A stretch of 64,000 bases of DNA from Clostridia bacterium (lineage in GTDB: Bacteria; Bacillota; Clostridia; Oscillospirales; CAG-272). The stretch covers positions 867 through 64,866 of the forward strand of contig JAFTBN010000062.1 of the NCBI GenBank assembly GCA_017455185.1. The letters are read 5' to 3'. The notes below the pieces were generated by a model. That model was not told the DNA's origin. It saw nothing but the letters and a program-made list of their open reading frames with translations, and did not search any database. Numbering within the stretch: position 1 is the first letter of the stretch; every line of letters begins with the position of its first letter. Both the position numbers and the translations under genes were made by a program. Of the stretch, positions 1 through 64,000 are shown in pieces.

Positions 1-3000
1 TTTATGATGAAATATGTGCTTATAGTGCAACTGAAGCATCCAAGATTATGGATAATGGTCAGGGGATCATCTCTATAATAACCTCTGGGGCGCCGAAAAC
101 AGAGTCTACTGCTACCAACAGCCTTACATATGTGGCGAAAACAGCAAAAGGACAGACACTGACAAATGGCAACACAAGATATTACTATAATCTGAATGCA
201 GTAGATGATAGCGCTGGTGATTTGTCAACCGATCCCGCAAAGCTTATGCGTTGGGGGCTTAATCAGTATGCCTGCGCGAATATTAAAGATTATTTTCCCG
301 ATCCTTATAATGGAAATATAAGCGGAACAAACTTTTCTATGAAAAACTATAGTTGGTATCCGGTTAGTATCAATTCTGCAGTTTCAGTTTCCGGTACATT
401 TGAATTCTTCAACAATGAGTTTGAAAACTGTGAGGCATTAAAAACCAATACAAAACTTAGTTCTTTAGAAAGTACTCAGCATTATATGATGCAAAACGGA
501 TTGTTCTATGATGTTTCATCGAACGTTACGATTGGGCACATAGTTTTAAAGGGAAATATCGGAGCAGTAGGTGAATCGGGTACTGGTGCGCTCATATACG
601 GAAAAATCAGTGGTTCAGAAACAAATCCTGTAGTGATTTCAAGTGTAAAGGGAAGTATCTCTTTGGATGGGATTCATGTGCATAATTTTAGTACAAAGTC
701 TTCATCCTATGCTCCGCTTTTGATAAACTCTTCAACAGGGTATGTAACGCTTGATATCTATCATGTATCCAATACTAATAATTCGACTTATGCTGTTCCT
801 GCAGGAAAGGAAGTTGCAACTAGTTTAATAGGGAAATTGGGATCTGATTCAGCAAAGTTTTTGAATGTATCTTTTTCGGATATTAAACTTGATGGAAGAA
901 AGCAAACAGGAAGGTGTACTGGTAGTGGGGAAATTGGAAATGTAACCAGTAGTTCAAATACAAGTATTTATTATACAAGTAAATCCATTTTTTCAAGAGC
1001 AACACTTCTTGAATCTTTAATGTATGATTCTGATTCTTCTGGAGTATATAATTTTACATATAACGAAGATTGGGGTGCAGGAACGCCTAGAAAAGTAACT
1101 TATGGTAAAGAATTAGGTTATGTGAATGCTACTTCTGGAAGTACAAATGCAAATAATAATCAGTTCCCAGGGTTGGAATTGCAGTATTCTGGATCAGCCA
1201 ATTATGTTGCATATAAGCTAAAAGGTTCTAATCCTTATACATCTCAAAATAACACTATTTCTAATGAGTTTTTGAAGTATTTTCGCCCATATGTTGCTGA
1301 TGTGGATAAATCCCAAAAAAAGTTTCAGCTTTCGGTAAACCATAGAGCGATTACGCTTTCCGGTTGTGGTACTTATAATGATCCATATGTAATAGAGGAA
1401 GGTACACAGCTTGAAGGTGTATCCAGAATAATACGTGGTAATGCCAATAATGGTGATACGCTTAATTTACCGACCTCTGATGGTTCAACAGTTACTGTTG
1501 GAGCAACCTGGTGTCATGATAAAACTACTCCGGATCATGTTAGCTTTACATATAATGGTACTGATTTTGCATCTGCATCTGGGACGAGGAAGGAGGTTTT
1601 AGATGTTCAAAAGCATCTTGCCGGAGCGTACTATATTATTCAACCAAAGAATGATGCTTCCAGTATAACCGTGAGCAATAATACCGATTTTAACGGTCTT
1701 GGTTCAACCTCAGCTGAGACAATGTTTAGGGGTGTTATTGATGGCAATGATAAAACAATAATCAATCAAACAGACTATCCTCTTATTGCAACAAGTAACG
1801 GAAGCGTTGTAAAGGATTTGACTGTTACGATTGATAAAACCACCATAGCAAAAACAGGAAATCAGAGCACTTTTCCTACTGCCACTGCTTATGGCGCAAT
1901 CATCGGTCAAATACATGGTGGCGATAATATCATTGATAAGGTTACGGTAAACTTTGGGTCTTCTGTAATTAGTCTTAATGGAGATAAGGCTCAGCTTATT
2001 CCTACTGGCGGATATGTCGGTGTGGTTCTTAACGGTGGTTTGATATTTAGAAATATGAACTCCGTTGCAGCAACATCAAAACTTGCTGCTGCTAATGTTA
2101 CAACAAATCAAACAGCTATAGTTGTGACTGATATGACTGCTACCACAAGTACACATGAAACCACTAATGATCTTTGGCTTTATGTTAATCCTTATGTAGG
2201 AAGAGTTATCAACGGATATGCTGTAAATATTTCTTCAGCTTATCATGACAGGGACTCTGCTCAGATGCTTCAGAACGGAACAAAGCATTATTCTATCACG
2301 GATATTAATCCAAGTGAGGGCAATTTTACAGTATCCGGTTCTACAATTACTATTCCCAATGCACAGTCATTCTTTATTATATCTTTGATTGTAAACAGCG
2401 GAATGGGAATGAAGTCGACGGCTGATGCAACATCTGTAACCAGTCCTTTGGGATATTACAATGGTTATTGTACAACGAGGCACGCTCTGTATAATCAGAT
2501 AGGTGAAGCCACCAGTACCGACTACACTGATCTGGCTTCAAAGGATATATTTTGGCAGACTGCAACAGATTCTCAAAAGCAAGCTGATACACCTTATATT
2601 GTCGAAAACTATACTCCAGGTTCAGATTCTGATAACTATGTTGCCAAGACTCTGGGCGGTAGTAGCTCTGCTTGGTCGATAAACCTGAAATCAAGTGTGA
2701 CTTACAATCTTCCTGATGGTTATAAGGGCATTGGAAATATTTTCTACAATAATGTGGCCTTGAGATTAAATGTTGCCGGATTTGACGGAAAAGGCTGTAC
2801 TATTGATCAGAATACAAGATTTGTGAGTTATGATGATGGTTTTGATAATGCACAATATTTACCTGTTGCCGGAGATGGTGATACAAGTTATACTGCCCCA
2901 GATTTAGGATTAGGCTTGTTTAATCGCCAAGAAGGTAGAGACAATGTCGAAGTAACTTACAAGGATTTTATTCTTACTGGAAAAGTTAGAAGCGATGTGG

Positions 3001-6000
3001 TGGATAAAGGTACGGGAAATCATGTCTCGTATACATTTACTGATAAGAATAAGGGTATAGATAAATCATATGTTTTATCGACAGGCATGCTTTTTGGAAC
3101 TTTATATAGTAGAACTAAAATTCAAAATGTTACCCTAAGAAACATAGATGTTAGAGGTGCAAAATATTCTGGTGGTTTTATTGGTTCAGGACCAAATAGT
3201 AACGGTCGAAATATTACAATTGAACAGCAATCTTCTTATACAGAATCATCCTCAGGTATAGTGGTTCATGGAGTCACTGGTGCAGGAGGCATGATTGGTA
3301 GATGGCAGGCTGGTAATCCCAAAATCAGTTATAATAATCATATTTTCAATATTACTGAGATTTATAGTGATGCTGAGTCTGACATAGCAAATTTTAAATA
3401 TGGAGTAGGCGGAATTATTGGAGTTTGCCGTGCTGGTTTAGGAGATCCTGCTCCAGATGGAACAATAGAATACATAAAAGTTGGTGATCCAGAACAACTA
3501 ACGGCTTCTGTTGTTGGATGTAGTGTTCCCTCAAAAGGTATTAATGCTGGCGGTTTAATGGGAACATTAAATAGGTGTTCTCCTAAAATACAGCATTGCT
3601 CAGTTAATAATATTACGGTTATCTCTAATGGAGCAGATACATATGTTGGAGGATTAGTTGGTTTCACAACCACAAAGTGTCAGGTTCAAGTTGATGATAC
3701 TGTTATTTATTCAAACACAAATGCTAAGGCTGTTATTAAAGGAAATGGTTTTTGCGGTGGAGTTTTAGGAGTTTCCTCAAAGGATGATGGTACTCTTAAA
3801 TTTACAATATTGAATAGTACTCTTAGTGGTTATGCTATTAGCGGAAAAATTGTAGGGGGTATTGTTGGAAAAAGAGATACTGAACGAAAAAGCAATGTCC
3901 CATGGGATATGCGTATAGAAAACTTTGAAATCGATACTTGCTCTGTAACAGGCACAGGCACTGGAAATGTTGCAGGAGGGTTAGTAGGACAATTGCTTAC
4001 TCCTATCAAAGGCTATAATATCCACGCAAAGGATCTGACGGTAACTGGAGCAACTTCCGGTTATGTTGTCGGAACAATGGCTGATGATGATAAAGGCCTT
4101 ATCAAACTTGTTGCTTTTTCACGTCAGGAAACTCGTGATAATGAAACTATGCTTGCTACGATAGTCGGCTCCTATTTTACTTATGAGTACGGCGATGGAG
4201 GATATATTGTTTTTTCTGACTATTTGGGAACAAAAACTAATACTACTGTGTCTGCGATAAATGCTACCAACAATATAAATGATTTTAAATCACCTTATGT
4301 TAATATTAATCCTTCAGTAACATTTGAAGACTCTGTAGTTCTTACTGGTGACGGCGTAAGCACATTGACAAATGTGGCAGGAGGTAAAGCTTCAGCAGTA
4401 ATCAAGAAAATAAATGATGACGTACAAGATGATAAACCTAACTACATTAAAGCAATTGCTGGATATGATCCTACAGATACATCTAAATTCAAAGCAGATA
4501 TGCAGAAGCTGTATCATTCATACATTACCAGACAGTCCACTTTTGCAAATGAGGCAGAAGATAAACTAGAAGGAGTATCGGGGTATGATTTTCCTGTTCT
4601 GATACTTGATATTTCAAATGCAACACTGGCTAGAAATTATATAAACAACTATATACATCTATTGACAAATACTCCATCAAGTGGTGTATTCAGTAATTTT
4701 GCTAATGATTCAACTGGTGTATATCGTGTTGTTTTGACCAGGTATCAATATGATTCAACTGAAGGAGAACTTGTAGAGCAAACAACGGGATATGACAGCT
4801 TTATAAAAGAGGATGGAAAATTCTATATGGATGGTTCACATACTGATACAGAATGTGAAAATGCACAGTTCACACTTATGGACGTTCAGTTTTTTGATCC
4901 TTCTGATACAACTAAGGTTGCATACCATCTGTACATCCCAGTGTACTGTCGAAAGCTTTTGGAATACGATTTCAGAATCAATCTGGAGTCAGGAACGAAT
5001 TATGACCGCACAGCATCTGTATCAAGTATTCGACCGCTGAATGAAGAAAATGTGCTGATTGAGAATATTGGTACCCCTGTAACGATGGAGTTTGTTTATA
5101 CTTACAAACGTAATCTGCAGGAGTGGAAGAATGCATTAGAAGGTGGAGATTCTCTGATTGCTCCTTATTCTCCGCGTATGTTAAAATTTCAGAATAATAC
5201 ATCTACAGCTGCGGGCGTCACACCTAACAGCTTCCCGTCGGGAACTGCGATGGTATTAGTTGATGTAAATAGAAAAGGAAAAGCATATTATCTTAATTCT
5301 CTTACAAATACTGCTTTTTCTGCGCTGGATTCAAGCAAGAATTTTTATTTGAATTTGAATCAGTTTACAGCTACGGATGAAGCGGGGTTTGTTCCCGTTA
5401 CTTTCTGTGATTTGATGATTGTTACTGCGGAAGAAGATCCGGAAGGTAAATTTGTTTCTAAAACTCAAGCTGGAGGAACGGGTACTGTTAAAATAAATAG
5501 CGGTTCAACGGTTGTTGGACAGGAATTAAGACTGTATGATGATTCTACGGATGCAGGTAATGGATACACCAGGTATAATGTTAATCTGGCTTTTCCCGAG
5601 GGAGTTACTGAATTGTCGGAAAGATATTTCCTGACGATTTATACACCCGAGGATCAAAGTCAGAACAAGGTATATCATTATGTTATTGGATCGAAGGCGT
5701 CATTAAATGAAGCAAGCGGTCAATTCCCTACAAAAGTCACATCGGTTAATCAGATTTCCAATTTATACATTGGAGATATATATTCCAATCATGTGTATAT
5801 TGATGGTCTTTCTGATCCTCAAATGATTACGGAGGAAAGTAATAGTATTTCAGCGGATTTGCGGGCTACTATTGAATTGACTGGCGCAGGAAAAGACAAC
5901 GTAGGAGCGGTTCTGGACAAGGCAAGTTTGTATCAAAGTTTTTTGGTTAAACTGAATAAGTTTAATAATAATGCAACTCCTGCAAAGAGTGAAATCGGTA

Positions 6001-6980
6001 TTCTGGCTGAGAATATTCAGGTCTCTCCTTCGAACGGAAAAATAGGGTATGAAGGTGGCTTGGAGAATGCGACATTCACATGGAGTGGAAACTCAAACTA
6101 TATTGAAGTAAAATCCAACCAGAACCTGCGAGATTATTTAATTAGCAATACGGCAAAAAACAGGGCGACAGTGATTCAAATAAAGGTTACCATGACGTTT
6201 GACGGAAGTGAGGGAAGTACGGATATTCCAGACCAGTTCTATGGTCAACCTGAGGATAGCGAGCGAGGAACATTGGTTTATGCTTATTCAAATATTTCAT
6301 CGGTAAATGCGCAGACAGCGTACAGTAATGCTACCGCTAAGGATGAAACCAGTACTAAGATTTATTACACCTCAGAAGATCAAGGTGCTGCGTTGACTTA
6401 TGATGCAGTTACAGTTCCAGATCAAGGCGAACTGCAGCAATTAGGCATTAACAGACGGGATGCGAATGAACCATCTGTTTCATTGATAAAAACTCAAGGT
6501 AATTACGGAATAGCTAAATGTAAAACAGCAGCATCTGAATGTCAGTATGTAAAATGCAAGCTCACGCTTGCTCATAAACAAGATGATGCTACTTATACCA
6601 CAACCCCGCTTGTTTTATCGGATTATATATCCAGTATCAAGTTTGGTGATACCACAGTGACGCCAACAGCAGGAGAAACAGATTGTTATTTTGTCTTTGA
6701 TAAAGATGATTTAACCTTAGAAAATGATATCTATTGTATTCCAATTGATATAACGGTTATTTCTGGAGATGCTTTTGAGAACGGAACAGATACTGCCGGA
6801 AGTAAGAGAGTATACTCCAATTACAAAATCACATTGGAAGTATGTATGCAGGAAGATGATCTTGTCGCTTCAGAGGCAAAGCCTGGAACAACCGATTCGG
6901 ATTATTTGATTTATACACACGCAAAGATATATACGGATCGAATAACTCCGACAGAAGCCGGTGGTGGGGAAGAACCGTAA
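1..6980 (+). CDS. Giant repeat-containing putative surface/secreted protein (GLUG-like, beta-solenoid type modules); 5'-partial, continues upstream of the window
   Basis: The frame is open from base 3 to the TAA at 6978-6980 (bases 3-47 translate as YDEICAYSATEASKI with no stop). No Shine-Dalgarno precedes the first in-window ATG at 48. A 6.9-kb stop-free frame in AT-rich DNA is very unlikely by chance. Two modules begin with G(C/S)GTxxDPYxI and FxGxxDGxxxxI-type strings (aa ~450-570 and ~910). They are followed by repeated GG(F/I/L/M/V)(I/L/M/V)G strings (SGGFIGSG, AGGMIGR, VGGIIGV, AGGLMGT, VGGLVGF, CGGVLGV, VGGIVGK, AGGLVGQ), as in GLUG-motif proteins. The C-terminus has no LPXTG, TM segment, SLH or dockerin-like string. 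Confidence 0.85.
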   Translation, partial: YDEICAYSATEASKIMDNGQGIISIITSGAPKTESTATNSLTYVAKTAKGQTLTNGNTRYYYNLNAVDDSAGDLSTDPAKLMRWGLNQYACANIKDYFPDPYNGNISGTNFSMKNYSWYPVSINSAVSVSGTFEFFNNEFENCEALKTNTKLSSLESTQHYMMQNGLFYDVSSNVTIGHIVLKGNIGAVGESGTGALIYGKISGSETNPVVISSVKGSISLDGIHVHNFSTKSSSYAPLLINSSTGYVTLDIYHVSNTNNSTYAVPAGKEVATSLIGKLGSDSAKFLNVSFSDIKLDGRKQTGRCTGSGEIGNVTSSSNTSIYYTSKSIFSRATLLESLMYDSDSSGVYNFTYNEDWGAGTPRKVTYGKELGYVNATSGSTNANNNQFPGLELQYSGSANYVAYKLKGSNPYTSQNNTISNEFLKYFRPYVADVDKSQKKFQLSVNHRAITLSGCGTYNDPYVIEEGTQLEGVSRIIRGNANNGDTLNLPTSDGSTVTVGATWCHDKTTPDHVSFTYNGTDFASASGTRKEVLDVQKHLAGAYYIIQPKNDASSITVSNNTDFNGLGSTSAETMFRGVIDGNDKTIINQTDYPLIATSNGSVVKDLTVTIDKTTIAKTGNQSTFPTATAYGAIIGQIHGGDNIIDKVTVNFGSSVISLNGDKAQLIPTGGYVGVVLNGGLIFRNMNSVAATSKLAAANVTTNQTAIVVTDMTATTSTHETTNDLWLYVNPYVGRVINGYAVNISSAYHDRDSAQMLQNGTKHYSITDINPSEGNFTVSGSTITIPNAQSFFIISLIVNSGMGMKSTADATSVTSPLGYYNGYCTTRHALYNQIGEATSTDYTDLASKDIFWQTATDSQKQADTPYIVENYTPGSDSDNYVAKTLGGSSSAWSINLKSSVTYNLPDGYKGIGNIFYNNVALRLNVAGFDGKGCTIDQNTRFVSYDDGFDNAQYLPVAGDGDTSYTAPDLGLGLFNRQEGRDNVEVTYKDFILTGKVRSDVVDKGTGNHVSYTFTDKNKGIDKSYVLSTGMLFGTLYSRTKIQNVTLRNIDVRGAKYSGGFIGSGPNSNGRNITIEQQSSYTESSSGIVVHGVTGAGGMIGRWQAGNPKISYNNHIFNITEIYSDAESDIANFKYGVGGIIGVCRAGLGDPAPDGTIEYIKVGDPEQLTASVVGCSVPSKGINAGGLMGTLNRCSPKIQHCSVNNITVISNGADTYVGGLVGFTTTKCQVQVDDTVIYSNTNAKAVIKGNGFCGGVLGVSSKDDGTLKFTILNSTLSGYAISGKIVGGIVGKRDTERKSNVPWDMRIENFEIDTCSVTGTGTGNVAGGLVGQLLTPIKGYNIHAKDLTVTGATSGYVVGTMADDDKGLIKLVAFSRQETRDNETMLATIVGSYFTYEYGDGGYIVFSDYLGTKTNTTVSAINATNNINDFKSPYVNINPSVTFEDSVVLTGDGVSTLTNVAGGKASAVIKKINDDVQDDKPNYIKAIAGYDPTDTSKFKADMQKLYHSYITRQSTFANEAEDKLEGVSGYDFPVLILDISNATLARNYINNYIHLLTNTPSSGVFSNFANDSTGVYRVVLTRYQYDSTEGELVEQTTGYDSFIKEDGKFYMDGSHTDTECENAQFTLMDVQFFDPSDTTKVAYHLYIPVYCRKLLEYDFRINLESGTNYDRTASVSSIRPLNEENVLIENIGTPVTMEFVYTYKRNLQEWKNALEGGDSLIAPYSPRMLKFQNNTSTAAGVTPNSFPSGTAMVLVDVNRKGKAYYLNSLTNTAFSALDSSKNFYLNLNQFTATDEAGFVPVTFCDLMIVTAEEDPEGKFVSKTQAGGTGTVKINSGSTVVGQELRLYDDSTDAGNGYTRYNVNLAFPEGVTELSERYFLTIYTPEDQSQNKVYHYVIGSKASLNEASGQFPTKVTSVNQISNLYIGDIYSNHVYIDGLSDPQMITEESNSISADLRATIELTGAGKDNVGAVLDKASLYQSFLVKLNKFNNNATPAKSEIGILAENIQVSPSNGKIGYEGGLENATFTWSGNSNYIEVKSNQNLRDYLISNTAKNRATVIQIKVTMTFDGSEGSTDIPDQFYGQPEDSERGTLVYAYSNISSVNAQTAYSNATAKDETSTKIYYTSEDQGAALTYDAVTVPDQGELQQLGINRRDANEPSVSLIKTQGNYGIAKCKTAASECQYVKCKLTLAHKQDDATYTTTPLVLSDYISSIKFGDTTVTPTAGETDCYFVFDKDDLTLENDIYCIPIDITVISGDAFENGTDTAGSKRVYSNYKITLEVCMQEDDLVASEAKPGTTDSDYLIYTHAKIYTDRITPTEAGGGEEP

Positions 6981-7028
6981 ACACACCCTAGTTTGATCAC
7001 TAAAAAACAAAATCATTATTATCAACAA

Positions 7029-7091
7029 TAACACCCCAGGGGAAGAGAAGAATAATTTTTTCTTAGACCCACCGGGGTGTTATTTATTTTT
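7029..7091 (+). terminator. Hairpin plus T-run terminator downstream of the giant ORF
   Basis: TAACACCCC (7029-7037) pairs with GGGGTGTTA (7074-7082). There is a smaller inner AAGAA/TTCTT hairpin, and the structure is followed by TTTATTTTT. Confidence 0.6.
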
Positions 7092-7286
7092 AGCGGGGTG
7101 CTTTAGGGATGTGAAGTAAGCGTTAAATAATAAGGCGTCTAGCCAAGCAAGATAAAATAGAGTTGTAAACATGGAATGGTCTACAGCTCTATTTTTTTTG
7201 AGGGAAACCATATGCTTGAGGAGCTCGTGAAAAGCCGGTGCAAATAGTCTTTCAGACCGGACGGTAAAGACATAATTCCCGGACAT
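7080..7286 (-). other. Orphan 68-aa ORF of intermediate GC with no visible RBS; possibly a gene remnant (weak resemblance to the C-terminal end of IS4/IS5-type DDE transposases)
   Basis: The ORF is MSGNYVFTVRSERLFAPAFHELLKHMVSLKKNRAVDHSMFTTLFYLAWL... Its ERLF...K...(N)AV...LAWL spacing loosely recalls transposase C-termini. There is no SD upstream of the ATG. It sits exactly at the compositional junction. Confidence 0.2.
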
Positions 7287-7291
7287 ATTCG

Positions 7292-7368
7292 GTCACATAT
7301 CACGCGTAAATTCCCAAAGTAAATTCCACTGTGGAATTTACTTTGGGAATTTACTGTCACATATCACG
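7292..7368. repeat. 49-bp perfect palindrome flanked by 13-bp direct repeats
   Basis: GTCACATATCACG occurs at 7292-7304 and again at 7356-7368. Between the copies, GTAAATTCCCAAAGTAAATTCCAC (7306-7329) and its exact reverse complement (7331-7354) are separated by a single T. Each arm contains two copies of GTAAATTCC. Confidence 0.9.
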
Positions 7369-7391
7369 GACAGATAATGCCCGCAAAAGAA

Positions 7392-7420
7392 TTGACAAAA
7401 GCGGCCTGTTTTGCTAAAAT
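7392..7420 (+). promoter_or_regulatory. Sigma-70/SigA-type promoter upstream of fumC
   Basis: TTGACA (7392-7397), a 17-nt spacer, and TAAAAT (7415-7420) preceded by TGc. A second extended -10 (TGcTATAAT, -10 at 7537-7542) lies closer to fumC. Confidence 0.6.
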
Positions 7421-7569
7421 GGAATGTAATTTTCAAGTGGGGATGCCCGCCGTCCCGGATTGCCGCGGGTTGACCGGACGGGTGAGGCTCAGCCGGGCTT
7501 TTCGGAAAGGGGCTATCTCTTTTTCCCGTTCCGTGCTATAATTCTAAGAAACAACAGCAGAGGTCCGCC

Positions 7570-8985
7570 ATGGAATACAGAATCGAAAAGGATACGATGG
7601 GCGAGGTGAAAGTGCCTGCGGATTGCCTTTGGGGCGCACAGACGCAGAGAAGCCTTGAGCATTTCAGAATCGGGACCGAAAAGATCCCCGCGCCGGTTAT
7701 CCGGGCGTTCGCCTATCTGAAGAAAGCGGCCGCCATGGCAAACGCCGAACTGGTTCCGCAGAAAATGACCCCGCAGAAACGGGAACTGCTTGAAACCGTT
7801 TGCGATGAAATCCTGGAAGGGAAACTGGACGGCGCGTTTCCTTTGTCGGTCTGGCAGACCGGCAGCGGAACCCAATCCAACATGAATGTCAACGAGGTCA
7901 TCTCGCACCGTGCGGCCGCGCTGAATCCCGGACTGCCCCTGCACCCGAACGACGACGTGAATCTGTCGCAATCTTCGAACGATACATTTCCTTCCGCGAT
8001 GTACATAGCCGCGGTGACCGAAACACAGGGGCGCCTTATTCCTGCCCTGGATACTCTTCTTGCCACGCTGGACCGGCTGAGCCGGGAGAACGACGACGTG
8101 GTCAAAGGGGGAAGAACCCATCTGCAGGATGCGGTTCCGATCCGCTTTTCCCAGGAAGTTGCCGGATGGGCCGGACTGTTGCGGGTCGACCGGGAACAGA
8201 TTCTGTCCTCGCAAAAGGGATTGTACCGTCTGGCTCTGGGCGGGACGGCGGTCGGGACCGGTCTGAATGCCCCCGAGGGGTTTGCTGCCCTTGCCGCCCG
8301 GAAGGTGGCCGTGCTGACCGGATATCCGTTTGAGACGAACCCCAACAAATTCCAGGCTTTGACCGGCAAGAGTGAACTGGTCTTCGCTCATGGAGCTCTG
8401 AAGGGCCTGGCGGCGGATCTGATGAAAATCGCCAACGACGTCCGCTGGCTGGCTTCCGGACCGAGAAACGGTTTGGGTGAGATCCGGATTCCCGAAAACG
8501 AACCGGGTTCTTCCATTATGCCCGGCAAGGTGAACCCGACCCAATGCGAAGCGGTGACCATGGTTGCCGCCCAGGTTATGGGAAATGACGCGACCGTCGG
8601 ATTCGCGGCGTCACAGGGTAATTTTGAGCTGAACGTGTTCATGCCCGTCCTGATATACAATTACCTGCAGTCGGTCCGCCTTCTGACGGATGCGATGACG
8701 TCGTTTGAGGGCAACTGCATCCGGGGGATTGTTCCCGACCGGGAGCGGATGAAGGAAAACCTGAACCGGTCTTTGATGCTGGTGACCTGCCTCAATCCGT
8801 ACATCGGATATGAAAAGGCGGCCAAGGTGGCGAAAACGGCTTACGCGCAGCAGATTACGCTCAGGGAAGCCTGCCTGAAACTCGGATACCTGAGCGGGGA
8901 AGAGTTTGACCGGGTGTTCCGCCCGGAGGATATGACGGGCGGCGCACTGCCGGATTCCGATCAACCGTCAAAAGAGAAGAAATGA
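7570..8985 (+). CDS. fumC: Class II fumarate hydratase
   Basis: 471 aa. N-terminus [27 protein letters not shown]. The signature [16 protein letters not shown] is the fumarase variant, not the aspartase variant. Confidence 0.9.
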
Positions 8986-9007
8986 AGGAAGAGAGCGTTT
9001 AAAGAGA

Positions 9008-10180
9008 ATGTCGATTGGGGAAGAGTCTTTGAAAAAGCATTACGAATGGGGAGGAAAAATCGAGGTTGTGACCCGTTGCCCCATAGATTCCAGAGAGGAT
9101 TTGTCCCTGGCGTATACGCCGGGTGTGGCGGAGCCCTGCCTGGAAATTCAGAGACATCCGGAGGAATCCTTCCGCCTGACGCGCAGGTCCAACCTGGTCG
9201 CGGTCATCACGGACGGAACGGCGGTGCTTGGCTTGGGTGACATCGGACCTGAGGCCGGCATGCCGGTCATGGAAGGAAAGTGCGCGCTGTTCAAGCGGTT
9301 TGCGGACGTGGACGCGATTCCGTTGTGCATCCGGTCCAAGGACGTGGACGAGATTGTGCGTACGGTCTCGCTGCTTCAGGGCTCTTTCGGAGGCATCAAT
9401 CTGGAGGATATCAGCGCGCCCCGTTGCTTTGAAATCGAGAAGCGGCTCCAGCAGGTCTGCTCGATTCCGGTCTTCCACGACGACCAGCACGGAACGGCGG
9501 TTGTGGTGGCGGCCGCTTTGCTCAACGCGCTCAAAATCGTAAAAAAGAAACTGGAACAGGTGCGCATCGTCATCAACGGGGCGGGCGCGGCCGGCATCTC
9601 CATCGCCAAGCATCTGATGCGGATGGGGGCAAAGAACGTGTCCTTGGTGGACCGGGCCGGTCTGATATACAAAGGAAGCCCGAACAACAACCCCGAGCAG
9701 GAGCGCATGGCGGAACGGACCAATCCGGAGCAGCGCAAAGGGGATCTGCGCGTCGCGCTGCAGGGCGCGGACGTGCTGATCGGCGTCAGCGCACCGGGCG
9801 TCGTAACCGGGGATATGATCCGGGGAATGGCAGCCGATCCGATTGTCTTTCCTATGGCCAATCCGACCCCTGAAATCATGCCGGATCTGGCGCTTGAGGC
9901 CGGAGCCAGAATTGTGGGAACGGGCCGTTCGGATTATCCGAACCAGATCAACAACGTCCTGGCGTTTCCCGGTATTTTCCGCGGTGCACTGGATTGCCGC
10001 GCAACCTGCATCAACGAGGAAATGAAAGTCGCGACTTCCTATGCGTTGGCGGGTCTGATTCCCGATGCGGAGCTGAGCGAAACCAATATTATACCCAACG
10101 CCCTGGATGACCGGGTGGCCCCGGCCGTGGCCAAAGCCGTGGCCGAAGCGGCCAGAAAAAGCGGAGTGGCTCGCCTTTGA
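9008..10180 (+). CDS. NAD(P)-dependent malic enzyme (short, MaeB N-terminal-domain type)
   Basis: 390 aa. Contains LAYTPGVA, VITDGTAVLGLGDIG, a Rossmann string IVINGAGAAGISIAKHL, and NNVLAFPGIFRGAL. Confidence 0.85.
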   Translation: MSIGEESLKKHYEWGGKIEVVTRCPIDSREDLSLAYTPGVAEPCLEIQRHPEESFRLTRRSNLVAVITDGTAVLGLGDIGPEAGMPVMEGKCALFKRFADVDAIPLCIRSKDVDEIVRTVSLLQGSFGGINLEDISAPRCFEIEKRLQQVCSIPVFHDDQHGTAVVVAAALLNALKIVKKKLEQVRIVINGAGAAGISIAKHLMRMGAKNVSLVDRAGLIYKGSPNNNPEQERMAERTNPEQRKGDLRVALQGADVLIGVSAPGVVTGDMIRGMAADPIVFPMANPTPEIMPDLALEAGARIVGTGRSDYPNQINNVLAFPGIFRGALDCRATCINEEMKVATSYALAGLIPDAELSETNIIPNALDDRVAPAVAKAVAEAARKSGVARL

Positions 10181-10204
10181 GTGAGCCGGGGAGCAGAAGA
10201 ATTT

Positions 10205-11068
10205 ATGGAAAAAGAAAAAATCATTCTGGGCATTGACGTCGGCGGGAGCACGACCAAAATTGTCGGATTCCGGAAAAGGATAGACGGCATTGCTCTCATT
10301 GAGCCGCAGTTCATTCGTGCGGCCGACCCGATTACATCCATCTACGGAGCGTTCGGCCGGTTCACGCTGGAAAACGGGCTGGCTCTCCAGGACATTGAAA
10401 AAGTGATGATGACCGGCGTCGGTTCGTCCTTTTTGTCCAAGCCGATTTATGAGCTGCCCTGCGAGAGCGTGAACGAGTTTGAGTGCGTCGGACGGGGAGG
10501 TTTGTACATCTCCGGACTGGACGAGGCGGTTGTGGTCAGTATGGGAACCGGTACGGCCCTGATCCACGCGAAAAGGCCCGGTCCGGATGAAGACATTCAG
10601 ATTGTCTATATGGGCGGCACCGGAATCGGGGGCGGCACCATGATGGGCCTGAACCGGAAGATGCTCGGCGTCGATTCCATCGACCACATCGAGCAGCTGT
10701 GCAGCCAGGGTAATCTGGACAACATCGACTTGCGGGTGAAGGATCTGACTTCCCAGCACAATCTGCCCAAACTGAACAAGGACCTGACGGCTTCCAACTT
10801 CGGCAAGCTGTCCGATCTGGCGACCCCGTCGGACCTGTCGCTCGGCATAGCGAATCTGGTGGCCGAGTCCATCCTGATGCTGTCCGTGTTCGCGGCGCGG
10901 TCCTGCAAACTGGACAAAGTGGTCCTGACCGGGAATCTGACCGGCATGGAAGTCATCCGGGATGTGTTCCGGAAAAACTCGGGCACGTTCGGCATTGACT
11001 TCATCATCCCCGAACGCGCGCAGTTCGGCCCCGTGATCGGAGCCGCCCTGAGCGGTCTGTCCCGCTGA
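10205..11068 (+). CDS. coaW: Type II pantothenate kinase
   Basis: GIDVGGSTTKIV, MGTGTAL, GGTGIGGGTMMGL, NIDLRVKDL and DLTASNFG closely parallel staphylococcal CoaW. I prefer the ATG at 10205 to the track's GTG at 10181, which abuts the upstream stop. Confidence 0.8.
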   Translation: MEKEKIILGIDVGGSTTKIVGFRKRIDGIALIEPQFIRAADPITSIYGAFGRFTLENGLALQDIEKVMMTGVGSSFLSKPIYELPCESVNEFECVGRGGLYISGLDEAVVVSMGTGTALIHAKRPGPDEDIQIVYMGGTGIGGGTMMGLNRKMLGVDSIDHIEQLCSQGNLDNIDLRVKDLTSQHNLPKLNKDLTASNFGKLSDLATPSDLSLGIANLVAESILMLSVFAARSCKLDKVVLTGNLTGMEVIRDVFRKNSGTFGIDFIIPERAQFGPVIGAALSGLSR

Positions 11069-11140
11069 ATCTTAGAGTAAAAAAAGCAGTATCCGCCCGG
11101 CTGTATGCGGAGCGGAATAAGAAAGGTGAGTGTGTTTGAC

Positions 11141-13774
11141 ATGCAGTGGACATCCCTGAATGTATTGAGAGAGAAGTATTTATCCTTTTTTGAATCCAAA
11201 GGACATTTGCGCCTGCCGTCCTTTTCGCTGATTCCGGATCATGACAAGAGCCTTTTGCTCATCAATTCCGGTATGGCACCGATGAAGAAATTCTTCACAG
11301 GCGAAGTGGAACCGCCCCGCCGTCGCGTGACGACCTGCCAGAAGTGCATCCGTACGCCCGACCTGGAGCGAGTGGGCCATACGGCCCGTCACGGGACCTT
11401 CTTTGAAATGCTCGGCAATTTTTCTTTCGGAGATTATTTTAAGGAGGAAGCCATCACCTGGGCCTGGGAGTTCCTGACTCAGGTGCTTGAGATTCCCGAA
11501 GACCGTCTGTGGCCTTCCATCTATGAAAATGACGAGGAGGCTTTCGATCTGTGGACCAAGAAAATCGGGCTTCCCGCCGATCGCGTGACGCGTCTGGGCA
11601 AGGAGGACAATTTCTGGGAACACGGTTCCGGTCCCTGCGGCCCATGCTCGGAAATTTATTTCGACCGCGGTGAAAAATACGGATGCGGGAAACCGGATTG
11701 CCGTCCGGGATGCGACTGCGACCGGTATATGGAGATCTGGAACAACGTCTTTTCCCAGTTCAACAACGACGGAAAGGGGAACTATACCGAACTGTCGCAG
11801 AAGAACATCGACACCGGTATGGGTCTGGAGCGTCTGGCCTGCGTGATGCAGGGCGTGGACAACATGTTCGAGGTGGATACCATCCGCAACATCCTGGACA
11901 AGGTCTGCTCGATTTCGGGCAAGACATACGGGGCCGATCCGAACGGTGACATTTCCATCCGCGTCGTGACCGACCACATCCGTTCGGCCATGTTCATGAT
12001 TGCGGACGGCGTGACTCCTTCCAACGAGGGTCGCGGATATGTGCTTCGCCGCATTCTGCGCCGGGCCTGCCGTCACGGCAAACTGCTGGGCATCAACCGC
12101 CCGTTTCTGGTGGAACTGTGCGAGGTCGCCATCGGCGAGTCGCAGGGCGCTTATCCCGAACTGGACGAAAAGAGAAATTACATTGAAAAAGTCATCTCCC
12201 TGGAGGAGGAACGGTTTGACGCGACCATTGACGCCGGCCTTTCCATCCTGAGCAACCTGACCAAGGGCCTTTTGCAGAAGGGAAGCGATACGATTTCGGG
12301 CGAGGAGGCGTTCAAACTCTATGACACCTTCGGCTTCCCGCTGGATCTGACGCGTGAAATCGCGGCGGAGAACCACCTGAAGATCAACGAGGGGGACTTC
12401 TCGGCCCTGATGGAACAGCAGAAAGCCCGCGCCCGCGCCGCCCGGGGCAACATCAGCGGCTGGAGCGACACGACCAAGACCATGCTGTCCCATCTTCCCA
12501 AAACCGAGTTCACCGGATACAGCGAGTATCGCAGCGACGCCAAGGTTCTGGCCATCTTCTCGTCCAACGAGGCGGTGGAAACCGTAAGCGAGGGCGACTG
12601 CTCCGTCGTGCTTGACCGCACTCCGTTCTACGGCGAAGGAGGCGGACAGGTCGGGGATACCGGTACGATTTACACAGAGGGCGGAACCCTGCTGAATGTA
12701 ACGGACACAAAGAAGTCCGACGGAGTGTTCCTGCATTTCTGCACCGTGCTCAACGGCGTTCTTCACGTCGGCGATACGGTCAAGGCGGACATTACGGATA
12801 TGAGGCGCGATGCCATTCGTCGCAACCACTCGGCCTGCCATCTGCTTCAGGCGGCTTTGCGCGCCGTCCTCGGCACCCATGTGGCGCAGGCCGGTTCGTA
12901 CGTGGACGAGGAGCGCTGCCGGTTTGACTTTTCCCATTTCGCGGCGATGACGCCCGAGGAAATTGCCAAAGTGGAGCATCTGGTCAACCTGAATATCATG
13001 CTGGGCATTCCGGTTGTGACGACGGTCACCGACGTGGAAACCGCCCGCGCATCCGGCGCAATGGCGCTCTTTGACGAGAAGTACGGCAATGAGGTCCGCA
13101 TGGTGGAAATGGGAACCTTCTCCAAGGAACTGTGCGGAGGAACACACGTGGACAACACAGGCCGGATTGGTCTGTTCAAGATTGTTTCCGAGACATCCGT
13201 GGCTGCCGGCATCCGCCGTGTGGAAGCGGTTACCGGTTACAACGTGTTGCGGCTGCTCAATGAAAAGGAAGCGCTGATCGAAAAGACACGTCAGGAACTC
13301 AAGGTTCCGAACAGTTCGGATCTGCCTCATCGCGCGCATGCTCTTCAGGAGGAAATCGCGGAGCTGCATCATGAAGTGGAAACCCTGCAGGGCAAACTTG
13401 CTTCGGTGCAGAAGGACGCGCTCCTGGCCAAGGCGAAGACCGTGGGTTCGGTCCGGCTGCTGGCCGAACGGATGGAGTCCGGTATGGAAATCGCCCGTGC
13501 CATGGCCGATCAGCTTAAGGCCGAACAGCCCGATCTGGTCGCGGTAATGGCCGTCACGGAAGGTGAAAAACTGAACTTTTTGGTCGTGGCGGGTGCCGAT
13601 GCGGTTGCAAAAGGCGCGCACGCAGGAAAACTGGTCAGCGCAGTGGCCCAGTTGACCGGGGGACGCGGAGGCGGACGTCCGGACAACGCAATGGCGGGCG
13701 GACGGGACCTGAGTCAGGTGAACGCCGCGCTTGAAGCGTCCGCGGCTTTACTGGAGTCGCAGTTGAAACATTGA
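11141..13774 (+). CDS. alaS: Alanine--tRNA ligase
   Basis: The typical N-terminus is MQWTSLNVLREKYLSFFESKGH. Also present are FTGEVEPP, the WNNVFSQF motif, the editing-domain HSACHLLQ, and a C-terminal DHHA1-like end. I prefer the ATG at 11141 (after AAGGTGA) to 11105. Confidence 0.95.
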   Translation: MQWTSLNVLREKYLSFFESKGHLRLPSFSLIPDHDKSLLLINSGMAPMKKFFTGEVEPPRRRVTTCQKCIRTPDLERVGHTARHGTFFEMLGNFSFGDYFKEEAITWAWEFLTQVLEIPEDRLWPSIYENDEEAFDLWTKKIGLPADRVTRLGKEDNFWEHGSGPCGPCSEIYFDRGEKYGCGKPDCRPGCDCDRYMEIWNNVFSQFNNDGKGNYTELSQKNIDTGMGLERLACVMQGVDNMFEVDTIRNILDKVCSISGKTYGADPNGDISIRVVTDHIRSAMFMIADGVTPSNEGRGYVLRRILRRACRHGKLLGINRPFLVELCEVAIGESQGAYPELDEKRNYIEKVISLEEERFDATIDAGLSILSNLTKGLLQKGSDTISGEEAFKLYDTFGFPLDLTREIAAENHLKINEGDFSALMEQQKARARAARGNISGWSDTTKTMLSHLPKTEFTGYSEYRSDAKVLAIFSSNEAVETVSEGDCSVVLDRTPFYGEGGGQVGDTGTIYTEGGTLLNVTDTKKSDGVFLHFCTVLNGVLHVGDTVKADITDMRRDAIRRNHSACHLLQAALRAVLGTHVAQAGSYVDEERCRFDFSHFAAMTPEEIAKVEHLVNLNIMLGIPVVTTVTDVETARASGAMALFDEKYGNEVRMVEMGTFSKELCGGTHVDNTGRIGLFKIVSETSVAAGIRRVEAVTGYNVLRLLNEKEALIEKTRQELKVPNSSDLPHRAHALQEEIAELHHEVETLQGKLASVQKDALLAKAKTVGSVRLLAERMESGMEIARAMADQLKAEQPDLVAVMAVTEGEKLNFLVVAGADAVAKGAHAGKLVSAVAQLTGGRGGGRPDNAMAGGRDLSQVNAALEASAALLESQLKH

Positions 13775-13784
13775 GGAGGAACGC

Positions 13785-14546
13785 ATGGGAAACGATTCGA
13801 TTCAGGAGAACAGGAAGCGCACGCTGGATGAAGTGCGGCGGCGCAAGATGGAAGAGGAGAAGGCACGCCGGAAAAAGTACAACCGGATCATGCTGATTGT
13901 CAGCATCGTGATCATTGTCGCCGCACTTGCCGTTGTGCTGGTTTCCGTTCTGAGCAACGTGGATTTCTCCCCGAAAATGAAGGACATTGATTTTTCCCAG
14001 GTGGATCTGAGCAAATGCCAGGTCAGTCAGACCGAAACGGATTACGTCCTGATGACCATCAAGGACCACGGGCAGGTACTCATCCGCCTCTATCCCAAGG
14101 TCGCTCCGCTGACCGTGAAAAATTTCAAGGATCTTGTTTCCAAAGGATTCTACGACGGCCTGACCTTCCATCGGATTGTGGACGGATTTATGGCGCAGGG
14201 CGGGGATCCGCAAGGAAATGGTAACGGAGGTTCCGGCACTACCATCAAGGGAGAATTCAAGAGCAACGGTGTGAACAACAATCTGTCTCATGTGCGGGGC
14301 GTTGTGTCCATGGCCAGAGGAAGCAATTCCATGGATTCGGCTTCCAGCCAGTTCTTTATCTGCTACGATGACGTTTCTTCGACCCTGGACGGCAAATATG
14401 CCTCGTTCGGTTATGTCTGCGCCGGCATGGAGGTCATGGACGGTCTGCTGAAGGTGGAAAGAACAATGAACAGCCTGGGCGAGAGAGCAACGCCGGTTGA
14501 ACCCGTCATCATCGAAAGCATGCAGTTCGTCACCGTCAAGGGATAA
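13785..14546 (+). CDS. Membrane-anchored cyclophilin-type peptidyl-prolyl cis-trans isomerase
   Basis: A basic N-terminal segment and one TM helix (IMLIVSIVIIVAALAVVLVSVL) are followed by FHRIVDGFMAQGGDPQGNGNGGSG and SQFFICY. Confidence 0.85.
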   Translation: MGNDSIQENRKRTLDEVRRRKMEEEKARRKKYNRIMLIVSIVIIVAALAVVLVSVLSNVDFSPKMKDIDFSQVDLSKCQVSQTETDYVLMTIKDHGQVLIRLYPKVAPLTVKNFKDLVSKGFYDGLTFHRIVDGFMAQGGDPQGNGNGGSGTTIKGEFKSNGVNNNLSHVRGVVSMARGSNSMDSASSQFFICYDDVSSTLDGKYASFGYVCAGMEVMDGLLKVERTMNSLGERATPVEPVIIESMQFVTVKG

Positions 14547-14591
14547 CGGACCGACGGGTCGGCTGAGCGGCAGCTCATAAAAAGGAAAAAC

Positions 14592-14634
14592 AAAAAGACC
14601 GGGAAGTGTTGAGTAGGGCTTCCCGGCCTTTTTG
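14592..14634. terminator. Bidirectional rho-independent terminator between the convergent PPIase and rpsT genes
   Basis: CCGGGAAG (14599-14606) pairs with CTTCCCGG (14619-14626). An A-run lies on the left and a T-run (CCTTTTTG) on the right. Confidence 0.8.
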
Positions 14635-14665
14635 TCTGAACCGATATCGGTGTTATTGTCTTGAA

Positions 14666-14929
14666 TTAAGCCATTGCGTTTAACTTCTTCGTCAGCTGGC
14701 TCTTTTTGCGGGCGGCGGCGTTCTTGTGGATGATACCACGAACTGCGGCCTGATCCGCACGTTTGACGGCAGCGGTATATGTAACCTTCGCTGCTTCCTT
14801 GTCTCCGGCAGCAACAGCGGCATCGAACTTCTTGATTTCGTTCTTCAGCTTTGTGCGAAAGATCTTATTCTGGAGAGCTTTTGTCTCGGTCGTTTTGACA
14901 CGCTTTTTTGCAGATTTAATGTTCGGCAA
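14666..14929 (-). CDS. rpsT: 30S ribosomal protein S20
   Basis: (M)PNIKSAKKRVKTTETKALQNK... I prefer the TTG start at 14929, which lies downstream of the GAAAGGA Shine-Dalgarno. The track's ATG at 14941 overlaps that SD. Confidence 0.9.
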   Translation of the reverse strand: MPNIKSAKKRVKTTETKALQNKIFRTKLKNEIKKFDAAVAAGDKEAAKVTYTAAVKRADQAAVRGIIHKNAAARKKSQLTKKLNAMA

Positions 14930-15011
14930 GATACATACCATCCTTTCTGAAGAGTAGTTGTTGGAAGTTCAACGGGCTGAGAGGGCCCCACTGGTTTCAA
15001 CAAGCGTTCCT

Positions 15012-15040
15012 ATCATAGCACAACTCGCAAAAAAAAGCAA
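15012..15040 (-). promoter_or_regulatory. Promoter for rpsT
   Basis: Minus strand: TTGCTT (15040-15035), a 17-nt spacer, and TGcTATGAT (-10 at 15017-15012). Confidence 0.55.
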
Positions 15041-15078
15041 TATCTTTTTTAAAAGAAAAAATTTTTTTGAGAAATCGC

Positions 15079-15107
15079 TTGACAACCGGTTTCGGGGGTG
15101 ATACAAT
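15079..15107 (+). promoter_or_regulatory. Consensus promoter for rpoB-rpoC
   Basis: TTGACA (15079-15084), a 17-nt spacer, and TACAAT (15102-15107). It is followed by an AT-rich leader of about 160 nt. Confidence 0.7.
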
Positions 15108-15267
15108 GATAAACTGCATTATAATCGCTTTCTTTGCTCTTTTTTCAAAAAATGTGCAAAAAAAGTCCGTTTAAAAGTAAATTTTTGCGAACTGTTTTGA
15201 TAATTTTTTGTAAATTTTTGGAAGGGAAGCGCGTATCCGCAAATTTATAATTGGAGTGATTTAGCCA

Positions 15268-18200
15268 ATGTTAAACTTAATGGAGCGATTGAAGATTACG
15301 GAACAAACCGTAGGCCGTAACAAGAGGTACAGCTTTTCGAAGACCAGAAGTGCTGTCGATCTGCCGAATCTTGTTGAGATTCAGACCAAGTCCTATCAGT
15401 GGTTTCTGGACAAGGGCCTGAACGAGGTCCTCCGGGATGTTTCGCCGATTACCGATATCTCCAACAATCTGGTTATCGAGTTCCTGGGTTACAGCATCGG
15501 TCATGGTCCGAAGTATTCGATCGACGAATGCAAGGAACGCGATGAGAACTACACGATGACACTGAATATGATGGTCCGTCTGACCAATATGACGACGGGC
15601 GACATTCAGCACGACGAGGTCGTGATGTGCGAGTTCCCGAAGATGACCGAAACCGGAACATTCGTCGTGAACGGCGCAGAGCGCGTGATCGTTTCCCAGA
15701 TTATCCGTTCCCCCGGCATGTACTATGAGTCCGCCATCGACAACCGTACGGGTCAGCGCACCTATACCGCGACGGTCATTCCGTACCGCGGCGCATGGCT
15801 GGAGTATGAACTGGATGCCAACAACGTCCTGTGGGTCAAGATTGACAAGACCCGCAAAGTTCCCGCGACCGTGCTGGTCCGTGCCCTGGGCGTACCGGGC
15901 AAGGAGGACATCAAGGATCTGTTGGGCGGCGAGGCGATCCTGGACGCGACATTCGCCAGAGACGAGAGTGACGCCAACTCAATGAGTACGGGCGGACAGC
16001 TTTCGGTGACGGACGCGGCCCTGATTGAAATCTACCGCAAACTCCGTCCGGGTGAAATCGCTTCTCCCGAGGCGGCCCAGACCCTTCTGAACAACAACTT
16101 CTTTGACGCGCGCCGCTATGACATCGCGGCAGTCGGCCGTTACAAGTTCAACAAGAAGATGGCAATCGGAAGCCGGCTTGCAGGCTGCAAGCTGAGCCGT
16201 GACGTGATATCGGTCCTGAGCGGGGAAGTCCTGTTTGAGGCAGGTCACATCCTTTCCGCGAAGGATGCCGAACTGATCGAGCAGAACGGCGTGTACGAGG
16301 CGGAGGTCGAATCCGAGAGCGGCAAGCCCGTCAAGGTGCTTTCCAATCATACGCTGGAACCGGTTTATGTGTTCGGCTTTGATTTCTCCGAAATCGGACT
16401 GACCGAAAAGATGTGCCTGACCCCCATGCTCGACATCCGGGACGCTTGCGCGGATATCAGCGACCCCGAGGAGTACCGCGCGGCCGTGCTGAAGATGGCC
16501 CGGGAACGTGCGGCCGATCTTTCCCCCAAGCACATCACCATTGATGATATTTTCGCTTCCATTAACTATATGCTCGGCCTTCCTTACGGAATCGGCAACA
16601 TTGACAACATCGACCATCTGGGCAACCGCCGCATCCGTTCGGTCGGCGAACAGCTCCAGAACCAGGTCCGGATCGGCTTTGTCCGCATGGACAAGATGAT
16701 CAAGGAAAGAATGACCACTTCGGACAGCGAGGCGGTCACCATCCGTTCCCTGGTCAACACCCGTCCGATCAATGCGGCAATCAAGGAGTTCTTCGGATCC
16801 TCCCAGCTGTCGCAGTTCATGGACCAGAACAACCCTCTGGCCGAACTGACGCACAAGCGCCGTCTGTCCGCACTCGGCCCCGGCGGTCTGACCCGTGACC
16901 GTGCTTCGTTCGACGTGCGTGACGTTCACTATACGCATTACGGACGTATGTGCCCGATTGAGACGCCTGAAGGCCCGAACATCGGTCTGATTTCCTATCT
17001 GACCACGTACGCGCGCATCAGCGATTACGGCTTTATTGAAGCGCCGTACCGCAAGGTCGACAAAGAGACCGGCATCGTAACCGACGAAGTCGTCTATATG
17101 ACGGCTGACAAGGAAGACGCGTTCATCATCGCACAGGGCAACGAGCCTCTGGATGAGAACGGCCGGTTTGTCAACGCGAAGGTAACCGCACGCGACCGGG
17201 ATCAGTTCGTCGAAGTTCCGGCCGGCCGTGTGGATTATATGGACGTTTCCCCGAAGATGGTCGTGTCGGTTGCCGCCGCCATGATTCCGTTCCTGGAGAA
17301 CGACGACAACTCCCGTGCCCTGATGGGTGCGAACATGCAGAAGCAGGCCGTGCCGCTGATGATTACCGAGTCTCCGATTGTGGGAACCGGTATGGAATAT
17401 AAAGCGGCTGTGGACTCGGGCGTTGTGGTGTGCTCGGATGTGGACGGCATCGTGGACAGGGTCGAGGCAGACAAGATTGTCATCGAACTGGAGGACGGAC
17501 ACAAGAAAGTCTTCGAAATGCGCAAGTTCAAGCGGACCAACCAGGGTACCTGCTTCAACCAGAGACCGATTGTCCGCCGCGGCGACCGCGTCAAGGTCGG
17601 AGACGTCATTGCGGACGGACCGGCAACCTGCGACGGCGAAATCTCGCTGGGTAAGAACGCATTGATCGGCTTTATGACCTGGGAAGGTTATAACTACGAG
17701 GACGCGGTTCTTCTGAACGAAAGAATGGTGCGGGAGGACATCTATACCTCCTTGCACATTGAGGAATATACGCTTGAAGCGCGCGACACCAAACTGGGGC
17801 CGGAATCCATTACACGTGAAATTCCGAACACCAGCGAGGACGTGCTCAAGGACCTGAACGGCGAAGGCATCGTCAAGAAGGGAACCGAAGTCCGCGCGGG
17901 AGATATCCTGGTCGGTAAGGTCACCCCGAAGGGCGAAACCGAGCAGACGCCCGAAGAGCGGCTTTTGCATGCAATCTTCGGCGACAAGTCCAAGGACGTT
18001 CGCGACACATCCCTGAAGATGCCGCACGGCGAATCCGGCGTGGTGGTGGATACAAGGGTCTATACGCGTGAGAACGACCATCTGTCGACCGGCGTGGTCA
18101 AGAAGGTCTGCGTATACATCGCGCAGAAGCGCAAGATTTCCGTCGGAGACAAGATGGCGGGCCGCCACGGCAACAAGGGTGTCGTTTCGCGCATTCTGCC

Positions 18201-19233
18201 CCCCGAGGATATGCCGTTCCTGCCCGACGGAACACCGCTGGACATCGTGCTCAATCCTCTGGGCGTGCCTTCCCGTATGAACATCGGGCAGGTGCTTGAG
18301 GTCCATCTGGGCATTGCGGCCAAGAAACTGGGCTGGAAGATTATGACGCCTGTGTTCGACGGCGCAAACGAACGGGATATCAAGGAATGCATGAAAGCAG
18401 CCGGCATGTACCGCGACATCTTCCCGCTGGAGAATCCCGAAGGCAAGGAATTGTATGAAAAGGTCGTCAACGAGGAGACCGGCGAGGTCACATACAGGCA
18501 GCTGACCGATGAAGAGGCAGCCGACAAGGCTTACACTGAAAACCTGCGGCTGAAGAAGTGCCTCAAACTCGTAGACGGCAAGACCGTTCTGTACGACGGC
18601 CGTACCGGCGAGCCTTTCGACAACCCGGTCACCGTCGGTATCATGTATTATCTGAAACTGCACCATCTGGTTGACGATAAGATTCACGCCCGTTCCAACG
18701 GCCCGTACTCTTTGGTCACACAGCAGCCTTTGGGCGGTAAAGCGCAGTTCGGCGGCCAGCGTTTCGGTGAAATGGAAGTCTGGGCGCTTGAGGCGTACGG
18801 CGCGGCTTATACGCTGCAGGAAATCCTGACCATCAAGTCGGATGATATCAACGGCCGCCGCAAGACCTATGAAGCCATTATCAAGGGACAGAACATCATG
18901 AAGCCCGGCGTGCCGGAATCCTTCAAGGTGCTGGTCCGCGAACTTCAGGCCCTGGCTCTGGATGTGCGGATTCTGGACCAGAACGGCAATGAAATGTCTC
19001 TGGCACAGCTTTCGAATGAGGAAGAGTTCCCGAAACATGATAATACATTCGTTCCGAGCGAAGGACAGCAGCTGGACGATGAGGATCTGTACGGCGGGCT
19101 GATGGACGATCAGCTGTCTGACGCGGATCCGTCCGAATTGGAGAACAACGGTTACTCGGTATTGGACGAGAACGGTCAGTTCGAAGAAGAGGTTTACCAA
19201 GAGGAAGACAATCAGGATGAGGAGGAGTTTTAA
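15268..19233 (+). CDS. rpoB: DNA-directed RNA polymerase subunit beta
   Basis: 1321 aa. Unmistakable RpoB blocks are present: [70 protein letters not shown] and [20 protein letters not shown]. The exact start is uncertain (15268 or 15280). Confidence 0.97.
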
Positions 19234-19235
19234 CC

Positions 19236-22200
19236 ATGGAAAGTGAATTTACTTCAATAAAGATTGGGTTGGCATCTCCTGAAAGAATTAGAGAATGGTC
19301 CTATGGTGAAGTGACCAAACCGGAAACAATCAATTACCGTTCCCTCAAGCCGGAACCGGGTGGATTGTTCTGTGAAAAAATATTCGGGCCTACAAAAGAT
19401 TACACCTGCGCCTGCGGAAAGTCCAAGGCGATGCGGGGCGGAAAAATCGGCCAGCAGTGCCCGCACTGCGGCGTGGATCTGGTCCCGAAGAAAGTCCGCC
19501 GCGAGCGGATGGGACATGTGGAACTGGCCGCTCCGGTCAGCCACATCTGGTACATCAAAACCATCCCGAGCCGTATGGCTCTCGCTCTGGGCATCCCGCC
19601 CAAGCAGCTGGAACAGGTTCTGTATTTCGCTCAGAACGTAGTGCTCGACCCGGGCGCTGCCGAGGGAGAACTTTCGGAAGGGGAAGTCCTGTCCGAATCC
19701 CGTTACAAGGAAATGCAGGAGAAATACGGCGATTCCTTCCGCGTCGGCATGGGAGCCGAGGCCGTTCAGGAACTCCTTACGAGAAAGCAGGAGCACCTGG
19801 AAGAAATCGTAAGAGATCTGAAGGACGCATGCGCAAAGGTGAGCGGCCAGAAGAAGACGCAGCTGATCAAGCGTCTGGAAGTGCTGGAGGCCTTCCGCCG
19901 TTCGGGCAATCATCTGGAATGGATGATTCTGAACGTCGTTCCGGTTTTGCCTCCGGATATCCGCCCGATGGTTCAGCTGGACGGCGGACGTTTCGCTTCG
20001 TCCGACCTCAATGAACTTTACCGCCGCGTCATCAGCCGGAACGAGCGTCTGCGCCGTCTGATCAGCATGGACACTCCCGGCATCGTGATCCGCAACGAAA
20101 AGCGGATGCTCCAGGAAGCGGTTGATGCCCTGATCGACAACGGCAAGCGCGGAAAGCCGGTGACCGGCCCGAACAGCCGCGCGCTGAAATCCCTGTCCGA
20201 GATGCTTCGCGGTAAGCAGGGACGTTTCCGTCAGAACCTGTTGGGCAAGCGCGTGGACTATTCCGGACGTTCGGTTATCGTCGTCGGTCCTTCGCTTAAG
20301 ATTTATCAGTGCGGTCTGCCCAAGGAAATGGCGCTCGAACTGTTCAAGCCGTTTGTGGTGAAGCGCCTGGTGGAAATCGGGAAGGCAACCAACATCAAGG
20401 ACGCGCAGAAGAAAATCGACCGTGCGTATGCCATTGAGAACAACTGTGTATGGGATGCACTGGAAAACGTCATCACCGAGCACCCGGTTCTTCTGAACCG
20501 TGCTCCGACGCTTCACCGTCTGTCCATTCAGGCGTTTGAACCCGTCCTGGTGGAAGGCAGAGCCATCAAACTGCATCCGCTGGTCTGCACGGCGTTCAAC
20601 GCCGACTTCGACGGCGACCAGATGCCTGTTCACGTACCGCTGACAGCCGAGGCACAGGCGGAAGCCCGCTTCCTGATGCTGTCTGCCAAGAACCTGCTCA
20701 AGCCGATGGACGGGCATGCCGTGACCATCCCGACGCAGGATATGATTCTCGGTTCCTACTATCTGACTATGGAACGCGAGGGTGAGCCGGGTGAAGGCGG
20801 CTATTATCGCGACTTCAACGAGGCGATGATGGCCTATGCAAACGGCTATCTCGGCCTTCATGCGCCGATTCACGTGCGTGTGAAGGGAGAAGTAAACGGC
20901 AAGCAGATGCAGGCCACCATCAAGACCACGCTGGGCCGGATGATCTTCAACCGCCCGCTGCCTCAGAACCTGAAATTTGTGGACCGTTCGGTTCCAGGCG
21001 ACGAACTCAAACTCGAAGTCGACTTCGTCGTAACGAAGAAGGGCCTGGAGCAGATCATCAACCGCTGCATTTCCATCAACGGCACCAACGCCTGCGCGCT
21101 GATGCTGGATGAAATCAAGGCCATGGGCTATAAGTATTCCACGAAGGCTTCGTTCTCCATTTCGGTGTACGACATGACCATTCCGAAGGAGAAACCCGAA
21201 CTTCTGGCGGAAGCTCAGAAGAAAGTCGACAGCATTGGCCGTCACTACATGCGCGGCGAACTGTCCGAGGAAGAGCGCTACAAGAACGTCATCAAGGTCT
21301 GGGACAAGACGCAGGAAGACATTACCACGGCGCTGCACGGTTCGTTCAGTAACTTCAACCCGATCAAGATCATGGCAGACTCCGGTGCCCGCGGTTCCAT
21401 GCAGCAGCTCCGGCAACTGGCCGGTATGCGCGGTCTGATGTTCTCCACCGACGGTAAGACCATCGAACTTCCGATTAAATCCAACTTCCGTGAAGGTCTG
21501 AACATCACCGAGTACTTCATGGGTGCAAAGGGATCCCGTAAATCCCTGTCCGATACAGCGCTTCGTACCGCCGACTCGGGTTATCTGACCCGTCGTCTGG
21601 TTGACGTTTCGCAGGATGTCATCATCAGCGAAGAAAAGTGCGACACCAAGAAGGGCGCGTGGGTTTCGGCCATCATCGACGAGCGTGACAAGAACGTGCT
21701 CGAGCCGTTGTCCGACCGTATTATCGGCCGGTATACCATGGATCCGGTTGTCTCTCCCACCACGGGTGAAATCCTCGTACCCGAGGATACGATGATCACC
21801 GAGGAAGACGCTGAGAAGATCAAGGCGGCCGGAATTGAGCGCGTGCACATCCGCACGGTCATTCAGTGCAACAGCAAGCAGGGCATCTGCGCGCATTGCT
21901 ACGGCGCGGACCTGGCGACCAACAAGCCGGTCAGCATCGGCGAGGCAGTCGGCGTTATCGCCGCTCAGTCCATCGGTGAGCCGGGTACCCAGCTGACGAT
22001 GCGTACGTTCCACTCGGGCGGTGTCGCAGGTTCGGATATCACACAGGGTCTGCCCCGTGTCGAGGAATTGTTCGAGGCGCGTCAGCCCAAGAAGGAAGCC
22101 ATCATTGCCGAATGCGCCGGAACGGTGCACATCGACGTGTCGGATGATTCCAACATCAAGGAATTGCAGATTACGGACGATGTGTCCGGAGTCGTCAAGA

Positions 22201-23090
22201 AGAAGACGGTGCCGTTCAGTGCCCGCCTGATCGTGGAAGACGGTCAGCACGTGGAACTGGGTCAGGCTCTGACCGAAGGTTCCAAGTCGCCCAGCGCCAT
22301 TATGGCCATCCAGGGGCTGGATGCCGTATACGATTACCTGATCATGGAAATCCAGAAGGTGTATCGTGCCCAGTCCTGCCCGGTCAACGACAAGCACATT
22401 GAAATCATTGCCCGTCAGATGACCAAGAAAGTGGACGTGGAATCCGGCGGAGATTCCGATCTGCTGGATGGAACCAAGGTGGATTACCAGAAGTTCCGCG
22501 AGGCAGTGGATGAAATCGAAGCCCGCATCAAGGCCGGTACCGAAGCATACAACGCTTTGCTTGACCGGATGGATCACGGCGAAGAGGTCGACGCGGAAGA
22601 ACTGGCAAAGGCGAAGGCCGAGAGCGAACTGCAGCCGCCTAAGGCAAAAGCGGAACGCGCTCTGCTGGGTATCGCAAAGGCAGCCGTTCAGGCCGAATCC
22701 TTCCTGTCCGCCGCATCCTTCCAGGAGACCACCAAGGTCCTGACCGAGGCGGCTATCCAGGGCAAGGAAGACCATCTGTGCGGTCTGAAGGAGAATGTCA
22801 TCATCGGCAAACTGATTCCTGCCGGAACCGGTCTGCGCCGGTACAATGACATCGAAGTGGAGGAAGTGAACCCCACGTATGTCTCTACCGCCGAAAGCAT
22901 CATCGGACAGCTGCGCCCCGCAGAGGAGGATATCCTCGATGAGGCGGAATCCGAGGAAGAATTCGTTCCGGAAGAGGAAGTGGACGATCTTGTGACCGAA
23001 GAGGAATCCGAACCGATCGCCGACGAGTCGGCAAACGCCGAGGAAACGGACGACGGTGAGGAAACCGACAAGGACGGGGACGCCGAATAA
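19236..23090 (+). CDS. rpoC: DNA-directed RNA polymerase subunit beta'
   Basis: 1284 aa. Contains a Zn-finger CxCGK...CPHCGV, the NADFDGDQM catalytic loop, and trigger-loop/bridge-helix blocks. It starts 2 nt after the rpoB stop. Confidence 0.97.
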
Positions 23091-23129
23091 GGCGTCCGGC
23101 CCGTCCGGACAGAAAAGTTGGGAAATCTA

Positions 23130-23158
23130 TTGACTTTTCCGCATCTTGATGCTATACT
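23130..23158 (+). promoter_or_regulatory. Promoter for the str operon (rpsL-rpsG-fusA-tuf)
   Basis: TTGACT (23130-23135), a 17-nt spacer, and TGcTATACT (-10 at 23153-23158). Confidence 0.65.
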
Positions 23159-23277
23159 ACATAAGTTCAATTCTGCCTTTTTTAGAGCGGAATCCGATTG
23201 AGCGTTGGATAAGGAAAGGGGTTTTTCCGTTTCCTTTCAACATAAACATTAAATTTTGGAAGAAGGAGGAAGAGAAA

Positions 23278-23697
23278 ATGCCGACATTCAACCAGCTTGT
23301 CAGACAGGGACGCGGGAACAAAGTGTACAAATCAAAGGCACCGGTGCTTCAGCACGGATTCAATACTTTGAAGAATGCACAGACCAACCAGTGCAGTCCC
23401 CAGAAGAGAGGCGTGTGCACAAAGGTCGGAACCACCACACCGAAGAAGCCGAACTCCGCGCTGCGTAAGATTGCCAGAGTCAGACTGACCAACGGTATGG
23501 AAGTTACGACATACATCCCGGGAATCGGACACAACCTCCAGGAACACTCTGTGGTCCTGATCAGAGGCGGTAGAGTTCGTGACCTGCCTGGTGTACGTTA
23601 CCACATTATCCGCGGTACGCTGGATGCACAGGGCGTTGCAAAGCGGATGCAGGGCCGTTCCAAATACGGCGCCAAGGCTCCTAAGAAAGGCAAGTAA
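23278..23697 (+). CDS. rpsL: 30S ribosomal protein S12
   Basis: [24 protein letters not shown]...[10 protein letters not shown]. The ATG at 23278 follows GAAGGAGGAAG, so the track's upstream extension from 23146 is rejected. Confidence 0.97.
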
Positions 23698-23849
23698 GCC
23701 GGGAGCAAACCATCAAGGTTCAAAGCAAATTCGAATTGCCCGTCTGATTGAAGATCTACAAAGTTTAATGTTTAGATTGGTGACGTGCACGACAGGAGAA
23801 ATGCTTTTGAGTACCGATGATCTCATTATTAGTGAAGGAGGGAAGAACA

Positions 23850-24320
23850 GTGCCAAGAAGAGGTCGTATTTCCAAGAGAGATGTTTTGCCGGATCCTGTT
23901 TATCAGTCCAAACTTGTTACAAAGCTTGTCAACAATGTTATGTATGACGGTAAAAAGGGTGTCGCGCAGACGATTGTTTATGATGCTTTTGACATCGTAA
24001 AGGAAAAGACAGGGAATGATCCGCTTGAATCATTCACCAGTGCGCTTGAAAATGTGATGCCGGTTCTGGAAGTCAAGGCTCGCCGTGTAGGCGGTGCGAC
24101 TTATCAGGTTCCGATGGAAGTCCGCGCTGACAGACGTCAGACGTTGGGCTTGCGCTGGCTCGTAGGCTTCGCACGCAAGCGCGGAGAACGGACCATGGCG
24201 GAACGGTTAGCCGGTGAAATCATGGATGCGAACAACAGTGCCGGCGGTGCTTTCAAGAAGAAAGAAGAGACTCACCGCATGGCTGAAGCAAATAAGGCAT
24301 TTGCTCATTACAGATATTGA
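23850..24320 (+). CDS. rpsG: 30S ribosomal protein S7
   Basis: (M)[27 protein letters not shown]... from the GTG at 23850, which follows GAAGGAGGG. Confidence 0.95.
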
Positions 24321-24370
24321 TAATCTGTGTTTAAGAGTCTTCTATTTTAGTAGAACAAAAGGGGACCTAC

Positions 24371-26455
24371 ATGCCAAGGGAATATTCACTTGAGCACACC
24401 AGAAACATCGGCATCATGGCTCACATCGATGCCGGTAAAACCACGACAACCGAGCGTATCCTGTTCTATACGGGTAAAACGCACAAGTTGGGCGAAGTTC
24501 ACGACGGCGCTGCCACCATGGACTGGATGGAAGAAGAGCAGGAACGCGGTATTACCATTACTTCCGCTGCGACCACCTGTTACTGGAAAGGCAACCGTAT
24601 CAACATCATTGATACGCCCGGACACGTGGACTTTACCGTTGAAGTGGAACGTTCTTTGCGTGTGCTTGACGGATCTGTAACCGTTTTCTGTGCCAAGGGT
24701 GGCGTAGAACCGCAGTCGGAAACGGTTTGGAGACAAGCTGACAAATATCACGTGCCTCGCATGTGCTATGTCAACAAAATGGATATCACAGGCGCTAATT
24801 TCTATCGCGTTGTCCAGATGATCAAGGATCGTCTGGGTGCCCACCCGGTGCCCATCCAGCTGCCGATCGGAGCGGAGGGTGCTTTCAGAGGAATTATCGA
24901 CCTGCTGACAATGGAAGCGTTTGGCTATTACGATGATTTAGGCAACGACATTCGCGTCGAACCGATTCCGGAAGATATGATGGAAAAGGCTCAGCAATAT
25001 CGGGATGCCATGATCGAAGCTCTGGCGGATACGGACGACGCAATTGCGGAGAAGTACCTGGAAGGCGAGGAGATTTCCATTGAGGAAATCAAGGCCGCCA
25101 TCCGTAAGGCAACCATCGCCAATGAAATCGTTCCGGTCGTCTGCGGAACCTCCTATCGTAACAAGGGCGTACAGAAACTCCTCGATGCGATCGTGGATTA
25201 TCTGCCTGCTCCTACGGACATTCCTTCCATTCGCGGAACCAACCCGGAAACCGGGGAGGAAGAAGACCGTCATGCATCGGACGAAGAGCCCTTCTCGGCT
25301 TTGGCGTTCAAGATCATGACCGATCCGTTCGTCGGAAAACTCTGCTTCTTCCGTGTTTACTCGGGTCATCTGAACGCGGGCGACACCGTGTACAATTCCG
25401 TGAAACAAAGAAGAGAGCGTATGGGACGCATCCTTCTGATGCATGCCAATACGCGTACGGATATTGACGAATGCTTCAGCGGCGATATTGCGGCTGTGGT
25501 GGGCGTCAAGAACGTGACAACCGGAGACACTCTGTGCGATGAGAAACATCCGGTCATCCTGGAGTCCATGGAATTTCCGGAACCGGTTATCCGCGTGGCG
25601 ATTGAACCCAAGACGCGTGCCGGTCAGGAAAAGATGGGAATTGCTCTTGCCAAACTGGCGGAGGAAGACCCGACCTTCCGGACTTATACGGATGATGAAA
25701 CCGGACAGACCATCATCGCCGGAATGGGCGAATTGCATCTGGAAATCATTGTGGACCGTCTGCTTCGCGAATTCAAAGTCGAAGCAAACATCGGTAAGCC
25801 TCAGGTTGCTTATAAAGAGACCATTCGCAAACGCGTGGATTACGAATATAAGTACAAGAAGCAGTCCGGTGGTGCCGGTCAGTACGGACATGTCAAGATC
25901 ATTGTCGAGCCGAACGAGCCCGGCAAGGGATATGAGTTCATCAACGCAGTGACCGGAGGCGCAATTCCGAAGGAATACATCGAACCCGTCAACCAGGGTA
26001 TCCAGGGCGCTATGCAGTCCGGTGTTCTGGCCGGGTACAATGTGGTGGACGTCAAAGTCACTCTGTACGATGGTTCCTATCATGAGGTTGACTCGTCCGA
26101 AATGGCCTTCAAGATTGCCGGCTCTCTGGCCTTCAAGGAGGCATCCAAACTGGCGGATCCGGTTCTGACCGAACCGATCATGAAGGTGACGGTCGTTCTG
26201 CCGTCCGAGTACATGGGAGATGTCATGGGCAACCTGATTGGCCGCCGCGGACAGATTCTCGGTACGGAAGACAACAACGGCACCACCGAAATCTCCGCCA
26301 ACGTTCCGCTGTCCGAGATGTTCGGCTATGCAACCGATTTGCGTTCCAGAACGCAGGGCCGCGGACAATACACCATGGAGCCTTCTCACTTCGCAGAAGT
26401 GCCGAAGTCTATTATGGAAACCATTATTAAGTCCCGTAAGGGCAGCGAAAACTAA
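24371..26455 (+). CDS. fusA: Elongation factor G
   Basis: 694 aa. Contains [30 protein letters not shown] and NKMD. Confidence 0.97.
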
Positions 26456-26481
26456 GAAAAATTTTATGGAGGATTTTCAAA

Positions 26482-27687
26482 ATGGCAAAGCAAACCTTTG
26501 AAAGAACCAAGCCCCACGTAAACATTGGTACCATTGGTCACGTTGACCATGGTAAAACCACTCTGACTGCTGCAATTACCAAAGTTCTTTCTCTGAAGAA
26601 CGGTAATATCGAGTTCCTGGCTTATGACCAGATCGATAACGCACCGGAGGAAAAGGCAAGAGGTATTACAATCAATACCCGTCACGTTGAGTACGAAACT
26701 GAAAAACGTCACTATGCACACGTTGACTGCCCCGGGCACGCTGACTATGTCAAGAACATGATTACCGGTGCAGCTCAGATGGATGGCGCTATCCTGGTTG
26801 TTGCCGGCACAGACGGACCGCTTCAGCAGACCCGTGAGCACGTTCTGCTCGCCCGTCAGGTTGGCGTTCCTGCCATTGTTGTTTTCATCAACAAGGTAGA
26901 CCTCGTTGATGACGAAGAACTGCTCGACCTCGTTGAGATGGAAATCCGCGATCTGCTTTCCTCTTACGACTTCCCGGGCGACGACATTCCGGTTGTCCGC
27001 GGTTCCGCTCGTAATGCTCTTGAATCCACTTCCAAGGATCCGGATGCTCCCGAGTATGCTTGCATCTGGGAACTGATGAAGGAAGTTGACGAATACATTC
27101 CGACTCCTGAGCGTCAGTCCGCACTGCCGTTCCTGATGCCGGTTGAGGACGTCTTCTCGATTTCCGGTCGTGGTACCGTTGCAACCGGTAGAGTTGAGCG
27201 TGGTACCGTTAAAGTCGGTGATGTGGTTGAAATCGTCGGTCTGTCCGATGAGAAGAAATCCACAACCGTTACCGGTGTCGAAATGTTCCACAAGCTGCTG
27301 CCGCAGGCAGAAGCAGGCGACAACATCGGCGCTCTGCTCCGTGGTATCGCGAAGGACGAAATCGAAAGAGGCCAGGTTCTGGCTAAGCCGGGTTCCGTTC
27401 ATCCGCACACCAAGTTTGTTGGTCACGTTTACGTTCTGACCGAGAAGGAAGGCGGCCGTTCCAAGCCGTTCTTCGCAGGTTACAGACCGCAGTTCTATTT
27501 CAGAACCACCGACGTTACCGGCACCATCAGCCTTCCTGAAGGCGTTGAGATGTGCCGCCCCGGTGACAACGTGGATATGACCGTTGAACTGATTACTCCT
27601 ATCGCTTGCGAGCAGGGTCTTCGTTTCGCTATCCGTGAGGGTGGCAGAACCGTTGGTTCCGGCGTCGTTTCCTCGATCATCGAGTAA
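26482..27687 (+). CDS. tuf: Elongation factor Tu
   Basis: 401 aa. Contains [28 protein letters not shown] and NKVD. Confidence 0.97.
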
Positions 27688-27704
27688 TCACACTCTTTAA
27701 AGCA

Positions 27705-27728
27705 CAGGGGAAGGGTTACCTTCCCCTG
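27705..27728 (+). terminator. Strong stem-loop after tuf, without a clear U-tract
   Basis: CAGGGGAAGG (27705-27714), loop GTTA, then CCTTCCCCTG (27719-27728). The following sequence, GCCTTATTC, is T-poor. Confidence 0.5.
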
Positions 27729-27740
27729 GCCTTATTCAAA

Positions 27741-27853
27741 CTATCTTTGGGGATTGGTGAAATTCCATACCGGCGGTGAAAGCCCGCGAGCCTTAGGGAG
27801 CTGAACAGGTGTAAGTCCTGTGCCGACAGTACAGTCTGGATGGGAAAAGGATA
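27741..27853 (+). promoter_or_regulatory. FMN riboswitch (RFN element)
   Basis: It contains the conserved RFN blocks in order: GGTGAAATTCC, ACCGGCGGT, AGCCCGCGAGC, GCCGACAGT and AGTCTGGATGGGAAAAGGAT. The P1 halves CTATCTTTGG and AAAAGGATA close the structure. It sits directly upstream of a RibU-like gene. A possible SD-sequestering hairpin, TCTCC...GGAGA, lies at 27961-27977. Confidence 0.88.
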
Positions 27854-27981
27854 ATAATCAATGGAACCGGACTTCGTTCCGGTGTTTCCCAAAAAAACAA
27901 GGCCCCGTTTTGCGCGGAGCTTTTCTTTTTTTAATTGGGGGTTGGTTTGACTATTATTCTTCTCCACGAAAGGAGAGGAAC

Positions 27982-28830
27982 ATGGGAGAAAAGGAAAAAA
28001 ACGGGATTGTTCCCGATACGGAAGACGAAGAGAAAAACATCTGGGACAACCGGTACGACGCAAACGCAGAGGAGGAACAGAGCACCCCGGACGATGGAGG
28101 CCCGGATGCGCCAAAGGAGACGAAAAGACGCGGGGGGCGCGGAATCCTCTCCCGCCGCGGCGATACCGCTTCGGTGGTGCGGAAAGTGGTCGCCATGGCC
28201 ATCTTTACCGCTCTTGCGTATGCATGCGAGTTTATCCTCCATATCAACGTGGGTTTTCTGACCTTTGATATGAAGGATGCCGTCATAACCATTGCAGGTC
28301 TGTTTTACGGTCCGCTTGCGGCTCTGATCATGTCGGCGGTCGTGTCTCTTCTGGAGTTCGCGACCATCAGCGGAACGGGACTTTGGGGCCTTTTGATGAA
28401 CTTTGTATCCACGGCTGCCTTCGCGTGCATTGCGAGTCTGATTTACAGACGGCGGCGCACGATCGGAGCGGCCATTGCCGGACTCGGCGGGTCTGTCGCG
28501 GGCATGACGGCGGTGATGATTGGGATGAATCTCTTGATTACACCAATTTATTTAGGCACAGAACTTGAGAAAGTTATTGAGTCAATTCCTTTGTTATTAT
28601 TGCCTTTTAACATTGCGAAAGCAGTCCTGAACGCGTCTTTGACCCTGCTTTTCTATAAGCCGGTTGTAACGGCGCTGCGAGCCGCGCATTTCATTCAGGA
28701 CGGTCAGAGGGAAATCAAATTTACCCGGAAATCCGTCTTCGTGCTGGTGCTGGGAGGCGCACTTCTGGTTGCTTCGGTGCTGTTCTTTATTCTTTATCTG
28801 AACGGGACTTTTGTCCTTGTGGACAAGTAA
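27982..28830 (+). CDS. ribU: ECF-transporter S component, riboflavin type (RibU-like), with a charged N-terminal extension of about 65 aa
   Basis: The ATG at 27982 follows AAAGGAGAGG. The predicted protein is polytopic (about 5-6 TM segments). It lies immediately downstream of the FMN riboswitch. The track's start at 27820 would overlap the riboswitch and is rejected. Confidence 0.7.
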   Translation: MGEKEKNGIVPDTEDEEKNIWDNRYDANAEEEQSTPDDGGPDAPKETKRRGGRGILSRRGDTASVVRKVVAMAIFTALAYACEFILHINVGFLTFDMKDAVITIAGLFYGPLAALIMSAVVSLLEFATISGTGLWGLLMNFVSTAAFACIASLIYRRRRTIGAAIAGLGGSVAGMTAVMIGMNLLITPIYLGTELEKVIESIPLLLLPFNIAKAVLNASLTLLFYKPVVTALRAAHFIQDGQREIKFTRKSVFVLVLGGALLVASVLFFILYLNGTFVLVDK

Positions 28831-28857
28831 GACTGCTGAGGCAGTTCTATAAAAATA

Positions 28858-28890
28858 CTGGCGAGCCGAAACAGCTCGCCAGTGTTTTTT
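28858..28890. terminator. Bidirectional rho-independent terminator
   Basis: CTGGCGAGC (28858-28866), loop CGAAACA, GCTCGCCAG (28874-28882), then TGTTTTTT. AAAAATA lies on the other side. Confidence 0.85.
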
Positions 28891-28897
28891 CGACGGA

Positions 28898-29392
28898 TCA
28901 ACTGAAAAGGGCCGAGATGCCCACGGTGATGCCCAGGACGATGAATCCTGCAACAATCAGTCCGCACAGGCAGGAAAGGACGGCTTTCCAGAATTTCAGG
29001 TCGATGAAGGCGGAAACGAGAGAACCCGTCCACGCGCCGGTAACGGGAAGCGGAATCGCTACGAAGAGCGCGACGCCCCAGAAACCGAACCGCTCGATTT
29101 TGTTGCGGTTCTTTTCGGCTTTCCGGATCAGGAACTCACCGAATTTCTGCAGGAACCTGACCTTGGACCTGGCGCACCAGCCGACGAACTTCTTGATCAG
29201 CAAAAGGATGAAGGGGACCGGAATCATATTGCCCGTAATCGCCAGCAGCAGCGTGAGCCACGGATTGAGTCCCAGCCCGATCCCCAGCGGGATGGCTCCC
29301 CGCAGCTCTATGATGGGAATCATGGAACAAATGAGGACACTCAGATGGGGTCCGACGCCATTGGTCAGAAAATTTTCAATTGCTTCTATCAT
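28898..29392 (-). CDS. Small multi-TM membrane protein (COG2426 'putative small multidrug export' family look-alike)
   Basis: 164 aa with four hydrophobic segments and the strings IPIIELRGAIPLG and AIPLPVTGAWTG. The family assignment is from memory of the motif pattern only. Confidence 0.55.
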   Translation of the reverse strand: MIEAIENFLTNGVGPHLSVLICSMIPIIELRGAIPLGIGLGLNPWLTLLLAITGNMIPVPFILLLIKKFVGWCARSKVRFLQKFGEFLIRKAEKNRNKIERFGFWGVALFVAIPLPVTGAWTGSLVSAFIDLKFWKAVLSCLCGLIVAGFIVLGITVGISALFS

Positions 29393-29635
29393 AAGGCCCC
29401 CCTTGTGTCCGTTTTGTCCCTTTGGGACGTGACTGCATCATAACACGATTTGACGTTCTTGTCAACAAGGCCAAGCGTCCTGCCGAATTGGCTCAGGCCT
29501 TCCTTATGGATGACACCGAAATAAGCCGTCTGTCGTCATGATGCAGCAGTAAGTAACAGAAAACGGGAGTGAGAAGGTCTTTGAAACAGCCGAAAACGGC
29601 GCCGCAAACGGCGGGTTCAAGATGGCAAAAACGGG

Positions 29636-29664
29636 TTGCACTTTGCGTGCCTTTATGCTATACT
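29636..29664 (+). promoter_or_regulatory. Promoter for metK
   Basis: TTGCAC (29636-29641), a 17-nt spacer, and TGcTATACT (-10 at 29659-29664). Confidence 0.6.
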
Positions 29665-29717
29665 TTAATTTGAATAACTATGTATAGGCGTACGTATGCG
29701 TGTACGCGGAGGTGCAT

Positions 29718-30899
29718 ATGACAAAACATTTTTTTACAAGTGAATCCGTAACGGAAGGACATCCCGACAAAATCTGCGACCAGATTTCGGATGCAATCCT
29801 GGATGAAATCCTCAGGCAGGATCCGATGTCCCGCGTGGCCTGCGAGACCGTAACCACCACGGGACTTGTGATGGTTATGGGAGAAATTACGACCAATGCG
29901 TATGTGGATATTTCCTCGGTGGTGCGTCAGACCATCCGGGAAATCGGGTATACCCGTGCGAAATACGGGTTCGACTGCGACAGCTGCGCGGTATTGAACT
30001 CCATTCACGACCAGTCGCCGGATATCGCAATGGGCGTGGATCGTTCGATGGAGGCAAAGGAAGGCACGCTGACCGACACGCTGGATACCGGCGCCGGGGA
30101 TCAGGGCCTGATGTTCGGATACGCCTGCGACGAAACGCCCGAGCTGATGCCGCTGCCCATTTCACTCGCCCACAGACTGGCAAAGCGGCTTACGGCGGTG
30201 CGCAAGGAGGGAGTGCTTCCTTATCTTCGCCCGGACGGAAAGACACAGGTGACCGTGGAATACGAGGGCGACAGACCGGTCCGCGTGGATACGGTGGTCA
30301 TCTCCAGCCAGCACAGCGACAGCGTCGAGCTGCCGCAAATCCGGGAAGACCTGATCCGCGAGGTGGTGAAGAAGGTGATTCCGGAATCCATGATGGACCA
30401 GAACACCAAGATCTTGATCAACCCGACCGGGCGGTTCGTGATCGGCGGTCCGGCAGGAGATACGGGCCTGACCGGCCGGAAAATCATCGTGGACACGTAC
30501 GGCGGCTATTCCCGCCACGGAGGCGGAGCCTTTTCGGGCAAAGACCCGACCAAGGTGGACCGAAGCGCGTCCTATGCCGCCCGGTATCTGGCCAAGAACG
30601 TGGTGGCGGCCGGTCTTGCGAGCCGCTGCGAGGTGCAGGTCGCATACGCCATCGGGGTGGCACGCCCGGTTTCGGTGCTGGTGGAAACCTTCGGTACGGC
30701 CCGTACGGACGAGGCCAGAATCGCGGCGGCGCTCAACCGCCTGTTTGATTTGCGTCCGGCGGCCATCATACAGAACTTTGATCTGCGGCGCCCGATTTAC
30801 AAGTCGCTCGCCGCGTACGGACATATGGGGCGTGAGGATCTGAAGGCGCCCTGGGAGGAAAGAGATCTGGCGGCGCGTCTGAAGGAAGAGTGCCGGTAA
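29718..30899 (+). CDS. metK: S-adenosylmethionine synthase
   Basis: [41 protein letters not shown] and [16 protein letters not shown]. The ATG at 29718 follows GGAGG. Confidence 0.96.
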
Positions 30900-30919
30900 G
30901 ACAGGGAACAGGAGAAGGC

Positions 30920-33229
30920 ATGGCGGAGAAGGAAACGCAAAAGGCACAGGAAGAACAGTATACCGGATCCATTTTGCGCGTGATCTACAAGAACGAGGAC
31001 ACGGGATACGCGGTGTGCGATCTCGGGTGCGAGCAAAACGGGCCGGAAGTGGTCACCATCTGCGGGATTCTTCCCTACATTCAGGAGGGGGATTCGGTCA
31101 AACTCTACGGGAAGTGGGTTCTCAACCCGAAATACGGACGCCAGATTCAGGTTTCGTCCTATGAAAAACTGGTTCCGGCGGACATTGAATCCATCCTGCG
31201 CTATCTGTCTTCCCGGGCCATTCCGGGCATCGGTCCCAAAACCGCCCGTAAGATCGTCGATCTGTTCGGCAAGGAGTCGTTCGAGGTGCTGGAAAATCAT
31301 CCCGAGTTTCTTTCCGATATCCCCGGCATCAGTCTGAAGAAGGCCAGGCAGATCTCCGCGGAGTTCAAGCAGAAGGAGGGCTTCCGGACGACCCTTGTGT
31401 TTTTCCAGAAGTATTTCGGACCGGCCGTCATTCAGCGGATTTACCGGCAGTGGGGAAGCGGGTGCGTGGAAATTGCGCGGCACGAGCCTTACCGCCTCTG
31501 CGACGAGATTGACGGAATCGGCTTTGAAACCGCCGACCGCTTTGCCCGCGAGATGGGGGTGGCGGAGGATTCGGAAGTGCGGCTCAAATCCGGTGCGAAA
31601 TACTGTCTGTCCACGGTCGCCTCGCAGAACGGACACACCTGCCTGCCCCGCAAGAAACTGCTGGAAGTGATGAAGCATCTGCTCAATGCGCCCGAAGGCC
31701 TGGCTGACGAATGCATTGCGCGCTGCATCGGGGACGGTTCTCTCTATGCCGTTGCGGTGGAAGGGGAAACCTACCTGTATCTGCCTTCCATTTACAACAG
31801 CGAGCGGATGATCGCGAGAAAACTGCTCCTGCTTGACCGCAAATGCGCGGTCATAGGGGTGGAGAATGCCCAGGTATTTGTCCGAGACGAGGAAGAGCGG
31901 AACGGAATCGAGTACGCAAGTGAGCAGAAGAAGGCGATTTACAGTTCGATGGAGAGCGGCGTCCTGATTCTGACCGGAGGTCCCGGAACCGGAAAAACCA
32001 CGATTGTACGCGCTCTGATCCATATGTTTGAACGGATGGATTACCGGGTGGATCTGTGCGCGCCCACCGGACGTGCCGCCAAGCGCCTTTCGGATTCGAC
32101 CGGGCACGAGGCCATGACCGTCCACCGGCTGCTGGAATATCAGGGAGTCAACGGGGAGATGCAGTCCATGACCAACGTCCTCCAGGGACCGCGGGGAGAG
32201 GCGCACTTCAACCGGGACGAGAGTCATCTGCTTGAATCCGACGTGGTGATTGTGGACGAGGCTTCCATGCTGGATTGCCAGCTGACAGCCGCTTTGCTTG
32301 CGGCCATAAAACCCGGAGCGCGGCTGATTATCATCGGGGACGCGGACCAGCTTCCCAGCGTCGGCGCGGGAAATGTGCTGCAGGATCTGATCCGCAGTCA
32401 GTGTTTTTCCACCATCTGCCTGACCGAGGTGTTCCGGCAGGCGAGAACCAGCCTGATCGTGACCAATGCGCACGCCATCAATCAGGGAAAGATGCCCGAG
32501 CTGGGCGAGAAGAAGAGCGATTTCTTCTTTCTTCCCTGCGAGCAGGATGCGCAGATCGTCCGCACGGTGGTGGACCTGGTGTCCCGGCGGCTGCCCAAGG
32601 CCTACGGGGAAAAGATCGGAGAGAACATCCAGGTGATTTCCCCGACCCGGAAAGGGGAGGCGGGAACCGAGAATCTCAACGTGTCTCTCCAGGCGGTCCT
32701 CAATCCGCCTTCTCCCTCCAAAAAGGAAAAGCAGTTCCGGGAGACCTGCTTCCGGGTGGGCGACAAGGTGATGCAGACCCGGAACAATTACGAAATCGAA
32801 TGGAAGACAGACGAGCCTGCCGCTCCGGTTTCCGCGCTTCTTGGCGAGGGAAAAGGAAAAACAGGGACAGGTATATACAATGGGGACATCGGTGTCATTG
32901 AGGACATTGATACGTCCGAGTCGAACCTGGTGATCCGGTTTGACAACCGGGTGGTGCAATACGGGTTCGACCTGCTGGAGGACCTGGAACTGGCTTATGC
33001 CATGACGGTTCACAAGGGACAGGGATCCGAATACCCGTACGTCATCATCCCGCTGGGGAATGCGCCCCGTATGCTTCTGACGCGGAATTTGCTGTATACC
33101 GCAGTGACCCGCGCCAGGGTCATGGTCATCCTGGTCGGCCGGAAGGAAACCGTTCAGACCATGGTCCAGAACAACCGCCAGGCTTTGCGTTATTCCAATC
33201 TGGCGTTCTGGCTGACCGATAATAAATAA
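30920..33229 (+). CDS. recD2: RecD2-type SF1B ATP-dependent DNA helicase (RecD/TraA family)
   Basis: N-terminus VIYKNEDTGYAVCD, Walker A GGPGTGKTT, DEASMLD, GDADQLPSVGAGNVL, an SH3-like insert, and the C-terminal AYAMTVHKGQGSEYP...TAVTRAR. Confidence 0.88.
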   Translation: MAEKETQKAQEEQYTGSILRVIYKNEDTGYAVCDLGCEQNGPEVVTICGILPYIQEGDSVKLYGKWVLNPKYGRQIQVSSYEKLVPADIESILRYLSSRAIPGIGPKTARKIVDLFGKESFEVLENHPEFLSDIPGISLKKARQISAEFKQKEGFRTTLVFFQKYFGPAVIQRIYRQWGSGCVEIARHEPYRLCDEIDGIGFETADRFAREMGVAEDSEVRLKSGAKYCLSTVASQNGHTCLPRKKLLEVMKHLLNAPEGLADECIARCIGDGSLYAVAVEGETYLYLPSIYNSERMIARKLLLLDRKCAVIGVENAQVFVRDEEERNGIEYASEQKKAIYSSMESGVLILTGGPGTGKTTIVRALIHMFERMDYRVDLCAPTGRAAKRLSDSTGHEAMTVHRLLEYQGVNGEMQSMTNVLQGPRGEAHFNRDESHLLESDVVIVDEASMLDCQLTAALLAAIKPGARLIIIGDADQLPSVGAGNVLQDLIRSQCFSTICLTEVFRQARTSLIVTNAHAINQGKMPELGEKKSDFFFLPCEQDAQIVRTVVDLVSRRLPKAYGEKIGENIQVISPTRKGEAGTENLNVSLQAVLNPPSPSKKEKQFRETCFRVGDKVMQTRNNYEIEWKTDEPAAPVSALLGEGKGKTGTGIYNGDIGVIEDIDTSESNLVIRFDNRVVQYGFDLLEDLELAYAMTVHKGQGSEYPYVIIPLGNAPRMLLTRNLLYTAVTRARVMVILVGRKETVQTMVQNNRQALRYSNLAFWLTDNK

Positions 33230-33303
33230 CCGAAAGAGAGAAAGACCGGATCCGGAGTCTCAGGGACTCCCGTAAAACCGGTTCTGGGACGGAAGGAAAA
33301 AGT

Positions 33304-34386
33304 ATGGCAGCGACATCCAAGGAGCCGAAACTGAATAAGACGGCGGACAAGGCTGCCAAGACGACCCGCGGGGACGGTTTTTTTCACCGCCTGCTGCGCC
33401 TGGCCCGCCAGGAGACGATCGGGATGGACATCGGTTCGGATTTCATTCGGATCTGCACCCGGGAGCAGGGAATCCTGCTCGAGGAACCTTCGGTGGTCAG
33501 CGTAAGCCGGATGAACGGAGAAGTACTGCGTTACGGCCGTGACGCCTTGCAGCTGGTCGGCCGGAGCGCCGGAGCCGAGCGGTCGGTCCGCCCCATCCGT
33601 TCGGGCGCGGTGGAGCATTACAATCTGGCCTTGCAGCTGATTCAATACTTTTTGCGCTCGGCCTGCGGCACGATGATCCGGCAGCCCAATGTGGTGCTGT
33701 CGGTTCCGAGCGGGCTGAACGACGTGCAGACCCGCAACCTGATGATGGCCCTGAGCGAGGCAGGCGTCAGCCGGACGTATCTGGTGGAGACCTCCCGGGC
33801 GGCCGCCATGGGCGCGGGAGTCAATCTTTCAAGGCCGGTCGGCCGGCTGGTGGTGGACATCGGTTCAGGCAAGACCGAGCTGGCGCTGCTCTCCCTGAAC
33901 GGGGTCGTGCAGAATGCTTTCCTGCCCTGGGGCGGACGCGCGTTCGATGCCGCCATTCTCCAATACCTGCGCACATCCCGCGGACTTCTGGTGGGGGAGG
34001 AAAGGGCGGAACGGATCAAATGGCACATGGGGCTTTTGAGCCGGCGCTTTCCCGAAGTGGTGCATAAGGTGAAGGGGCGCAATCAGAAAACCGGTTTGCC
34101 TTTTGAGATTTTTCTGAGTTCCGCGGAACTGGAGGACCCTTTGGCCGTGCAGGCGCTCCGATTGGTGGAAGCCATTCAGCGCCTGATTGAAAAAGCGCCG
34201 CCCGAGCTGTTGCCCGATATTCTCAACAACGGGATTCTCTTGACCGGGGGAGGAAGCCAGCTTCGGGGTCTGGGGGATCTGATCACCCGGATGACCGGCG
34301 TGAAGACCGTTCGGGCCGAAACGCCCCAGCGGTGCGTGATCCTGGGCCTCCGCGCCGCGATTGTGGATATGAAAAAGAACGATTGA
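33304..34386 (+). CDS. MreB/Mbl-family actin-like protein
   Basis: MDIGSDFIRIC, VVDIGSGKTELALLSLNGVV and ILLTGGGSQLRGLGDLI. The start is ambiguous: 33304 gives a 40-aa basic extension, and the ATG at 33424 follows AGGAG. Confidence 0.75.
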   Translation: MAATSKEPKLNKTADKAAKTTRGDGFFHRLLRLARQETIGMDIGSDFIRICTREQGILLEEPSVVSVSRMNGEVLRYGRDALQLVGRSAGAERSVRPIRSGAVEHYNLALQLIQYFLRSACGTMIRQPNVVLSVPSGLNDVQTRNLMMALSEAGVSRTYLVETSRAAAMGAGVNLSRPVGRLVVDIGSGKTELALLSLNGVVQNAFLPWGGRAFDAAILQYLRTSRGLLVGEERAERIKWHMGLLSRRFPEVVHKVKGRNQKTGLPFEIFLSSAELEDPLAVQALRLVEAIQRLIEKAPPELLPDILNNGILLTGGGSQLRGLGDLITRMTGVKTVRAETPQRCVILGLRAAIVDMKKND

Positions 34387-34439
34387 GGGATTCTTCCCTC
34401 AAACCGAATGAAGATGAAGATAAGGATGGTAATTTAGCA

Positions 34440-35924
34440 ATGGATAAACAAGTGGAAATGCTGCATCAGGACCCGATGTCCCCCCTGTATTGGTTCTGCG
34501 AACTGAGCCAAATTCCCAGGGCCTCCTACCACGAGGAGAAAGTGGCCGCCTGGCTGATGGATTTTGCAAAAGAGAAAGGATTCTTCGCCGCAACGGACAA
34601 GGACCGCAACGTGTTTATCCGGATGCCGGCCACTCCCGGATACGAGCATGTGCCCCCCGTGCTTCTGCAGGGGCATACGGATATGGTCGCCGAGAAAAAC
34701 GCGGACTGCGACCACAATTTTGATACCGACCCGCTGGACCTTTACATCGAGGACGGATACCTGCGCGCCAGAGGCACGACCCTGGGCGCGGATGACGGAA
34801 TCGCCGTGGCGGTGATGCTGGCCGTGCTGAACGGCGCGATTGAGCCACACCCGGCGGTCGAATGTCTCTTTACCGCTTCCGAGGAAGTGGGACTGGACGG
34901 GGCGAAAGGATTTGACACCTCTCTCATCACCGCCCATCGGATGATCAACATGGACAGCACCAGCCTTTCGGAAATCATTACGGGCTGCTGCGGCGGCATC
35001 CGTTCGGACCTGACTTTCCGTCCTGAAAGGGAGGACTATCCGGATTCGGTGCCGGTCCGCCTGTTTTTGTCCGGCCTTTGCGGAGGACATTCGGGTGAGG
35101 ATATCAACAAGGGCAGAAGAAACGCCAACCGCGTAAGCGGCCGGATGCTGGCCACTCTTCTGGAAACCGTACCGTACCGTCTCATTTCCGTCCGGGGCGG
35201 ATCCAAGGACAATGCCATTCCCCGGGAATGCGAGGCGGTCGTCGCCGTAAAGAAAAAGGATCTGGAGGCGTTTACTGCCTGTTTCGAACGGGAGCGGGAT
35301 GAGATTTTCCGCATTCTGCGCGGGCCGGACTGCAGCGCGAAATGGGAATGCGCCCTTTTGCCGGGGTGCAGCCTGAAGCCGATGGGGCAGACCTGGACCC
35401 GGAATCTGGTCTTCCTTCTTTCCACGGTTCAGAACGGCGTCTTTTCCATGGATCCCGACATTCCGACCCTGGTCGGATTTTCACGGAATCTGGGGGTGAT
35501 CCGGACCGAGGGGGATACGGTCGACCTGGTCTTTTCCACCCGCTCGGCTTACGACAGCCAGCTGGCCGCTTCCACCCGCCAGCTCGATCAGTACGCCGCC
35601 GTTCTCGGCGCAACGGCGCGCCATTACGCCAAATATCCCGGCTGGGTGGCAGACCCGGAATCCGCGGTCCGCAAACTCTGGTCCGAGGCCTATTCCCGGG
35701 TCAGCGGAGGCAGCATCGAGCCGCTGGTGATTCACGCGGGACTGGAATGCGGGCTTCTGTTTGAGAAACGCCCGGATCTGGATATCATTTCGGTCGGACC
35801 GAATCTGTACGACATTCATTCGCCGGGCGAAAAGATGGAACTGCGGTCAGTTGAAGTGTTCTGGAAAACCCTGAAGACGGTTTTCCGGATGATTTGCGCA
35901 CAGGAGGGAGCATCCGATGCCTAA
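34440..35924 (+). CDS. pepD: Aminoacyl-histidine dipeptidase (Xaa-His dipeptidase, M20 family)
   Basis: PLYWFCELSQIPRASYHEEKVAAWL, LQGHTDMVAEKN, TLGADDGIAVA and HAGLECG. The ATG at 34440 is preferred. Confidence 0.85.
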   Translation: MDKQVEMLHQDPMSPLYWFCELSQIPRASYHEEKVAAWLMDFAKEKGFFAATDKDRNVFIRMPATPGYEHVPPVLLQGHTDMVAEKNADCDHNFDTDPLDLYIEDGYLRARGTTLGADDGIAVAVMLAVLNGAIEPHPAVECLFTASEEVGLDGAKGFDTSLITAHRMINMDSTSLSEIITGCCGGIRSDLTFRPEREDYPDSVPVRLFLSGLCGGHSGEDINKGRRNANRVSGRMLATLLETVPYRLISVRGGSKDNAIPRECEAVVAVKKKDLEAFTACFERERDEIFRILRGPDCSAKWECALLPGCSLKPMGQTWTRNLVFLLSTVQNGVFSMDPDIPTLVGFSRNLGVIRTEGDTVDLVFSTRSAYDSQLAASTRQLDQYAAVLGATARHYAKYPGWVADPESAVRKLWSEAYSRVSGGSIEPLVIHAGLECGLLFEKRPDLDIISVGPNLYDIHSPGEKMELRSVEVFWKTLKTVFRMICAQEGASDA

Positions 35925-36819
35925 CGAGTATCATGACAAGTTCAGACGCCGTCCCGGTCAAGGCAACGGCAGAAAAGGCGGATTTGTTCCGCACGGGAAA
36001 CCCCGCCACGAGGAGAACCAGCGTCCCGAACCTGCCCCGGTCAGCCCGGAGGATCTGCGTGAGAGCGAAGATTCGGTGCACGGAGAGATGGAAAACCTGG
36101 CCGTCATCGGGCGGAACGCCGTTCGGGAACTGCTCCGGTCGGAGAGGACCGTGGATAAAATCCTGGTGCAGCACGGGCAGCGCGAGGGTTCGATCGTGGA
36201 ACTGGTGGCGCGGGCCGTTGAGAAGGGAATTCCGGTCGTGGAGTCCGACAAGGCCAAACTGGATGAGATTGCGGGATTTGCTCCGCACCAGGGAATCGTC
36301 GCCTTTGCGGCGGAAAAAGACTATTGCACGGTGGAAGATTTGCTTCAGATTGCGCACGACCGGGGAGAAAAGCCTTTGCTGGTCATTGCGGACGGCATTA
36401 CCGATCCGTACAACCTGGGCGCCGTCATCCGCTGCGCCGAAGGCGCCGGAGCGCACGGCATCATCATTCCGAAGCGACGTTCCACAGGTTTGTCTCCGCT
36501 GGTCAGCAAAGCCAGCGCGGGCGCCATCGAGCATATGGCCGTTGCCAAAGTGGCCAATCTGGCCAGTACGGTGCGGCAGCTGAAGGAAATGGGCCTTTGG
36601 GTCTATGCCGCGGAAGCGCAGGGCAAACCGTATACCGAAATCGATTTCACGGTGGGCTGCGCCCTGATCATGGGAAGCGAAGGCGAGGGTGTTTCCGAAC
36701 TCCTCAAGAAGACGAGCGACGAAATCGTTTCCATTCCCATGTACGGAAAAGTCAATTCGTTCAATGTGTCTACGGCGGCCGCCGTGCTGTTGTGCGAAGC
36801 GGCAAGGCAGCGGCATTGA
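35917..36819 (+). CDS. rlmB: 23S rRNA (guanosine-2'-O)-methyltransferase, TrmH/SpoU family (RlmB-like), with a basic N-terminal tail
   Basis: NLGAVIRCAEGAGAHGIII, ALIMGSEGEGVS and IPMYGKVNSFNVSTAAAVLL. The start overlaps the pepD stop (ATGCCTAA). Confidence 0.85.
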   Translation: MPNEYHDKFRRRPGQGNGRKGGFVPHGKPRHEENQRPEPAPVSPEDLRESEDSVHGEMENLAVIGRNAVRELLRSERTVDKILVQHGQREGSIVELVARAVEKGIPVVESDKAKLDEIAGFAPHQGIVAFAAEKDYCTVEDLLQIAHDRGEKPLLVIADGITDPYNLGAVIRCAEGAGAHGIIIPKRRSTGLSPLVSKASAGAIEHMAVAKVANLASTVRQLKEMGLWVYAAEAQGKPYTEIDFTVGCALIMGSEGEGVSELLKKTSDEIVSIPMYGKVNSFNVSTAAAVLLCEAARQRH

Positions 36820-36868
36820 AGAAGGCGCAAAGCAAGTTTCAGTCAGGGGCTGACAGAACGGAGATTAC

Positions 36869-39800
36869 ATGAGCCAGAAGAAAAAACACAGGCATCAGGA
36901 TTTGAGCAGCGCCCGGGAATTGAAATCCCGCGTGGCGCAGGGCGGGCTTGCTCCGTCCGGCAGTTCTTCCGGAAGCGATTTGTCGCCTGAGGAGAAGCAC
37001 CGGATCGAGGATATCCTGGCCCGTCACGCCAACGCGGCAGGTCCTGCGCCGTCCCGGAAAGAGGAAGCGCCCGGGGAAGAGTCCGACGCCGGCATGGATT
37101 TGCCCTGGGAGGAATCCGAGCAGACCGATACGGAACCGACGGATGACACGGAACCGACGGACGACACGGAAACGGCATCGGAAGAGAAATTCTTCGGGGA
37201 AGAACCCGAAGCAGCCGAAGAGCCCGATGAGCCGGCCGAACCCGACGTTCCGCCGACTCACCGAAGCACGGCCAGCCGGATTGCCAGGGCGAGAATGGCC
37301 CGCATGGCGGGCGTTCAGATTTCCGAGTCCGAGCCGAAGGAATCGTCCGGGACGGACGTGTCCGAGACGGACGTGTCCGAGACGGACGTGCCCGAGACGG
37401 ACAGCGGGGATGGCGGGGAAGAAATCACCGAACCCGCGGCCAACGGACCGGATTGTGAAGAATACGATGACCTGATACAATCCGGGACCGGCCCTGAAGC
37501 CGAAGAGACAGAGGACTTGTCGGATGCCGGGCCCGAGGAGCCCGGGCCCGAAGAGATACCGGATGCGCAGGAAGGCGCAAAACCCGAACCGGATGAACCG
37601 CAGGACACAGCCGAAACGGTTGAACCGGCCAACACGGTTGAACCGGCCAACACAGTTGAACCGGTCAACACGACTGAACCGTTCCATCCGGCAGAAGCGG
37701 AATACGGGGAAGAAGAGGAAACGGCGCAGGAGAGCGACGGGTCCGAAACGCCGGTTGCCGGGGACGATTCCCCGGACGAAGAGTCTTCCGAATTCCCGGA
37801 CGGAGAGCAGGAACCTGACTCTGACGGAGAAGAGCCGGACGGGCAGGACGGGGAGGAACTCGACCCCGAGCAGGTCTGGACCCGGGAAAATGTGCCGGTA
37901 TACCGGGAGGAAAAACCGGGGAATGAGGAAACTTCGCTGCTCAGCGAAGATCCCCACGCGCAGGACGAGGCATCCCTGCAGGAAGCTTTCGGGCTGGACG
38001 CGGGACAGGGCAGGTCCCTGAGGAAGGGAAAGAGGGAGACCGCTTTCAGCTATCCCCGGGATCCGGCTGCCAAGGAACTGAGCGACGAAGACATATTGAT
38101 GATGAACAGCATCGGATTTGCCGCGGATTCGGTTCACGCCGCAGGCGCGGAACGGGTCGAACGCGTCCTGCACCGGGCCAGGAGCCAGAACAGACAGCCC
38201 GAACCGGAATCGTTCGTGTTCGGATATCCCGGAGAGGAATATTCGGGCAGACCGGAGCAGATTGAAAAGGCGCACGCCCGCTTTGACGCGAGCCGCAAAC
38301 GGCTCCGCTTGCGCGTGTTCTTTACGGTCGTGCTGCTTGTCCTGACCGCTTTCTTTGATTCGGTCAAACTGACGGGCCTTTTGGAATGGGCCGGAGAGTC
38401 GGGCGTGTCCGTCGAGCCGGTCTGGAACATCCTGATCAGCATGCAGTTCATGATTCTGGCGGCGCTTATATGCTACCGGAAAATCTGGGAGGGAATCAAG
38501 GGATTGCTTTTCTGCAAACCGATCCCCTGGTCGGTGCAGAGCGTCATGCTTCTGACAACGCTGGTATACGACGTCCTTTTGATGATTTTCCACGACGGAG
38601 ACGAGCTGCTGCTCTATCATGTTCCGGCTGTCGCGGCGCTGCTGTGGGGACTGGTCTGCGACTTCTTCACGCTGTACAAGGAACGCCTGTCGTTTGACGT
38701 GGCGACCGCAGACGGGGTCAAATGGGTGCTCAAGCCCCTGCCGCACCGGATGCGCGCCAGAGTGTACGACGACGGAAAGGTTCCGTATGTGCGGGATATG
38801 GACGAGGATTCGGTCAAACTCGGGGCGACCCGGACCTGGCGGGTCCGCAACTATTTTGCGCGCGCGGCCCGGTATCCGAAACATTACAAAGTGATTTTCT
38901 ATCTGCTGCTCGCGACGCTGCTTGTCGCCTTTTCGGGCAGCATGGCGGCCTATGGCGTGCAGATGAGCGCCGACCCGGCGACGGCGGGGATTGCGTCCCG
39001 TACGCTGCAGATTTTCATATTGCTGTGTCAGTTCGGACTGCCGGTCTCCCTTTTGATCGGGTATGTCTTCCCGCAGTGGAAGGCTTCCCGGTATCTGGCC
39101 GAGAAGGGCGCAACTGAAATCGGAAACTGTACGGGCGAGACTCTGGGCCGCACCAGATGGTCCAGGCAGGATGAACTGCTGACGGATTCCGACAAGAAGG
39201 TGAAACTGACTACGTCGGTCGTCTTCAGCGACCGGCTGATGTACAATTCCATGCTGGACCTCAAGCCTCGGCTGATCGGCGACGTTTCGCTCGTGGATTG
39301 TATGAACCTGGTTTCCGCCGCGGCCGCGGCCGTTGGGGGAACGCCCGAGTATTGGATCGATACGTCCTACCGCAACAACGACAAGGTCGTTCCGGGAACG
39401 GTGACCGATATGGCGCAGAACGGTTTCTGCTGCGACTGTGACGGAAGACACGTGATGGTCGGCGCCGGGCCGTACCTGCATGCCAAGGGCATTCTTGTGC
39501 CCGATACGCTGGCCCAATATGAACTGAAAACGGCCGAAAACACGGCCTGCGTGTATGTGGCGGTGGACGGACAGCTGAGTCTGATGCTCGAAGTCACCTA
39601 CGTGTCCGAGCCTACCTTCGAGCGGATTGTCTGGGATATGGCGTCCATGGGACTGCAGACCGCCATCTATTCGTACGACCCCAACCTTTCCGACCGGTTT
39701 CTGTCCAAGGCCCGGGTGGGCAAGGCAGTACCGGTGAAAGTGTACAAGCCTTTGTGGTTTGAAGAGGAATTCGTGTCGGAGGATGAGGACTGTGACATGC

Positions 39801-40156
39801 TGGCGCGCAGCGAACTGGGCCTGGCCGAGGTCATCAAGACTGACCGCCGGCTTGAGCGGTACAACCGCGGGGCGATTGTGCGGGGCTGGGTGTCCCTGTT
39901 CATCGGAGCCGGCCTGACGGTCGCGCTGACTCTGGCGGGACAGTTGTCGCTTTGCAACGGCCTGACCATCGCGGTGTATCAGAGCGCCTGGTGCCTGAGT
40001 TCCATTTTCCTGCACAGGGAGAATTTCGTCCGGCCTTCCCAGCGTGTCCGCGTCCAGCAAAAGGATTCCAGGCGGAAAAAGGCACAGAGCGGAGGACGCC
40101 GCGCGCAGGAAGAGGAGTACATCCGGCGTCACTCGAAAAAGAAAAACGGAAAATAA
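36869..40156 (+). CDS. Membrane protein with a ~470-aa acidic repeat-rich N-terminus and a degenerate P1B-type ATPase-like core
   Basis: The ATG follows GGAG. The N-terminal half is D/E/P/T-rich with in-frame tandem repeats. The C-terminal ~620 aa follow P-type ATPase order (paired TMs, a short A-domain remnant, TMs, a P/N-domain-like stretch VMVGAGPYLHAKGI...VYVAVDGQLSLMLEVTYVSEP...MGLQTAIYSYDPN, and terminal TMs). However, CPC reads CQF, DKTGT reads SDRLMY, TGDN reads SYDPN, and TGE and GDGxND are absent. Confidence 0.5.
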   Translation: MSQKKKHRHQDLSSARELKSRVAQGGLAPSGSSSGSDLSPEEKHRIEDILARHANAAGPAPSRKEEAPGEESDAGMDLPWEESEQTDTEPTDDTEPTDDTETASEEKFFGEEPEAAEEPDEPAEPDVPPTHRSTASRIARARMARMAGVQISESEPKESSGTDVSETDVSETDVPETDSGDGGEEITEPAANGPDCEEYDDLIQSGTGPEAEETEDLSDAGPEEPGPEEIPDAQEGAKPEPDEPQDTAETVEPANTVEPANTVEPVNTTEPFHPAEAEYGEEEETAQESDGSETPVAGDDSPDEESSEFPDGEQEPDSDGEEPDGQDGEELDPEQVWTRENVPVYREEKPGNEETSLLSEDPHAQDEASLQEAFGLDAGQGRSLRKGKRETAFSYPRDPAAKELSDEDILMMNSIGFAADSVHAAGAERVERVLHRARSQNRQPEPESFVFGYPGEEYSGRPEQIEKAHARFDASRKRLRLRVFFTVVLLVLTAFFDSVKLTGLLEWAGESGVSVEPVWNILISMQFMILAALICYRKIWEGIKGLLFCKPIPWSVQSVMLLTTLVYDVLLMIFHDGDELLLYHVPAVAALLWGLVCDFFTLYKERLSFDVATADGVKWVLKPLPHRMRARVYDDGKVPYVRDMDEDSVKLGATRTWRVRNYFARAARYPKHYKVIFYLLLATLLVAFSGSMAAYGVQMSADPATAGIASRTLQIFILLCQFGLPVSLLIGYVFPQWKASRYLAEKGATEIGNCTGETLGRTRWSRQDELLTDSDKKVKLTTSVVFSDRLMYNSMLDLKPRLIGDVSLVDCMNLVSAAAAAVGGTPEYWIDTSYRNNDKVVPGTVTDMAQNGFCCDCDGRHVMVGAGPYLHAKGILVPDTLAQYELKTAENTACVYVAVDGQLSLMLEVTYVSEPTFERIVWDMASMGLQTAIYSYDPNLSDRFLSKARVGKAVPVKVYKPLWFEEEFVSEDEDCDMLARSELGLAEVIKTDRRLERYNRGAIVRGWVSLFIGAGLTVALTLAGQLSLCNGLTIAVYQSAWCLSSIFLHRENFVRPSQRVRVQQKDSRRKKAQSGGRRAQEEEYIRRHSKKKNGK
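37130..37174 (+). repeat. In-frame 18-bp tandem repeat (about 2.5 copies; encodes TEPTDD)
   Basis: ACGGAACCGACGGATGAC at 37130-37147, ACGGAACCGACGGACGAC at 37148-37165, then a partial copy. Confidence 0.9.
37351..37402 (+). repeat. In-frame 15-bp tandem repeat (about 3.5 copies; encodes TDVSE)
   Basis: GACGGACGTGTCCGA twice (37351-37380), GACGGACGTGCCCGA (37381-37395), then GACGGAC. Confidence 0.9.
37616..37681 (+). repeat. In-frame 18-bp tandem repeat (about 3.7 copies; encodes TVEPAN)
   Basis: ACGGTTGAACCGGCCAAC twice (37616-37651), ACAGTTGAACCGGTCAAC (37652-37669), then ACGACTGAACCG. Confidence 0.9.
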
Positions 40157-40183
40157 GAATTGCAAGTAAGCAACAGGTAGATT

Positions 40184-42052
40184 ATGGAAGAAAAGAAAGA
40201 ATACGCGGGAATTTGGAAAGCGGTGCAGAAACCGGGCCGGTATGCGGGCGGAGAATTCGGACAGATCCTCAAGGATCCCGAATCCGTCGTGGCCAGGTTC
40301 GCGTTCTGCTTCCCGGATTCCTACGAAATCGGGATGTCCAATCTGGGCGTCCGGCTGCTTTACGGGGTGCTCAACGAAGACCCGAAAATCTGGTGTGAGC
40401 GCGTCTACGCTCCCTGGGTGGATATGCAGGAGCAGATGGAAAAGCACAACCTTCCGCTGTGCGCCATGGAAAGCGGAGATCCGCTGACCCGGTTCGATTT
40501 CATCGGGTTCACCCTGCAGTATGAAATGTGTTACACCAACGTCCTGAATATGCTCCGTCTGGCCCATATGCCGCTGTACGCGAAAGACCGGACCGAGGAT
40601 ATGCCCCTGGTCATCGGGGGAGGTCCCTGCTCGTACAACGCCGAGCCGATTGCGGATTTCTTCGATCTGTTCAACATCGGAGAAGGGGAGGAAATGCTGC
40701 CCGAAATCGTCAGGCTGTACGTCCGGATGAAGGAGGAAGGAACCTATACCCGTTCCGGTTTTCTGCACGAGGCCGCGCGGACCATTCCCGGCGTGTACGT
40801 TCCCTCTCTGTTCGAGGTGACGTACAACGACGACGGGACCATCCGCGCGTATACGCCGGTCTGCGACGACATTCCCCGGCAGGTGAAGAAGCGCATTGTG
40901 GCGGATATGGATACGGCATACTTCCCGAAGAAAGTCGTGGTTCCGTACATCGAGACGGTGCAGGACCGCATCATGCTGGAAGTGTACCGGGGCTGCATCC
41001 GCGGCTGCCGGTTCTGCCAGGCGGGCATGGTGTACCGCCCGGTCCGGGACAAGAGTCCGGATACGCTCAACGAACAGGCCATCTGCCTGTTTGAAAACAC
41101 GGGATACGAGGAAGTTTCCCTGACGTCGCTCTCCATCAGCGATTACCCGCGTCTGGAGGAACTGACGGACAAACTGCTGGCCTGGACGGTACCCAACAAG
41201 GTCAGTCTGTCCCTGCCGTCCCTGCGGGCCGACAGTTTTTCCAAGGAACTGATGGACAAGGTGGCGTCCGTACGCTCCTCCTCCCTGACTTTTGCGCCCG
41301 AGGCGGGCACGCAGAGACTGCGGGACGTCATCAACAAGAATGTAACCGAAGAGGACATCAAACATGCCACCGGCATCGCGTTTGCGGCCGGAAAGGATAC
41401 GGTCAAACTGTATTTCATGAACGGCCTGCCGACCGAAACCTACGAGGACATCCGCGGCATTGCCGAGTTGGCCGAGCACATCGTGGACCACTACTATGCC
41501 ACGCCGGGGCACAGCCGCCGGCCGGTTACGGTCACGGTCAGTGTGTCCTGCTTTATCCCCAAACCCTTCACGCCTTTCCAATGGGAGGCGCAGGATACCA
41601 TGGAATCCCTGGCCGAAAAGCAGAAATATCTGGCGGAATGCATCACCAACCGCAAAATCCGCTACCAACATCACGACGCCAAGGTATCGCGCATCGAAGC
41701 GGTGCTGGCAAGAGGCGACCGGAGGCTGAGCCGGGCTCTGGCCCTGGCCTGCGAGGAAGGGTTCCGGTTTGACGCCTGGGACGAGTTTTTTGATTACGAC
41801 AAGTGGCTGGATGTGTTTGCCCGGTGCGGCATCGATCCCGCCTTTTACGCCAACCGCGCCTTCGGGCTGGATGAGGTTCTTCCCTGGGACATCATCGACA
41901 TAGGAGTCAAAAAGGAGTTTTTGCTCCGTGAACGGGCCAAAGCCTATCAGGGAGAGACCACGCCGAACTGCAAGGAAGCCTGCTCGGGCTGTGGCGCGAA
42001 CGCATTGGGAGGGAAGCTGACATGGTGTCCGAAATACAGGAAGAAACAGTAA
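40184..42052 (+). CDS. Uncharacterised B12-binding-domain radical SAM protein (TIGR03960-like)
   Basis: 622 aa. The family-typical N-terminus is KAVQKPGRYAGGEFGQILKD. The radical SAM cluster is CIRGCRFCQAG. Confidence 0.75.
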   Translation: MEEKKEYAGIWKAVQKPGRYAGGEFGQILKDPESVVARFAFCFPDSYEIGMSNLGVRLLYGVLNEDPKIWCERVYAPWVDMQEQMEKHNLPLCAMESGDPLTRFDFIGFTLQYEMCYTNVLNMLRLAHMPLYAKDRTEDMPLVIGGGPCSYNAEPIADFFDLFNIGEGEEMLPEIVRLYVRMKEEGTYTRSGFLHEAARTIPGVYVPSLFEVTYNDDGTIRAYTPVCDDIPRQVKKRIVADMDTAYFPKKVVVPYIETVQDRIMLEVYRGCIRGCRFCQAGMVYRPVRDKSPDTLNEQAICLFENTGYEEVSLTSLSISDYPRLEELTDKLLAWTVPNKVSLSLPSLRADSFSKELMDKVASVRSSSLTFAPEAGTQRLRDVINKNVTEEDIKHATGIAFAAGKDTVKLYFMNGLPTETYEDIRGIAELAEHIVDHYYATPGHSRRPVTVTVSVSCFIPKPFTPFQWEAQDTMESLAEKQKYLAECITNRKIRYQHHDAKVSRIEAVLARGDRRLSRALALACEEGFRFDAWDEFFDYDKWLDVFARCGIDPAFYANRAFGLDEVLPWDIIDIGVKKEFLLRERAKAYQGETTPNCKEACSGCGANALGGKLTWCPKYRKKQ

Positions 42053-42771
42053 AGCCGGGCGGTCCGTTCCTCCGTCAGCAGGGTGAGCCGCTGGAGTTGT
42101 TTGAAACGGTGCGGCTCAGGTTCTTCAAGGTCGGGCATCTTCAGTACATCTCCCATCTGGACCTGCAGCGTTCGATGATGCGCATCCTGGTCCGCGCGGG
42201 GATTCCGGTCTGGTACACGCAGGGGTTCAATCCCCACGCGAAGGTCGTTTTCGCGCTGCCTTTGCCGATCGGCGTACAGAGCCGGTGCGAATATATGGAC
42301 GTCCGGCTGGACCGCAAGATTGAATTTGAGGAAGTGAAAAGACGGCTGAACGCCGCGCTGACCGATGAGATGCAGGTGCTTGAGGCCTATGCCCCCGAGA
42401 TGAAGTTCTCGGACATCGGATATGCCGCTTATACCATCCGGTTCACCTGCCCTCAGACCGCTTTTCCGACGGCCGGCGAAGTGGAAGCCTGCCTGAGGGA
42501 TCCCGGAACCAGGATCCGGAAGAAGACCAAGTCGGGCGAGCACGACGTGGCGACCGCGGACGTCATTGAACAGATGAAAATCGAAAGCACGGAGGAAGAA
42601 CTCCGGCTGGACCTTTTGCTCAGTGCGGGGACGAACCGCGAGACCCTGAGTCCCGCGCAGATAGCGGAAGAAATCGAGAACCGGTTTTCTTTGTACAAGG
42701 ATCCGGCTCAGGAACACCTGGACATCATCCGCACTTCGGTGCTGAATCTGGACGGGGTTCCGTTCCGGTAA
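42022..42771 (+). CDS. Radical-SAM-associated protein (TIGR03936/DUF2344-like)
   Basis: RLRFFKVGHLQYISHLDLQRSMMRILVRAGIPVWYTQGFNPHAKVVFALPLPIG. It overlaps the upstream gene by 31 nt. An alternative GTG at 42109 would remove the overlap. Confidence 0.7.
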   Translation: MVSEIQEETVKPGGPFLRQQGEPLELFETVRLRFFKVGHLQYISHLDLQRSMMRILVRAGIPVWYTQGFNPHAKVVFALPLPIGVQSRCEYMDVRLDRKIEFEEVKRRLNAALTDEMQVLEAYAPEMKFSDIGYAAYTIRFTCPQTAFPTAGEVEACLRDPGTRIRKKTKSGEHDVATADVIEQMKIESTEEELRLDLLLSAGTNRETLSPAQIAEEIENRFSLYKDPAQEHLDIIRTSVLNLDGVPFR

Positions 42772-42781
42772 GGAGGAAAAT

Positions 42782-43243
42782 ATGGAAATCCGAAGAGCGC
42801 AGGCCGCCGATGCGGACCGGATTCTGGAACTGCTGGGGCAGGTGGCCGGTGTGCACCGCGCCATCCGTCCGGATCTGTTCGTGGGAAAAACAAAATACAG
42901 CCGGGAGGATTTGCTCTCTCTGCTGGAGAATCCCGAACGGCCCGTTTTCGTGGCCGTGGAGGAGGACCTTGTGGTCGGATATGCTTTTTTGTGGTTCGAA
43001 GAAAGACACGGAGGCGTTCTGGCACCCGGGACCGAACTGTACCTGGACGATTTGTGCGTCGACGAAAAATGGAGGCACAAAAAGGTGGCGTCAGCCCTGT
43101 TCGGACACGTCTGTGAGTACGGCCGCAACATGGGCTGCGCCGAACTCACGCTGAATGTCTGGACGGGCAACGACGGAGCTTTGGCTTTTTATGAAAAAAT
43201 GGGTATGAAACCGCAAAAAGTGAAGATGGAACTGCCGCTTTGA
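42782..43243 (+). CDS. GNAT-family N-acetyltransferase
   Basis: 153 aa. The acetyl-CoA-binding region is LCVDEKWRHKKVASALFGHV...LNVWTGNDGALAFYEKMGM. Confidence 0.8.
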   Translation: MEIRRAQAADADRILELLGQVAGVHRAIRPDLFVGKTKYSREDLLSLLENPERPVFVAVEEDLVVGYAFLWFEERHGGVLAPGTELYLDDLCVDEKWRHKKVASALFGHVCEYGRNMGCAELTLNVWTGNDGALAFYEKMGMKPQKVKMELPL

Positions 43244-43325
43244 TGCGGGCGGGAGCAGGAGAATTCCCTGCGTTTCCTTCGCTCCCGAATTGTGCCTCCG
43301 GGGAGGATTTTTCCCCGTTTTGCCC

Positions 43326-43354
43326 TTGACATCCGTCTGGGTGTATGCTATACT
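43326..43354 (+). promoter_or_regulatory. Consensus promoter upstream of the SH3 lipoprotein gene
   Basis: TTGACA (43326-43331), a 17-nt spacer, and TGcTATACT (-10 at 43349-43354). The leader to the ATG at 43464 is about 100 nt. Confidence 0.65.
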
Positions 43355-43463
43355 TTTTTGTGCATGAGCGCGAGGCGATCGGGCGCGTTCTGTGGGGGGC
43401 ATACGGAGAAATCCGGCAAGTTTCGATCAGATTATTTAGACCCGAATGGGGTGGGGGTATTGT

Positions 43464-44153
43464 ATGCGCTTTAAGGTTTTAAGTTTGTTGCTGGCCATTT
43501 TGATGGTGGTGAGTCTGATCGGTGTTTTGGCTTCCTGCGGTATCGGAACCGAGAAAACCTCGGAAACCGAATCGACAAAGAAGGAAACGTTCAATCCGGC
43601 AAAGGAAACGGCGGGTTCGGACGAAACGAAAAAGGAAACCGAGACGGAGACCGATGCCAAGCAGCCGCTGACCTTTACCGAAGCGGAAGGTCAGATGTTT
43701 GTGTATGTGATTGAACTGAATTATCACAAGACCGCGGATATTCTTGAATCCTCTGTGGCCGGCCAGCTGAAATACGGCGACGCCGTGACGCGGACGGGTG
43801 TTTCTTCCGACGGGGAATGGACACGGATCAAGGTGGAAGACGGAACTTTCTATGTCAAGTCAAAATGTCTGGTGGAGAAACTGGACGTCCTGAATAATCT
43901 GGATGAGCCCGAAGAACTGTATGTGACGGCGGAAAGCCTGAACGTTCGGCTGATTCCGAATTTTGAGGACAGCGCGGTCATCGTCGGTGTCCTGAAGAAG
44001 GGCGACAAGGTCGTTCGCGTAGCCATCAGCGAGGATGGCACGTTCAGCCGGATCAAGTTCACGCCGGAAGGCGGGAAAGAAGGAGAATATTATGTCGGCA
44101 ACAAGTATCTCTCCAAGGAAGCTCCGGAAACAGAATCATCTAAAAGCGAGTAA
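43464..44153 (+). CDS. Lipoprotein with a T/E/K-rich linker and two SH3b-like domains
   Basis: The signal peptide has a lipobox (MRFKVLSLLLAILMVVSLIGVLASC). There are two segments of about 60 aa with the SH3_3-like pattern (...LKYGDAVTRTGVSSDGEWTRIKVEDGTFYVKSKCL and ...LKKGDKVVRVAISEDGTFSRIKF...YYVGNKYL). Confidence 0.7.
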   Translation: MRFKVLSLLLAILMVVSLIGVLASCGIGTEKTSETESTKKETFNPAKETAGSDETKKETETETDAKQPLTFTEAEGQMFVYVIELNYHKTADILESSVAGQLKYGDAVTRTGVSSDGEWTRIKVEDGTFYVKSKCLVEKLDVLNNLDEPEELYVTAESLNVRLIPNFEDSAVIVGVLKKGDKVVRVAISEDGTFSRIKFTPEGGKEGEYYVGNKYLSKEAPETESSKSE

Positions 44154-44255
44154 TTTTTCAGCCCGTTTGCGGGCAGAATAAGCGGGAATGTCGGATGCAG
44201 GACGGAGTGACGGAATGTGTTCGGCATTTCTTCGTTAAGGAAAGGAAGACAGACT

Positions 44256-45089
44256 ATGAGTGATTGCAATCATGATTGCGGGAATTGCGCCTCGTCCTGT
44301 TCGGACAGGAAAGCGCCCCAGACTATGCGCGCCTCGCTGAACGAATTGTCCACGGTGCGCAAGGTATATGCGGTTGTCAGCGGCAAAGGCGGCGTGGGGA
44401 AATCCCTGGTCACCTCCATGCTGGCGGTGAACGCGGCCAGAAACGGCGCACGCGCGGCCATCCTGGACGCAGACGTGACAGGCCCTTCCATCCCGAAGGT
44501 GTTCGGCGTGCACGACAAGGCGACAGGAGACGGGGAACACATTTTCCCGGCCTACACGCAAACGGGCATTCAGATGATGTCCATCAATCTTTTGCTCAAG
44601 GAAGAGACCGACCCGGTTGTCTGGCGCGGCCCTATTCTGGCCGGCACGGTCAAGCAGTTCTGGACCGACGTCATCTGGGATAACGTGGACGTGATGTTCG
44701 TGGACTGTCCTCCCGGAACCGGGGACGTCCCGCTGACCGTCTTCCAGTCCATTCCGGTTGACGGCATCATCGTGGTAACCTCTCCTCAGGATCTGGTTTC
44801 CATGATTGTGGAGAAAGCGGTCAAGATGGCGCAGATGATGAACGTACCCGTGTTCGGACTGGTTGAGAACATGTCCTATTACCAGTGTCCGCATTGCGGG
44901 GAGAAAGAATACATTTACGGGCAGAGTCACATCGAGGAGACGGCCGCCAAATACGGCATCGGACACGTGGCCCGGATTCCCATCGAGAGGGACATCGCGG
45001 GACTGTGCGACGCGGGACGCATCGAGGACTACCGGGGAGACTGGCTGGATGAAATGGGCTCCGCCCTGGTCCGGACGCTCGAATCTTAA
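44256..45089 (+). CDS. Mrp/NBP35/ApbC-family Fe-S cluster carrier ATPase
   Basis: An N-terminal Cys cluster (CNHDCGNCASSC), a deviant Walker A (VVSGKGGVGKS), the CPHCG motif, and DCPPGTGD. Confidence 0.85.
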   Translation: MSDCNHDCGNCASSCSDRKAPQTMRASLNELSTVRKVYAVVSGKGGVGKSLVTSMLAVNAARNGARAAILDADVTGPSIPKVFGVHDKATGDGEHIFPAYTQTGIQMMSINLLLKEETDPVVWRGPILAGTVKQFWTDVIWDNVDVMFVDCPPGTGDVPLTVFQSIPVDGIIVVTSPQDLVSMIVEKAVKMAQMMNVPVFGLVENMSYYQCPHCGEKEYIYGQSHIEETAAKYGIGHVARIPIERDIAGLCDAGRIEDYRGDWLDEMGSALVRTLES

Positions 45090-45119
45090 ACGGCATAAAA
45101 AAAGAAAGAGGAATACAAA

Positions 45120-46055
45120 ATGGCACTTGTTACAACGACAGAGATGTTCAAAAAAGCATACGAGGGCGGATATGCCATCGGCGCGTTCAACATTAACAAC
45201 ATGGAAATCATCCAGGCAATCACCGAGGCTGCCGCCGAGGAGAAGTCTCCGGTCATCCTTCAGGTTTCCGCCGGCGCTCGCAAATATGCCAAGCCCGCTT
45301 ACCTGATGGCCCTGGCCCGCGCAGCGGTGGAGGATACCGGCATTGATTTTGCTCTTCATCTGGATCACGGCGCGGATTTCGAAATCTGCAAAGCCTGCAT
45401 CGACAACGGATTCACCTCGGTCATGATCGACCGCAGCGCCTATCCGTTCGAGGAAAACGTCAAGGAAACCCGCCGGGTGGTTGAGTACGCGCACGCAAAC
45501 GGAGTCGTGGTGGAAGCCGAACTGGGAAGCCTGGCCGGCATCGAGGACGACGTCAACGTCAACGCGGAAGACGCTCTGTTCACCAATCCGGACGAGGTGG
45601 AAGCCTTTGTCAGCAAGACCGGCATCGATTCGCTGGCCATTGCCATCGGAACCTCTCACGGCGCTTACAAATTCAAGCCGGGCCAGAAGCCGCAGCTTCG
45701 CTTCGACATCCTGGAGGAAGTGGGACGCAGACTGCCCGGATTCCCGATCGTGCTGCACGGCGCGTCATCGGTTATCCCCGAGCTGGTCACCGAGATCAAC
45801 GAATGCGGCGGCAATATGCCCGACGCAATCGGCATTCCCGAGAGCATGCTCCGTCAGGCTGCCAAAATGGCGGTTTGCAAGATCAACATCGACTCGGATA
45901 TCCGTCTGGCCATGACGGCAGGTATTCGCCGCACATTCAAGGCGCATCCCGAGTATTTCGATCCGAGACAGTACCTGTCCGTTGCGCGCGACGAAGTCCG
46001 CAAGATGGTCAAACACAAAATCGAGACCGTTCTCGGCTCTGCCAACACACTCTGA
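45120..46055 (+). CDS. fba: Class II fructose-1,6-bisphosphate aldolase
   Basis: AIGAFNINNMEIIQAI, LHLDHG, GTSHGAYKF and LVLHGASS-type blocks (here IVLHGASS). Confidence 0.9.
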   Translation: MALVTTTEMFKKAYEGGYAIGAFNINNMEIIQAITEAAAEEKSPVILQVSAGARKYAKPAYLMALARAAVEDTGIDFALHLDHGADFEICKACIDNGFTSVMIDRSAYPFEENVKETRRVVEYAHANGVVVEAELGSLAGIEDDVNVNAEDALFTNPDEVEAFVSKTGIDSLAIAIGTSHGAYKFKPGQKPQLRFDILEEVGRRLPGFPIVLHGASSVIPELVTEINECGGNMPDAIGIPESMLRQAAKMAVCKINIDSDIRLAMTAGIRRTFKAHPEYFDPRQYLSVARDEVRKMVKHKIETVLGSANTL

Positions 46056-46065
46056 CAAGGAGCAC

Positions 46066-46091
46066 AAAAGGGGGCGCAGACCCCCTTTTTT
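46066..46091 (+). terminator. Rho-independent terminator after fba
   Basis: AAAAGGGGG (46066-46074), loop CGCAGA, then CCCCCTTTTTT (46081-46091). Confidence 0.85.
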
Positions 46092-46099
46092 CATGAAAG

Positions 46100-46840
46100 A
46101 TGAAGCACATTGAACGTTTTACCGTCCGTTGGCACGATACGGACGCGGGACGGCTGGTCCGCCCCTCCCAACTTCTGATGTACATGCAGGAATGCGGAAA
46201 TCTGCAGTGCAAGGCTGACGGAACCGAACTGGACCGGCTGCGGGATGAAGAGCATCAGGCCTTTATCCTGGTCCGGATTGCCATGGAATTTTACAAACCC
46301 CTGTACAATTCCGACGTCATCGACGTGGAGACCTGGGTCGGACAGGGGAAGGGATTTACCTTTCCGCGTGCCTTCCGGATCATGCGGGGCGAAGAAGTGA
46401 TAGCGGAAGCAATGAGCATCTGGGTCCTGGTGGATACCGAGACGCGCCAAATGCTCCCCGTCAGCGCGTTTAAGCACACGTATCCCATCGACGAGATGCC
46501 GAAGGTGGAACTTCCGGTCCGTCTGAAAAATCATCCCTGCCCGGAAATCGGCAAACGGGTCATCGTGTATTCGGACCTGGATTACAACGGGCATATGAAC
46601 AACACCAAATACCCGGATATGCTGTGCGATTTTCTTCCGACCGGTGTCATGCAGGACTGCTTTCCGTCCCGCATAGTGATGGTGTTCCATCATGAGGCGG
46701 CAGGCGGCGACGTTTTGTCGGTCTGCGGTGCACCCGAGGAGGAGCAAAAGAACCATTGGCATTTCCAGACTACCCGCGAAGACGGAACGCTCTGTCTTCA
46801 GGCGGAAATGGAACTGACCCAAAGGGCTGCCCTGCAATAG
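46100..46840 (+). CDS. Acyl-ACP thioesterase family protein
   Basis: 246 aa with a double hotdog layout (RFTVRWHDTDAGRLVRPSQLLMYMQE... and RVIVYSDLDYNGHMNNTKYPDM). Confidence 0.75.
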   Translation: MKHIERFTVRWHDTDAGRLVRPSQLLMYMQECGNLQCKADGTELDRLRDEEHQAFILVRIAMEFYKPLYNSDVIDVETWVGQGKGFTFPRAFRIMRGEEVIAEAMSIWVLVDTETRQMLPVSAFKHTYPIDEMPKVELPVRLKNHPCPEIGKRVIVYSDLDYNGHMNNTKYPDMLCDFLPTGVMQDCFPSRIVMVFHHEAAGGDVLSVCGAPEEEQKNHWHFQTTREDGTLCLQAEMELTQRAALQ

Positions 46841-46854
46841 AGACCGGCTGTAAC

Positions 46855-46907
46855 CAAACAAAGCGTCAGGCGGCGCATCGGACGATGCGTTCCCTGACGC
46901 TTTTTTT
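46855..46907. terminator. Bidirectional terminator between the convergent thioesterase and ABC-F genes
   Basis: AGCGTCAGG (46862-46870) pairs with CCTGACGCT (46893-46901). There is an inner GCGCATCG/GATGCG hairpin, a TTTTTTT run on the plus side, and a T-rich run on the minus side. Confidence 0.8.
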
Positions 46908-48880
46908 CAGAGCTGGTCCAGCTCTTCCAGTTCCGCATAGGTCTGAAGGAGCAGGGCCTCTTTTTGGGTTCTTTCGGTGTCCAGTTCGGCCGCGCGCACG
47001 TAATCGGTCGCGGCGTCTCCGTTCAGTTCGGCCTCAATGGCCTCAAGCCGGTCTTCCAGCTCTTTGGCCTGCGCCTGAAGCCGGCTGATCCGGGTGGCCC
47101 TTTTGCGGGCTTCGGATGCTTCCTGCTTGCTGCGGAGGTAGTTTTCCTTGTTTGTGCTTTCTTTGGCTGCTTTTCCGGCGTCCCGGCGTCCTCCGCCCTG
47201 GACTCCCATTTCGGCCAGCCGCGCCTCGCAGTAACGGATGTACTCGGTGTAACCCTGACCCGGATGAACAACCGGGTAGTCCATCAGGTCCTTCCCGAAC
47301 GCCTCATCCGGCCGGATCTCCAGGATCCGTGTGGCCAGTTTGTCGATGAAATAGCGGTCGTGCGACACGGCGACGATGGTTCCGTCAAAATGGGCCAGCG
47401 CCTCTTCCAATGCTTCGCGCGAATCGATGTCCAGATGATTGGTCGGTTCGTCCAGAACCAGCAGATTCATCCGGGAAAGAATCAGTTTGGACAGGGTCAG
47501 ACGGGCCCGCTCTCCTCCCGAGAGCATGCGGACCGATTTAAAGACGTCGTCGCCTGTAAAACGGAAGGACGCCAGTGTGCTTCGGATTTCGGTCTCGGAC
47601 AGGGTCGGGTAGGCATTCCACAGTTCCTCCAGCACGGTCCGGCTCTCGTCCAGGTTCTGGTTTTCCTGATCGTAGTATCCGATCTCCACATTGGTTCCGT
47701 GCAGCACCGATCCTTCGGTCGGGGACAGACGGTGAATCAGCATTTTAATCAGGGTGGATTTTCCGCAGCCGTTCGCTCCGATGATCAGAACCCGCTCGGC
47801 TTTCTTGACCAGGAAGGAAAGATGGGAGAAAAGACTTCTTTCGCCGAACCGCATGCCGAGATCGCGGACAATGAGAACGTCGTTTCCGCTTTCAAGTCCC
47901 TGTGTGAAGGCCAGGCGGATGGATTTCGGGTCTTCCTTCGGTTTTTCCAGAAGGACCATTTTGTCCAGCATTTTCTGTCGGCTTTCGGCCGCAACGATGT
48001 TTCTTTGCCGGTTCCAGGCTCTTTGCTGGGCTATGTACGCCTCCTGACGCGCGATTTCCTTCTGCTGCTGCTCATAATGCTTCCGGGCCGTTTCGCGGTC
48101 CTGTGCGCGCTGCTGCAGCGTTCGGGTGTAATTGCCGTTGTAGAGTTTGGCCGCCCCGTATTGGATGGCCAGAGTCTTGTTGGTGACCCGGTCCAGAAAA
48201 TACCGGTCGTGCGACACGACGATGACGCACTTGTTGCGGTTGACCAGATAGTTTTCCAGCCAGGCGGTGGTGGCGATATCGAGATGGTTGGTCGGCTCAT
48301 CCAGAAGAAGGATGTCCGGGTCGCGCGCCATCTGCAGACCCAAGGCCAGACGGGTTCTTTGCCCGCCCGAGAGAATCCGGATGGGGCGGTTCATATCTTC
48401 TTCCGAAAAACCGAGGTTTTTCAGCATGGAAACGCAGCGGGAACGGAATTCGTGACCGCCGTCCCGGGTGTAGGACTGTTCAAGTTCGGCGTATTCCCGC
48501 GCCCGCTCCGCGTTGAGCAGCTGACTGGACGGATGTTTGTTGATTTCCTCCATCAGGGCGTGCATGCGCTCTTCCATGGCAAGAAACCGGGAGAAAACGC
48601 CGTACATCTGTTCCAGCGGCGTGCTCTCGTCCAGGTCTTTGAAATGCCGCAGCGCCCCGTCCTGCGTGACGATGGCCATGGTTTTGCCTTTGGCTACATA
48701 GAACGTGCCGGAGGTGGGTTCCACTTCGCCGGTCAGCATTCGGAGCAGGGAGGTTTTCCCGCAGCCGTTTACGCCGATCACTCCGAGTTTGTCGGACTCT
48801 TCCAGAGCGAAAGCAACTTTATTGAGGATGGTTTTGTCTCCGAAAGAGAGGGACAGATCGTTTACGGTTAAGACGAGCAT
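46907..48880 (-). CDS. ABC-F family ATPase (two ABC domains, no TM domain, C-terminal coiled coil)
   Basis: 657 aa. Two Walker A motifs (GVNGCGKTS, GANGCGKST), two LSGG signatures (LSGGQRTRL, LSGGERARL), and a charged C-terminal helix. Confidence 0.88.
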   Translation of the reverse strand: MLVLTVNDLSLSFGDKTILNKVAFALEESDKLGVIGVNGCGKTSLLRMLTGEVEPTSGTFYVAKGKTMAIVTQDGALRHFKDLDESTPLEQMYGVFSRFLAMEERMHALMEEINKHPSSQLLNAERAREYAELEQSYTRDGGHEFRSRCVSMLKNLGFSEEDMNRPIRILSGGQRTRLALGLQMARDPDILLLDEPTNHLDIATTAWLENYLVNRNKCVIVVSHDRYFLDRVTNKTLAIQYGAAKLYNGNYTRTLQQRAQDRETARKHYEQQQKEIARQEAYIAQQRAWNRQRNIVAAESRQKMLDKMVLLEKPKEDPKSIRLAFTQGLESGNDVLIVRDLGMRFGERSLFSHLSFLVKKAERVLIIGANGCGKSTLIKMLIHRLSPTEGSVLHGTNVEIGYYDQENQNLDESRTVLEELWNAYPTLSETEIRSTLASFRFTGDDVFKSVRMLSGGERARLTLSKLILSRMNLLVLDEPTNHLDIDSREALEEALAHFDGTIVAVSHDRYFIDKLATRILEIRPDEAFGKDLMDYPVVHPGQGYTEYIRYCEARLAEMGVQGGGRRDAGKAAKESTNKENYLRSKQEASEARKRATRISRLQAQAKELEDRLEAIEAELNGDAATDYVRAAELDTERTQKEALLLQTYAELEELDQL

Positions 48881-48903
48881 TTGGGCAGATTTCCTTTTTG
48901 ATA

Positions 48904-49641
48904 TCAGTAGTAGTCTTTTTCATCCAGGCTCTTGAGATACCGGATGCATCGGCCGACTTCCTCCAGACCCGTGGGCTTGCAGGTTTCGGATTCCACCACC
49001 ATGCGCAGGCCGAACCGGATGGCGGCGCGGCGGACTTCCTCAACGGGCGCGGTTCCTTCGCCCAGGGCAAAGCCCTGTCCCTGCGCATTTCCGTCCTTGA
49101 TGTGGATGACGCGCATACGGGGATACAGCCGGTCGAGCAGAGCGACCGGATCCAGTCCCGCATGGTAGGCCCAGTAGGTGTCGATTTCGAATTCCACGTC
49201 GGTCCGTTTTTCCAGTTCCTGATGGATCAGCGCTCCATAGGCGGTGGGATGGAATTCGTGCGAATGGTTGTGATAGCCAAGCGCGATTCCTTCCTTTTTC
49301 AGGATAGGCTGCACGTGGTTGATCAGGGCGATGAAGTCGTCCAGCTTTTCTTTGGTGGACAGGTCGGCGCCCGGTATGATGATGTTCTTGTTTCCGATTT
49401 CTTTGTGATAGCGGATGGTGGCGGGCAAAAGATCCCCTTTCAGTTCCTCCCATCCGGTGTGCGTGCCCGAAATCACGAGCCCGAAGCGGTCCAGCATCGA
49501 GGCGACTTCTTTGGCCGTGTGGTTGAAGAAACCGGCGAATTCGACGAAGCGGTATCCGAGATTTGCGACCCGGGCCAGCGTGTCTTCGAAGTGCTCGGGC
49601 ATGCTGTCGCGTACACTGTAGAGTTGAAGTCCGTAATTCAT
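48904..49641 (-). CDS. Sugar phosphate isomerase/epimerase (xylose-isomerase-like TIM barrel)
   Basis: 245 aa. Contains MNYGLQLYSVRD, GYRFVEFAG, LGYHNHSHEF, IDTYWA and IHIKD. Confidence 0.75.
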   Translation of the reverse strand: MNYGLQLYSVRDSMPEHFEDTLARVANLGYRFVEFAGFFNHTAKEVASMLDRFGLVISGTHTGWEELKGDLLPATIRYHKEIGNKNIIIPGADLSTKEKLDDFIALINHVQPILKKEGIALGYHNHSHEFHPTAYGALIHQELEKRTDVEFEIDTYWAYHAGLDPVALLDRLYPRMRVIHIKDGNAQGQGFALGEGTAPVEEVRRAAIRFGLRMVVESETCKPTGLEEVGRCIRYLKSLDEKDYY

Positions 49642-49653
49642 GATGATTCTCCT

Positions 49654-51336
49654 TTATGCGTTTGGTTCTGTTTCCAGTCTGACGTCGTCTATCCGGGCCC
49701 AGCCGGCCTTGGCCTTTCCGCGCTCGATGCCCAGCTGATAATTGCCGCTTTCGGGAACGGCAAAGGGCAGGGAAACGGTTTCCCAGGCGGTGTTTTGGAC
49801 CTGCTTGGACGCAATCAGTTCCTGGGTAAGCTGGTCTTTGACAAACAGACGGACCGGGTCCCCGCTGGTTTGCACATAGGCAGAGAGGGTGAAGGACCGC
49901 CCGCTTTCCAGGTACAGGCCTTCGTAGAGCGCGGCATCGCCCCGGTCCAGATCCGCGATGTACCCGCAGGCTTTCCCGTTCTGACCGACGGGCTGCGTGC
50001 ATATGCCTGTGCAGGCACGGCTGTTTTTCAGACGGCTGACCCACCAGATGTCGGAGCCGGCTTCGAAGTCGGCGTTCCGCAGTTCCTTCATCGAGGGATA
50101 GCCGTAGAAGTCGCTGACGGGCAGAGCCCGGAAGTTGTCCTGCATGGTATCCACGACGTTGTCGACGATGCGGATGTTCTTCATCGGGTTGGTGGAACCG
50201 TTGAAATCGAATCTTTGCGTTTCGGCGTTCCAGTTTCCGACCCAGGCTCCCATGGTCTGGAAGTAGTTGTCATGGACGTATATGTTTTCGACCTCCACAT
50301 CCTTCTGGTTCGGGTAGGAAGCGCCCCACATGATAAAGCAGAAGGCTTTGGTCGCGTCCCAGGTCACCTCGCAGTCATTGTGGTCGATTTCAATGTTTTC
50401 CGGCTTTTTCAGGTGCGTGTCGGGGGCCCAGACGCTTTTGCGCGGGTCGTCCCAGTCGGACGAGACGTAGATGCCGTCGTCCCCGGATTTGATTTTGCAT
50501 CCTGTGACGCGGATGTTCCGGCTGTTGGTCAGGTTGATTCCGTCCGTGCCGCCCCGGATGGAGAGAGAAGCGTCTACGTTTACGGCCCTGAACATGCCGT
50601 TCTGGCTGTTCTTGGCCGAGCAGCAGTAGGCCTGAAATCCTTCGAATTTCAGATCGGCGACCAGAAAATCCTCCACGGAGTACAGCCCGAGGGCAATCAT
50701 GGTCATCATGCAGTCCCCGCCTTCTCCTGCGCTGAGCCGGATGATTCCGTGTCCGGTCAGGGAAAAATCGGTGGTGCCTTCAGCGGCATAGAGAAAAGGA
50801 AAGTTGTAATAGGAGACGGCGTCCCACTCAATGTCAGTGCCCGTATACTGTCCCAGTTTCAGCCTTCTGGGCTCGAAATCGCGCAGCGGATCGACAAACT
50901 CGTCCGGATTTTCGCTCTGCCTGAGCATGGCCCCGTCCTCAAAGAAAAGGTGAACATGGCTTCGCAGCAGCAGATTGGAGGAGACAAACGTCCGGCCGGC
51001 AGGGAAACAGAGCCTGCCGCCGCCTTCGTGCCACAGGGAGTCTATGGCGGCCTGGATGGCAGCGCGGTCATTCGTTTCTCCGTCGCCCTTGGCACAGAAC
51101 GGTTCGTCGGTCACATAGACGGTTCGCCGCGGATGGCCTGGAGTCAATTTTGCCTCAATCCGGCCAAGCTTTTCAACCCGGGAGGCAGAGATCCCGGCTT
51201 TTTGCCCGGGGGATAGTTCCGAAAAAGCTTTTTTGACAGACAGAAAGGCGGATTGGTCTTCCGACGTGACGGCATAGGCGTCCCGGAGTTCGTCAATCCG
51301 CGTCTCCAAAAGGAGAAGGGAATCCCGGTCTTGCAT
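49654..51336 (-). CDS. GH28-like right-handed beta-helix protein with a C-terminal CBM-like jelly-roll; no signal peptide
   Basis: VYVTDEPFCAKGDGETNDRAAIQAAIDSL is a pectate-lyase-3/GH28 N-terminal cap. GGTDGINL and SGDDGIYV correspond to the NTDG and GDD catalytic strings. The canonical GHG string is not evident. The C-terminus NADFEAGSDIWW...GWARIDDVRLE is CBM_4_9-like. Confidence 0.6.
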   Translation of the reverse strand: MQDRDSLLLLETRIDELRDAYAVTSEDQSAFLSVKKAFSELSPGQKAGISASRVEKLGRIEAKLTPGHPRRTVYVTDEPFCAKGDGETNDRAAIQAAIDSLWHEGGGRLCFPAGRTFVSSNLLLRSHVHLFFEDGAMLRQSENPDEFVDPLRDFEPRRLKLGQYTGTDIEWDAVSYYNFPFLYAAEGTTDFSLTGHGIIRLSAGEGGDCMMTMIALGLYSVEDFLVADLKFEGFQAYCCSAKNSQNGMFRAVNVDASLSIRGGTDGINLTNSRNIRVTGCKIKSGDDGIYVSSDWDDPRKSVWAPDTHLKKPENIEIDHNDCEVTWDATKAFCFIMWGASYPNQKDVEVENIYVHDNYFQTMGAWVGNWNAETQRFDFNGSTNPMKNIRIVDNVVDTMQDNFRALPVSDFYGYPSMKELRNADFEAGSDIWWVSRLKNSRACTGICTQPVGQNGKACGYIADLDRGDAALYEGLYLESGRSFTLSAYVQTSGDPVRLFVKDQLTQELIASKQVQNTAWETVSLPFAVPESGNYQLGIERGKAKAGWARIDDVRLETEPNA

Positions 51337-51351
51337 GGTGCAACCTCCTGT

Positions 51352-53538
51352 TTAATCGGTCTTGGAAAGGAACCGGTCCACAATTTGCTGACGGTAATCC
51401 TTGGAAAGGGAGGCGAAAAAGGCGGAGTATCCGGTCACGCGTACCATCAGGTCCGGGTGGGTCGAAGGGTCTTTGTGGGCCTCCAGCAGGGTTTCCTTGG
51501 TCAGGCAGTTCAAGTTGATCAGGGTTCCGCCCATGTGGTTGTGGGTGTGAATCAGGGCCATCAGCGCTTCAATGCCGCCTTCGCGGTCCAGCATTTCCGC
51601 ATCAATATCCAGATGGAGCGGTGCAGAGTTGCCGAAGCCGGGCTGAGCCAAAGCTACGGCGTTGGCTTTTAACGTCGGCGAAAACGTGTTGATGCCGTTT
51701 GCAAACCCGGGATCCGGTTCGTTCGAGTGCGAAATGGGTTCGTAATTCTTGCGGCCGTTCGGCGTGGCAGGCAGGCGCGAACCGTATTCGCCGATGGCGC
51801 CGTGCGAAAAGAGCCCGGGAATGATTTTCAGGTGATGCTTCGGCGTGCCTTCGTCCCGGCAGGCATGCACGTAAAAGTCCCGGATGCGGAGAGCCCAGGG
51901 CTCGGAGGGGCTGTCGGGTGCTCCAAAGCGGTTGATGTTCTTCATCATCAGCCGGACGGATTCGTATCCTTCGTAATTTGCGTCCAGCGCGGCATACAAT
52001 TCGTCCCAGGTCAGCCGTTTTTCTTCTTCGATCCGCTGTTCCATCGCGCCGAAGGAGTCCGCAACGGTCGCAAGGGCGATGCCGTCGATGTTGAAATTCA
52101 GGATGTCCACGCCGCCTTCCGAACAGTTCAGTCCCCGTTCAATCGGGCCGTGCATGAGAAGGTTGTAAACCATTTCCGGGCGATTGCGGCCCATCATTTC
52201 ATAGTGCTTGTCGTAGCCGATCTTGATGGAATCCACGATGATCTGGGTGTGTTTGCAGAACAGCTGGAAGAGCCGCTGCGTACTCTTTTGCGGTTCGTCC
52301 CGCATGTCCTGAAGTGCCCACCAGAGCGCAAATCCCATGTTGGCTCTCGTAACGTCCTGCAGAGGATATTCGTGCCCGCATACGCAGCACCAGTTGCATC
52401 CGACTTTGATGCGCTGGCGGGCAAGTCCCTCGGGATAGCCTGAACGCACATAGCCCTGTTCAATGCCGATGTTGCATGAGTAATCCGCACCCGTTCCGTC
52501 CCGGAGAGTGTATTCCAGGGACCGCCGCAGCAGATCCGGGTTGAGTTTGTCGCTGACCCGGACGGCGATGTTGACCGGGATTTTGATGGCGTGCATCGCA
52601 TCCAGAACCAGAAAACTCATCCGGCTGGTCATGTCGCGGGATCCGTCAGGGGTCAGGCCCGCAATCTGGGAATAGTGGGTATCGTTGAAGAAGAGGCTCG
52701 CAATAAACCAGACGGCCATTTCATCGGTCAGAATGCCGGCTTCCTTGTCCCGCTCGTAATACGGACGGAGTTTTTCGTCCAGCTGGTCCAGCGCGCCGCC
52801 GACGTAATACATCCGGTCGACCGACTGGAAATGGGCCAGAAACTGACAGGCCTCCCGGAGTGTGCGGGGCGGATTGTCCACCAGCCATTCGTTCATCCGG
52901 GCAATCTGGAGCAGATTGGTGCGGGTGTCCGGATCGGTTTCCTGCAAGGCAAGCATTCTTGCGTGAGAAGCGATTCCCCGGACCCAGTTCCGGATGCCCA
53001 GAACCAGATCTTCCTCGCCGTCGTAGAAAGCGGGATCCTCGGGGGCATTCAGTTCCCGGTAGCGGCGGATTTTTTTCAGAATGCCGCCCCAGCCGAGTTC
53101 CAGACCGATGTTGATATCACCGGCGCAATGGTTCATGCCTCCGAACCCGGGATAGGTATGGTATTTTTGCCAGCAGGCCCGGACTTCAGGCGGCACGTCG
53201 TCTTCGGGCGGAATCCCAATTTTCGCGAAATCCGTCAGCTGTCCGATCCAGGCGCCGCCCAAGGCGCTGCTTGGGTTGACGTATTGCGGGATTTCTTCCA
53301 GATACTTCCGGAAGTTCTTTCCGATGGAGCGATACCCGCAGATCAGTCCGTCCGGACGGTCTGAGACCGGTTCGAAGGTAAAATCCGGGAAATAAACAAA
53401 CCCCCAGTCGTCGAAGTCAAGATGATCGAAGACCTTCATTTTGATCTGGTTCATTTTCAGCTTATCCCGGTGCAAACGGTCGATACGTTCCTTGTACAGG
53501 GGACTGAGTACGGTCGGGGTGGAATCAATCTGTTTCAT
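51352..53538 (-). CDS. Glycyl radical enzyme (PFL2/dehydratase-like superfamily), substrate unassigned
   Basis: 728 aa. The C-terminal glycyl-radical motif is LMVRVTGYSAFF (G703). A Cys-containing loop, KVGCNWCCVCGHE (C381, C384, C385, C387), lies about 320 residues upstream, matching the Cys-Gly spacing of known GREs. PATPNGRK is a typical family string. The gene is adjacent to an activase. Confidence 0.85.
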   Translation of the reverse strand: MKQIDSTPTVLSPLYKERIDRLHRDKLKMNQIKMKVFDHLDFDDWGFVYFPDFTFEPVSDRPDGLICGYRSIGKNFRKYLEEIPQYVNPSSALGGAWIGQLTDFAKIGIPPEDDVPPEVRACWQKYHTYPGFGGMNHCAGDINIGLELGWGGILKKIRRYRELNAPEDPAFYDGEEDLVLGIRNWVRGIASHARMLALQETDPDTRTNLLQIARMNEWLVDNPPRTLREACQFLAHFQSVDRMYYVGGALDQLDEKLRPYYERDKEAGILTDEMAVWFIASLFFNDTHYSQIAGLTPDGSRDMTSRMSFLVLDAMHAIKIPVNIAVRVSDKLNPDLLRRSLEYTLRDGTGADYSCNIGIEQGYVRSGYPEGLARQRIKVGCNWCCVCGHEYPLQDVTRANMGFALWWALQDMRDEPQKSTQRLFQLFCKHTQIIVDSIKIGYDKHYEMMGRNRPEMVYNLLMHGPIERGLNCSEGGVDILNFNIDGIALATVADSFGAMEQRIEEEKRLTWDELYAALDANYEGYESVRLMMKNINRFGAPDSPSEPWALRIRDFYVHACRDEGTPKHHLKIIPGLFSHGAIGEYGSRLPATPNGRKNYEPISHSNEPDPGFANGINTFSPTLKANAVALAQPGFGNSAPLHLDIDAEMLDREGGIEALMALIHTHNHMGGTLINLNCLTKETLLEAHKDPSTHPDLMVRVTGYSAFFASLSKDYRQQIVDRFLSKTD

Positions 53539-53562
53539 GTTCAGCTCCTTTTTGTCGGTGAT

Positions 53563-54456
53563 TCAGCTTTTGAAGGCGGGAAGTCCGGCATCCAGAAACG
53601 GACGCAGGGCCTTTTGCATGATTTCATCGGTTGGAACCTCTTCGTCTTTGCAGGCGTTGGGCAAATCCAGGGCTTCGTATTTTGACAATCCCAGTTTGTG
53701 GTAGGGAAGAATTTCTATTTTTTCCGGGCGGATGTCGGCTAAAAGAGCCGCTATGGCCGGCATCTCTCCAAGATTTTTGGAAGGAATCAGGGGAACGCGG
53801 ATAAAGATGCGGGCGCCGGAGCCGGAAAGAAAGCGGAGATTTTGCAGGATTCTCTCATTGGACACGCCGGTCAGCGCCTTGTGAATCTGCGGGTCTGCTG
53901 CCTTGACGTCAAACAGAAAAAGGTCGGTGTAGGGAAGAACGTCTTCAAAGGCTTCCCGTTCTACGTTTCCGGCTGTGTCAACCGCGGTATGGATCCCCTG
54001 TTTTTTGCACCGCTGCAGCAACTCCAGCAAAAACGGTGTCTGAATCATGCATTCTCCGCCCGAAAAGGTGACCCCTCCGCCCGACCGTTCGTAATAGGGT
54101 TTGTCGGACAGAATCTGTTTTTCCACATAGTCGGCTTCCACGTCGCGTCCGACTTTCACCAAAGCGCCGGCATAGCAGGTTTGGGCGCAGCGCATGCAAC
54201 GGATGCATTTGTCGCGGTCGATGACGTGTTTCCCGGCCTCGGTCATCCGGTGCGCTCCCTGCGGGCAGGTAAGAAAGCATTGTCCGCACCCGATGCATTT
54301 TTGTGCGTTGAATTCCAGAACGTCTCCCCGGGGAATGGATTCCGGATTGTGGCACCAGATGCAATGCAGATTGCATCCTTTAAAGAAGACAGTCGTACGG
54401 ATGCCGGGTCCGTCATGCACTGAAAAGCGCTGTATGTTGAAAATCCTGCCGGTCAT
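53563..54456 (-). CDS. Glycyl-radical enzyme activating protein (radical SAM, with two auxiliary ferredoxin-type clusters)
   Basis: MTGRIFNIQRFSVHDGPGIRTTVFFKGCNLHCIWCHNPE (CxxxCxxC), plus CIGCGQCFLTCP and CIRCMRCAQTC. I prefer the ATG at 54456, which follows GGAGGAAG, to the track's 54471. Confidence 0.9.
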   Translation of the reverse strand: MTGRIFNIQRFSVHDGPGIRTTVFFKGCNLHCIWCHNPESIPRGDVLEFNAQKCIGCGQCFLTCPQGAHRMTEAGKHVIDRDKCIRCMRCAQTCYAGALVKVGRDVEADYVEKQILSDKPYYERSGGGVTFSGGECMIQTPFLLELLQRCKKQGIHTAVDTAGNVEREAFEDVLPYTDLFLFDVKAADPQIHKALTGVSNERILQNLRFLSGSGARIFIRVPLIPSKNLGEMPAIAALLADIRPEKIEILPYHKLGLSKYEALDLPNACKDEEVPTDEIMQKALRPFLDAGLPAFKS

Positions 54457-54488
54457 GGTGTCTTCCTCCATGTGACTTGGTTTGCCTC

Positions 54489-54518
54489 ATTTTACCACCG
54501 TTTCAGAAGCAGAGTCAA
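54489..54518 (-). promoter_or_regulatory. Promoter for the GRE operon
   Basis: Minus strand: TTGACT (54518-54513), an 18-nt spacer, and TGgTAAAAT (-10 at 54494-54489). It lies about 30 nt upstream of the activase start. Confidence 0.6.
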
Positions 54519-54628
54519 GGCAAAAGCGGAAAAAGGAGTCCGCCTACCGTATCTTGATACCAACCCTGACACGAATGGATGCTTCCATGTCCCTGAAAGC
54601 AGAATATATAACATAAATATAATGAGTT

Positions 54629-54645
54629 CAGATTCAATGAATCTG
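54629..54645. promoter_or_regulatory. 17-bp perfect palindrome in an AT-rich patch upstream of the GRE operon promoter (candidate operator)
   Basis: CAGATTCA-A-TGAATCTG at 54629-54645, about 110 bp upstream of the predicted -35. Confidence 0.35.
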
Positions 54646-54776
54646 GAGCAAAAAAAGGGACCTGTCCATACAGAATCCCTTATGATACATGTCGGATTGC
54701 TTTTCTCTTTCTGCCGGCTGACGGCAGAAAGGTCCGGGTCAGAAACCGGCGTCTTTTGCACGATGAAATGCCCCGC

Positions 54777-55244
54777 TTAGCGTGATTCCTTGCAAGGCTT
54801 GTCGATGATTTTATAGAGGAGCCTGTACATGGTGGCGGCTTCTTCCGGGGACAAGGATTCCATGACGCAAGACCCGACACACAGCGGAATGTCCGCCAGT
54901 CTGGATTCCATTTCTTTTCCGGCGTCGGTCAGATTGACCAGTACGGAGCGTTCATCCTCCGGATCCCGTGTGCGCCGGATCAGTCCTTCTTTTTCCATGG
55001 TTTTCAGCATGGGGGTCAGGGTGCCTGTATCCAGGAGCAGTTTCTGCGCGATCGATCCCACTTTCTGTCCGTCTTCTTCCCATAGGGTCATCAGGCAAAT
55101 GTATTGCGTATAGGTCAGACCGAACGGTTTCAGAAGGGGCGTATACAGGGATGTGATTTTTCTGGAACAGGCATACAGAGGGAAGCAAAGCTGATTCTTG
55201 AGCCGGATGGGCCGCGACTCCTGATTGGATATTGGCTGACTCAT
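54777..55244 (-). CDS. ohrR: MarR-family organic-hydroperoxide sensor/repressor OhrR
   Basis: 155 aa. NQLCFPLYACSRKITSLYTPLL...LTYTQYICLMTLWE...LDTGTLTPMLKTMEKEGLIRRTRDPEDERSVLVNLT closely parallels B. subtilis OhrR, including the sensing Cys in QLCF. Extra C-terminal cysteines (CVGSC) suggest the 2-Cys type. Confidence 0.85.
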   Translation of the reverse strand: MSQPISNQESRPIRLKNQLCFPLYACSRKITSLYTPLLKPFGLTYTQYICLMTLWEEDGQKVGSIAQKLLLDTGTLTPMLKTMEKEGLIRRTRDPEDERSVLVNLTDAGKEMESRLADIPLCVGSCVMESLSPEEAATMYRLLYKIIDKPCKESR

Positions 55245-55249
55245 GACGC

Positions 55250-55561
55250 TCAGATGTTGGACTCAATCCAGCTTCTCAGCTGCGGTTCGGGCATAAAGCC
55301 GACGTGACGGGATACAACCTGTCCGTCTTTTACCAGGAGAAGGGTAGGGATGCTCTGAACGTCGAATGAACCGGCCAGTTCGGGGTTGTCGTCTACGTCG
55401 ACGTTGAAGAAGGTCAACTTGTCTTTCATCTCGTCGGACAGACGCTCGACGATAGGGGCGATCATGCGGCAGGGGCCGCACCAGGTAGCGGAAAAATCGA
55501 CCAGGGCAGCCGAACTGTCCTGAATGTTCTTGAAATCATCGTTTTGAATTCTGATAACCAT
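55250..55561 (-). CDS. trxA: Thioredoxin
   Basis: 103 aa. Contains the WCGPC active site and the FNVDVDDNPELA...SIPTLLL pattern. Confidence 0.93.
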   Translation of the reverse strand: MVIRIQNDDFKNIQDSSAALVDFSATWCGPCRMIAPIVERLSDEMKDKLTFFNVDVDDNPELAGSFDVQSIPTLLLVKDGQVVSRHVGFMPEPQLRSWIESNI

Positions 55562-55588
55562 AATGAAACTCCTGTTTGTTTGTTGGTT

Positions 55589-56464
55589 TTATGTTTGGGG
55601 ATGGTCCAGCCTGTCCAGGTAGGAAACGGCCGAAAGGGCGGCGACGTTTCCTTCTCCGGCGGCTTTTACGTACTGATAAGGTTTGCCCGTGCAGTCTCCG
55701 GCGGCGAAACAGCCCGGAATGTTGGTGCTCATGGAGCGGTCCGTGACGATGTGGGCGCCTTCGGTCGCAAGTCCGGGGACCAGCTGGCCGGGGGAAATGC
55801 TGTCGCGCAGAACGAAGATGCAGTCTGCGTACAGGGTTTGGTCCGCCGCCTGCAGGAGCATTTTCTTTTCCTGCGCCAACCGTTCAATCTTTTCCGGCCG
55901 CAGCGGAAGTACCGTTACGCTCTGCGGCAAATGGACCGGCGTCGAATATTGGGGCAGGTACGTGACGGAGGAGCACACTTCGGACAGGAACCGGGCTTCC
56001 TCTTCCTCTTTCTTGGAGTAGCCGATGACCAGAACCGGACGTCCTCTGTACAGGGAGGCGTCGCAGGTGGCGCAGTAACTGACGCCGCGTCCGACGTTTT
56101 CCTCTTCGCCCGGAATGGTTTTTCCGGCGCTGACTCCGGTCGCCAGAATCAGGCAGCGGGCCTCATACAGATCCGGACCGGACTGCAGGGCAAAATAGTC
56201 TCCCATGGAATAGATGCTGGTGATTTTTACATCGGTCACGGGAATGTCCATTTCTTCGAGCTGCTTGCGGAACGCCTGCTGCAGTTCGATGCCGGTGACG
56301 TTGGAGATACCGGGATAGTTGCGGATCCGGTGTTCTCCTCCGATCTTCGTACTCAGGCTGCCGGAGCCGAAGAGCATAAGACTCTTGTTTCGGTTCTTGG
56401 CGGTCAGGGCCGCGGAAATGCCCGCGGCTCCCGTCCCGACAATCGCAATGTCCACGCGGTCCAT
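55589..56464 (-). CDS. Thioredoxin-reductase-like flavoprotein lacking recognisable NADPH-binding motifs
   Basis: The FAD motif IVGTGAAGISAAL, the redox CATC (SYCATCDASLY) and the C-terminal FAAGDC are all present. Where TrxB has GGGNSAxEEA and HRRxxxR, this protein reads VIGYSKKEEEEARFL and YLPQYSTPVH. Confidence 0.75.
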   Translation of the reverse strand: MDRVDIAIVGTGAAGISAALTAKNRNKSLMLFGSGSLSTKIGGEHRIRNYPGISNVTGIELQQAFRKQLEEMDIPVTDVKITSIYSMGDYFALQSGPDLYEARCLILATGVSAGKTIPGEEENVGRGVSYCATCDASLYRGRPVLVIGYSKKEEEEARFLSEVCSSVTYLPQYSTPVHLPQSVTVLPLRPEKIERLAQEKKMLLQAADQTLYADCIFVLRDSISPGQLVPGLATEGAHIVTDRSMSTNIPGCFAAGDCTGKPYQYVKAAGEGNVAALSAVSYLDRLDHPQT

Positions 56465-56465
56465 A

Positions 56466-57014
56466 TTACAGCAGACTTTCTACGCACTTGCGTACGTCGT
56501 CCATCGAGGCGGTAGGCTCAAAACGGGCCACCACTTCGCCCTGGCGGTTGACGATGAATTTCGTGAAATTCCATTTGATGTCCGGGTTGTCCTTGTAATG
56601 CTTGTCCATCATCTTGGCCACGGCCTTCATGGACAGCGCCCTCGGACCTTTGCCGAATCCTTCAAAGCCTTTCTGGCTCTTCAGGAAGGCATACAGGGGA
56701 AGGGCGTTTTCGCCGTTGACGTCCGACTTTTTCATCTGGGGGAACCGGGTGTGATATTTCAAAGTGCAGAAATCGTGGATTTCCTCATCGGATTCCGGCG
56801 CCTGGTTCGCGAACTGATTGCAGGGAATGTCCACAATCTCGAGTCCCTTGTCATGCAGGTCTTCGTACATCTTTTCCAGGGGTTCATAGTGCGGTGTGAA
56901 TCCGCAGCCGGTTGCCGTATTGACTACGATGACCACTTTTCCTTCGAAATCCCGCATGGACTGTTCTTCCCCTTTGGTGGTGGGAACGGAATAATCATAA
57001 AAACTGGCGCTCAT
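56466..57014 (-). CDS. Glutathione-peroxidase-family thiol peroxidase (Cys type)
   Basis: 182 aa. Contains VVIVVNTATGCGFTPHY, FPCNQF-type (here IPCNQFANQ) and WNFTKFIV. Confidence 0.88.
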   Translation of the reverse strand: MSASFYDYSVPTTKGEEQSMRDFEGKVVIVVNTATGCGFTPHYEPLEKMYEDLHDKGLEIVDIPCNQFANQAPESDEEIHDFCTLKYHTRFPQMKKSDVNGENALPLYAFLKSQKGFEGFGKGPRALSMKAVAKMMDKHYKDNPDIKWNFTKFIVNRQGEVVARFEPTASMDDVRKCVESLL

Positions 57015-57050
57015 GTTTGTAATCTCCTTTGAATCCTGTCATTCGATTGA

Positions 57051-57065
57051 ATGCAATTAAATTGT
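57051..57065 (-). promoter_or_regulatory. OhrR-type operator overlapping the extended -10 of the gpx-trxR-trxA-ohrR operon
   Basis: The plus strand reads TGCAATTAAATTGTA. As I recall it, the B. subtilis ohrA operator half-repeat is TACAATT-AAATTGTA, which gives a 14/15 match. On the minus strand, TGaTACAAT is an extended -10 (TACAAT is the complement of 57060-57065), about 40 nt upstream of the gpx ATG. Confidence 0.65.
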
Positions 57066-57173
57066 ATCAAACACAAACGAAAGATTCTTGAATAAACCGT
57101 ATTTCTTTTGTGAACGAATTGTTACTTTGCTGACCCGGCCATTCGGCATGGGAATCGGATGATCCAAATCGGA

Positions 57174-58829
57174 TTACGGTGTTTCTTCGGCCGGAGCGTC
57201 CGGATCGGGCTTTGCGGTCCGCTCTTTTCGTTTTTTGCATCGTTCGTACAGGCCTTCGATCCCGATGGCGGCCAGAGGAACCAGCATGACCATATAGGAA
57301 ATGGCATATTGCGATTTCGCTTCGGCCAGCAGATGGTACAACAAACCTCCCAATACAAAGAGCGGAACCGAGAAGGCGGAAAGGGGATATTGTTTTCTGC
57401 GCAGCAGCAGTCCGATGACTCCGACGCTTGCCAGCGTATAGAGCAGCTGCTGATAGCATTGCATAAAGCGGGTGGTCCGGTCCGCGTGCGTTACGCAAAG
57501 GGCGGTTGCCAGTTTGCCCATATCCCGGTAGTGGTCCCGTACCGTGACGTTCCAGATGCTTTGTCCCGTGGGTTCGTTCCACATGCTCTGCAGTTTGCGG
57601 GCAAAGAAATCCCGGCGCAGATCGGAATTCTTCCACAATTCGTCCAGCCGTTCCTTAATCTGTCCTTTGGCCGCGGCCGACGTTTTTTCCGCGTCGCAGT
57701 TGTTGTCGTAATAATTGCCCAGCGTGTATTCATAGGAATACCAGCCGGCTTCGGAACGTCCCTCGTGCAGACCCATATCGATCCAGCAGATCATGGGGAC
57801 GCCGCTTCCGTACTCGTTTCCGGTTCTTTTTTCGTAATGGCGCTGTGCAAGTCCGGGCAAAAGGATGGACAGGGAAAGAACCAGAGCAAGACAGAAAAAG
57901 GGAGGAAGAATCCTTTTTAATTTTTCTTTGGCCTTCCATTCCTGTGCGTGCAAAAGGATATCCCGTACCAGCGCAACGCCTCCCAGAAGAAGGATTGCGA
58001 CGATGAGAATGAGGTTGTTCTTCTTGAGCATGACCGCAAGACCTGCGCACAAAGCTCCGGCAAGGCCGGAAACCGGGTGACGGGAGCGGGCGAAGCGACA
58101 GAGCAGGGAAAGACAAAGGGCCGCAAAGCACAAACCGGGCAGATTTCCGTACAGGAAGGTGGAGAACAGAACGGGAGGAAGGCAGAACACAAACAGAACG
58201 CAGCAGCTCCGCGCGACGCTTTCCTTGCCGGTTACGGTGCGCACCCAGTCGACCAGCGCGCACTCTGCCACGCACAGACAGACCAGATTCACGATTTCCA
58301 GCGGCAGGTAATTGTCCTGCAGGTGGAACAGACGGATCCAGCCCTCGGACCAGAGCACATAGCCCAGCTGGAACGGGAAATTGGAGAAATAGGCCCGGTT
58401 CAGAAACGTGAAGTCGCCCCTTGAGGCCAGGTCGGCCGCCCTGGTTACGATCCAGGAGTCATGGGTCGGGGCGGATTGGGCGCTGAGCAAAAACTTGAGT
58501 CCGAACGAAAAGACCAAAAGAACCATGCCGGCCATATAGGCGGGCAGCGGGATTCTGACCTTGTTCATCCGGTTGAGATGGTGTACCAGCAGGCACAACA
58601 GGATCAGGATGGCGGTGACGCACAGACTGAACCAGAAGGAAGTCCGAACAAACAGGATCTGCTCGTCGTTTGAGTCTGTGATGACGCAGTCCGCCCTGAG
58701 CAAAAAGGAAGAAAGAGTCAGGAAAAGCAGAAAGAGAAGAAATCCGACGGAGATGACGACGGAGGCCGTGCTGTTCAGAAAAGAGCCGATGCGCCGGGCC
58801 CGGGTTTCCGGGTTGATTGAGTGATTCAT
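57174..58829 (-). CDS. Polytopic membrane protein, possibly a GT-C-fold (ArnT/PMT-like) glycosyltransferase
   Basis: 551 aa with at least 12 hydrophobic segments and no soluble domain. The family call rests on overall architecture only. Confidence 0.4.
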   Translation of the reverse strand: MNHSINPETRARRIGSFLNSTASVVISVGFLLFLLFLTLSSFLLRADCVITDSNDEQILFVRTSFWFSLCVTAILILLCLLVHHLNRMNKVRIPLPAYMAGMVLLVFSFGLKFLLSAQSAPTHDSWIVTRAADLASRGDFTFLNRAYFSNFPFQLGYVLWSEGWIRLFHLQDNYLPLEIVNLVCLCVAECALVDWVRTVTGKESVARSCCVLFVFCLPPVLFSTFLYGNLPGLCFAALCLSLLCRFARSRHPVSGLAGALCAGLAVMLKKNNLILIVAILLLGGVALVRDILLHAQEWKAKEKLKRILPPFFCLALVLSLSILLPGLAQRHYEKRTGNEYGSGVPMICWIDMGLHEGRSEAGWYSYEYTLGNYYDNNCDAEKTSAAAKGQIKERLDELWKNSDLRRDFFARKLQSMWNEPTGQSIWNVTVRDHYRDMGKLATALCVTHADRTTRFMQCYQQLLYTLASVGVIGLLLRRKQYPLSAFSVPLFVLGGLLYHLLAEAKSQYAISYMVMLVPLAAIGIEGLYERCKKRKERTAKPDPDAPAEETP

Positions 58830-58851
58830 AGTTCAGTCCTGTGAAAACCGT

Positions 58852-60171
58852 TCAATAGCTGGAAAGCCCCAGCCAGTTGGTTGCGACGTCCCGGATGGAC
58901 GGGACGGTGATCTTATCCGAAAAGACGATTTTGTCGAATTCCTTTTCGGTCAGCGTGGTGAACATCTGGGAGGTTACTTCGGAGGTAAAGCCGGAGAACC
59001 AGTTCGCGTTGCTTTCGTCGTTCCATGCGCCTTCCGTCAGTGGGTATTTCCGCAGGATGTGGAACCCGTCGTCGGATTCAATCAGGGTGACCTGTCCGGG
59101 TTCCATTCCGGCCAGTGCGGAGCCGATCCGGTTGAGCAGGTCATAACTGTAATCCGTGGACGTGTTGAGGAATGCGCCGTTATTTGCGTCGGCTTCGGAA
59201 TAGTTGTCGGAATAGGTCCGTGCGAGGGTTTCAAACGTTTCGGCGTCCGGTTCGTCCTGCGCTTTTTTGAGCAGCATTTCGGCCTCGCGGCGGATGTCCT
59301 CGATCTCCTGTTCGGTGTAGTGGACGACGTCAACCTCGGAATCGCCGTCCTCGTCCAGCATGTTCCGGGTGCCGTTGACTGTGTCATAGGCAATGGTCAG
59401 GTCGTCTTCCATGTAGTAGATCGGATCTCCGTTTACGTCAACGAAGGTGTTTCCGTTGGAATCCGTGCGGGTGTGCCCGTTTTCGGTGTCATAGCAGATT
59501 TTGGAGAAGGAGTCGTCCGTATAGTAGATGTCGTTCCCCAGTTTGTCGGTTTCGCAGACATAATAGAATTTTGCCAGGGCAATCTGCTTGAAGCAGACGT
59601 AATGCTCGCCGAAGTACTCCTCCTTGACCGTATCCGAAATCAGATAGTACAGATAGTTCTGCAGGGCGGACACCTTCTTTTCAATGATATAGAAGGCGCG
59701 GAGAATGTCCAGGTTGACTCCGTAAGAGGACAGAATCTGGTTCATGGTGTTTCTGGAACCCTGCGCGTCGGCTTCAATCAGGTCGTTGATCTGCCGGTCC
59801 ACTTCTTCCAGGTCCGCGTCGTCCAGTTTCAGTTTGTAGGTTTCTTCAAACAGGTAGTAGGCGGCCAGATAGGTTTTGCATTGCGAAAGAACCTGGTAGT
59901 TGAAATAGTCCGCATAGGTTGCGCCGGCCGAACTCCAGACGGTATCCCAGAAAGTCGGGGAGTCCACGCTGTACCCGCGGGCATACAGCTGTCCCCGCAT
60001 GCGGGTCAGCATCAGGGTATACATGTTCTCGCTCAGGGATTCGTTCCCCAGGGTCATGTAGGCCTTTCCCGTTTTGGGCTTTCCGCAGGATGAAAAAACA
60101 GGCAGGAACAGAAGCAGGGCGAGAAGCAGGCACAGGAACCGAACGTTTGAGAAAGGTTTGGTTTTGTTCAT
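58852..60171 (-). CDS. PrsA/SurA-like lipoprotein (putative foldase/parvulin-type PPIase)
   Basis: The signal peptide has a lipobox (LLLFLPVFSSC). The C-terminus has a parvulin-like DDGFHILRKYPL. Its position directly downstream of mfd is common in Clostridia. Confidence 0.5.
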   Translation of the reverse strand: MNKTKPFSNVRFLCLLLALLLFLPVFSSCGKPKTGKAYMTLGNESLSENMYTLMLTRMRGQLYARGYSVDSPTFWDTVWSSAGATYADYFNYQVLSQCKTYLAAYYLFEETYKLKLDDADLEEVDRQINDLIEADAQGSRNTMNQILSSYGVNLDILRAFYIIEKKVSALQNYLYYLISDTVKEEYFGEHYVCFKQIALAKFYYVCETDKLGNDIYYTDDSFSKICYDTENGHTRTDSNGNTFVDVNGDPIYYMEDDLTIAYDTVNGTRNMLDEDGDSEVDVVHYTEQEIEDIRREAEMLLKKAQDEPDAETFETLARTYSDNYSEADANNGAFLNTSTDYSYDLLNRIGSALAGMEPGQVTLIESDDGFHILRKYPLTEGAWNDESNANWFSGFTSEVTSQMFTTLTEKEFDKIVFSDKITVPSIRDVATNWLGLSSY

Positions 60172-60182
60172 GGGTTCTCCTT

Positions 60183-63100
60183 TCAGCCGGACTTGGCGTC
60201 AGAGGCCGGGGCTTGTAAATAGGCATTGAGGACAGGCATCAGGGCGGAAAACGGATTTTCCTGTTTCCCCATGCGCAGGGTCAGGTAAAGTTGGCCTCCC
60301 ATGGTCAGCTTCAGCCGGCCCTGGGTCGCGTCGGAGGTCTCCATCCATCGCTTCGGGTCGAATTTGCCCGGGATGAGTTTGAAGCCGGCGGGAGTCTGCT
60401 GGACTGCCTGCAAGCCGCATCGGGCGGCGGTTGCGCGGAGCAGCGCGACATGCAGCAAATTGATGGTGGCCTTTGGCGGGTCTCCGTAGCGGTCCACCAA
60501 CTCGTCCAGGATGTCGTTTTCGTCTTCCGGCGTACGGATGGTGGAGATTTTTTTGTACATGGCCATCCGCTGAGTGGGAAAGGGAATGTAGTTCTCCGGG
60601 AGAAGGGCGTCGCACTGGACGGAAACCTGGCAGTCTTCCTCTTCCTTGACGGCCAGACCCTGTTCCTCAAGAACGGCCTGATTGAGCAGTTTGATGAAAA
60701 GATCGTATCCGATGGCGGCCAGATGTCCGTGCTGTTCCGCTCCGAGCAGGTTTCCTGCGCCCCGCAGTTCCAGGTCCCGGATGGCAATCCGGAATCCGGC
60801 TCCGAATTCGGCGTAATCCCGGATGGCGGCAAGCCGTTTCTCCGCGATTTCGGGCAGGGCCCGGTTGCGGGGATAGGTGAAATAGGCATAGGCCCTGCGG
60901 GAGGACCGGCCGATCCGCCCTCTTAGCTGGTGCAATTGCGAAAGGCCGAGCCGGTAGGCATTGTCGACAATGAGCGTGTTGGCATTGGGAATGTCGATTC
61001 CGGTCTCAATGATGGTCGTGCAGACCAGAATGTCAATCCGGCCCTGAATCATATCGGCCCAGATCTGCTCCAACTGCATTTTGTCCATCCGCCCGTGAGC
61101 GACCCGGATGGTCTTGTCCGGCAGAAGTTCCGCCAGACGCGCGCCGACCGTGTCAATGGTATAGATGTCGTTGTGAAGCCAGAAAATCTGACCGCCCCGT
61201 CTGAGTTCGCGCTGCAGAGCGTCCATGATGACTGCTTCGTTTTCTTCCATTACGTAGGTCTGAACCGGCACCCGGTCGCCGGGAGCCTCGTCCAGGATGG
61301 AAATGTCCCGGATGCCGCCCATGGCCATGTTCAGGGTGCGGGGAATCGGGGTCGCGGTCAGCGTCAGAACGTCCACGTTCTGCGCTACCTGCTTGATGCG
61401 CTCTTTCTGCGCAACGCCGAAACGCTGCTCCTCGTCGATGATCAACAGTCCGAGATCGCGGAATTCCACGTCGCGGGACAACAGGCGGTGGGTTCCGATG
61501 ATGATGTCCAGGTCGCCCCGCTTCAGGGCGCGCAAAGTCGCCTGAATCTGATTGGAGGAGCGGAAACGGGATACCATGTCGATGTTGACCCCGAAGGACC
61601 GCATCCGGGCGTTGGCGGTTTGCAGATGCTGCAATGCCAGGATGGTCGTGGGAACCAGGATGGCGACCTGCTTGCCCGCCAGGACGGCTTTGAAAGCAGC
61701 CCGCAGCGCGACTTCGGTTTTGCCGAAGCCCACGTCTCCGCAAAGGAGCCGGTCCATGGGGACAGGCTTCATCATGTCTTCCTTGATGTCCTCAATGGCC
61801 ATGAGCTGGCCGTTGGTTTCCTGGTATTCAAACGACGCTTCGAAGTCCCTCTGGTAGTCGTCGTCGGGAGGAAAGGCGAATCCCGGTCTGCGGATCCGCT
61901 GGGCATACAGCTGAATCAGTTCCTTGGCCATGATCTGGACCGAGGCTTTGGCTTTGGCCTTCATCCGGCCCCAGTTGTCCCCGCCAAGACTTGCCAGTTT
62001 GACGCTGTCGCCCGCCGCGTCTGAGCCGATGTATTTGGAAATGGTGTCGAAACGTTCAACCGAAACGCTGAGTTTTCCGGACCCTGCGTACTGAATCTCC
62101 AGGTAATCCTTGGTGACTCCGTTAATGGTCAGGGTGGAAATCCCGAGGTAGCGCCCGATTCCGTGCCGTTCGTGTACGACAAGGTCTCCGGGCTGCAGCT
62201 CGGCATAGGAAAGGATGGACTGGGTTCCGGGCTGCTTTTTTCTGCGCGTCGGCTGAATGCGGTGAGCCTGGGAAAGGGAACCGGTTCTAGCGTCCGGGTA
62301 GGTGGTCAGGACGGTATAGCCGCCTCCGATCAGTTCATAGCCGAAAAGATAGTTTTGCCAGAACAGGAGCACCCTGGAGCCGGACAGCGTGTCGGATTCG
62401 CTCCGGGCAACCGAACTCTTGATTCCGTGCTCGTCGAAAACCTGGCGCAGATTGTTCGCTTCCGCTTCGTTCTCCACGATGAGGGCAATCTTGTACCGGT
62501 TTTTCTGGTAGTGGGCCAGATCCTCCAGCAGCAGATCCATCCGTTCCGCGTAAGAAGGGGTCTGACGGGTGCGGAACCCGTGAACCGATTCGAATCTTTC
62601 GCCCGGATTGTGGGAGGTCAGATTGTCCAGATACAGGCAGGAATGTTCCTTTCCGTATTCCATCAGCCGGGTCGAGGACTTTGCGTATACGGCGATGCGG
62701 GGGGAAATCGTGCCTCCGTTGACCAGTTCGGTGACCCGGTCGGCCAGATCCGCCTCGTCCTTGCGGCACTTGTCTTTGAGCGCCGCCGTGTTCTTGTAAA
62801 AGAAAAGAGTGTGGGAAGGGAAATAATCGAACAGGGTGGTCTGTTCCGGGTAGACCAGAGAGATATACTTGTCCAGCAGGGAGGTTTCCTTTCCTGACTT
62901 GGCGTCCTGCAGGGAAGCGTGTTCTTCCTGCAAAATCTCCTCCGCCTCCTCGGACCGGCAGCTGCGCTTCCGGCTGTCCACGGCAGCGAGAATCGCGTCC
63001 AGTTCCTTTTCGCCTGCCAGCATTTCGCGGGCGGGGGGAAGGACGGCGCTTTGAAGCGTCAGGGTCAGGCGTTGGGATTCGTTGTCAAACAGCCCGAGGC

Positions 63101-63764
63101 GGTCGATTTCGTCTCCGAAGAATTCTATGCGGATCGGCTGGTTGCTGTCCAGCTTTTTCCCGTCGGTGTCCGTGTACTGCCCGAAGGGAGGAAAGATGTC
63201 CACGATGCCTCCTCGGGAAGCAAACTGCCCCGGGTTGTCGACCATTTCCACCCGGGCATAGCCCGCGCTTACCAAATGGTTCATCAGGTCGGCTTTGTCC
63301 AGTTGTTCCTCCAGCGAAATCTGCAGAATTCCGGCGCGAAGACGGGCCGGAGGAATGAGAAAGGAGAGCGCGACAAAGGGTGTGCTCACAACGACGTCAA
63401 AAGAACGGAACAGAATACCCGACAGGGTTTTCAGCCGTTCGATTTCGGGTTCGTGCGAAGAATGCAAATGAAAGAAATTCAGATCTCTTCCGGTGAAGAA
63501 GGATGCCCGAAAACCGAATCGCTCCAGCAGATTGACCGTGCGAAGGCATTCCTTTTCCTCGGGGCAGAGAATCAGAGCCGGCCCGTTCAGAAAGGGCTTC
63601 AGATCTTCCAGTACCGAGAGAATGACGGCGTCTTCGGCTCCCGTGCAAAGACCTGTGGCAAGCACGGGAAAAGGGACCCTGTCGGACAGGGTCTTTTTGA
63701 TGGAAGCGAGCATCTGCTCGTATTCAAGAGAGGAGCGGACCGCTCCCGAAATGGCTGTGGACAT
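60183..63764 (-). CDS. mfd: Transcription-repair coupling factor
   Basis: 1193 aa. Contains the RNAP-interacting KOW-like GDLVVHERHGIGRY, the SF2 helicase motifs (GDVGFGKTEVA, DEEQRFG, TATPIPRT, QLRGRIGRS) and a TRG motif region. Confidence 0.95.
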   Translation of the reverse strand: MSTAISGAVRSSLEYEQMLASIKKTLSDRVPFPVLATGLCTGAEDAVILSVLEDLKPFLNGPALILCPEEKECLRTVNLLERFGFRASFFTGRDLNFFHLHSSHEPEIERLKTLSGILFRSFDVVVSTPFVALSFLIPPARLRAGILQISLEEQLDKADLMNHLVSAGYARVEMVDNPGQFASRGGIVDIFPPFGQYTDTDGKKLDSNQPIRIEFFGDEIDRLGLFDNESQRLTLTLQSAVLPPAREMLAGEKELDAILAAVDSRKRSCRSEEAEEILQEEHASLQDAKSGKETSLLDKYISLVYPEQTTLFDYFPSHTLFFYKNTAALKDKCRKDEADLADRVTELVNGGTISPRIAVYAKSSTRLMEYGKEHSCLYLDNLTSHNPGERFESVHGFRTRQTPSYAERMDLLLEDLAHYQKNRYKIALIVENEAEANNLRQVFDEHGIKSSVARSESDTLSGSRVLLFWQNYLFGYELIGGGYTVLTTYPDARTGSLSQAHRIQPTRRKKQPGTQSILSYAELQPGDLVVHERHGIGRYLGISTLTINGVTKDYLEIQYAGSGKLSVSVERFDTISKYIGSDAAGDSVKLASLGGDNWGRMKAKAKASVQIMAKELIQLYAQRIRRPGFAFPPDDDYQRDFEASFEYQETNGQLMAIEDIKEDMMKPVPMDRLLCGDVGFGKTEVALRAAFKAVLAGKQVAILVPTTILALQHLQTANARMRSFGVNIDMVSRFRSSNQIQATLRALKRGDLDIIIGTHRLLSRDVEFRDLGLLIIDEEQRFGVAQKERIKQVAQNVDVLTLTATPIPRTLNMAMGGIRDISILDEAPGDRVPVQTYVMEENEAVIMDALQRELRRGGQIFWLHNDIYTIDTVGARLAELLPDKTIRVAHGRMDKMQLEQIWADMIQGRIDILVCTTIIETGIDIPNANTLIVDNAYRLGLSQLHQLRGRIGRSSRRAYAYFTYPRNRALPEIAEKRLAAIRDYAEFGAGFRIAIRDLELRGAGNLLGAEQHGHLAAIGYDLFIKLLNQAVLEEQGLAVKEEEDCQVSVQCDALLPENYIPFPTQRMAMYKKISTIRTPEDENDILDELVDRYGDPPKATINLLHVALLRATAARCGLQAVQQTPAGFKLIPGKFDPKRWMETSDATQGRLKLTMGGQLYLTLRMGKQENPFSALMPVLNAYLQAPASDAKSG

Positions 63765-63765
63765 A

Positions 63766-64000
63766 TTACACCTGGATTCCGTTGCATTCCTGCATGGCGG
63801 TTTCTATCTGAGAATCAAGAATGAGGGAAACGGCCCGGTCGAGCGGAGCGGTCAGCTTTTGCAGCCGTTCCAGTTCTCCTGCCGTGTAGTGGGACAAGAC
63901 CCAGTCTTTCAAATCGTAATCCGGATTGGGCTTTTCTCCGATTCCGATGCGGATGCGGGGAAACCGGTCGGAATCCAGACGGTTGATGATGCTGCGCAGG
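63766..64000 (-). CDS. pth: Peptidyl-tRNA hydrolase, 3' end only (5' end beyond the window)
   Basis: Hand translation of the minus strand gives ...LRSIINRLDSDRFPRIRIGIGEKPNPDYDLKDWVLSHYTAGELERL...NGIQV*. This matches the Pth C-terminal consensus (F.R.RIGIG.P....dyVL). The stop lies 1 nt before the mfd ATG. This ORF is not in the supplied track because no start codon falls within the window. Confidence 0.85.
   Translation of the reverse strand, partial: LRSIINRLDSDRFPRIRIGIGEKPNPDYDLKDWVLSHYTAGELERLQKLTAPLDRAVSLILDSQIETAMQECNGIQV

Follow-up and report, generated by a model that had tools for sequence, protein, structure and literature searches.

To degrade plant fibre, Ruminococcus flavefaciens, R. 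albus and their relatives have to bind to it, and cellulosomes and type IV pili are their known attachment devices. Among the described systems closest to the locus analysed here are the operons tapA-sipW-tasA of Bacillus subtilis and bsa (sipW-bsaA-bsaB-bsaC) of Clostridium perfringens, which produce SipW-dependent matrix fibres joined by donor-strand exchange (PMC9245690, PMC9674648, bioRxiv 10.1101/2024.11.04.621531).

We analysed a stretch of 64,000 nucleotides (the window) from a Clostridia bacterium, which opens inside a very large AT-rich gene, called here the giant gene. On balance, we lean towards regarding its product as a horizontally exchanged component of a surface fibre or adhesin, the window encoding the distal part of a secreted protein of ~3,350 residues. 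The cassette to which the gene belongs is a third candidate attachment device beside cellulosomes and type IV pili.

The giant gene and its junction with fumC

The left end of the window contains the following features:
3..6980, + strand: giant gene, 3' 70% (2,325 codons plus stop), defined by the uninterrupted frame, relatives and dN/dS
7027..7095, + strand: hairpin whose 16-nt arms are 88% complementary, with a T-run behind it (inverted repeat I3, 7027-7042 / 7069-7084, then TATTTATTTTT)
7154..7204, + strand: second hairpin with 17-nt arms followed by T8, within the AT-rich tail of the island (inverted repeat I2)
7570..8985, + strand: fumC, first gene of host composition, right-hand flank of the island and outside the cassette (Lyase_1 and FumaraseC_C on the identical protein in contig L084)

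The reading frame from base 3 is open up to the stop codon at 6978-6980 and has no start within the window, as the initial annotation had reported. Because a stop codon would be expected every ~14 codons at the base composition of the ORF, the chance of the frame staying open is ~1e-76. The gene has more than 3,480 relatives, and its dN/dS against two close alleles is 0.07-0.22. The giant ORF is thus a real gene, as had been supposed. High dN/dS or diversifying selection, suspected from the similar nucleotide and amino acid identities, was rejected on these values, dS being near saturation. The full-length relatives are ~3,350 aa long (P0001, 3,358 aa, 83% identical; P0002, 3,332 aa, 79% identical), so that the start codon, the Sec signal peptide and the first ~1,030 residues are encoded upstream of the window, where the start of the gene had been placed.

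Mean GC is 0.379 at positions 1-6980 and 0.563 at positions 7571-64000. The three hand counts in the initial annotation (20, 20 and 39 G+C per 60 nt) were exact and the drop is sustained, but the 25-30 points read from these single lines come down to 18 on average; at third codon positions the difference amounts to 39 points (GC3 0.269 against 0.661 in the rest of the window). The lowest GC3 of a host ORF is 0.56, in agreement with the statement that the A/T-ending codons are unlike those of the other genes. Tetranucleotide usage gave the same picture: positions 1-7000 correlate with the rest of the window at r = -0.17, and all other 7-kb chunks at 0.86-0.97. The protein, described earlier as N/T/S/K/I-rich, is clearly enriched in N, T, S and also Y, but only slightly in K and I. 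The N/T/S/Y enrichment accounts for ~4 points of the lowered GC. Most of the deficit is codon usage rather than amino acid content, since the gene recoded with host codon usage would have a GC of 0.526 and a relative with 58% identity (L007) is encoded at GC3 0.685 in a background of 0.628.

The low GC runs on through the intergenic DNA to ~7400, just short of the promoter-like site of fumC, a sigma-70-like sequence at 7392-7420 (11 of 12 matches); fumC itself has a GC of 0.55-0.60. The hairpin at 7027-7095 is likely the terminator of the giant gene and was passed over by a simple terminator scan because its loop is 26 nt long. The genes downstream in the window are fumC, malic enzyme, alaS and rpoB.

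An assembly chimera, i.e. foreign AT-rich DNA misjoined to a GC-rich contig near 7.0-7.4 kb, had been considered beside recent acquisition. The compositional switch is indeed abrupt, and the contigs of the source family break off within the giant gene, the independent contig L084 starting in it, 866 nt upstream of the window; that contigs end there indicates that the gene is hard to assemble. However, L084 repeats the junction at 99.99% identity over 9 kb, and the identical fumC protein lies on four contigs with common neighbouring genes. Low-GC alleles also border high-GC flanks in two other assemblies (L001/L008 and L002), and the gene's own stop codon, hairpin and T-run precede the switch. 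The junction is real and a misjoin is extremely improbable. The gene breaks metagenome assemblies, whose contigs end inside it, and its AT-rich composition could lead binning tools to drop it.

Transfer and recombination between alleles

Similarity to the two closest alleles breaks off precisely at the stop codon, behind which each allele has other genes (fumC, YunG, other); more distant relatives sit before rimP-nusA, WYL or dockerin genes. One copy of the cassette, WP_013483795-99, is carried by the conjugative megaplasmid pRUMAL02 of R. albus 7, between recombinases and IS66 elements, and recombinase, integrase or IS genes lie at most 10 kb away in ~11 of 72 loci. With its deviating GC3 and with alleles adjoining different genes, the giant gene is an accessory, compositionally foreign element, as had been proposed. 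It contains the following block:
2919..4010, + strand: recently recombined block, aa ~973-1336 (sliding identity)

This block shares 96-100% nucleotide identity with the allele of the sheep-rumen MAG RGIG6843 (L001/L008) and 59-69% with the otherwise closer L002. Nine of its 364 codons differ from the RGIG6843 allele, dS to which is 0.066 over aa 940-1340 and ranges from 0.5 to saturation elsewhere. The near-identity of 1.1 kb with the sheep-rumen allele implies that the recombination was recent. The cassette travels from genome to genome, and its alleles recombine with one another. The best reading of the window copy is a recent import from a low-GC Ruminococcus pool into a host of ~56% GC, which would be the reason for its AT-richness.

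In 46 of 49 loci the giant gene has a lower GC3 than the neighbours outside the cassette, the gap exceeding 0.1 in 28, and part of the bias is therefore a family trait. The AT bias of the giant gene recurs in the upstream cassette genes A0, A, B and C but not in the linked peptidase module. Together with the ~4 GC points due to N, T, S and Y, these observations would suit a gene of long residence in which AT-richness is a property of the family, through amino acids, AT-biased mutation in a long gene under weak codon selection or selection for AT codons, with no recent transfer. We consider such a history unlikely. It does not agree with the GC expected from host codons or with the GC3 of L007 given above, and each of the three closest alleles has a downstream context of its own, an incongruent placement. 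Moreover, the 1.1-kb block has a dS of 0.066 to an allele that otherwise stands at dS above 0.7, and the gap between the window copy and its background (0.40 GC3) is the largest among all loci, as expected of an unameliorated import. The initial annotation had named orthologues at the same locus with the same low GC in many relatives as the sign of an old resident; the comparison with relatives was negative for the locus and for the GC alike. Of the two options first offered, recent acquisition is supported by the foreign codons, the differing neighbours of close alleles and the shared block, and the chimera is not. The one-sidedness of the AT bias is as compatible with a mutational or selective bias throughout the family as with transfer, and was counted against the preferred explanation.

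Protein architecture and upstream partners

The giant family is a closed set of 3,200-3,950-aa proteins in Ruminococcus, other Oscillospiraceae and Lachnospiraceae, i.e. rumen and gut Clostridia. Among 185,579 representative genomes, the best match was 79%. The C-terminal module was confined to the C-termini of proteins of this size (261 clusters at 50% identity). Searches of Pfam, NCBIfam, PADLOC, PHROG and PDB sequences matched no family member, and literature searches yielded no paper and no experiment on any of them. The giant gene is usually the largest of its neighbourhood, and all components of the cassette are annotated as 'hypothetical' and have no match among domain families. The parts distinguished within the window are:
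3..4220, + strand: all-beta region with predicted right-handed parallel beta-helix segments and inserted loops or domains, aa 1 to ~1405 (AlphaFold models)
1362..1388, + strand: motif G-C-G-T-Y-N-D-P-Y, aa 454-462, containing an Asp-Pro bond (family alignments)
3282..3989, + strand: six spaced [AV]GG[LIM][LIVM]G turns, GLUG-like beta-helix rungs, aa 1094-1329 (motif positions)
4200..6977, + strand: family-specific C-terminal module of 926 aa (model with pLDDT 78.8 and Foldseek)

The full-length relatives begin with a K/R-rich region, a hydrophobic stretch and ..VYA/AP. The N-terminal half is predicted to be a right-handed beta-helix in the AlphaFold models m2b970c588ea1 (pLDDT 68) and m36f770929370 (residues 1-240). 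The structure models were built from 22-sequence alignments, which limits their quality. In Foldseek searches of the PDB with this region, the top ~30 matches were all beta-helix proteins, none of them significant (best E 0.1), and BFVD gave beta-helix matches, one with E 4e-6, and a 'putative IgA1 protease' with probability 0.98. That the N-terminal half is described by a pLDDT-68 model with non-significant PDB matches was counted against the best explanation. The [AV]GG[LIM][LIVM]G turns are conserved G columns in the family alignments, and the N-terminal part of the relatives, beyond the window, has a second set of GGxxG turns. The GLUG profile (PF07581) matched neither the 2,325-aa fragment nor the N-terminal 1,100 aa of P0002 at E up to 1, the resemblance lying in the GGxxG spacing alone. 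In GCGTYNDPY, about 7-8 of nine positions are invariant in 14 sequences (G454, C455, G456, T457, Y458, D460, P461 and Y462), and G454, C455, G456, Y458 and P461 are still invariant in 22- and 53-sequence alignments.

The top fold matches of the N-terminal half include GH28, PL6, GH87, AlgE4 and pectate-lyase-superfamily proteins, and the hosts are rumen fibre degraders. The protein might hence be pictured as an extracellular enzyme of giant size that acts on polysaccharides (a lyase, hydrolase or epimerase built on a pectate-lyase-type beta-helix) and serves plant cell-wall breakdown. However, none of these PDB matches is significant (E at least 0.1), and they are listed together with the non-enzymatic adhesins SRRP, PfbA and Fap2. 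At E up to 1, Pfam and NCBIfam gave no match to a CAZyme, CBM or dockerin, and no catalytic motif was found, which leaves an enzyme very unlikely. Searches of the 2,325-aa window fragment against Pfam, NCBIfam, PADLOC, PHROGs and PDB sequences gave nothing at E up to 1, in accordance with the earlier statement that no enzymatic domain is recognisable, and neither the giant protein nor its partners had a dockerin or cohesin match in Pfam.

The C-terminal module is modelled as a short alpha/beta domain (aa ~1465-1565) followed by tandem Ig-like beta-sandwich domains (aa ~1575-2305). Its Foldseek matches in the PDB comprise the Ig-like domains of PrgB (E 1.4e-13), integrin alpha legs, SspB C123, the Saf pilus, the basal pilins PilB/EbpB, SdrD and Sgo0707; E values for PrgB, SspB C123, SdrD, Sgo0707, PilB and EbpB range from 1.4e-13 to 1e-5. 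The models show tandem Ig-like domains in the C-terminal half as in Gram-positive adhesins and pilins. The C-terminus was also considered as a 'pilin domain' akin to the small partner proteins, but hhalign found no similarity past the signal peptides.

The absence of an anchor noted earlier was borne out. The giant protein, with the C-terminus ...THAKIYTDRITPTEAGGGEEP, has no LPXT[GAN], NPXTG, LAXTG or SPXTG motif, and the window protein contains no TM segment; the sole TM-like stretch is the N-terminal signal in P0001. The missing recognisable wall anchor was counted against the best explanation.

Size, beta-helix, allelic mosaicism and horizontal mobility would also fit a polymorphic toxin, a contact-dependent inhibition protein or the remnant of a phage tail fibre. 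In toxins of this kind a variable tip would be expected, but here it is the C-terminal 926 aa that are conserved and define the family, and the variable, recombining block is internal; no conserved small immunity-like gene lies downstream. PADLOC and PHROG matches are absent and tblastn against 50,697 phage records found none, so that we regard these identities as highly improbable. A phage origin was rejected on the same searches and on the absence of phage genes from the annotated flanks examined.

The initial annotation recognised no partner gene. In relatives, however, four small secreted-protein genes are conserved upstream of the position at which the window begins, often accompanied by SipW-type peptidases and an EAL protein. 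The order (A0)-A-B-C-giant, with the giant gene last, recurs in about 70 loci with different surrounding genes in each; A, B and C are present, co-oriented and directly upstream of the giant gene in 69-70 of 77 loci, A0 in 27. Genes A-C and the SipW module fall outside the window, whose upstream side is missing, and are known from the relatives.

A0, A and B are proteins of 250-400 aa with a common homologous signal anchor ending [ST]-x-[AY]-A-W-F (A0, STYAWFTM[NS][KR]EV; A, TIAWF[TA]MN[KR]; B, PVYAWF..Q[RK]K), C having a weaker YA.Y. The homology of A0 and A was found by hhalign over 51 N-terminal columns (probability 97%, E 1e-11). In a SipW-cognate signal peptide the hydrophobic core precedes T-[WFY]-A-[AY]-F, which is cut ahead of its final two residues. 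The partner signal motifs align in register with TasA GTWAAFN at E 0.002-0.2, which is below significance; mature TasA begins AFND (sequence checked against PDB 8aur). The NCBIfam model of SipW-cognate signals did not match the partner proteins, and this, together with the TasA alignment being confined to the signal, was counted against the best explanation.

Membership of A0, A, B and C in the TasA family (PF12389) was considered but not adopted, because just the signal region aligns and not significantly. The partner proteins had no PF12389 match in Pfam at E up to 1, and the domain is carried by none of the 120 listed A0 relatives (999 at E <= 0.001). In hhalign comparisons of the four partner families with a 30-member PF12389 alignment, the probability was 0.5-12% and the signal region alone aligned, non-significantly (e.g. 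E 0.018 and 0.0023, at a probability of 3-12%). Profiles of the partner families gave chance matches among PDB sequences, and TasA was not found.

In about a third of the loci, a module at most 10 kb away codes for a signal peptidase I of the SipW/archaeal type, a protein of ~990 aa that contains a second S26 peptidase domain, two uncharacterised proteins and an EAL protein (c-di-GMP phosphodiesterase; match of 100 bits). Homologues of the peptidase lie within 10 kb of the giant gene in 24 loci, often two per locus. The one at L001 2522-3286(-) scores 93.8 bits with TIGR02228 (cutoff 51.85) and 121 bits with the SipW equivalog model, below the cutoff of 190. The module is absent from the 10-kb flanks in two thirds of the loci, which was counted against the best explanation.

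The neighbouring genes also bear on the purpose of the cassette. PrgB Ig-like domains are the best structural match of the C-terminal half, the plasmid of R. albus 7 is of the conjugative type MOBP, MPF_T with recombinases around the cassette, and serine recombinases, integrases or IS are near ~11 of 72 loci. The giant protein could thus be an adhesin that promotes mating or aggregation for a mobile element, as PrgB does; the cassette would then serve conjugative transfer and not the ecology of the host. Most loci, including the window, nevertheless have no transfer genes within 10 kb, and the recurring neighbour is the module of peptidase and EAL protein, not a relaxase or T4SS. PrgB is LPXTG-anchored and the giant protein has no LPXTG, and Ig-like stalks are generic to adhesins. 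A role in mating is decidedly unlikely.

A putative fibre compared with known systems

In the preferred reading, a surface fibre or adhesin component, the giant protein would open with a Sec signal, continue as a right-handed beta-helix of great length that bears GLUG-like rungs, and end in a stalk made of Ig-like domains. The small proteins would be processed by the dedicated SipW-type peptidase and may then build an extracellular fibre or layer or serve as its anchor. Such a structure would carry the giant beta-helix protein as its exposed adhesive element for plant fibre, other cells or the biofilm matrix, and its output is possibly tied to c-di-GMP. SipW processing, fibre assembly, adhesion and c-di-GMP control are steps that we infer from the gene content and fold classes.

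A more far-reaching version, which we put forward tentatively and with more doubt than belief, is an undescribed Gram-positive appendage in the main rumen fibre degraders. Its SipW-cleaved subunits would polymerise by N-terminal strand exchange and display the 3,400-residue beta-helix, the GGxxG block being swapped between species as a specificity module. The appendage would be under c-di-GMP control, and the structural cassette would circulate as an AT-rich unit without the processing machinery. If the cassette forms an adhesive fibre, it would give studies of how strains colonise the rumen and gut and compete there a new target.

The predicted right-handed beta-helix is shared with the SRRP binding region of L. 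reuteri (Limosilactobacillus), S. pneumoniae PfbA and GLUG 'IgA1-protease-like' proteins, which are among the top fold matches. Like the beta-helix adhesins and GLUG proteins, the giant protein has recurring GGxxG rungs, is secreted and occurs in gut organisms. In contrast to them, its PDB fold matches are non-significant and it has no Pfam GLUG match; it also lacks LPXTG and serine-rich repeats, and its length is tenfold that of the solved domains.

In the model, the C-terminal ~750 aa form beta-sandwich domains in tandem (Foldseek E 1e-13 to 1e-5) similar to those of PrgB, SspB C123, SdrD, Sgo0707, PilB/EbpB and the chaperone-usher Saf pilus. TM-scores to these adhesin and pilin stalks are low because only individual domains superpose. 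The giant protein differs from the sortase-anchored adhesins in its 6-11% sequence identity and its lack of a sortase motif, and no sortase is encoded in the cassette. Fusobacterium Fap2, also among the fold matches, and the FhaB-type TPS exoproteins resemble it in exceeding 3,000 aa and forming a long beta-helical rod. These proteins belong to diderms, however, whereas the hosts of the giant protein are Clostridia; it has no autotransporter barrel, TPS domain or TpsB partner, and its partner genes are entirely different.

The gene arrangement resembles that of the tasA and bsa operons. As in these, a gene for a SipW/archaeal-type signal peptidase I adjoins those of several secreted beta-rich proteins, several paralogous small subunits are combined with a larger accessory protein, and there is a link to the biofilm lifestyle, given in the cassette loci by the EAL protein. 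The partner signal anchors end aromatic-Ala-aromatic-Phe, in register with TasA TWA|AF and with the same layout as the SipW-cleaved ..GGGTWA|AF.. sequence. In contrast to TasA, the mature parts of the partners have no detectable TasA/PF12389 homology, and the subunits, at 250-400 aa, exceed it in size. The associated peptidase module, unlike that of the tasA and bsa operons, is often unlinked or inverted and includes the ~990-aa S26 fusion and the two uncharacterised proteins. The dominant product of the cassette is a beta-helix protein of 3,300-3,900 aa, which has no counterpart in tasA or bsa. If this protein is part of an adhesive fibre, SipW-dependent matrix systems would extend beyond Bacillus and C. 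perfringens.

The AT-rich frame and its junction with fumC

The giant-gene frame opens at base 3 of the window and runs for 2,325 codons to a stop at 6978–6980. At this base composition, stops should recur at intervals of about 14 codons, and the chance probability of a frame this long is approximately 1e-76. More than 3,480 relatives were retrieved from 5.8 billion proteins; the full-length members have 3,200–3,950 aa and none contains a Pfam domain. The closest are P0001 (3,358 aa, 83% identical) and P0002 (3,332 aa, 79% identical). From the length of the full-length relatives, approximately 1,030 N-terminal residues are absent from the window, in agreement with the initial annotation, which placed the gene start outside it. 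The dN/dS values of 0.07–0.22 against the two closest alleles indicate purifying selection on the protein. Together with the frame length and the relatives, they confirm that the gene is real. At 50% identity, the C-terminal 926 aa group into 261 clusters (1.84 billion representatives searched), and this module was without exception C-terminal in proteins of 3,200–3,950 aa or their fragments. This is a closed and coherent family. No publication on any of its members was found.

Mean GC was 0.379 over 1–6980 and 0.563 over 7571–64000. The three hand counts in the initial annotation (20, 20 and 39 G+C per 60 nt) were exact on recounting, but the sustained drop is 18 points and not the 25–30 points proposed there. 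Its statement that codon choice differs from that of the other genes was borne out (GC3 0.269 vs a mean of 0.661 for the 28 other ORFs, none below 0.56). In tetranucleotide usage, the first 7 kb correlate with the remainder of the window at r = −0.17, and all other 7-kb chunks at 0.86–0.97. The low GC extends past the gene, through the intergenic region, to about 7400.

Two further segments, 14001–16000 and 23001–30000, have a GC of 0.48–0.53, moderately below the window mean of 0.56, and a somewhat lower tetranucleotide correlation (0.86–0.92); the window may therefore contain atypical segments other than the giant gene. An FMN riboswitch (RF00050, 104 bits) at 27739–27855 (+) lies directly upstream of the ORF 27820–28830, overlapping its called start; the GC of this ORF (0.514) is among the lowest of the host genes.

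Features at the right-hand end of the AT-rich segment
3–6980 (+): giant gene, open at the left edge
7027–7095: hairpin and T-run after the giant gene, ahead of the composition change
7306–7329 / 7331–7354: perfect 24-nt palindrome in the AT-rich spacer that separates the giant gene from the promoter-like site of fumC
In 7285–7304 and 7349–7368: direct repeats GTCACATATCACG flanking the palindrome
7570–8985 (+): fumC

Possible identities of the palindromic site at 7285–7368 are an operator, a small MITE-like insertion with target duplication and the scar of the island end.

The initial annotation had left open an assembly chimera at the join with fumC. However, four contigs with identical neighbouring genes carry exactly the fumC protein found in the window, and contig L084 (ENA ERZ28019131, 87.5 kb) matches the window at 99.99% identity across 9 kb, junction included, which makes a chimera extremely improbable. 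Low-GC alleles also lie beside high-GC flanks in two further assemblies, L001/L008 (sheep-rumen MAG RGIG6843) and L002. Since L084 begins 866 nt upstream of the window, within the giant gene, assemblies break inside this gene and not at the fumC junction, and full-length copies will consequently be under-represented in MAGs. The breaks are probably caused by co-existing mosaic alleles and the internal GGxxG repeats. The source contig family ends about 785 codons into the gene.

Probable acquisition of the giant gene and its exchange

AT-rich islands encoding giant surface proteins are common. Written in the codon usage of the other window genes, the same protein would have a GC of 0.526 instead of the observed 0.379; of the 18 points, about 4 are thus due to amino-acid content and the others to codon choice. 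Moreover, the 58% identical relative L007 (Oscillospiraceae MAG) has a GC3 of 0.685 against a background of 0.628, which shows that the protein sequence does not force AT-rich codons. Both results contradict the case, considered initially, of a low GC imposed by amino-acid composition.

Nucleotide similarity with the two closest alleles ends exactly at the stop codon. The three closest copies are followed by fumC (window), YunG (L001) and unrelated sequence (L002), and more distant copies precede rimP-nusA, a WYL gene or a dockerin gene. In Ruminococcus albus 7, a copy on the conjugative megaplasmid pRUMAL02 lies between recombinases, integrases and IS66 elements, and about 11 of 72 loci have recombinase, integrase or transposase genes no more than 10 kb away. 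By tblastn, pRUMAL02 (NC_014825.1) has two matching places, the first at 146704–156981 (WP_013483799.1). Within the gene, all but 9 of the 364 codons at ~973–1336 (nt ~2919–4010) are the same as in the L001 allele, and dS is 0.066 over aa 940–1340 vs 0.7 to saturation elsewhere, whereas the otherwise closer L002 allele is 59–69% identical in this block. This was a recent recombination event. The block occupies the position of the GGxxG rungs, where the alleles diverge most.

The GC3 of the giant gene is lower than that of non-cassette neighbours in 46 of the 49 loci with enough flanking sequence, the window being the extreme (gap 0.40). This trend suggests either the low-GC Ruminococcus majority as a reservoir or an intrinsic AT bias of the family. 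It supports an old resident gene with such a bias, a reading which we consider rather unlikely in view of the codon analysis, the GC-rich relative L007, the differing neighbours and the recent recombinant block. Codon use, neighbours, the plasmid copy and the block speak for acquisition and continuing exchange; the cassette passes horizontally between genomes, and its alleles recombine. The proposed recent acquisition is thus supported, although the 46/49 trend leaves room for a family-wide bias.

The conserved cassette and the SipW/EAL module

We gathered 77 distinct loci; 76 were drawn from a set with one genome per species, to which metagenome contigs were added. The hosts are rumen and gut Clostridia: R. 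flavefaciens (ATCC 19208, Y1, YAD2003, YL228 and MA2007), other Ruminococcus, Oscillospiraceae, Hominimerdicola and Lachnospiraceae including Eubacterium xylanophilum, E. ruminantium and E. uniforme. Some genomes contain two or three copies. Clustering of all ORFs revealed a fixed same-strand core directly upstream of the giant gene; the latter closes a conserved cassette whose other products are three or four small secreted proteins. The initial annotation recognised no partner gene; in relatives the partners exist, beyond the position of the window edge.

Cassette genes upstream of the giant gene, with their N-terminal motifs
A0: ~351 aa, precedes A, 27 loci; STYAWFTM[NS][KR]EV
A: ~358 aa, 69 loci; TIAWF[TA]MN[KR]
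B: ~274 aa, 69 loci; PVYAWF..Q[RK]K
C: ~352 aa, 70 loci; YA.Y....N..KRVV (weaker)

None of the four matched Pfam or NCBIfam, and all five cassette genes of R. albus 7 are annotated as 'hypothetical protein' in RefSeq. In some R. flavefaciens strains, extra A0-/A-type genes lie downstream of the giant gene (L035, 17215–18429 and 22149–23435; L037, 18728–19603 and 20024–21136), which suggests duplicated or alternative small subunits.

Genes for an EAL protein and for dedicated SipW-type peptidases often accompany the cassette. They belong to a second module, which recurs within 10 kb and is linked less tightly than A-B-C.

Parts of the SipW/EAL module
EAL-domain protein (100 bits)
239-aa protein
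SipW/archaeal-type signal peptidase I (TIGR02228, 93.8 bits vs cutoff 51.85)
~525-aa protein with weak AAA-like matches
~990-aa protein with a C-terminal S26 peptidase domain (L028, 21361–24339; L015, 23686–26658; L001, 1–871, minus strand)
~150-aa protein

In 24 loci there are homologues of the SipW-type peptidase, mostly downstream and co-oriented; L001, the closest of the relatives that have an upstream flank, carries them upstream on the opposite strand. The GC3 of the module is host-like (0.517; other genes 0.501), and that of the structural cassette is 0.370 for the giant gene and 0.399 for A0, A, B and C. In the window, the 57 kb that follow the giant gene contain no member of the cassette or module; if the genome has them, they lie upstream. 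The ~990-aa S26 protein, found in 17 loci, is an unusual, uncharacterised fusion with a ~790-aa region without a recognised domain ahead of the signal-peptidase domain; it adjoins the ordinary SipW-type peptidase, the ~525-aa protein and the EAL protein.

Predicted structure and comparison with known systems

The N-terminus of the relatives (a K/R-rich stretch, a hydrophobic core, then ..VYA/AP) has the features of an ordinary Sec signal. Both halves of the window fragment were modelled with 22-sequence alignments, and the secreted protein is predicted to be a beta-helix rod with an Ig-like stalk. The model of the C-terminal half (aa 1166–2325, pLDDT 78.8) continues the beta-rich rod for ~240 residues, followed by a short alpha/beta domain and then an extended row of beta-sandwich domains. 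It gave 83 Foldseek matches in the PDB at E <= 0.001, headed by the Ig-like domains of PrgB, the enterococcal aggregation substance (E 1.4e-13), and including among the leading ones integrin alpha-chain legs, SspB C123, the Saf pilus, the basal pilins PilB and EbpB, SdrD and Sgo0707; the predicted architecture is the stalk of Gram-positive adhesins and pilins. A PrgB-like mating adhesin of a mobile element would also fit the plasmid copy and the nearby recombinases, but transfer genes are missing from most loci and the neighbour that recurs is the peptidase and EAL module, so that we regard it as unlikely.

The N-terminal half (aa 1–1165, pLDDT 68) had no significant PDB match by Foldseek. Its top non-significant matches were nearly all right-handed beta-helices (GH28, PL6, AlgE4, the adhesins SRRP and PfbA, a 'putative IgA1 protease' and Fap2), and a viral model library gave one significant beta-helix match (E 4e-6) as well as the same 'IgA1 protease' type (probability 0.98). 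This non-significant resemblance is the one argument for a giant polysaccharide-active enzyme, which seems quite improbable. Six [AV]GG[LIM][LIVM]G turns lie at aa 1094–1329, and a second set belongs to the N-terminal part missing from the window; although these GGxxG turns resemble GLUG rungs, the Pfam GLUG model did not match. The sequence GCGTYNDPY (window 1362–1388, aa 454–462) is kept in all aligned family members, with 7 of 9 positions invariant. Its Asp-Pro bond is reminiscent of autocatalytic 'clip-and-link' sites in FrpC-type modules and of mucin GDPH sites. As the initial annotation had noted, there is no recognisable anchor: searches for an LPXTG-type signal, a second hydrophobic segment, a dockerin, SLH or another anchor found none. 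The protein has fold classes in common with beta-helix adhesins and Ig-stalk MSCRAMMs and pilins, but lacks their defining sorting signal and Pfam signatures. A polymorphic toxin or phage fibre is very improbable, since it is the C-terminus that is conserved, the gene is not followed by an immunity-like gene, and phage and defence libraries gave no matches.

We favour, with some reserve, a surface fibre or adhesin system acquired horizontally by the host of the window. The SipW-type peptidase would cleave the small proteins, which would then form or anchor an extracellular fibre or layer bearing the giant protein as its exposed adhesive element; the internal variable block may set binding specificity, and c-di-GMP signalling may modulate production. 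A specific donor-strand fibre mechanism is a tentative suggestion. The conserved five-gene architecture in principal rumen fibre degraders provides a concrete, testable lead.

The N-termini of A0, A, B and C consist of a basic stretch, a hydrophobic core and then the motif. A0 and A are homologous over the first ~50 residues (hhalign probability 97%, E 1e-11); between A and B the relationship in this stretch is weaker. A TasA-like signal anchor is common to A0, A and B. In PDB 8aur the mature TasA chain starts at AFND, corresponding to cleavage at GGGTWA|AF; this SipW-cleaved signal has the same layout as the N-termini of the partners. Membership in the TasA family failed on sequence: the small partner proteins did not match PF12389, their family profiles did not find TasA among PDB sequences, and profile-profile comparison with 30 PF12389 proteins aligned the signal region alone (probability 3–12%). 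The element is an unannotated, widespread, mobile cassette that resembles SipW-linked secreted fibre or adhesin systems. The nearest known are tapA-sipW-tasA of Bacillus subtilis and sipW-bsaA-bsaB-bsaC of Clostridium perfringens (PMC9245690; PMC9674648; bioRxiv 10.1101/2024.11.04.621531), and by analogy the partners would work like TasA systems rather than be members of the TasA family.

Follow-up and report, generated by a model that had tools for sequence, protein, structure and literature searches.

A 49-bp palindrome upstream of fumC is probably the minimal remnant of an IS30-family insertion sequence flanked by a 13-bp target-site duplication

We assign a probability of about nine in ten to the reading that positions 7305-7355 (minus strand) of the window are a 51-bp non-autonomous IS30-family derivative that is flanked by a 13-bp target-site duplication. 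The window is the whole 64,000-nucleotide stretch of DNA that was analysed (G000:C34:867-64866), and G000 is a 2.1-Mb Clostridia bacterium assembly with 54% GC, 83 contigs and a completeness of 91.5%. A tiny insertion with a target-site duplication, either a MITE or a solo-IR scar, had been the leading idea of the first-pass annotation, and this idea gains support from the arms of the palindrome, which are IS30-family ends, and from the repeats of 12-14 bp that flank 10 other members of the family.

The palindrome and its direct repeats

The 13-mer GTCACATATCACG is present in two exact copies at 7292-7304 and 7356-7368, and between both copies lies a perfect 24+1+24 palindrome at 7306-7354, both as originally described. 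The two arms (7306-7329 and 7331-7354, 24 nt each) are 100% complementary with T7330 between them, and a single base, C7305 on one side and T7355 on the other, separates each direct repeat from the palindrome. The four GTAAATTCC units that had been reported were also recovered, two per arm, at 7306 and 7319 on the plus strand and at 7333 and 7346 on the minus strand, with the units of one arm 13 nt apart. When the window was shuffled, GTAAATTCC occurred on average 0.55 times and a count of 4 was reached in 1 of 100 shuffles. The 24-mer arm showed no further match in the window at ≤3 mismatches (0 expected), and across the whole 2.1-Mb assembly no exact copy of the 13-mer exists beyond these two. 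By simple arithmetic, 13 nt would repeat exactly at mirror positions by chance with odds of ~4^-13, and the combination of direct repeats and palindrome is far beyond chance. Read as an IS30-family derivative, the locus would be composed as follows, with two neighbouring features included:

7116..7238, plus strand: truncated end of a different repeated element, 123 bp, with 96% identity to the ~140-bp starts of contigs C55, C31 and C18
7292..7304, no strand assigned: putative target-site duplication copy on the right-end side, GTCACATATCACG, exact 13-nt repeat of 7356-7368
7305, minus strand: putative outermost base of the right end (G on the minus strand; G at 27/34 right ends)
7306..7329, minus strand: right terminal inverted repeat (IRR), reading GTGGAATTTACTTTGGGAATTTAC on the minus strand, with two GGAATTTAC units
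7330, minus strand: central base (A on the minus strand), matching the full-length left end ...TTCCAC A GTGGAATTT... in L031, L037, L074 and L078
7331..7354, minus strand: left terminal inverted repeat (IRL), reading GTAAATTCCCAAAGTAAATTCCAC on the minus strand
7355, minus strand: putative outermost base of the left end (A on the minus strand; A, outward T, precedes 41/52 left ends)
7356..7368, no strand assigned: putative target-site duplication copy on the left-end side, exact repeat of 7292-7304
7392..7420, plus strand: best sigma-70-like promoter candidate for fumC, TTGACA-17-TAAAAT with TG, 11/12

On the minus strand the window element thus has the order A-IRL-A-IRR-G, and its 49-bp palindrome is without an ORF. 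The IRR is identical to the right end of full-length elements of the L031 type and 1 nt off that of the L037, L074 and L078 type.

As a single strand the palindrome can pair with itself over 22 base pairs (-24.3 kcal/mol, z = -8.3), a hairpin such as a structural RNA would form, or a terminator serving a small RNA or the giant gene upstream. We hold this explanation to be highly improbable, since every perfect palindrome folds in this way, no T-run follows the palindrome, the giant ORF already has its own hairpin at 7027-7084, and the Rfam search returned only generic sub-threshold hairpin matches (30 bits vs a gathering score of 95).

A family of IS30-type elements and its target-site duplication

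Uniqueness in the genome, which the first-pass annotation had named as an outcome that would speak against a mobility scar, was not observed, as the assembly holds 2 full copies and 1 half copy. The second, identical 49-bp palindrome is located at G000:C37:178-226. The half copy is a single arm at C5:40233-40256 and belongs to an isolated right-end remnant, 89 bp long, of the IS30-type parent (C5:40169-40257), corresponding to the last 89 bp of the element; the remnant sits at a GC-rich/AT-rich transition, and the adjoining AT-rich gene fragment carries a HATPase_c_4 domain. An AAA/DUF4143-like gene to the left of the C5 arm was considered as cargo of the element and rejected, because the match to the element comprises these last 89 bp only. 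The start of an IS256-like transposase beside the C37 palindrome was likewise rejected as the owner of the arms, because that element stops at C37:140 (...GGCCACTATC), 37 bp from the palindrome, a boundary shown by a second copy at the end of C35.

Outside this genome, 60 relatives were searched, of which G058 (another family) has a palindrome whose outer unit is GTGAATTCC instead of GTAAATTCC in each arm and G031 (another genus) has a single arm. An order-wide scan found the identical 49-mer in 4 of 401 genomes, and the centre of the palindrome was found at only 4 loci in the metagenome scan. The arm 21-mer GTGGAATTTACTTTGGGAATT was present in >120 contig stretches, nearly all of them from rumen or gut Clostridia MAGs, when one genome per species was scanned. 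Most of these matches lie within ~140 nt of a contig end, with ...GGGAATT(T/C)AC toward unique DNA, and this clustering at contig ends in one orientation indicates that the arm is a repeat terminus on which assemblies break. At L001 / L016 (G031:C54), a truncated IS200-like TnpA start (MTDSNSLSHTKWNCKYH...) was seen directly beside an IS30-type right-end remnant at ~1340-1525. The patch is nested mobile-element debris, and a link of the L001 arm to IS200/IS605 was rejected as coincidental after full-length IS30-type copies had turned up.

These full-length copies define the parent element. At four loci (L037, L074, L078 and L031) two arms are found 1.46-1.49 kb apart with their GT(G/A)AATTCC ends outward, and a single 396-aa ORF, interrupted in L031, lies between them. 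The full-length elements measure 1488-1491 bp, and their terminal inverted repeats match at 24/24 positions. The 396-aa protein scored 88.2 bits against the NCBIfam model NF033563 (IS30 family transposase; cut-off 80) over residues 89-352 and matched Pfam HTH_38 (PF13936) over residues 7-47 with an E-value of 2.6e-14. Its DDE core has D-37 residues-E, as counted by eye in TDNGGEF...HVE, and a Cys-rich stretch (CPKLLKAPFVCNGCPKRNHSNC) follows the first HTH. All plasmid genes recovered by tblastn carry the annotation IS30 family transposase and share 24-35% identity with this protein. In full-length elements the left terminus has the sequence A-GT(G/A)AATTCCCAAAGTAAATTCCAC-A-GTGGAATTT(A/G)... 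and the right terminus ...CTTTCC(T/A)ACT-GTGGAATTTACTTTGGGAATT(T/C)AC-G, and further GTAAATTCC copies are subterminal. Given that inward-facing arms occur ~1.49 kb apart around an IS30-family transposase gene, the palindrome corresponds to the left end, 1 nt and the right end of this element without the interior. The family comprises two subfamilies whose DNA is 68% identical, yet the 24-nt ends are nearly unchanged between them, which suggests that the ends are transposase binding sites. The GTAAATTCC units are the repeated motifs of these ends and presumably sites of transposase binding. Rumen and gut Clostridia carry the parent element widely.

Flanking direct repeats of 12-14 bp, with sequences that differ from copy to copy, were found at 11 elements of the family (49-2007 bp), the window copy included. 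In 8 of the 11 the repeat measures 13 bp exactly and a single base separates it from the end, namely in the window copy, the 49-bp copies at L015 and L099, the 61-bp copies at L095 and L126, the 243-bp copy at L120, and the 497-bp and 2007-bp elements at L025. The repeat can be read as 13 or 14 bp at L104 (61 bp) and is offset or imperfect at L049 (61 bp) and L102 (83 bp). At L025 (3799-5805) the 497-bp deletion derivative is nested in the 2007-bp copy and each has its own 13-bp duplication, which indicates that one member of the family can insert into another. Immediately outside the 24-nt repeat, the base depends on which end it borders, at the frequencies listed above, and the remaining flank is merely AT-rich; we therefore counted this base as part of the element, which gives 51 bp for the element and 13 bp for the duplication in the window.

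Similar duplications were found at three distant relatives with 31-35% amino acid identity, where they are 13-14 bp long; two of these relatives are on complete plasmids. One is a 1672-bp IS30-like element at G000:C54:11713-13384 with the duplication AAATAGGGGGGTT (13 bp), another is flanked by TAGCTTATTTAACT on the Butyrivibrio fibrisolvens plasmid pNP243, and the third by GAAAATTAGAAAT on a Clostridium beijerinckii plasmid. The G000:C54 element is apparently intact, with a transposase of 426 aa (31% amino acid identity to that of the palindrome's parent) and perfect inverted repeats of 25 bp (GCTGAAGTGTAAAGTTAACTTCCAC). Since repeats of differing sequence accompany both the family elements and the three distant relatives, the 13-mer in the window is best read as a target-site duplication. 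About half of the 49-bp copies elsewhere have no duplication whatever, and neither do four simple full-length copies in MAG contigs, in which chimeric assembly of repeats is possibly the cause. A snap-back model for the duplication-free copies, in which the right flank is the reverse complement of the left, was rejected because the flanks do not fit.

Insertion at the fumC locus and origin of the short form

In the proposed course of events, an IS30-type transposase would have inserted the element, or its full-length parent, into the site ...CATATTCG / GTCACATATCACG / GACAGATAATG..., duplicating the 13 bp in the middle. The empty allele before insertion would be 64 bp shorter and would contain ...CATATTCGGTCACATATCACGGACAG... 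and ...CATATTCGGTCACATATCACGGACAGATAATG.... The best fumC promoter begins 23 bp past the right duplication copy; the insertion would have occurred 23 bp ahead of its -35 and displaced the DNA further upstream by 64 bp. No empty site was found in the same-genus genome G002, in which fumC is only 67% identical and the upstream region is different; the one further assembly that encodes an identical FumC, at 99.93% identity, has this insertion as well, and the right flank had 0 matches in the metagenome scan.

The short form would have arisen by loss of the transposase gene and the whole interior, leaving the 24-bp IRL, one central base and the 24-bp IRR. This loss may have occurred by deletion between 10-nt direct repeats, with one copy of GTGGAATTTA just inside the left end and the other formed by the innermost bases of the right repeat; the full-length left ends (IRL-A-GTGGAATTT...) fit such a route in both the central base and the microhomology. 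Short forms of 60, 61, 83, 91, 243 and 497 bp were found in other genomes, and at the junctions that were checked, those of the 60- and 61-bp forms, the reiterated end motif likewise supplies direct repeats of 10-11 nt. As to the order of events, we put insertion of a full-length element followed by shrinkage in place at a little better than even odds, and mobilisation of the 49-bp unit in trans at a little below even. IS30-type elements transpose via abutted ends on a circle or dimer, and a double-stranded circle of 51 bp is sterically unlikely, which slightly favours insertion at full length with deletion in place. The cognate full-length element and its transposase were absent from the 91.5%-complete assembly, in which only the 89-bp right-end remnant in C5 was found, and the best tblastn match in G000 was the 31%-identical IS30-like gene with different ends. 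The window copy is thus probably immobile now, given the lack of a cognate transposase in an assembly whose incompleteness leaves this absence short of proof.

The gene downstream, fumC (7570-8985), matches Lyase_1 and FumaraseC_C, and the first-pass annotation had raised the possibility of a four-site operator. On such an account the palindrome would be an operator or activator array that regulates fumC, with the direct repeats as extra binding sites. Its location ahead of the best fumC promoter (38-86 bp before the -35), its perfect dyad symmetry and the 13-bp spacing of its units are in keeping with this role. We nevertheless judge an operator to be very improbable, since the same 49-mer is found upstream of an unrelated gene in C37 and in unrelated genomes (the 4 of 401 in the order), nothing alike is present upstream of fumC in same-genus G002, and the arms are the ends of an insertion sequence. 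Three further observations concern the DNA in front of fumC. At 7350-7378 (plus strand) the element tip TTTACT and the flanking GATAAT form, with a spacing of 17 nt, a weak promoter-like site (9/12) directed toward fumC, a predicted and possible hybrid promoter created by the insertion. A GC-rich leader of ~150 nt (7421-7569, plus strand) separates the best promoter from the fumC start codon and had no Rfam match, and a second extended -10-like sequence, TGCTATAAT, occurs at about 7535-7543.

Upstream, the palindrome lies at the junction of AT-rich and GC-rich DNA and about 300 bp after a foreign ORF, as the first-pass annotation had stated: GC content rises from 0.385 (6801-7200) through 0.47 (7201-7600) to 0.58 (7601-8000), and the ORF stops at 6980 with the palindrome 326 bp on. 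This giant ORF (48-6980, plus strand) encodes 2310 aa at ~38% GC, is 2573 aa long in a sister assembly, and gave no Pfam match at E ≤ 0.001. The suggestion that the palindrome marks the island boundary gained no mechanistic support, because, as the duplication shows, the left and right flanks formed one continuous stretch until the element inserted; it accordingly neither brought nor delimits the AT-rich segment. The same continuity weighs on the reading of the palindrome as an att-like recombination site at the edge of the AT-rich island, with a recombinase acting on the four GTAAATTCC units. That reading draws on the position at a GC transition, a setting that the C5 half copy shares. However, this half copy is simply the right end of the element, a DDE transposase and not an integrase is encoded between the arms of the full-length copies, and the flanking 13-mers vary by copy, as a duplication does and unlike an att core. 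Moreover, neither an integrase nor a matching end of the island came to light, no second copy is present within contig C34 at the other end of the AT-rich segment, where one had been suggested, and the other copies are in unrelated contexts. We consequently give an att-like site hardly any credence.

With the palindrome taken as an IS30-family remnant, its presence near the junction is most simply due to a preference of the family for AT-rich intergenic DNA, and a better candidate for the rearrangement between AT-rich and core DNA, by inference, is the breakpoint at 7238/7239. This breakpoint falls inside the ORF of the other repeated element, whose truncated end at 7116-7238 holds the ORF start (ATGCTTGAGGAGCTCGTGAAAAGCCGG) and is separate from the palindromic element. 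The contigs C55, C31 and C18 depart from the fragment after ...AACGCTTAC; each starts with the terminus of this repeat, GTAAGCGTTAAATAATAAGG..., with an RBS and the ORF start MLEELVKSR..., and the body of the repeat is not in the assembly. A 68-aa minus-strand ORF (7080-7286) overlaps the fragment and is probably spurious. In addition, a 15-mer, GGTAAAGACATAATT, occurs in tandem ...ATTATGTC... units at 7263-7277 and at G000:C54:~13470-13530, only near these two IS30-type insertions apart from one match with 1 mismatch, and it may be another small repeat or operator.

Related systems and meaning

The parent element resembles the IS30 family (type IS30, E. coli) in encoding a single protein, with HTH_38 at its N-terminus and a DDE core, that scores above the NCBIfam cut-off, and in its length of ~1.5 kb, its terminal inverted repeats of 24-25 bp and its AT-rich targets. 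Classical IS30-family elements make target-site duplications of 2-3 bp, in contrast to the 13 bp (12-14) seen here; the transposase is, in addition, only ~24-35% identical to plasmid IS30 proteins and has the Cys-rich stretch after its first HTH. Unusually long duplications are shared with the IS30-type element IS1630 of Mycoplasma fermentans, for which duplicated junctions of 16, 23, 25 and 26 bp are reported at 4 of 7 copies and none at the others (PMC3317919; the original paper is cited there and in PMC7648426). Those of IS1630 vary in length and are described there as duplicated inverted repeats, whereas the duplication of the present family is near-fixed at 13 bp and its targets are not clearly palindromic. 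The window element is comparable to bacterial MITEs in being short and non-coding, in carrying the terminal repeats of an autonomous element, in having several copies per genome and across genomes, and in its flanking duplication, which is as long as that made by the parent: 13 bp in the window, compared with 13-14 bp for the 2007-bp and 497-bp L025 elements and for other derivatives. It differs from MITEs in that its 49-51 bp are near the shortest length possible and consist of two ends only; it is a candidate mobile unit that may have arisen in place by deletion. A search of the literature found no specific report of IS30-derived MITEs or of 13-bp duplications.

A separate group of copies is formed by eight loci at which the 49-bp palindrome is flanked by A...T (L003 in G058, C37 in this genome, L019/L132, L042, L050, L072, L121 and L133). 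All are of the 49-bp form and none has a duplication; a mirror class flanked by C...G was not seen among the copies compared. It is conceivable, if on balance unlikely, that the IS30 subgroup with the Cys-rich insert and GTAAATTCC-type ends is an undescribed clade with a fixed stagger of 13-14 bp that leaves two kinds of 49-bp relic. One kind would be a left and a right end with a duplication, as in the window, and the other may be a scar of two left ends, flanked by A...T and without a duplication. Such A...T scars may form by deletion between two inverted copies at a 19-bp near-palindrome that only the left end has, AAATTCCAC-N-GTGGAATTT. If true, the A...T scars would be footprints of lost DNA segments and not of insertions.

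Judged from its sequence, the palindrome is an ordinary relic of mobile DNA, a minimal IS30-family remnant. A perfect palindrome flanked by direct repeats is prone to slipped-strand excision, and for this reason the region upstream of fumC, with its 49-bp palindrome and 13-bp repeats, may differ between strains. The 13-14-bp duplication in an IS30-like subgroup is of modest interest, chiefly to transposon specialists, and has no bearing on a long-standing open question. For annotation, the sequence and its copies should be treated as insertion-sequence remnants and not as regulatory palindromes or att sites of islands, and the near-fixed duplication of 13-14 bp provides a simple rule for delimiting such elements in fragmented rumen and gut MAGs.

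Follow-up and report, generated by a model that had tools for sequence, protein, structure and literature searches.

A gene in the 64,000-nucleotide stretch of DNA analysed here (the window) encodes a full-length descendant of the P1B (CopA-type) heavy-metal P-type ATPases that retains the eight-helix membrane core together with cut-down A, P and N domains, and that has lost features of both the ATP-driven cycle and metal binding: K-T-G-T, TGES and the greater part of the actuator domain, the strand bearing GDGxND, the nucleotide-binding residues of SEHPL/GxG, the metal ligands in CPC, YN and MxxSS, and the metal-binding domain at the N-terminus. Its former active site is remodelled, not decayed, and now carries new family-specific motifs, and purifying selection on the pump body is strong. 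We cautiously favour reading the protein as a non-catalytic pseudo-pump that serves as the membrane anchor of a polyanionic tether. The open reading frame (hereafter X, in family X) is real and lies where the first-pass annotation had placed it; the gene, its domains and its neighbours are laid out as follows.

35917..36819 (+): rlmB (23S rRNA Gm2251 2'-O-methyltransferase; TIGR00186), upstream neighbour
36869..40156 (+): gene X, pseudo-P1B-ATPase, 1,095 aa, with a GGAG Shine-Dalgarno sequence 6 nt 5' of the ATG
36869..38068 (+): polyanionic disordered arm, residues 1–400, from composition, charge and an AF2 pLDDT below 50 at residues 57–400
37126..37681 (+): three in-frame tandem repeats within the arm (TRF)
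38069..38191 (+): juxtamembrane motif 'LSDEDILMMNSIGF...', residues 401–441, from conservation and a pLDDT of 84–92
38252..38686 (+): MA, MB, M1 and M2 of the P1B membrane core, residues ~462–606, from hhalign and AF2 helices
38687..38881 (+): vestigial actuator domain, residues 607–671 (~65 aa), with no TGES and an invariant K618
38879..39103 (+): M3 and M4, residues 671–745, with L-P725-V in place of C-P-C
39152..39187 (+): equivalent of the DKTGT strand, 'TRWSRQDELLTD', residues 762–773, from alignments
39203..39610 (+): degenerate nucleotide-binding domain, residues ~779–914, from AF2, hhalign and column conservation
39611..39811 (+): C-terminal half of the P domain, residues ~915–981, with SYDPN, K960 and D974-C-D-M-L-A; GDGxND strand deleted
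39812..40027 (+): M5 and M6, residues ~982–1053, with a nearly invariant Y1037-Q1038; YN and MxxSS absent
40028..40153 (+): basic C-terminal tail, residues 1054–1095 (42 aa), unusual in the family
40184..42052 (+): B12-binding radical SAM protein (TIGR03960), downstream neighbour
42022..42771 (+): radical-SAM-associated protein (TIGR03936/DUF2344), overlapping the TIGR03960 gene

The first-pass annotation had read the C-terminal ~620 aa as following the P1B order, and profile, hhalign and Foldseek comparisons bear this out with statistical support over ~650 collinear residues. Searches of Pfam, NCBIfam and PDB with the single sequence gave no match, the homology emerging only with profiles: a 16-sequence family profile matches Legionella pneumophila CopA (3rfu) at 4.8e-7, and a 65-sequence profile matches it at E = 6.9e-11, followed by CadA, HMA4, CopB and ZntA. 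In an hhalign comparison with 15 genuine CopA/Zn-type pumps, the family aligns from MA to M5 across 520 columns, with a probability of 99.3% and E = 2.6e-20, and in whole-genome scans its profile matches genuine pumps at 1e-16 to 1e-20. The AF2 model of X (pLDDT 82.7, pTM 0.81) retrieves P1B pumps as all of its top 11 PDB matches in Foldseek (best E 6e-13) and shows eight long transmembrane (TM) helices, with the 8-TM topology, the P1B-specific MA/MB and the A-P-N order present; the helices at 462–502, 517–547, 553–574 and 584–612 correspond to MA, MB, M1 and M2. The Pfam E1-E2_ATPase and HAD hydrolase models do not match X above their gathering scores, and sub-threshold E1-E2_ATPase matches occur in 2 of 65 family members (E ~0.016). 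The Pfam HMA model (CxxC metal-binding domain) has no match in X, whose N-terminus is the acidic disordered arm. Fold and domain order (MA, MB, M1-M2, A domain, M3-M4, P/N domains, M5-M6) are shared with CopA (P1B-1; 3rfu/4bbj), ATP7B, ZntA, CadA and HMA4, as are the M4 proline, the T/S-x-D of TGD, an 'ADVGIA'-like strand and several structural glycines. Unlike these pumps, X is without DKTGT, TGES, GDGxND, SEHPL/GxG, CPC, YN/MxxSS and an HMA domain; its A domain is halved, one P-domain beta-alpha unit is deleted, the N-terminus is a polyanionic disordered arm, and the locus is an rlmB/radical-SAM cluster instead of a cop operon.

Of the 201 genomes sampled from its order, family X is present in 156, about three quarters; the order is the Oscillospirales-type Clostridia of gut and rumen. 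It had been put forward as not a described family, which holds as far as we checked: Pfam and NCBIfam have no model for it, named members are annotated only as 'hypothetical protein', a word-indexed protein search returned only three to four distant members, none named, and literature searches found nothing relevant on dead bacterial P-type ATPases and no paper on the family. X is not a decaying gene. Well over a hundred genomes have an intact open reading frame for it, nearly all matches lacking an internal stop, and dN/dS is 0.02–0.10 in the body and 0.09–0.24 in the arm. Identity is 22–35% for family X versus 48–59% for CopA in the same genomes, X evolving about twice as fast. Nor does X replace a real pump, as an intact, canonical CopA is encoded elsewhere in the window's genome, among four intact P-type ATPases.

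None of 150 relatives carries DKTGT or GDGxND (0/150 for either), and neither DKTGT nor TGE reappears under any alternative alignment. The phosphorylation-site equivalent is RWSRQ-D768-E769-LLT at residues 762–773, a placement on which MAFFT, HMMER, hhalign and AF2 secondary structure agree. Earlier, VVFDKTGTLT had been equated with VVFSDRLMYNSM (VVFSDRLMYN), an assignment that has to be withdrawn: the phospho-site strand lies ~20 residues upstream, and 'VVFSD' (784–788) is part of the first N-domain hairpin, followed by a genus-specific low-confidence insertion (787–803). The hhalign register puts D768 opposite CopA's phosphorylated Asp, which means that X keeps an Asp at that column with K-T-G-T lost, and E769 aligns with the family-invariant Asp. 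Other substitutions noted at first pass stand. The proline of CPC survives as L-P725-V within 'LLCQFGLP' (hhalign), P725 of M4 being conserved in 99% of the family and the flanking Cys not conserved. TGDN reads S-Y-D937-P938-N939 by profile and hhalign, and [T/S]-x-D-P-N, with an inserted Pro, across the family (T/S 98%, D 97%), and the GDGxND site, reported absent, falls in an hhalign gap. The actuator domain was rightly described as lacking TGE, but its length had been given as ~40 aa; the M2-M3 region is ~65 aa in X versus ~130 aa in CopA of the same genome, and the TGE[SN] seen in 4 of 150 relatives is a chance occurrence. SEHPL has become GGPL in the family, with GG(T)P at 823–826 in X, and GxG has become D-G-I, with N-G-F at 851–853 in X. 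The Cu ligands YN (M5) and MxxSS (M6) are absent from helices that bear other conserved residues (Y1037-Q1038), and D974-C-D-M-L-A is the ADVGIA equivalent.

The N-terminal ~440 aa, already recognized at first pass as acidic and disordered, contain 28% D+E, have a net charge of about −89 and are predicted to be disordered, with low AF2 pLDDT and a moderate-confidence helix at residues 40–56. The three different tandem repeats described there are all in frame by TRF: 18 bp × 2.6 (TEPTDD), 15 bp × 3.9 (TDVSE) and 18 bp × 3.7 (TVEPAN). Across the family the arm spans 180–600 residues (median 336 aa), with a median net charge of −51 that is negative in 197 of 212 cases. Its tip in X, 'DLSSARELKSRV' (residues 11–22), is degenerate relative to the family tip D-I-S-A-D-E-L-L-x-x-L-K, which is found in 48 family members and nowhere else; a targeting signal common to other proteins was considered and rejected, since no other open reading frame in ~0.8 Mb of flanks and the window's genome carries it. 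The juxtamembrane motif (family form E-x-D-x-T-D-x-N-L-M-x-A-F-G-M) is modelled by AF2 as a three-helix element, in which D405, D408, A414 and G426 are at least 90% conserved. At the opposite end, the family's C-terminal tail has a median length of 2 aa versus 42 aa here.

X had been placed between rlmB and a radical-SAM pair, and the neighbours are indeed RlmB (TIGR00186, 215 bits versus a cut-off of 160), TIGR03960 and TIGR03936/DUF2344. The order rlmB, X, TIGR03960 radical SAM, TIGR03936 is conserved, with rlmB upstream of X in 85 and radical SAM downstream in 82 of the 91 loci searched, median flanking gaps of 40 and 70 nt, and the same synteny around a family member of 18% identity. A hidden, divergent X between rlmB and radical SAM in genomes that seem to lack it was rejected: unrelated genes precede radical SAM there and rlmB is not nearby. 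Because members of the order without X have radical SAM in other contexts, the radical-SAM pair is independent of X. Literature searches on the widespread TIGR03960/TIGR03936 pair found nothing relevant and no known substrate. Elsewhere in the window, 10 kb from X, the EF-G gene at 24371–26455 carries DTPGH and has tuf next to it downstream; it is part of an ordinary fusA-tuf arrangement and no His-less EF-G paralogue.

In the pseudo-pump reading that we favour, X would no longer pump, and its body would act as membrane anchor and docking platform. The polyanionic arm would project into the cytoplasm from the three-helix juxtamembrane element, end in a conserved amphipathic tip helix and work as a flexible tether, catching at the membrane a partner that is positively charged or binds the tip. 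The likeliest candidates would be RlmB and the radical-SAM pair, RNA-modification proteins probably co-transcribed with X, or the ribosomal substrate of these proteins; adjacency to rlmB and radical SAM is no proof that the products interact, physically or functionally. A pump scaffold repurposed for a non-catalytic role, as first suggested, is a reasonable inference, strengthened by the purifying selection and the intact CopA. The bacterial SSB C-terminal tail and the polyanionic C-terminal region of Bacillus RNA polymerase delta belong to soluble nucleic-acid-associated proteins. Like X, they combine a long flexible, partly polyanionic segment with a short conserved end peptide, by analogy and not by homology; on this analogy the conserved end peptide is likely to be a partner-binding element, although in X the tether is N-terminal and membrane-anchored on a retired pump.

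Across the family the remodelled site has the consensus F-[D/E]-D-x-[D/E]-h-[F/Y]-P, [T/S]-x-D-P-N, K/R and D-S-G, with conservation of D769 at 95%, an acidic residue at +2 at 87%, T/S935 at 98%, D937 at 97%, P938 at 99%, N939 at 86%, K/R960 at 95% and G976 at 90%. Because it keeps a conserved acidic pocket, X may retain some ligand or phosphoryl binding, and judged by these columns the pocket resembles a conserved site for a ligand, a metal or a phosphoryl group more than it does a relic of purely structural value. The D-x-[D/E] motif prompted a comparison with HAD-superfamily phosphatases, whose motif I is DxDx(T/V) at the end of strand 1: that pair, T/S935 and K/R960 are conserved family-wide, motif IV (DD/GDxxxD) is deleted, and in profile alignments the invariant Asp falls one residue after the nucleophile column. 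These features leave room for a less probable but still credible reading, in which a non-pumping X is a regulatory pseudo-pump and not a passive anchor, its P-site pocket binding a cation such as Mg2+, a small phosphorylated ligand or a phosphoryl group; occupancy of the pocket would change the conformation of the head domains and with it control binding by arm, tip or body. Such a sensor would account for pocket residues conserved far beyond scaffold needs, for a D-x-[D/E] spacing that resembles HAD motif I with motif II (T/S) and III (K/R) equivalents kept, and for a body dN/dS as low as that of enzymes. It sits less easily with the deletion of the Mg2+-binding GDGxND strand, with a nucleophile-Asp column that is only 44% D and 25% E, and with the X of this window, which lacks F767, the +2 acid and G976, yet has an intact open reading frame; sequence alone, moreover, permits no ligand inference. 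A further elaboration, which we regard as unlikely, would make X a regulated membrane switch whose acidic pocket binds Mg2+ or accepts a phosphoryl group (receiver- or HAD-like), controls exposure of a nucleic-acid-mimicking arm and tip, and gates the rRNA modification or ribosome maturation that RlmB and TIGR03960/TIGR03936, probably co-transcribed with X, would carry out near the membrane.

It is more doubtful still that X remains an active, extremely divergent P-type ATPase or transporter with non-canonical motifs. D768 at the phospho-Asp column, the full 8-TM core with its conserved M4 proline kink and the strong selection would be expected of one, but X lacks TGES and about half of the A domain, GDGxND has been deleted, other residues stand in place of K-T-G-T, of the ATP-contacting E/H of SEHPL (GGPL) and of GxG (D-G-I), all P1B metal ligands are gone, and no family member reaches the Pfam E1-E2_ATPase gathering score. 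We know of no P-type ATPase that cycles without these motifs (E1/E2 Post-Albers cycle). That the P-type ATPase cycle needs these features is also the position of PMC10654040 and PMC13466520. A decaying pseudogene, or a by-eye artefact without real homology, has a negligible chance of explaining X: the failure of the single sequence to match Pfam, NCBIfam or PDB might suggest it, but significant P1B matches in profile, profile-profile and structure searches, the intact open reading frames and the low dN/dS refute it.

Degenerate P-type ATPases have been described in alveolates, where the P4-ATPase-guanylate cyclase P4GC (Cryptosporidium, haemosporidian P4GC-beta) has an altered or lost DKTGT Asp and A-domain Glu in some lineages, and where the degenerate flippase module is retained and needed, presumably for a supporting role other than pumping (PMC13466520). 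P4GC and X are alike in keeping a P-type ATPase module despite degenerate catalytic residues. P4GC is eukaryotic, of the P4 subfamily and fused to a cyclase, its degeneration being partial and lineage-specific, whereas X represents a whole bacterial family without the motifs, with truncated A and P domains and no fused enzyme. TMEM94/ERMA-type P-type-ATPase-like proteins, also eukaryotic and of a different subfamily, differ from X in having neither an acidic arm nor an rlmB context, and were not among its top sequence or structure matches.

As far as we have checked, no described bacterial family keeps the P-type ATPase fold after losing the catalytic cycle. Family X deserves a model of its own, because its members are now called 'hypothetical' or are at risk of being mislabelled as heavy-metal ATPases. 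Few membrane enzymes are understood as well as P-type ATPases, and the role of X would show non-pumping uses of the pump fold, in a family that is conserved across an abundant gut and rumen order, evolves under enzyme-like constraint and has rebuilt the old site into new invariant motifs. Knowing that role could, in addition, bring a first hint of what the TIGR03960/TIGR03936 proteins do. Should X indeed act as a switch, it would be the first bacterial P-type ATPase fold reused for signalling or scaffolding, and would offer the first functional handle on this pair.

The sequence-only first-pass annotation had read the following gene as a degenerate P-type ATPase behind a polyacidic N-terminus:

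36869-40156, plus strand, 1095 codons: open reading frame of protein X, with an N-terminal acidic arm and a P1B-like C-terminal body

Translation would start at an ATG 6 nt downstream of a GGAG Shine-Dalgarno sequence. As a single sequence X has no match in Pfam, NCBIfam or the PDB, so the proposed ATPase resemblance could have been spurious; profile, profile-profile and structural comparisons nevertheless show it to be real. Relatives of X were present in 31 of 41 related genomes, and an exhaustive search gave 754 cluster representatives at E<=1e-3. A family profile of 16 sequences matched Legionella CopA (3rfu) at 4.8e-7, and one of 65 sequences matched CopA at 6.9e-11, with a Cd pump (1.7e-5), HMA4, CopB and ZntA ranking next. 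Alignment of the family using hhalign with 15 genuine CopA/Zn-type pumps, taken from the same and related genomes, reached 99.3% probability (E=2.6e-20) over 520 columns, running from the P1B-specific helix MA to M5. The AlphaFold2 model of residues 430-1095 (pLDDT 82.7, pTM 0.81) returned P1B pumps as its top 11 PDB matches (4bbj at 6e-13, ATP7B, HMA4, ZntA), then KdpB, then P2/P3 pumps. A scan of whole genomes from other orders with the family profile found proteins of 626-819 aa at 1e-16 to 1e-20, and DKTGT, TGES and GDGxND were all present in the four that were inspected. X descends from a P1B pump.

The catalytic and metal-binding apparatus of that ancestor has been lost, and what occupies its place is itself patterned.

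P1B motifs and their counterparts in X and in its family (frequencies from 220 members)
CPC (M4): L-P725-V in X; family Pro 99%, neighbouring Cys not conserved
DKTGT: Q767-D768-E769-L-L-T in X; family F(92%)-[D44/E25]-D(95%)-x-[D53/E34]-h-[F/Y 90%]-P
SEHPL: GG(T)P 823-826 in X; family GGPL
GxG: N-G-F in X; family D-G-I
TGDN: S-Y-D937-P938-N939 in X; family T/S 98%, D 97%, P 99%, N 86%
GDGxND: deleted in X and in the family
ADVGIA strand: D-C-D-M-L-A in X; family D-S-G-I-V

The first-pass annotation had rightly seen CPC and TGDN replaced and GDGxND missing; neither DKTGT nor GDGxND occurs in any of 150 family representatives. It was also correct in describing a reduced actuator, from which TGES is absent, although this region spans about 65 aa and not the 40 aa supposed. 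Its counterpart for DKTGT, VVFSDRLMYN, was out of register by about 20 residues: that segment is the first N-domain hairpin, and a genus-specific insertion of low AlphaFold2 confidence (787-803) follows it. Read down the motif columns in the corrected register, X keeps an Asp in the column aligned to the phosphorylated Asp of P1B pumps; the old active site has not eroded but been rebuilt as new motifs, conserved as strongly as the originals. Position 960 is likewise K/R in 95% of the family. X from the window is an outlier at several of these sites:

39167-39175, plus strand: residues 767-769, with Q at F767 and E at D769 (D in 95% of the family)
39179-39181, plus strand: residue 771, Leu for the +2 acid
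39794-39796, plus strand: residue 976, Asp at G976

The two same-genus relatives have M-T-D-[E/Q]-D-P at the remodelled site, and it looks as though the genus is relaxing or re-tuning the pocket. The main competing explanation is that the conserved acidic pocket still works, binding a ligand, metal or phosphoryl group, so that X would be a switch; we consider this rather unlikely. That X is a still-active exotic pump is very improbable. We infer that X pumps no longer.

The arm was accurately described as acidic and disordered: Asp and Glu make up 28% of residues 1 to ~440, whose net charge is about -89, and residues 57-400 have pLDDT <50 in the full-length AlphaFold2 model. TRF recovers the three tandem repeats that had been proposed, all in frame in the 5' third of the gene (18 bp x2.6, TEPTDD; 15 bp x3.9, TDVSE; 18 bp x3.7, TVEPAN). 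In 212 family members the median arm is 336 aa long (5-95%, 176-607), with 26% D+E and a net charge of -51 (also medians); the charge is negative in 197. In one same-family relative (L004:1408-3948, minus strand) it contains a perfect Pro-Glu dipeptide run (PEPEPE...) of ~115 residues; the arm is thus freely rebuilt from simple repeats, yet stays acidic. It contains short conserved motifs, among them the following two. Close to the N-terminus, the tip motif D-I-S-A-D-E-L-L-x-x-L-K (DLSSARELKSRV in X) is carried by 48 members and by none of the other ORFs searched (~0.8 Mb of flanks, and the window's genome). The conserved juxtamembrane motif is E-x-D-x-T-D-x-N-L-M-x-A-F-G-M (LSDEDILMMNSIGF in X); just ahead of MA, the full-length model folds residues 401-441 confidently into a three-helix element (pLDDT 84-92). 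The opposite end of X is basic:

40028-40153, plus strand: C-terminal tail (residues 1054-1095), 42 aa, strongly basic, predicted long helix

Such a tail is rare in the family, where the median is 2 aa; it may pair intramolecularly with the arm, given the latter's charge, or bind nucleic acid.

Within the order of Oscillospirales-type gut and rumen Clostridia, X was found in 156 of 201 sampled genomes (131 of 170 of high quality), nearly always as a stop-free open frame, with one or more positive genomes in 29 of the 30 families tallied; no full-length member was found outside the order in a class-level sample. In 40 closely related pairs the pump body has dN/dS of 0.02-0.10 and essentially no indels, and the arm 0.09-0.24 with frequent indels. 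The family is under strong purifying selection; together with the open frames across the order and the supported P1B homology, this excludes a pseudogene or artefact. X diverges faster than its catalytic paralogue: its members share 22-35% identity, CopA proteins from the same genomes 48-59%. The window's genome encodes four intact P-type ATPases, including a canonical CopA (CxxC, CPC, DKTGT, SEHPL, GDGIND) and a Zn/Cd-type pump, so X is no stand-in for a lost exporter.

X lies, as first noted, between rlmB (TIGR00186, 215 bits against a cut-off of 160) and a radical-SAM pair, a TIGR03960 B12-binding protein (926 bits) followed by a TIGR03936/DUF2344 protein. This place is fixed: among 91 loci, rlmB is upstream in 85, radical SAM downstream in 82 and DUF2344 next in 71, on the same strand throughout, with median gaps of 40 nt (rlmB-X) and 70 nt (X-radical SAM), and a member of only 18% identity has the same order. 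The only strong promoter-like sites in the window (35761 and 43326) flank the cluster, within which no convincing terminator was seen there, a pattern that faintly hints at a unit. Five complete genomes of the order lack X (L117-L121); in these, TIGR03960 follows unrelated genes (a Na+/H+ exchanger, xanthine/uracil permease or M50-like peptidase fragment) and rlmB is not in the vicinity. The whole cluster has therefore broken up where X was lost.

Several nearby features deserve mention. RlmB has a ~60-aa N-terminal extension (35917-36100) before its SpoU_sub_bind domain, with a basic start (KFRRRPGQGNGRKGG...), that could be an electrostatic partner of the arm; beside a distant family member (L093), RlmB has just 257 aa, and so not every RlmB is extended. 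After DUF2344, on the same strand and before 43326, a RimI-like GNAT acetyltransferase (42782-43243; weak, below-cut-off match to ribosomal-protein S18 acetyltransferase) is possibly a further ribosome-related gene transcribed with the cluster in this genome; among the other loci it did not recur as a conserved neighbour. A stop-free frame of 1611 aa runs on the minus strand (36839-41674) opposite X and the radical-SAM gene; as both of these plus-strand genes have strong homologues, the frame most likely reflects GC-rich codon usage and is no gene. A canonical fusA (DTPGH) and tuf pair (24371-27687) lies 10 kb upstream of X, its EF-G being the ordinary one and no His-less paralogue.

The claim that this is not a described family appears to hold: no Pfam or NCBIfam model covers it, every named member is annotated 'hypothetical protein', and our literature searches turned up nothing on a P-type ATPase that is catalytically dead in bacteria or on the TIGR03960/TIGR03936 pair. 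All named relatives are MAGs of uncultured organisms from gut, rumen or digester, classed as Oscillospiraceae, Eubacteriales, Clostridia or Candidatus Flemingiibacterium. The published case closest to X is the flippase module, likewise degenerate, of alveolate P4-ATPase-guanylate cyclases (PMC13466520). The lost motifs and the strong purifying selection agree with the original suggestion of a pump scaffold repurposed for what would be a non-catalytic role. In such a role, the body would serve as a membrane anchor or platform from which the arm tethers a partner; the RNA-modification proteins encoded next to X, or ribosomal material, are the most plausible candidates.

Follow-up and report, generated by a model that had tools for sequence, protein, structure and literature searches.

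The window, which is the whole stretch of 64,000 nucleotides of DNA that was analysed, carries five co-directional genes on its minus strand, whose coordinates and order agree with the original prediction. The first encodes an activase (53563 to 54471; Radical_SAM and two Fer4 motifs), and it is followed by genes for a glycyl radical enzyme (GRE) of 728 amino acids (51352 to 53538; PFL-like, 2e-67, and Gly_radical, 7.5e-13), a GH28-like protein of 560 amino acids (49654 to 51336; weak above-threshold Pfam matches), a xylose-isomerase-like TIM-barrel protein of 245 amino acids (48904 to 49641; AP_endonuc_2, 8.9e-16) and an ABC-F protein (46907 to 48880; NF000355, 464 bits, cut-off 380). Successive gaps measure 24, 15, 12 and 23 nucleotides, and a Shine-Dalgarno-like site precedes each of the five start codons. 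Shell, transporter and regulator genes are absent from inside the cluster, as had been proposed. A MarR/OhrR-like gene, the last of a GPx-TrxR-Trx-MarR unit, lies 305 nucleotides upstream, and the intervening gap contains a sigma-70-like promoter candidate (54489 to 54518, minus strand; TTGACT-18-TAAAAT with a TG-extended -10) that matches the consensus at 10 of 12 positions. The predicted site is thus present, but it is a consensus match only and such sites are no more common in this region than in shuffled sequences (3 observed versus 3.3 expected), and therefore the candidate constitutes weak evidence.

The activase scores 339 bits with TIGR02494 (cut-off 174) and is a radical SAM protein with a CX3CX2C motif spanning C33-C40 and a pair of ferredoxin-like 4Fe-4S motifs. 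Its true start is probably the second ATG, at 54456, which is preceded by GGAGGA 7 nucleotides upstream and which yields the same 297 amino acid product as an independent gene call. This cognate activase is encoded 24 nucleotides upstream of the GRE, which is a member of the PFL-like glycyl radical enzyme superfamily. The GRE matches PF02901 with 228.7 bits and PF01228 with 49.4 bits, both exceeding the gathering scores, and its AlphaFold2 model (pTM 0.90) gives TMq values of 0.73 to 0.84 to all PFL2-type structures in Foldseek. The radical glycine G703 is located within RVTGY and the thiyl cysteine C381 within G-C-N-W383, and the model, which is a confident one, places each at the tip of its own predicted beta-hairpin, with C381 between two short strands. 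C381 does not vary among 44 family members or across all 76 representatives. The sequence R700-V-T-G703-Y-SAFFAS-L-SKDY-R-QQ-I-VD-R fits the GRE fingerprint RVxG[FWY]x6-8[FL]x4Qx2[IV]x2R (PMC13450708) except at the Q position, where an R that never varies within the family precedes a Q.

This GRE had been described as atypical, and the comparison with characterised families bears this out. It falls below every NCBIfam equivalog cut-off, scoring 38 to 159 bits where 994 to 1150 are called for, as with the models for HpsG (159 against 1000), HypD (154 against 1100), CutC (146 against 1050), PRK09983 (PflD-type; 132 against 1109), HpfG (123 against 1000), IAD (88.6 against 1100) and HPAD (83.8 against 1150). 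Its identity to every solved GRE is between 14 and 25%. The top PDB sequence match is CutC (1e-45, approximately 25% identity), BSS and MASS are among the more distant matches, and Foldseek finds the model equidistant from all PFL2-type structures (14-21% identity). The protein is indeed shorter than PFL2-type enzymes, although by 50-120 amino acids (solved enzymes have 776-850) rather than the 80-120 originally given. A decarboxylase or X-succinate synthase identity was considered and rejected, since the IAD and HPAD scores are far below cut-off and neither the window nor the common neighbours in related loci include small-subunit genes.

According to a 2026 review, all GRE eliminases and isomerases keep a C-x-E motif whose glutamate hydrogen-bonds or deprotonates a substrate hydroxyl, and the GRE classes listed there do not include the CxW type (PMC13450708). 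The corresponding loop in the window GRE reads C381-N382-W383. Judged from sequence, this GRE clusters with no characterised family and its clade is uncharacterised.

The CxW clade is large and its members are roughly 700-760 amino acids long. Its signature on the Cys loop is G-C-x-W...PG-x-E-Y, wherein the tryptophan at C+2 is invariant across the whole clade; among the 44 family members G-C-N-W is invariant and the consensus is GCNWTAIPG. C-x-W is present in all full-length representatives scoring about 185 bits or more, and the classical GREs scoring below this value have GCVE-type or other Cys loops. The additional cysteines of the window GRE are not conserved, and the family keeps a single cysteine and no CC pair. 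Clade-specific conserved residues are W150, W383, E390, Y391, D395, E455 and T702. Two tryptophans, two glutamates, one aspartate and one tyrosine make up the clade-specific set that we count towards a sugar link. In one distant member (P0204), activase and GRE are naturally fused.

There are 79 related genomic loci, and in about 70 of them an activase homologue is located directly upstream of the GRE. These pairs are distributed across Clostridia and are also present in Spirochaetaceae, Hydrogenedentota and Chloroflexota MAGs. The conserved unit is this two-gene activase and GRE module only. Neither the GH28-like gene nor the TIM gene of the window resides beside the GRE in any of the 79 loci, the sole exception being a 32%-identical TIM barrel located 2.4 kb away in L031. 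Both genes are likewise missing from GRE relatives at 78-86% identity, including L080, whose GRE is 86% identical. Similarly, the four genes do not come together in any of five places examined from the TIM side, and only one of 83 loci with GH28-like homologues (L087) has a GRE, which is of a different type. The four genes are thus not found together in genomes outside this lineage, and a neighbourhood that is not conserved, which the original proposal had named as grounds for its refutation, is what is observed for the GH28-like and TIM genes.

CxW GREs recur within gene loci for carbohydrate utilisation. At least 59 of the 79 loci include sugar ABC transporters, cytoplasmic glycosidases (GH38, GH2, GH106-like, GtaA-like) or Gfo/Idh/MocA oxidoreductases, and sugar-type neighbours occur in 47 of the 57 loci that span at least 12 kb. 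A census of same-strand neighbours (n = 173) includes BPD_transp_1 (27), Gfo/Idh/MocA (about 15), GH38 (14), SBP (9) and GtaA-like (5) proteins, in addition to GH2, GH95, GH59, GH32 and AP_endonuc_2. Gene contexts follow the GRE subclades, and those with sugar genes recur in independent subclades and in relatives with only 37-38% identity. Eisenbergiella tayi has three paralogous GRE loci, each with its own transporter; one distant clade member belongs to an ABC operon of the CUT2 monosaccharide type that also encodes a ROK protein, and another adjoins a Gfo/Idh/MocA gene. Some of this association is expected by chance, given that sugar genes are common in the carrier genomes.

Some observations weigh against a carbohydrate role, among them the lack of a transporter or regulator in the window cluster. 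Contexts within the subclade of the window GRE are mixed, with an alpha/beta hydrolase in L001 and GH2 in L002. L080 has an upstream 453 amino acid protein without an assigned family, and a formate/nitrite-type channel is encoded 3.6 kb away on the opposite strand. Clostridium termitidis carries a member of this GRE family (L012), yet only one of its seven PFL paralogues is detectably expressed on cellulose, xylan, cellobiose or xylose (PMC4877739). Overall, the general proposal that a carbohydrate-derived substrate undergoes a radical step not yet described is supported at the family level, while its more specific form, a four-gene operon for pectin or uronates, is not.

The pair might instead act on a non-carbohydrate substrate (amino-acid-derived, methylated or aromatic), with its neighbours, including the GH28-like gene, present by chance adjacency. 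Consistent with this, about a quarter of the loci (some 20 of 79) have no recognisable sugar gene, genes of the URO-D type (methyltransferase-like) flank the GRE in L013, L032 and L033 and lie near P0200, and the contexts in the window and L080 are mostly housekeeping. The missing C-x-E glutamate is also common to non-eliminase classes. However, same-strand, tightly linked sugar ABC, GH38, Gfo/Idh/MocA and ROK genes recur in independent subclades, context follows the GRE phylogeny, and the top neighbour families contain neither small subunits nor aromatic or amino-acid catabolic genes. We therefore consider a non-carbohydrate substrate unlikely.

The GH28-like protein matches Pect-lyase_RHGA_epim with 32.4 bits (cut-off 27) and Glyco_hydro_28 with 28.4 bits (cut-off 22.9), the latter across residues 208-295 only, whereas CBM_4_9 (22.3 bits) is below its cut-off of 25.9. 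NCBIfam galacturonidase and rhamnogalacturonidase models give 34-56 bits against cut-offs of 500-800. In its AlphaFold model (pLDDT 94.6), a right-handed beta-helix is flanked by three helices at the N-terminus and by a CBM-like beta-sandwich at the C-terminus, and the best superposing structures are GH28 exo-polygalacturonases. The residues D265 and D286-D287 do not vary among 49 homologues and correspond to NDGID and GDD of 5olp and 3jur in the alignment, such that the protein combines the beta-helix with the catalytic-type Asp and Asp-Asp residues. Further motifs of GH28 enzymes are G/S-H-G and R-I-K; H355-D356 is invariant in this family, and equivalents of GHG or RIK were not located.

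The beta-helix and the D...DD carboxylates are common to this protein and the GH28 exo-polygalacturonases, galacturonidases and rhamnogalacturonidases. However, identity to these enzymes is only 15-18%, and the protein has an extra N-terminal helical segment and a C-terminal CBM-like domain. Because the similarity is remote, uronate specificity is not readable from the protein. No signal peptide is found, and the protein is predicted to be cytoplasmic. Its gene begins 15 nucleotides downstream of the GRE with its own Shine-Dalgarno site, and its family is small (76 clusters), with some members carrying dockerin or DUF4082. The protein is plausibly a lineage-specific feeder glycosidase for the GRE. 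Nothing points specifically to the uronate or pectin link that had been suggested, and the glycosidase partners of the GREs elsewhere are most commonly GH38 alpha-mannosidases, GH2, GH106-like and GtaA-like proteins.

The best solved relatives of the TIM-barrel protein (8tcs, 8tcd and 8tct; 1e-15) are labelled only as 'sugar phosphate isomerase' or 'xylose isomerase-like TIM barrel'. Its orthologues (62-73% identity) occur singly in housekeeping surroundings without any link to sugar genes, and for this reason the TIM gene is probably a bystander. Tight spacing is uninformative here because the ABC-F gene is packed equally close. The best explanation takes both genes to be part of the genomic backbone, with no more than their strand in common with the module.

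These observations bear on the possibility that the activase, GRE, GH28-like and TIM genes form one dedicated operon for a radical pathway acting on a pectin-, uronate- or deoxy-sugar-derived substrate. The gaps of 12-24 nucleotides, the Shine-Dalgarno site before each gene and the lack of any terminator-like site between the genes on the coding strand favour this arrangement. So do the best sequence relatives of the GH28-like protein, which are galacturonidases and rhamnogalacturonidases, the TIM barrels of the same Pfam family that adjoin the GRE in L038 and L063 and lie near it in L031, and the GH28-like homologue beside a different GRE in L087. On the other hand, the set is limited to the lineage of the window, and contigs with the exact GRE share the window neighbourhood. 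Moreover, GREs with 78-86% identity occur without the GH28-like and TIM genes, 82 of 83 GH28-like loci have no GRE, the TIM orthologues are solitary, and the GH28 similarity is remote. The four-gene operon is already largely refuted by this non-conservation, and we consider it quite improbable.

That the GRE is a pyruvate formate-lyase or a standard PFL2-type diol or glycerol dehydratase is scarcely credible despite its database name 'pyruvate-formate lyase', a fold marginally closest to 1,2-propanediol dehydratase and the formate/nitrite-type channel near the GRE in L080, since it scores 37.7 bits with TIGR01255 (PFL; cut-off 994) and 170 bits with TIGR01774 (PFL2/3 subfamily; cut-off 678), its family has one conserved cysteine rather than a CC pair, and it lacks the C+2 glutamate present in every characterised dehydratase, eliminase and isomerase (PMC13450708). 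PflB and TdcE share its superfamily and database name, but the alignment is confined to the C-terminal glycyl radical domain and the window GRE has no Cys-Cys pair.

The best sequence and structure matches are the GRE 1,2-eliminases (1,2-propanediol and glycerol dehydratases, CutC, HypD, IslA/IseG and HpsG), with propanediol dehydratase 5i2g reaching TMq 0.84. They share a single catalytic cysteine and activases with two extra Fe-S motifs. However, identity is 17-25%, the C-x-E glutamate is missing from the window GRE, and a segment of about 20-30 residues after the 'FFND' position of the classical enzymes is absent from its family. In addition, microcompartment genes are absent, and the neighbours encode glycosidases and sugar transporters.

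YbiW and PflD are the sole characterised GREs that act on sugars (PMC13450708). They are isomerases of 'anhydroglycolysis' that break the C-O bond in the ring of 1,5-anhydroglucitol-6-P and 1,5-anhydromannitol-6-P, and they resemble the window GRE in their PFL-like fold (TMq 0.78-0.82), a dedicated activase and, on both sides of the comparison, a sugar-uptake context. They differ in sequence (18-20% identity), in length (765-810 versus 728 amino acids) and in keeping C-x-E in place of the C-N-W of the window GRE. They act on sugar phosphates, which arrive through a PTS, whereas the ABC importers of CxW loci would deliver unphosphorylated sugars.

Another resemblance is to the oxidation-elimination '3-keto-glycoside' pathways, which employ Gfo/Idh/MocA oxidoreductases and xylose-isomerase-like TIM-barrel lyases. 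Examples include levoglucosan LgdA-C, C-glycoside DgpABC and a gut pathway of broad specificity (bioRxiv 10.1101/2024.03.25.586180). Their accessory families (Gfo/Idh/MocA pairs, AP_endonuc_2 TIM barrels and ThuA) recur beside CxW GREs. However, these pathways do not include a GRE and the window has no Gfo/Idh/MocA gene. We take this resemblance as a lead only.

We give an even chance to the reading in which the activase-GRE module catalyses a radical step on a carbohydrate-derived small molecule, with the GH28-like gene a lineage-specific addition and the TIM and ABC-F genes part of the backbone. The activase would install a radical on G703, which would relay it to C381, and the resulting thiyl radical would take hydrogen from a substrate the size of a monosaccharide, polyol, anhydro-sugar or keto-sugar. 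This compound may be imported by an ABC transporter or released in the cytoplasm by exo-glycosidases. Conservation suggests that W383 and W150 might serve as stacking platforms for the sugar, and that E390, E455 or D395 could replace the missing C-x-E base. The outcome would be a redox-neutral rearrangement or cleavage of a C-O (possibly C-C) bond, and a deoxy-keto product would pass to glycolysis via Gfo/Idh/MocA oxidoreductases, kinases and aldolases. In the window, the module would have landed between housekeeping genes. The activase-GRE pair belongs to a large unstudied branch of GREs that adjoins sugar-uptake and sugar-splitting genes in many anaerobes.

There are five ORFs oriented in the same direction on the minus strand between positions 46907 and 54518. 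The first encodes a radical SAM activase (53563-54471) that carries Radical_SAM and ferredoxin-type motifs and scores 339 bits against TIGR02494, for which the cut-off is 174. The first cysteine of its CX3CX2C motif is C33. The second ATG of this gene, at position 54456, is the likelier start codon because GGAGGA is located 7 nucleotides upstream, and because this choice agrees with an independent gene call of 297 amino acids. Located downstream are the genes for a glycyl radical enzyme (GRE) of 728 amino acids (51352-53538; PFL-like 2e-67, Gly_radical 7.5e-13), a GH28-like protein of 560 amino acids (49654-51336) with weak matches to Pect-lyase_RHGA_epim, Glyco_hydro_28 and CBM_4_9, a 245 amino acid AP_endonuc_2 TIM barrel (48904-49641) and an ABC-F protein (46907-48880). 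The gaps from activase through ABC-F are 24, 15, 12 and 23 nucleotides, and a Shine-Dalgarno-like site precedes all five start codons. The gene set, order, strand and tight spacing are therefore as described in the original prediction. The promoter-like hexamers at 54518-54489 are also present, but the match count of this region is no higher than that of shuffled sequence. An Rfam scan of positions 48800-54900, with E values up to 1, revealed no riboswitch and no leader.

The remainder of the window carries housekeeping genes, for example those for a fumarase-type lyase, AlaRS, RecD2, MreB and Mfd. A GPx-TrxR-Trx-MarR/OhrR-like unit (54777-57014, minus strand) lies on the same strand and ends 305 nucleotides upstream of the oxygen-sensitive GRE module, and the proximity of this thiol-peroxide stress unit is probably a coincidence. 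A single ORF of 2310 amino acids without a Pfam match (48-6980, plus strand) occupies a stretch of 37% GC (positions 1 to ~7000), outside of which GC content is 50-61%. It may encode a giant protein acquired horizontally. Another ORF without a Pfam match encodes 1095 amino acids (36869-40156, plus strand) and lies in a segment with an unusually high AT skew (0.27).

The GRE is set apart from the characterised families, as had been proposed. Its bit scores against the NCBIfam equivalog models fall far below the cut-offs, with 38 versus 994 for PFL, 146 versus 1050 for CutC, 154 versus 1100 for HypD, 159 versus 1000 for HpsG, 132 versus 1109 for the PflD type, 89 versus 1100 for IAD and 84 versus 1150 for HPAD. 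Even the broad PFL2/3 subfamily model yields only 170 bits versus a cut-off of 678. The closest solved relative by sequence is CutC (1e-45), at about 25% identity. The predicted model is confident (pLDDT 88.5, pTM 0.90), and a Foldseek comparison finds PFL2-type structures all equidistant from it (TMq 0.73-0.84, identity 14-21%), such that no class is singled out. The radical glycine G703, within RVTGY, and the catalytic C381 are both conserved, and the model predicts that each is located at the tip of its own hairpin. Identities as a pyruvate formate-lyase, diol dehydratase, decarboxylase or X-succinate synthase are ruled out by motif and score.

The loop around the catalytic cysteine reads G380-C381-N382-W383, and thus has Trp at the second position after Cys. 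Every C-O, C-N and C-S eliminase, and each of the three isomerases, keeps C-x-E at this site, where the Glu binds a substrate hydroxyl (June 2026 review, PMC13450708). The same review includes only two sugar-acting GREs, YbiW and PflD, both of which have C-x-E, and its listing contains no clade that resembles the short GREs with C-x-W (PMC13450708). These CxW enzymes therefore differ from every known eliminase and isomerase in that they lack the catalytic Glu.

There are more than 1000 matches to the window GRE in a word-indexed search, and the part of the clade nearest to this GRE comprises more than 1000 clusters at 90% identity. The best 120 matches are 61-100% identical, are 695-764 amino acids long, come mostly from MAGs of Clostridia, Oscillospiraceae and Lachnospiraceae, and are named 'pyruvate-formate lyase'. 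The clade includes dozens of clusters at 50% identity and is widespread among Clostridia of the rumen, gut and digesters. When 1.84 billion representatives were searched exhaustively, there were 3797 matches, wherein full-length representatives fall into steps of 794-751 bits (51-52% identity), 538-418 bits (36-42%) and 318-185 bits (27-32%), and classical GREs of 760-850 amino acids score ~160-140 bits. Every full-length representative at or above ~185 bits shares the signature G/x-C-x-W-x3-PG-x-E-Y and a length of roughly 700-760 amino acids; under ~185 bits the loops are GCVE-like or other. Seven residues (W150, W383, E390, Y391, D395, E455 and T702) are present in at least 90% of CxW enzymes and in no more than 20% of the GREs outside this clade. 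From sequence, this aromatic and carboxylate set would fit what is expected of a sugar pocket whose base has been relocated. The window GRE thus belongs to a clade that is large, uncharacterised and distinct in mechanism.

Several arrangements of CxW genes deviate from a single activase and GRE pair. A distant GRE representative (P0204, L171:2644-5802) is a naturally fused activase and CxW-type GRE of 1052 amino acids, and a Gfo/Idh/MocA gene is located immediately upstream. In two MAGs (L077:8001-12417 and L078:3612-6912), tandem CxW paralogues, ~52% identical to the window GRE, are found behind one activase gene. In another locus (L073:4244-10187), the CxW pair is immediately preceded by an additional, distant pair of activase and GRE. 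Eisenbergiella tayi DSM 26961 has three paralogous CxW loci (L039, L059 and L061), each with its own ABC transporter and regulator, and two of the three are ~20 kb apart on the same scaffold.

The original prediction viewed activase, GRE, GH28-like protein and TIM barrel as one operon for a carbohydrate-derived substrate, possibly related to uronic acids or deoxy-sugars. One genome per species was scanned, which gave 79 GRE loci, and adjacency in these was counted by tblastn with the window proteins. The activase is directly upstream of the GRE in ~70 of these, and homologues of the window GH28-like and TIM proteins are found beside the GRE in none of the 79, so that a conserved four-gene operon is not borne out. 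Partial exceptions are a 32%-identical TIM protein 2.4 kb downstream in one locus (L031) and a weak, distant beta-helix match in another (L074). The contexts of close GRE relatives differ from that of the window and among themselves, featuring an alpha/beta hydrolase downstream (L001), a GH2 enzyme upstream (L002) or an uncharacterised protein of 525 amino acids (L003). In L080, whose GRE is 86% identical, an uncharacterised 453 amino acid protein precedes activase and GRE, and the next genes lie on the other strand. This locus also carries a Form_Nir_trans channel gene (L080:3643-4347, minus strand), 3.6 kb from the GRE and on the opposite strand. As the sole pointer to formate-lyase-like chemistry, this single case is a hint.

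The opposite approach gave a matching picture. For the GH28-like family, no CxW GRE, activase or TIM homologue is found in 80 metagenomic loci or in three contexts that were looked up, and one locus (L087) has a GRE of another type. Orthologues of the TIM protein (62-73% identity) are abundant and solitary, and reside in housekeeping surroundings, with either a cation-efflux gene before them or infC-rpmI-rplT next to them. Co-occurrence checked from the GRE, GH28-like and TIM sides thus confines the four-gene order to contigs with this exact GRE, where the neighbourhood is the same as in the window. We conclude that the conserved unit is activase plus GRE, that the adjacency of the GH28-like gene is specific to this lineage, and that the TIM and ABC-F genes belong to the genomic backbone.

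A different gene association emerges when the ORFs of the 79 loci are clustered and annotated with Pfam. A census of 173 closely spaced neighbours on the same strand includes 27 ABC sugar-type permeases, ~15 Gfo/Idh/MocA oxidoreductases that are usually paired, 14 GH38 alpha-mannosidases, 9 solute-binding proteins and 5 GtaA-hairpin/DUF5127/DUF4964 proteins, with smaller numbers of GH2, GH95, GH59, GH32, ThuA, DHDPS-type and AP_endonuc_2 proteins. By raw counts, such sugar genes occur in at least 59 of the 79 loci, a minimum since the count is restricted to clusters with several members, and in 47 of the 57 loci of at least 12 kb. About one quarter of loci lack sugar genes, and URO-D-type genes are found beside a few clade members. 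Locus contexts follow the GRE tree. The Lachnospiraceae branch has a GntR-type regulator, two permeases, a lipoprotein solute-binding protein, a 759 amino acid protein, activase, GRE and GH38; the Anaerocolumna branch has AraC, activase, GRE and two Gfo/Idh/MocA genes; the Ruminiclostridium branch has GH2, a regulator, activase, GRE and a GtaA-like protein; and a fourth branch has ThuA and a LacZ-type GH2. Relatives at 37-38% identity keep this theme, including the Gfo/Idh/MocA-associated P0204 and another distant representative, P0202, whose surrounding operon encodes a CUT2 monosaccharide-type ABC system (Peripla_BP_1, BPD_transp_2, double ABC_tran) and has a ROK protein gene after it. None of the glycosidase partners carries a signal peptide.

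The ~759 amino acid protein is cytoplasmic and highly conserved. It is present at L054:2145-4424 and in 15 other loci, and is encoded directly upstream of the activase in 13 GRE loci of the GH38 type. It has no Pfam match at E = 0.1 and no PDB relative at E values up to 1, and could belong to a novel family of glycosidases or act as a partner of the GRE. A GH106-like protein (cluster 20) is found downstream in three loci, although this link is faint (Pfam E 0.043; PDB 6q2f, 1e-7).

A literature search for GREs associated with mannosidases, glycoside hydrolases or carbohydrate loci found no relevant report. In C. termitidis, only one of seven PFL paralogues, the canonical PFL, is detectably expressed on cellulose, xylan, cellobiose and xylose (PMC4877739). 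This species has a member of the CxW family (L012), and the pattern is consistent with a specialised, uninduced locus and does not pinpoint a substrate.

In the AlphaFold model of the GH28-like protein (pLDDT 94.6), a right-handed beta-helix is preceded by three N-terminal helices and followed by a C-terminal beta-sandwich. The best superposing structures are GH28 exo-polygalacturonases (3jur, 2uve and 5olp), and the CBM 8xmz matches the C-terminal domain. The family is small, with 76 clusters, some members of which carry a dockerin or DUF4082, and an exact-sequence look-up of the window protein returned no record. The window protein lacks a signal peptide. It may supply the GRE substrate, as suggested by its position and the family-wide pairing of these GREs with a cytoplasmic glycosidase rather than by conservation. 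At L087:1181-9923, a 48%-identical homologue lies beside a 705 amino acid GRE with a C-V-E loop that is 24% identical to the window GRE. The locus also encodes a DUF5054 protein, an aldolase of the DeoC type and a PfkB kinase, a layout reminiscent of the way in which a kinase and an aldolase follow YbiW and PflD. No activase was detected near this GRE.

The sole NCBIfam match of the window TIM barrel is IolE, at 38.5 bits versus a cut-off of 290. A literature search on the TIM-barrel structures 8TCD, 8TCS and 8TCT turned up no paper. The IolE match, together with the occurrence of Gfo/Idh/MocA and IolE-like TIM neighbours, led us to consider substrates of the inositol or 1,5-anhydro-sugar type for the GRE.

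In the reaction that we envisage, the activase would form the G703 radical and C381 would relay it to the substrate. This would most likely be a carbohydrate-derived small molecule, either imported or freed inside the cell by exo-glycosidases. The CUT2/ROK context suggests a substrate of monosaccharide size, and the recurrent pairing of these GREs with Gfo/Idh/MocA enzymes suggests a keto or deoxy-keto sugar as substrate or product. The second residue after Cys is not Glu, and therefore textbook Glu-assisted elimination is not possible. Judging from the conserved residues, the enzyme might cleave or rearrange a C-O (or C-C) bond by use of another carboxylate (E390, E455 or D395) and Trp stacking. 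We consider the carbohydrate-module reading as a whole to have about an even chance of being correct, and no specific chemistry rises above unlikely. The original prediction is thus partly supported, in that the GRE comes from an uncharacterised clade with a robust link to sugar utilisation, but the four genes do not form a conserved operon for pectin or uronates.

A more speculative proposal, which we rate as rather doubtful, is that the short CxW GREs are a new mechanistic class that acts directly on sugars or glycosides in Gram-positive glycan-utilisation loci. Perhaps a Trp platform and a relocated carboxylate replace the Glu of C-x-E, and glycan-specialised paralogues serve as 'radical CAZymes' that break a bond unreachable by hydrolases. 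Candidates under this proposal would be cleavage of a ring or ether C-O bond, cleavage of a C-glycosidic bond, and deoxygenation.

GREs carry out chemically hard, redox-neutral reactions in anaerobes, and newly assigned clades have each opened a new gut or environmental pathway, as for choline, hydroxyproline, sulfonates and anhydro-sugars. Whole GRE clades are still without an assignment (PMC13450708). The CxW clade is a good target in this regard and is open to experiment now, since its cultured carriers include Eisenbergiella tayi, Anaerocolumna spp., Ruminiclostridium cellobioparum, Robinsoniella peoriensis and Scatolibacter rhodanostii. Assignment of its reaction would correct thousands of 'pyruvate formate-lyase' annotations, and would probably reveal a new step in anaerobic carbohydrate catabolism.
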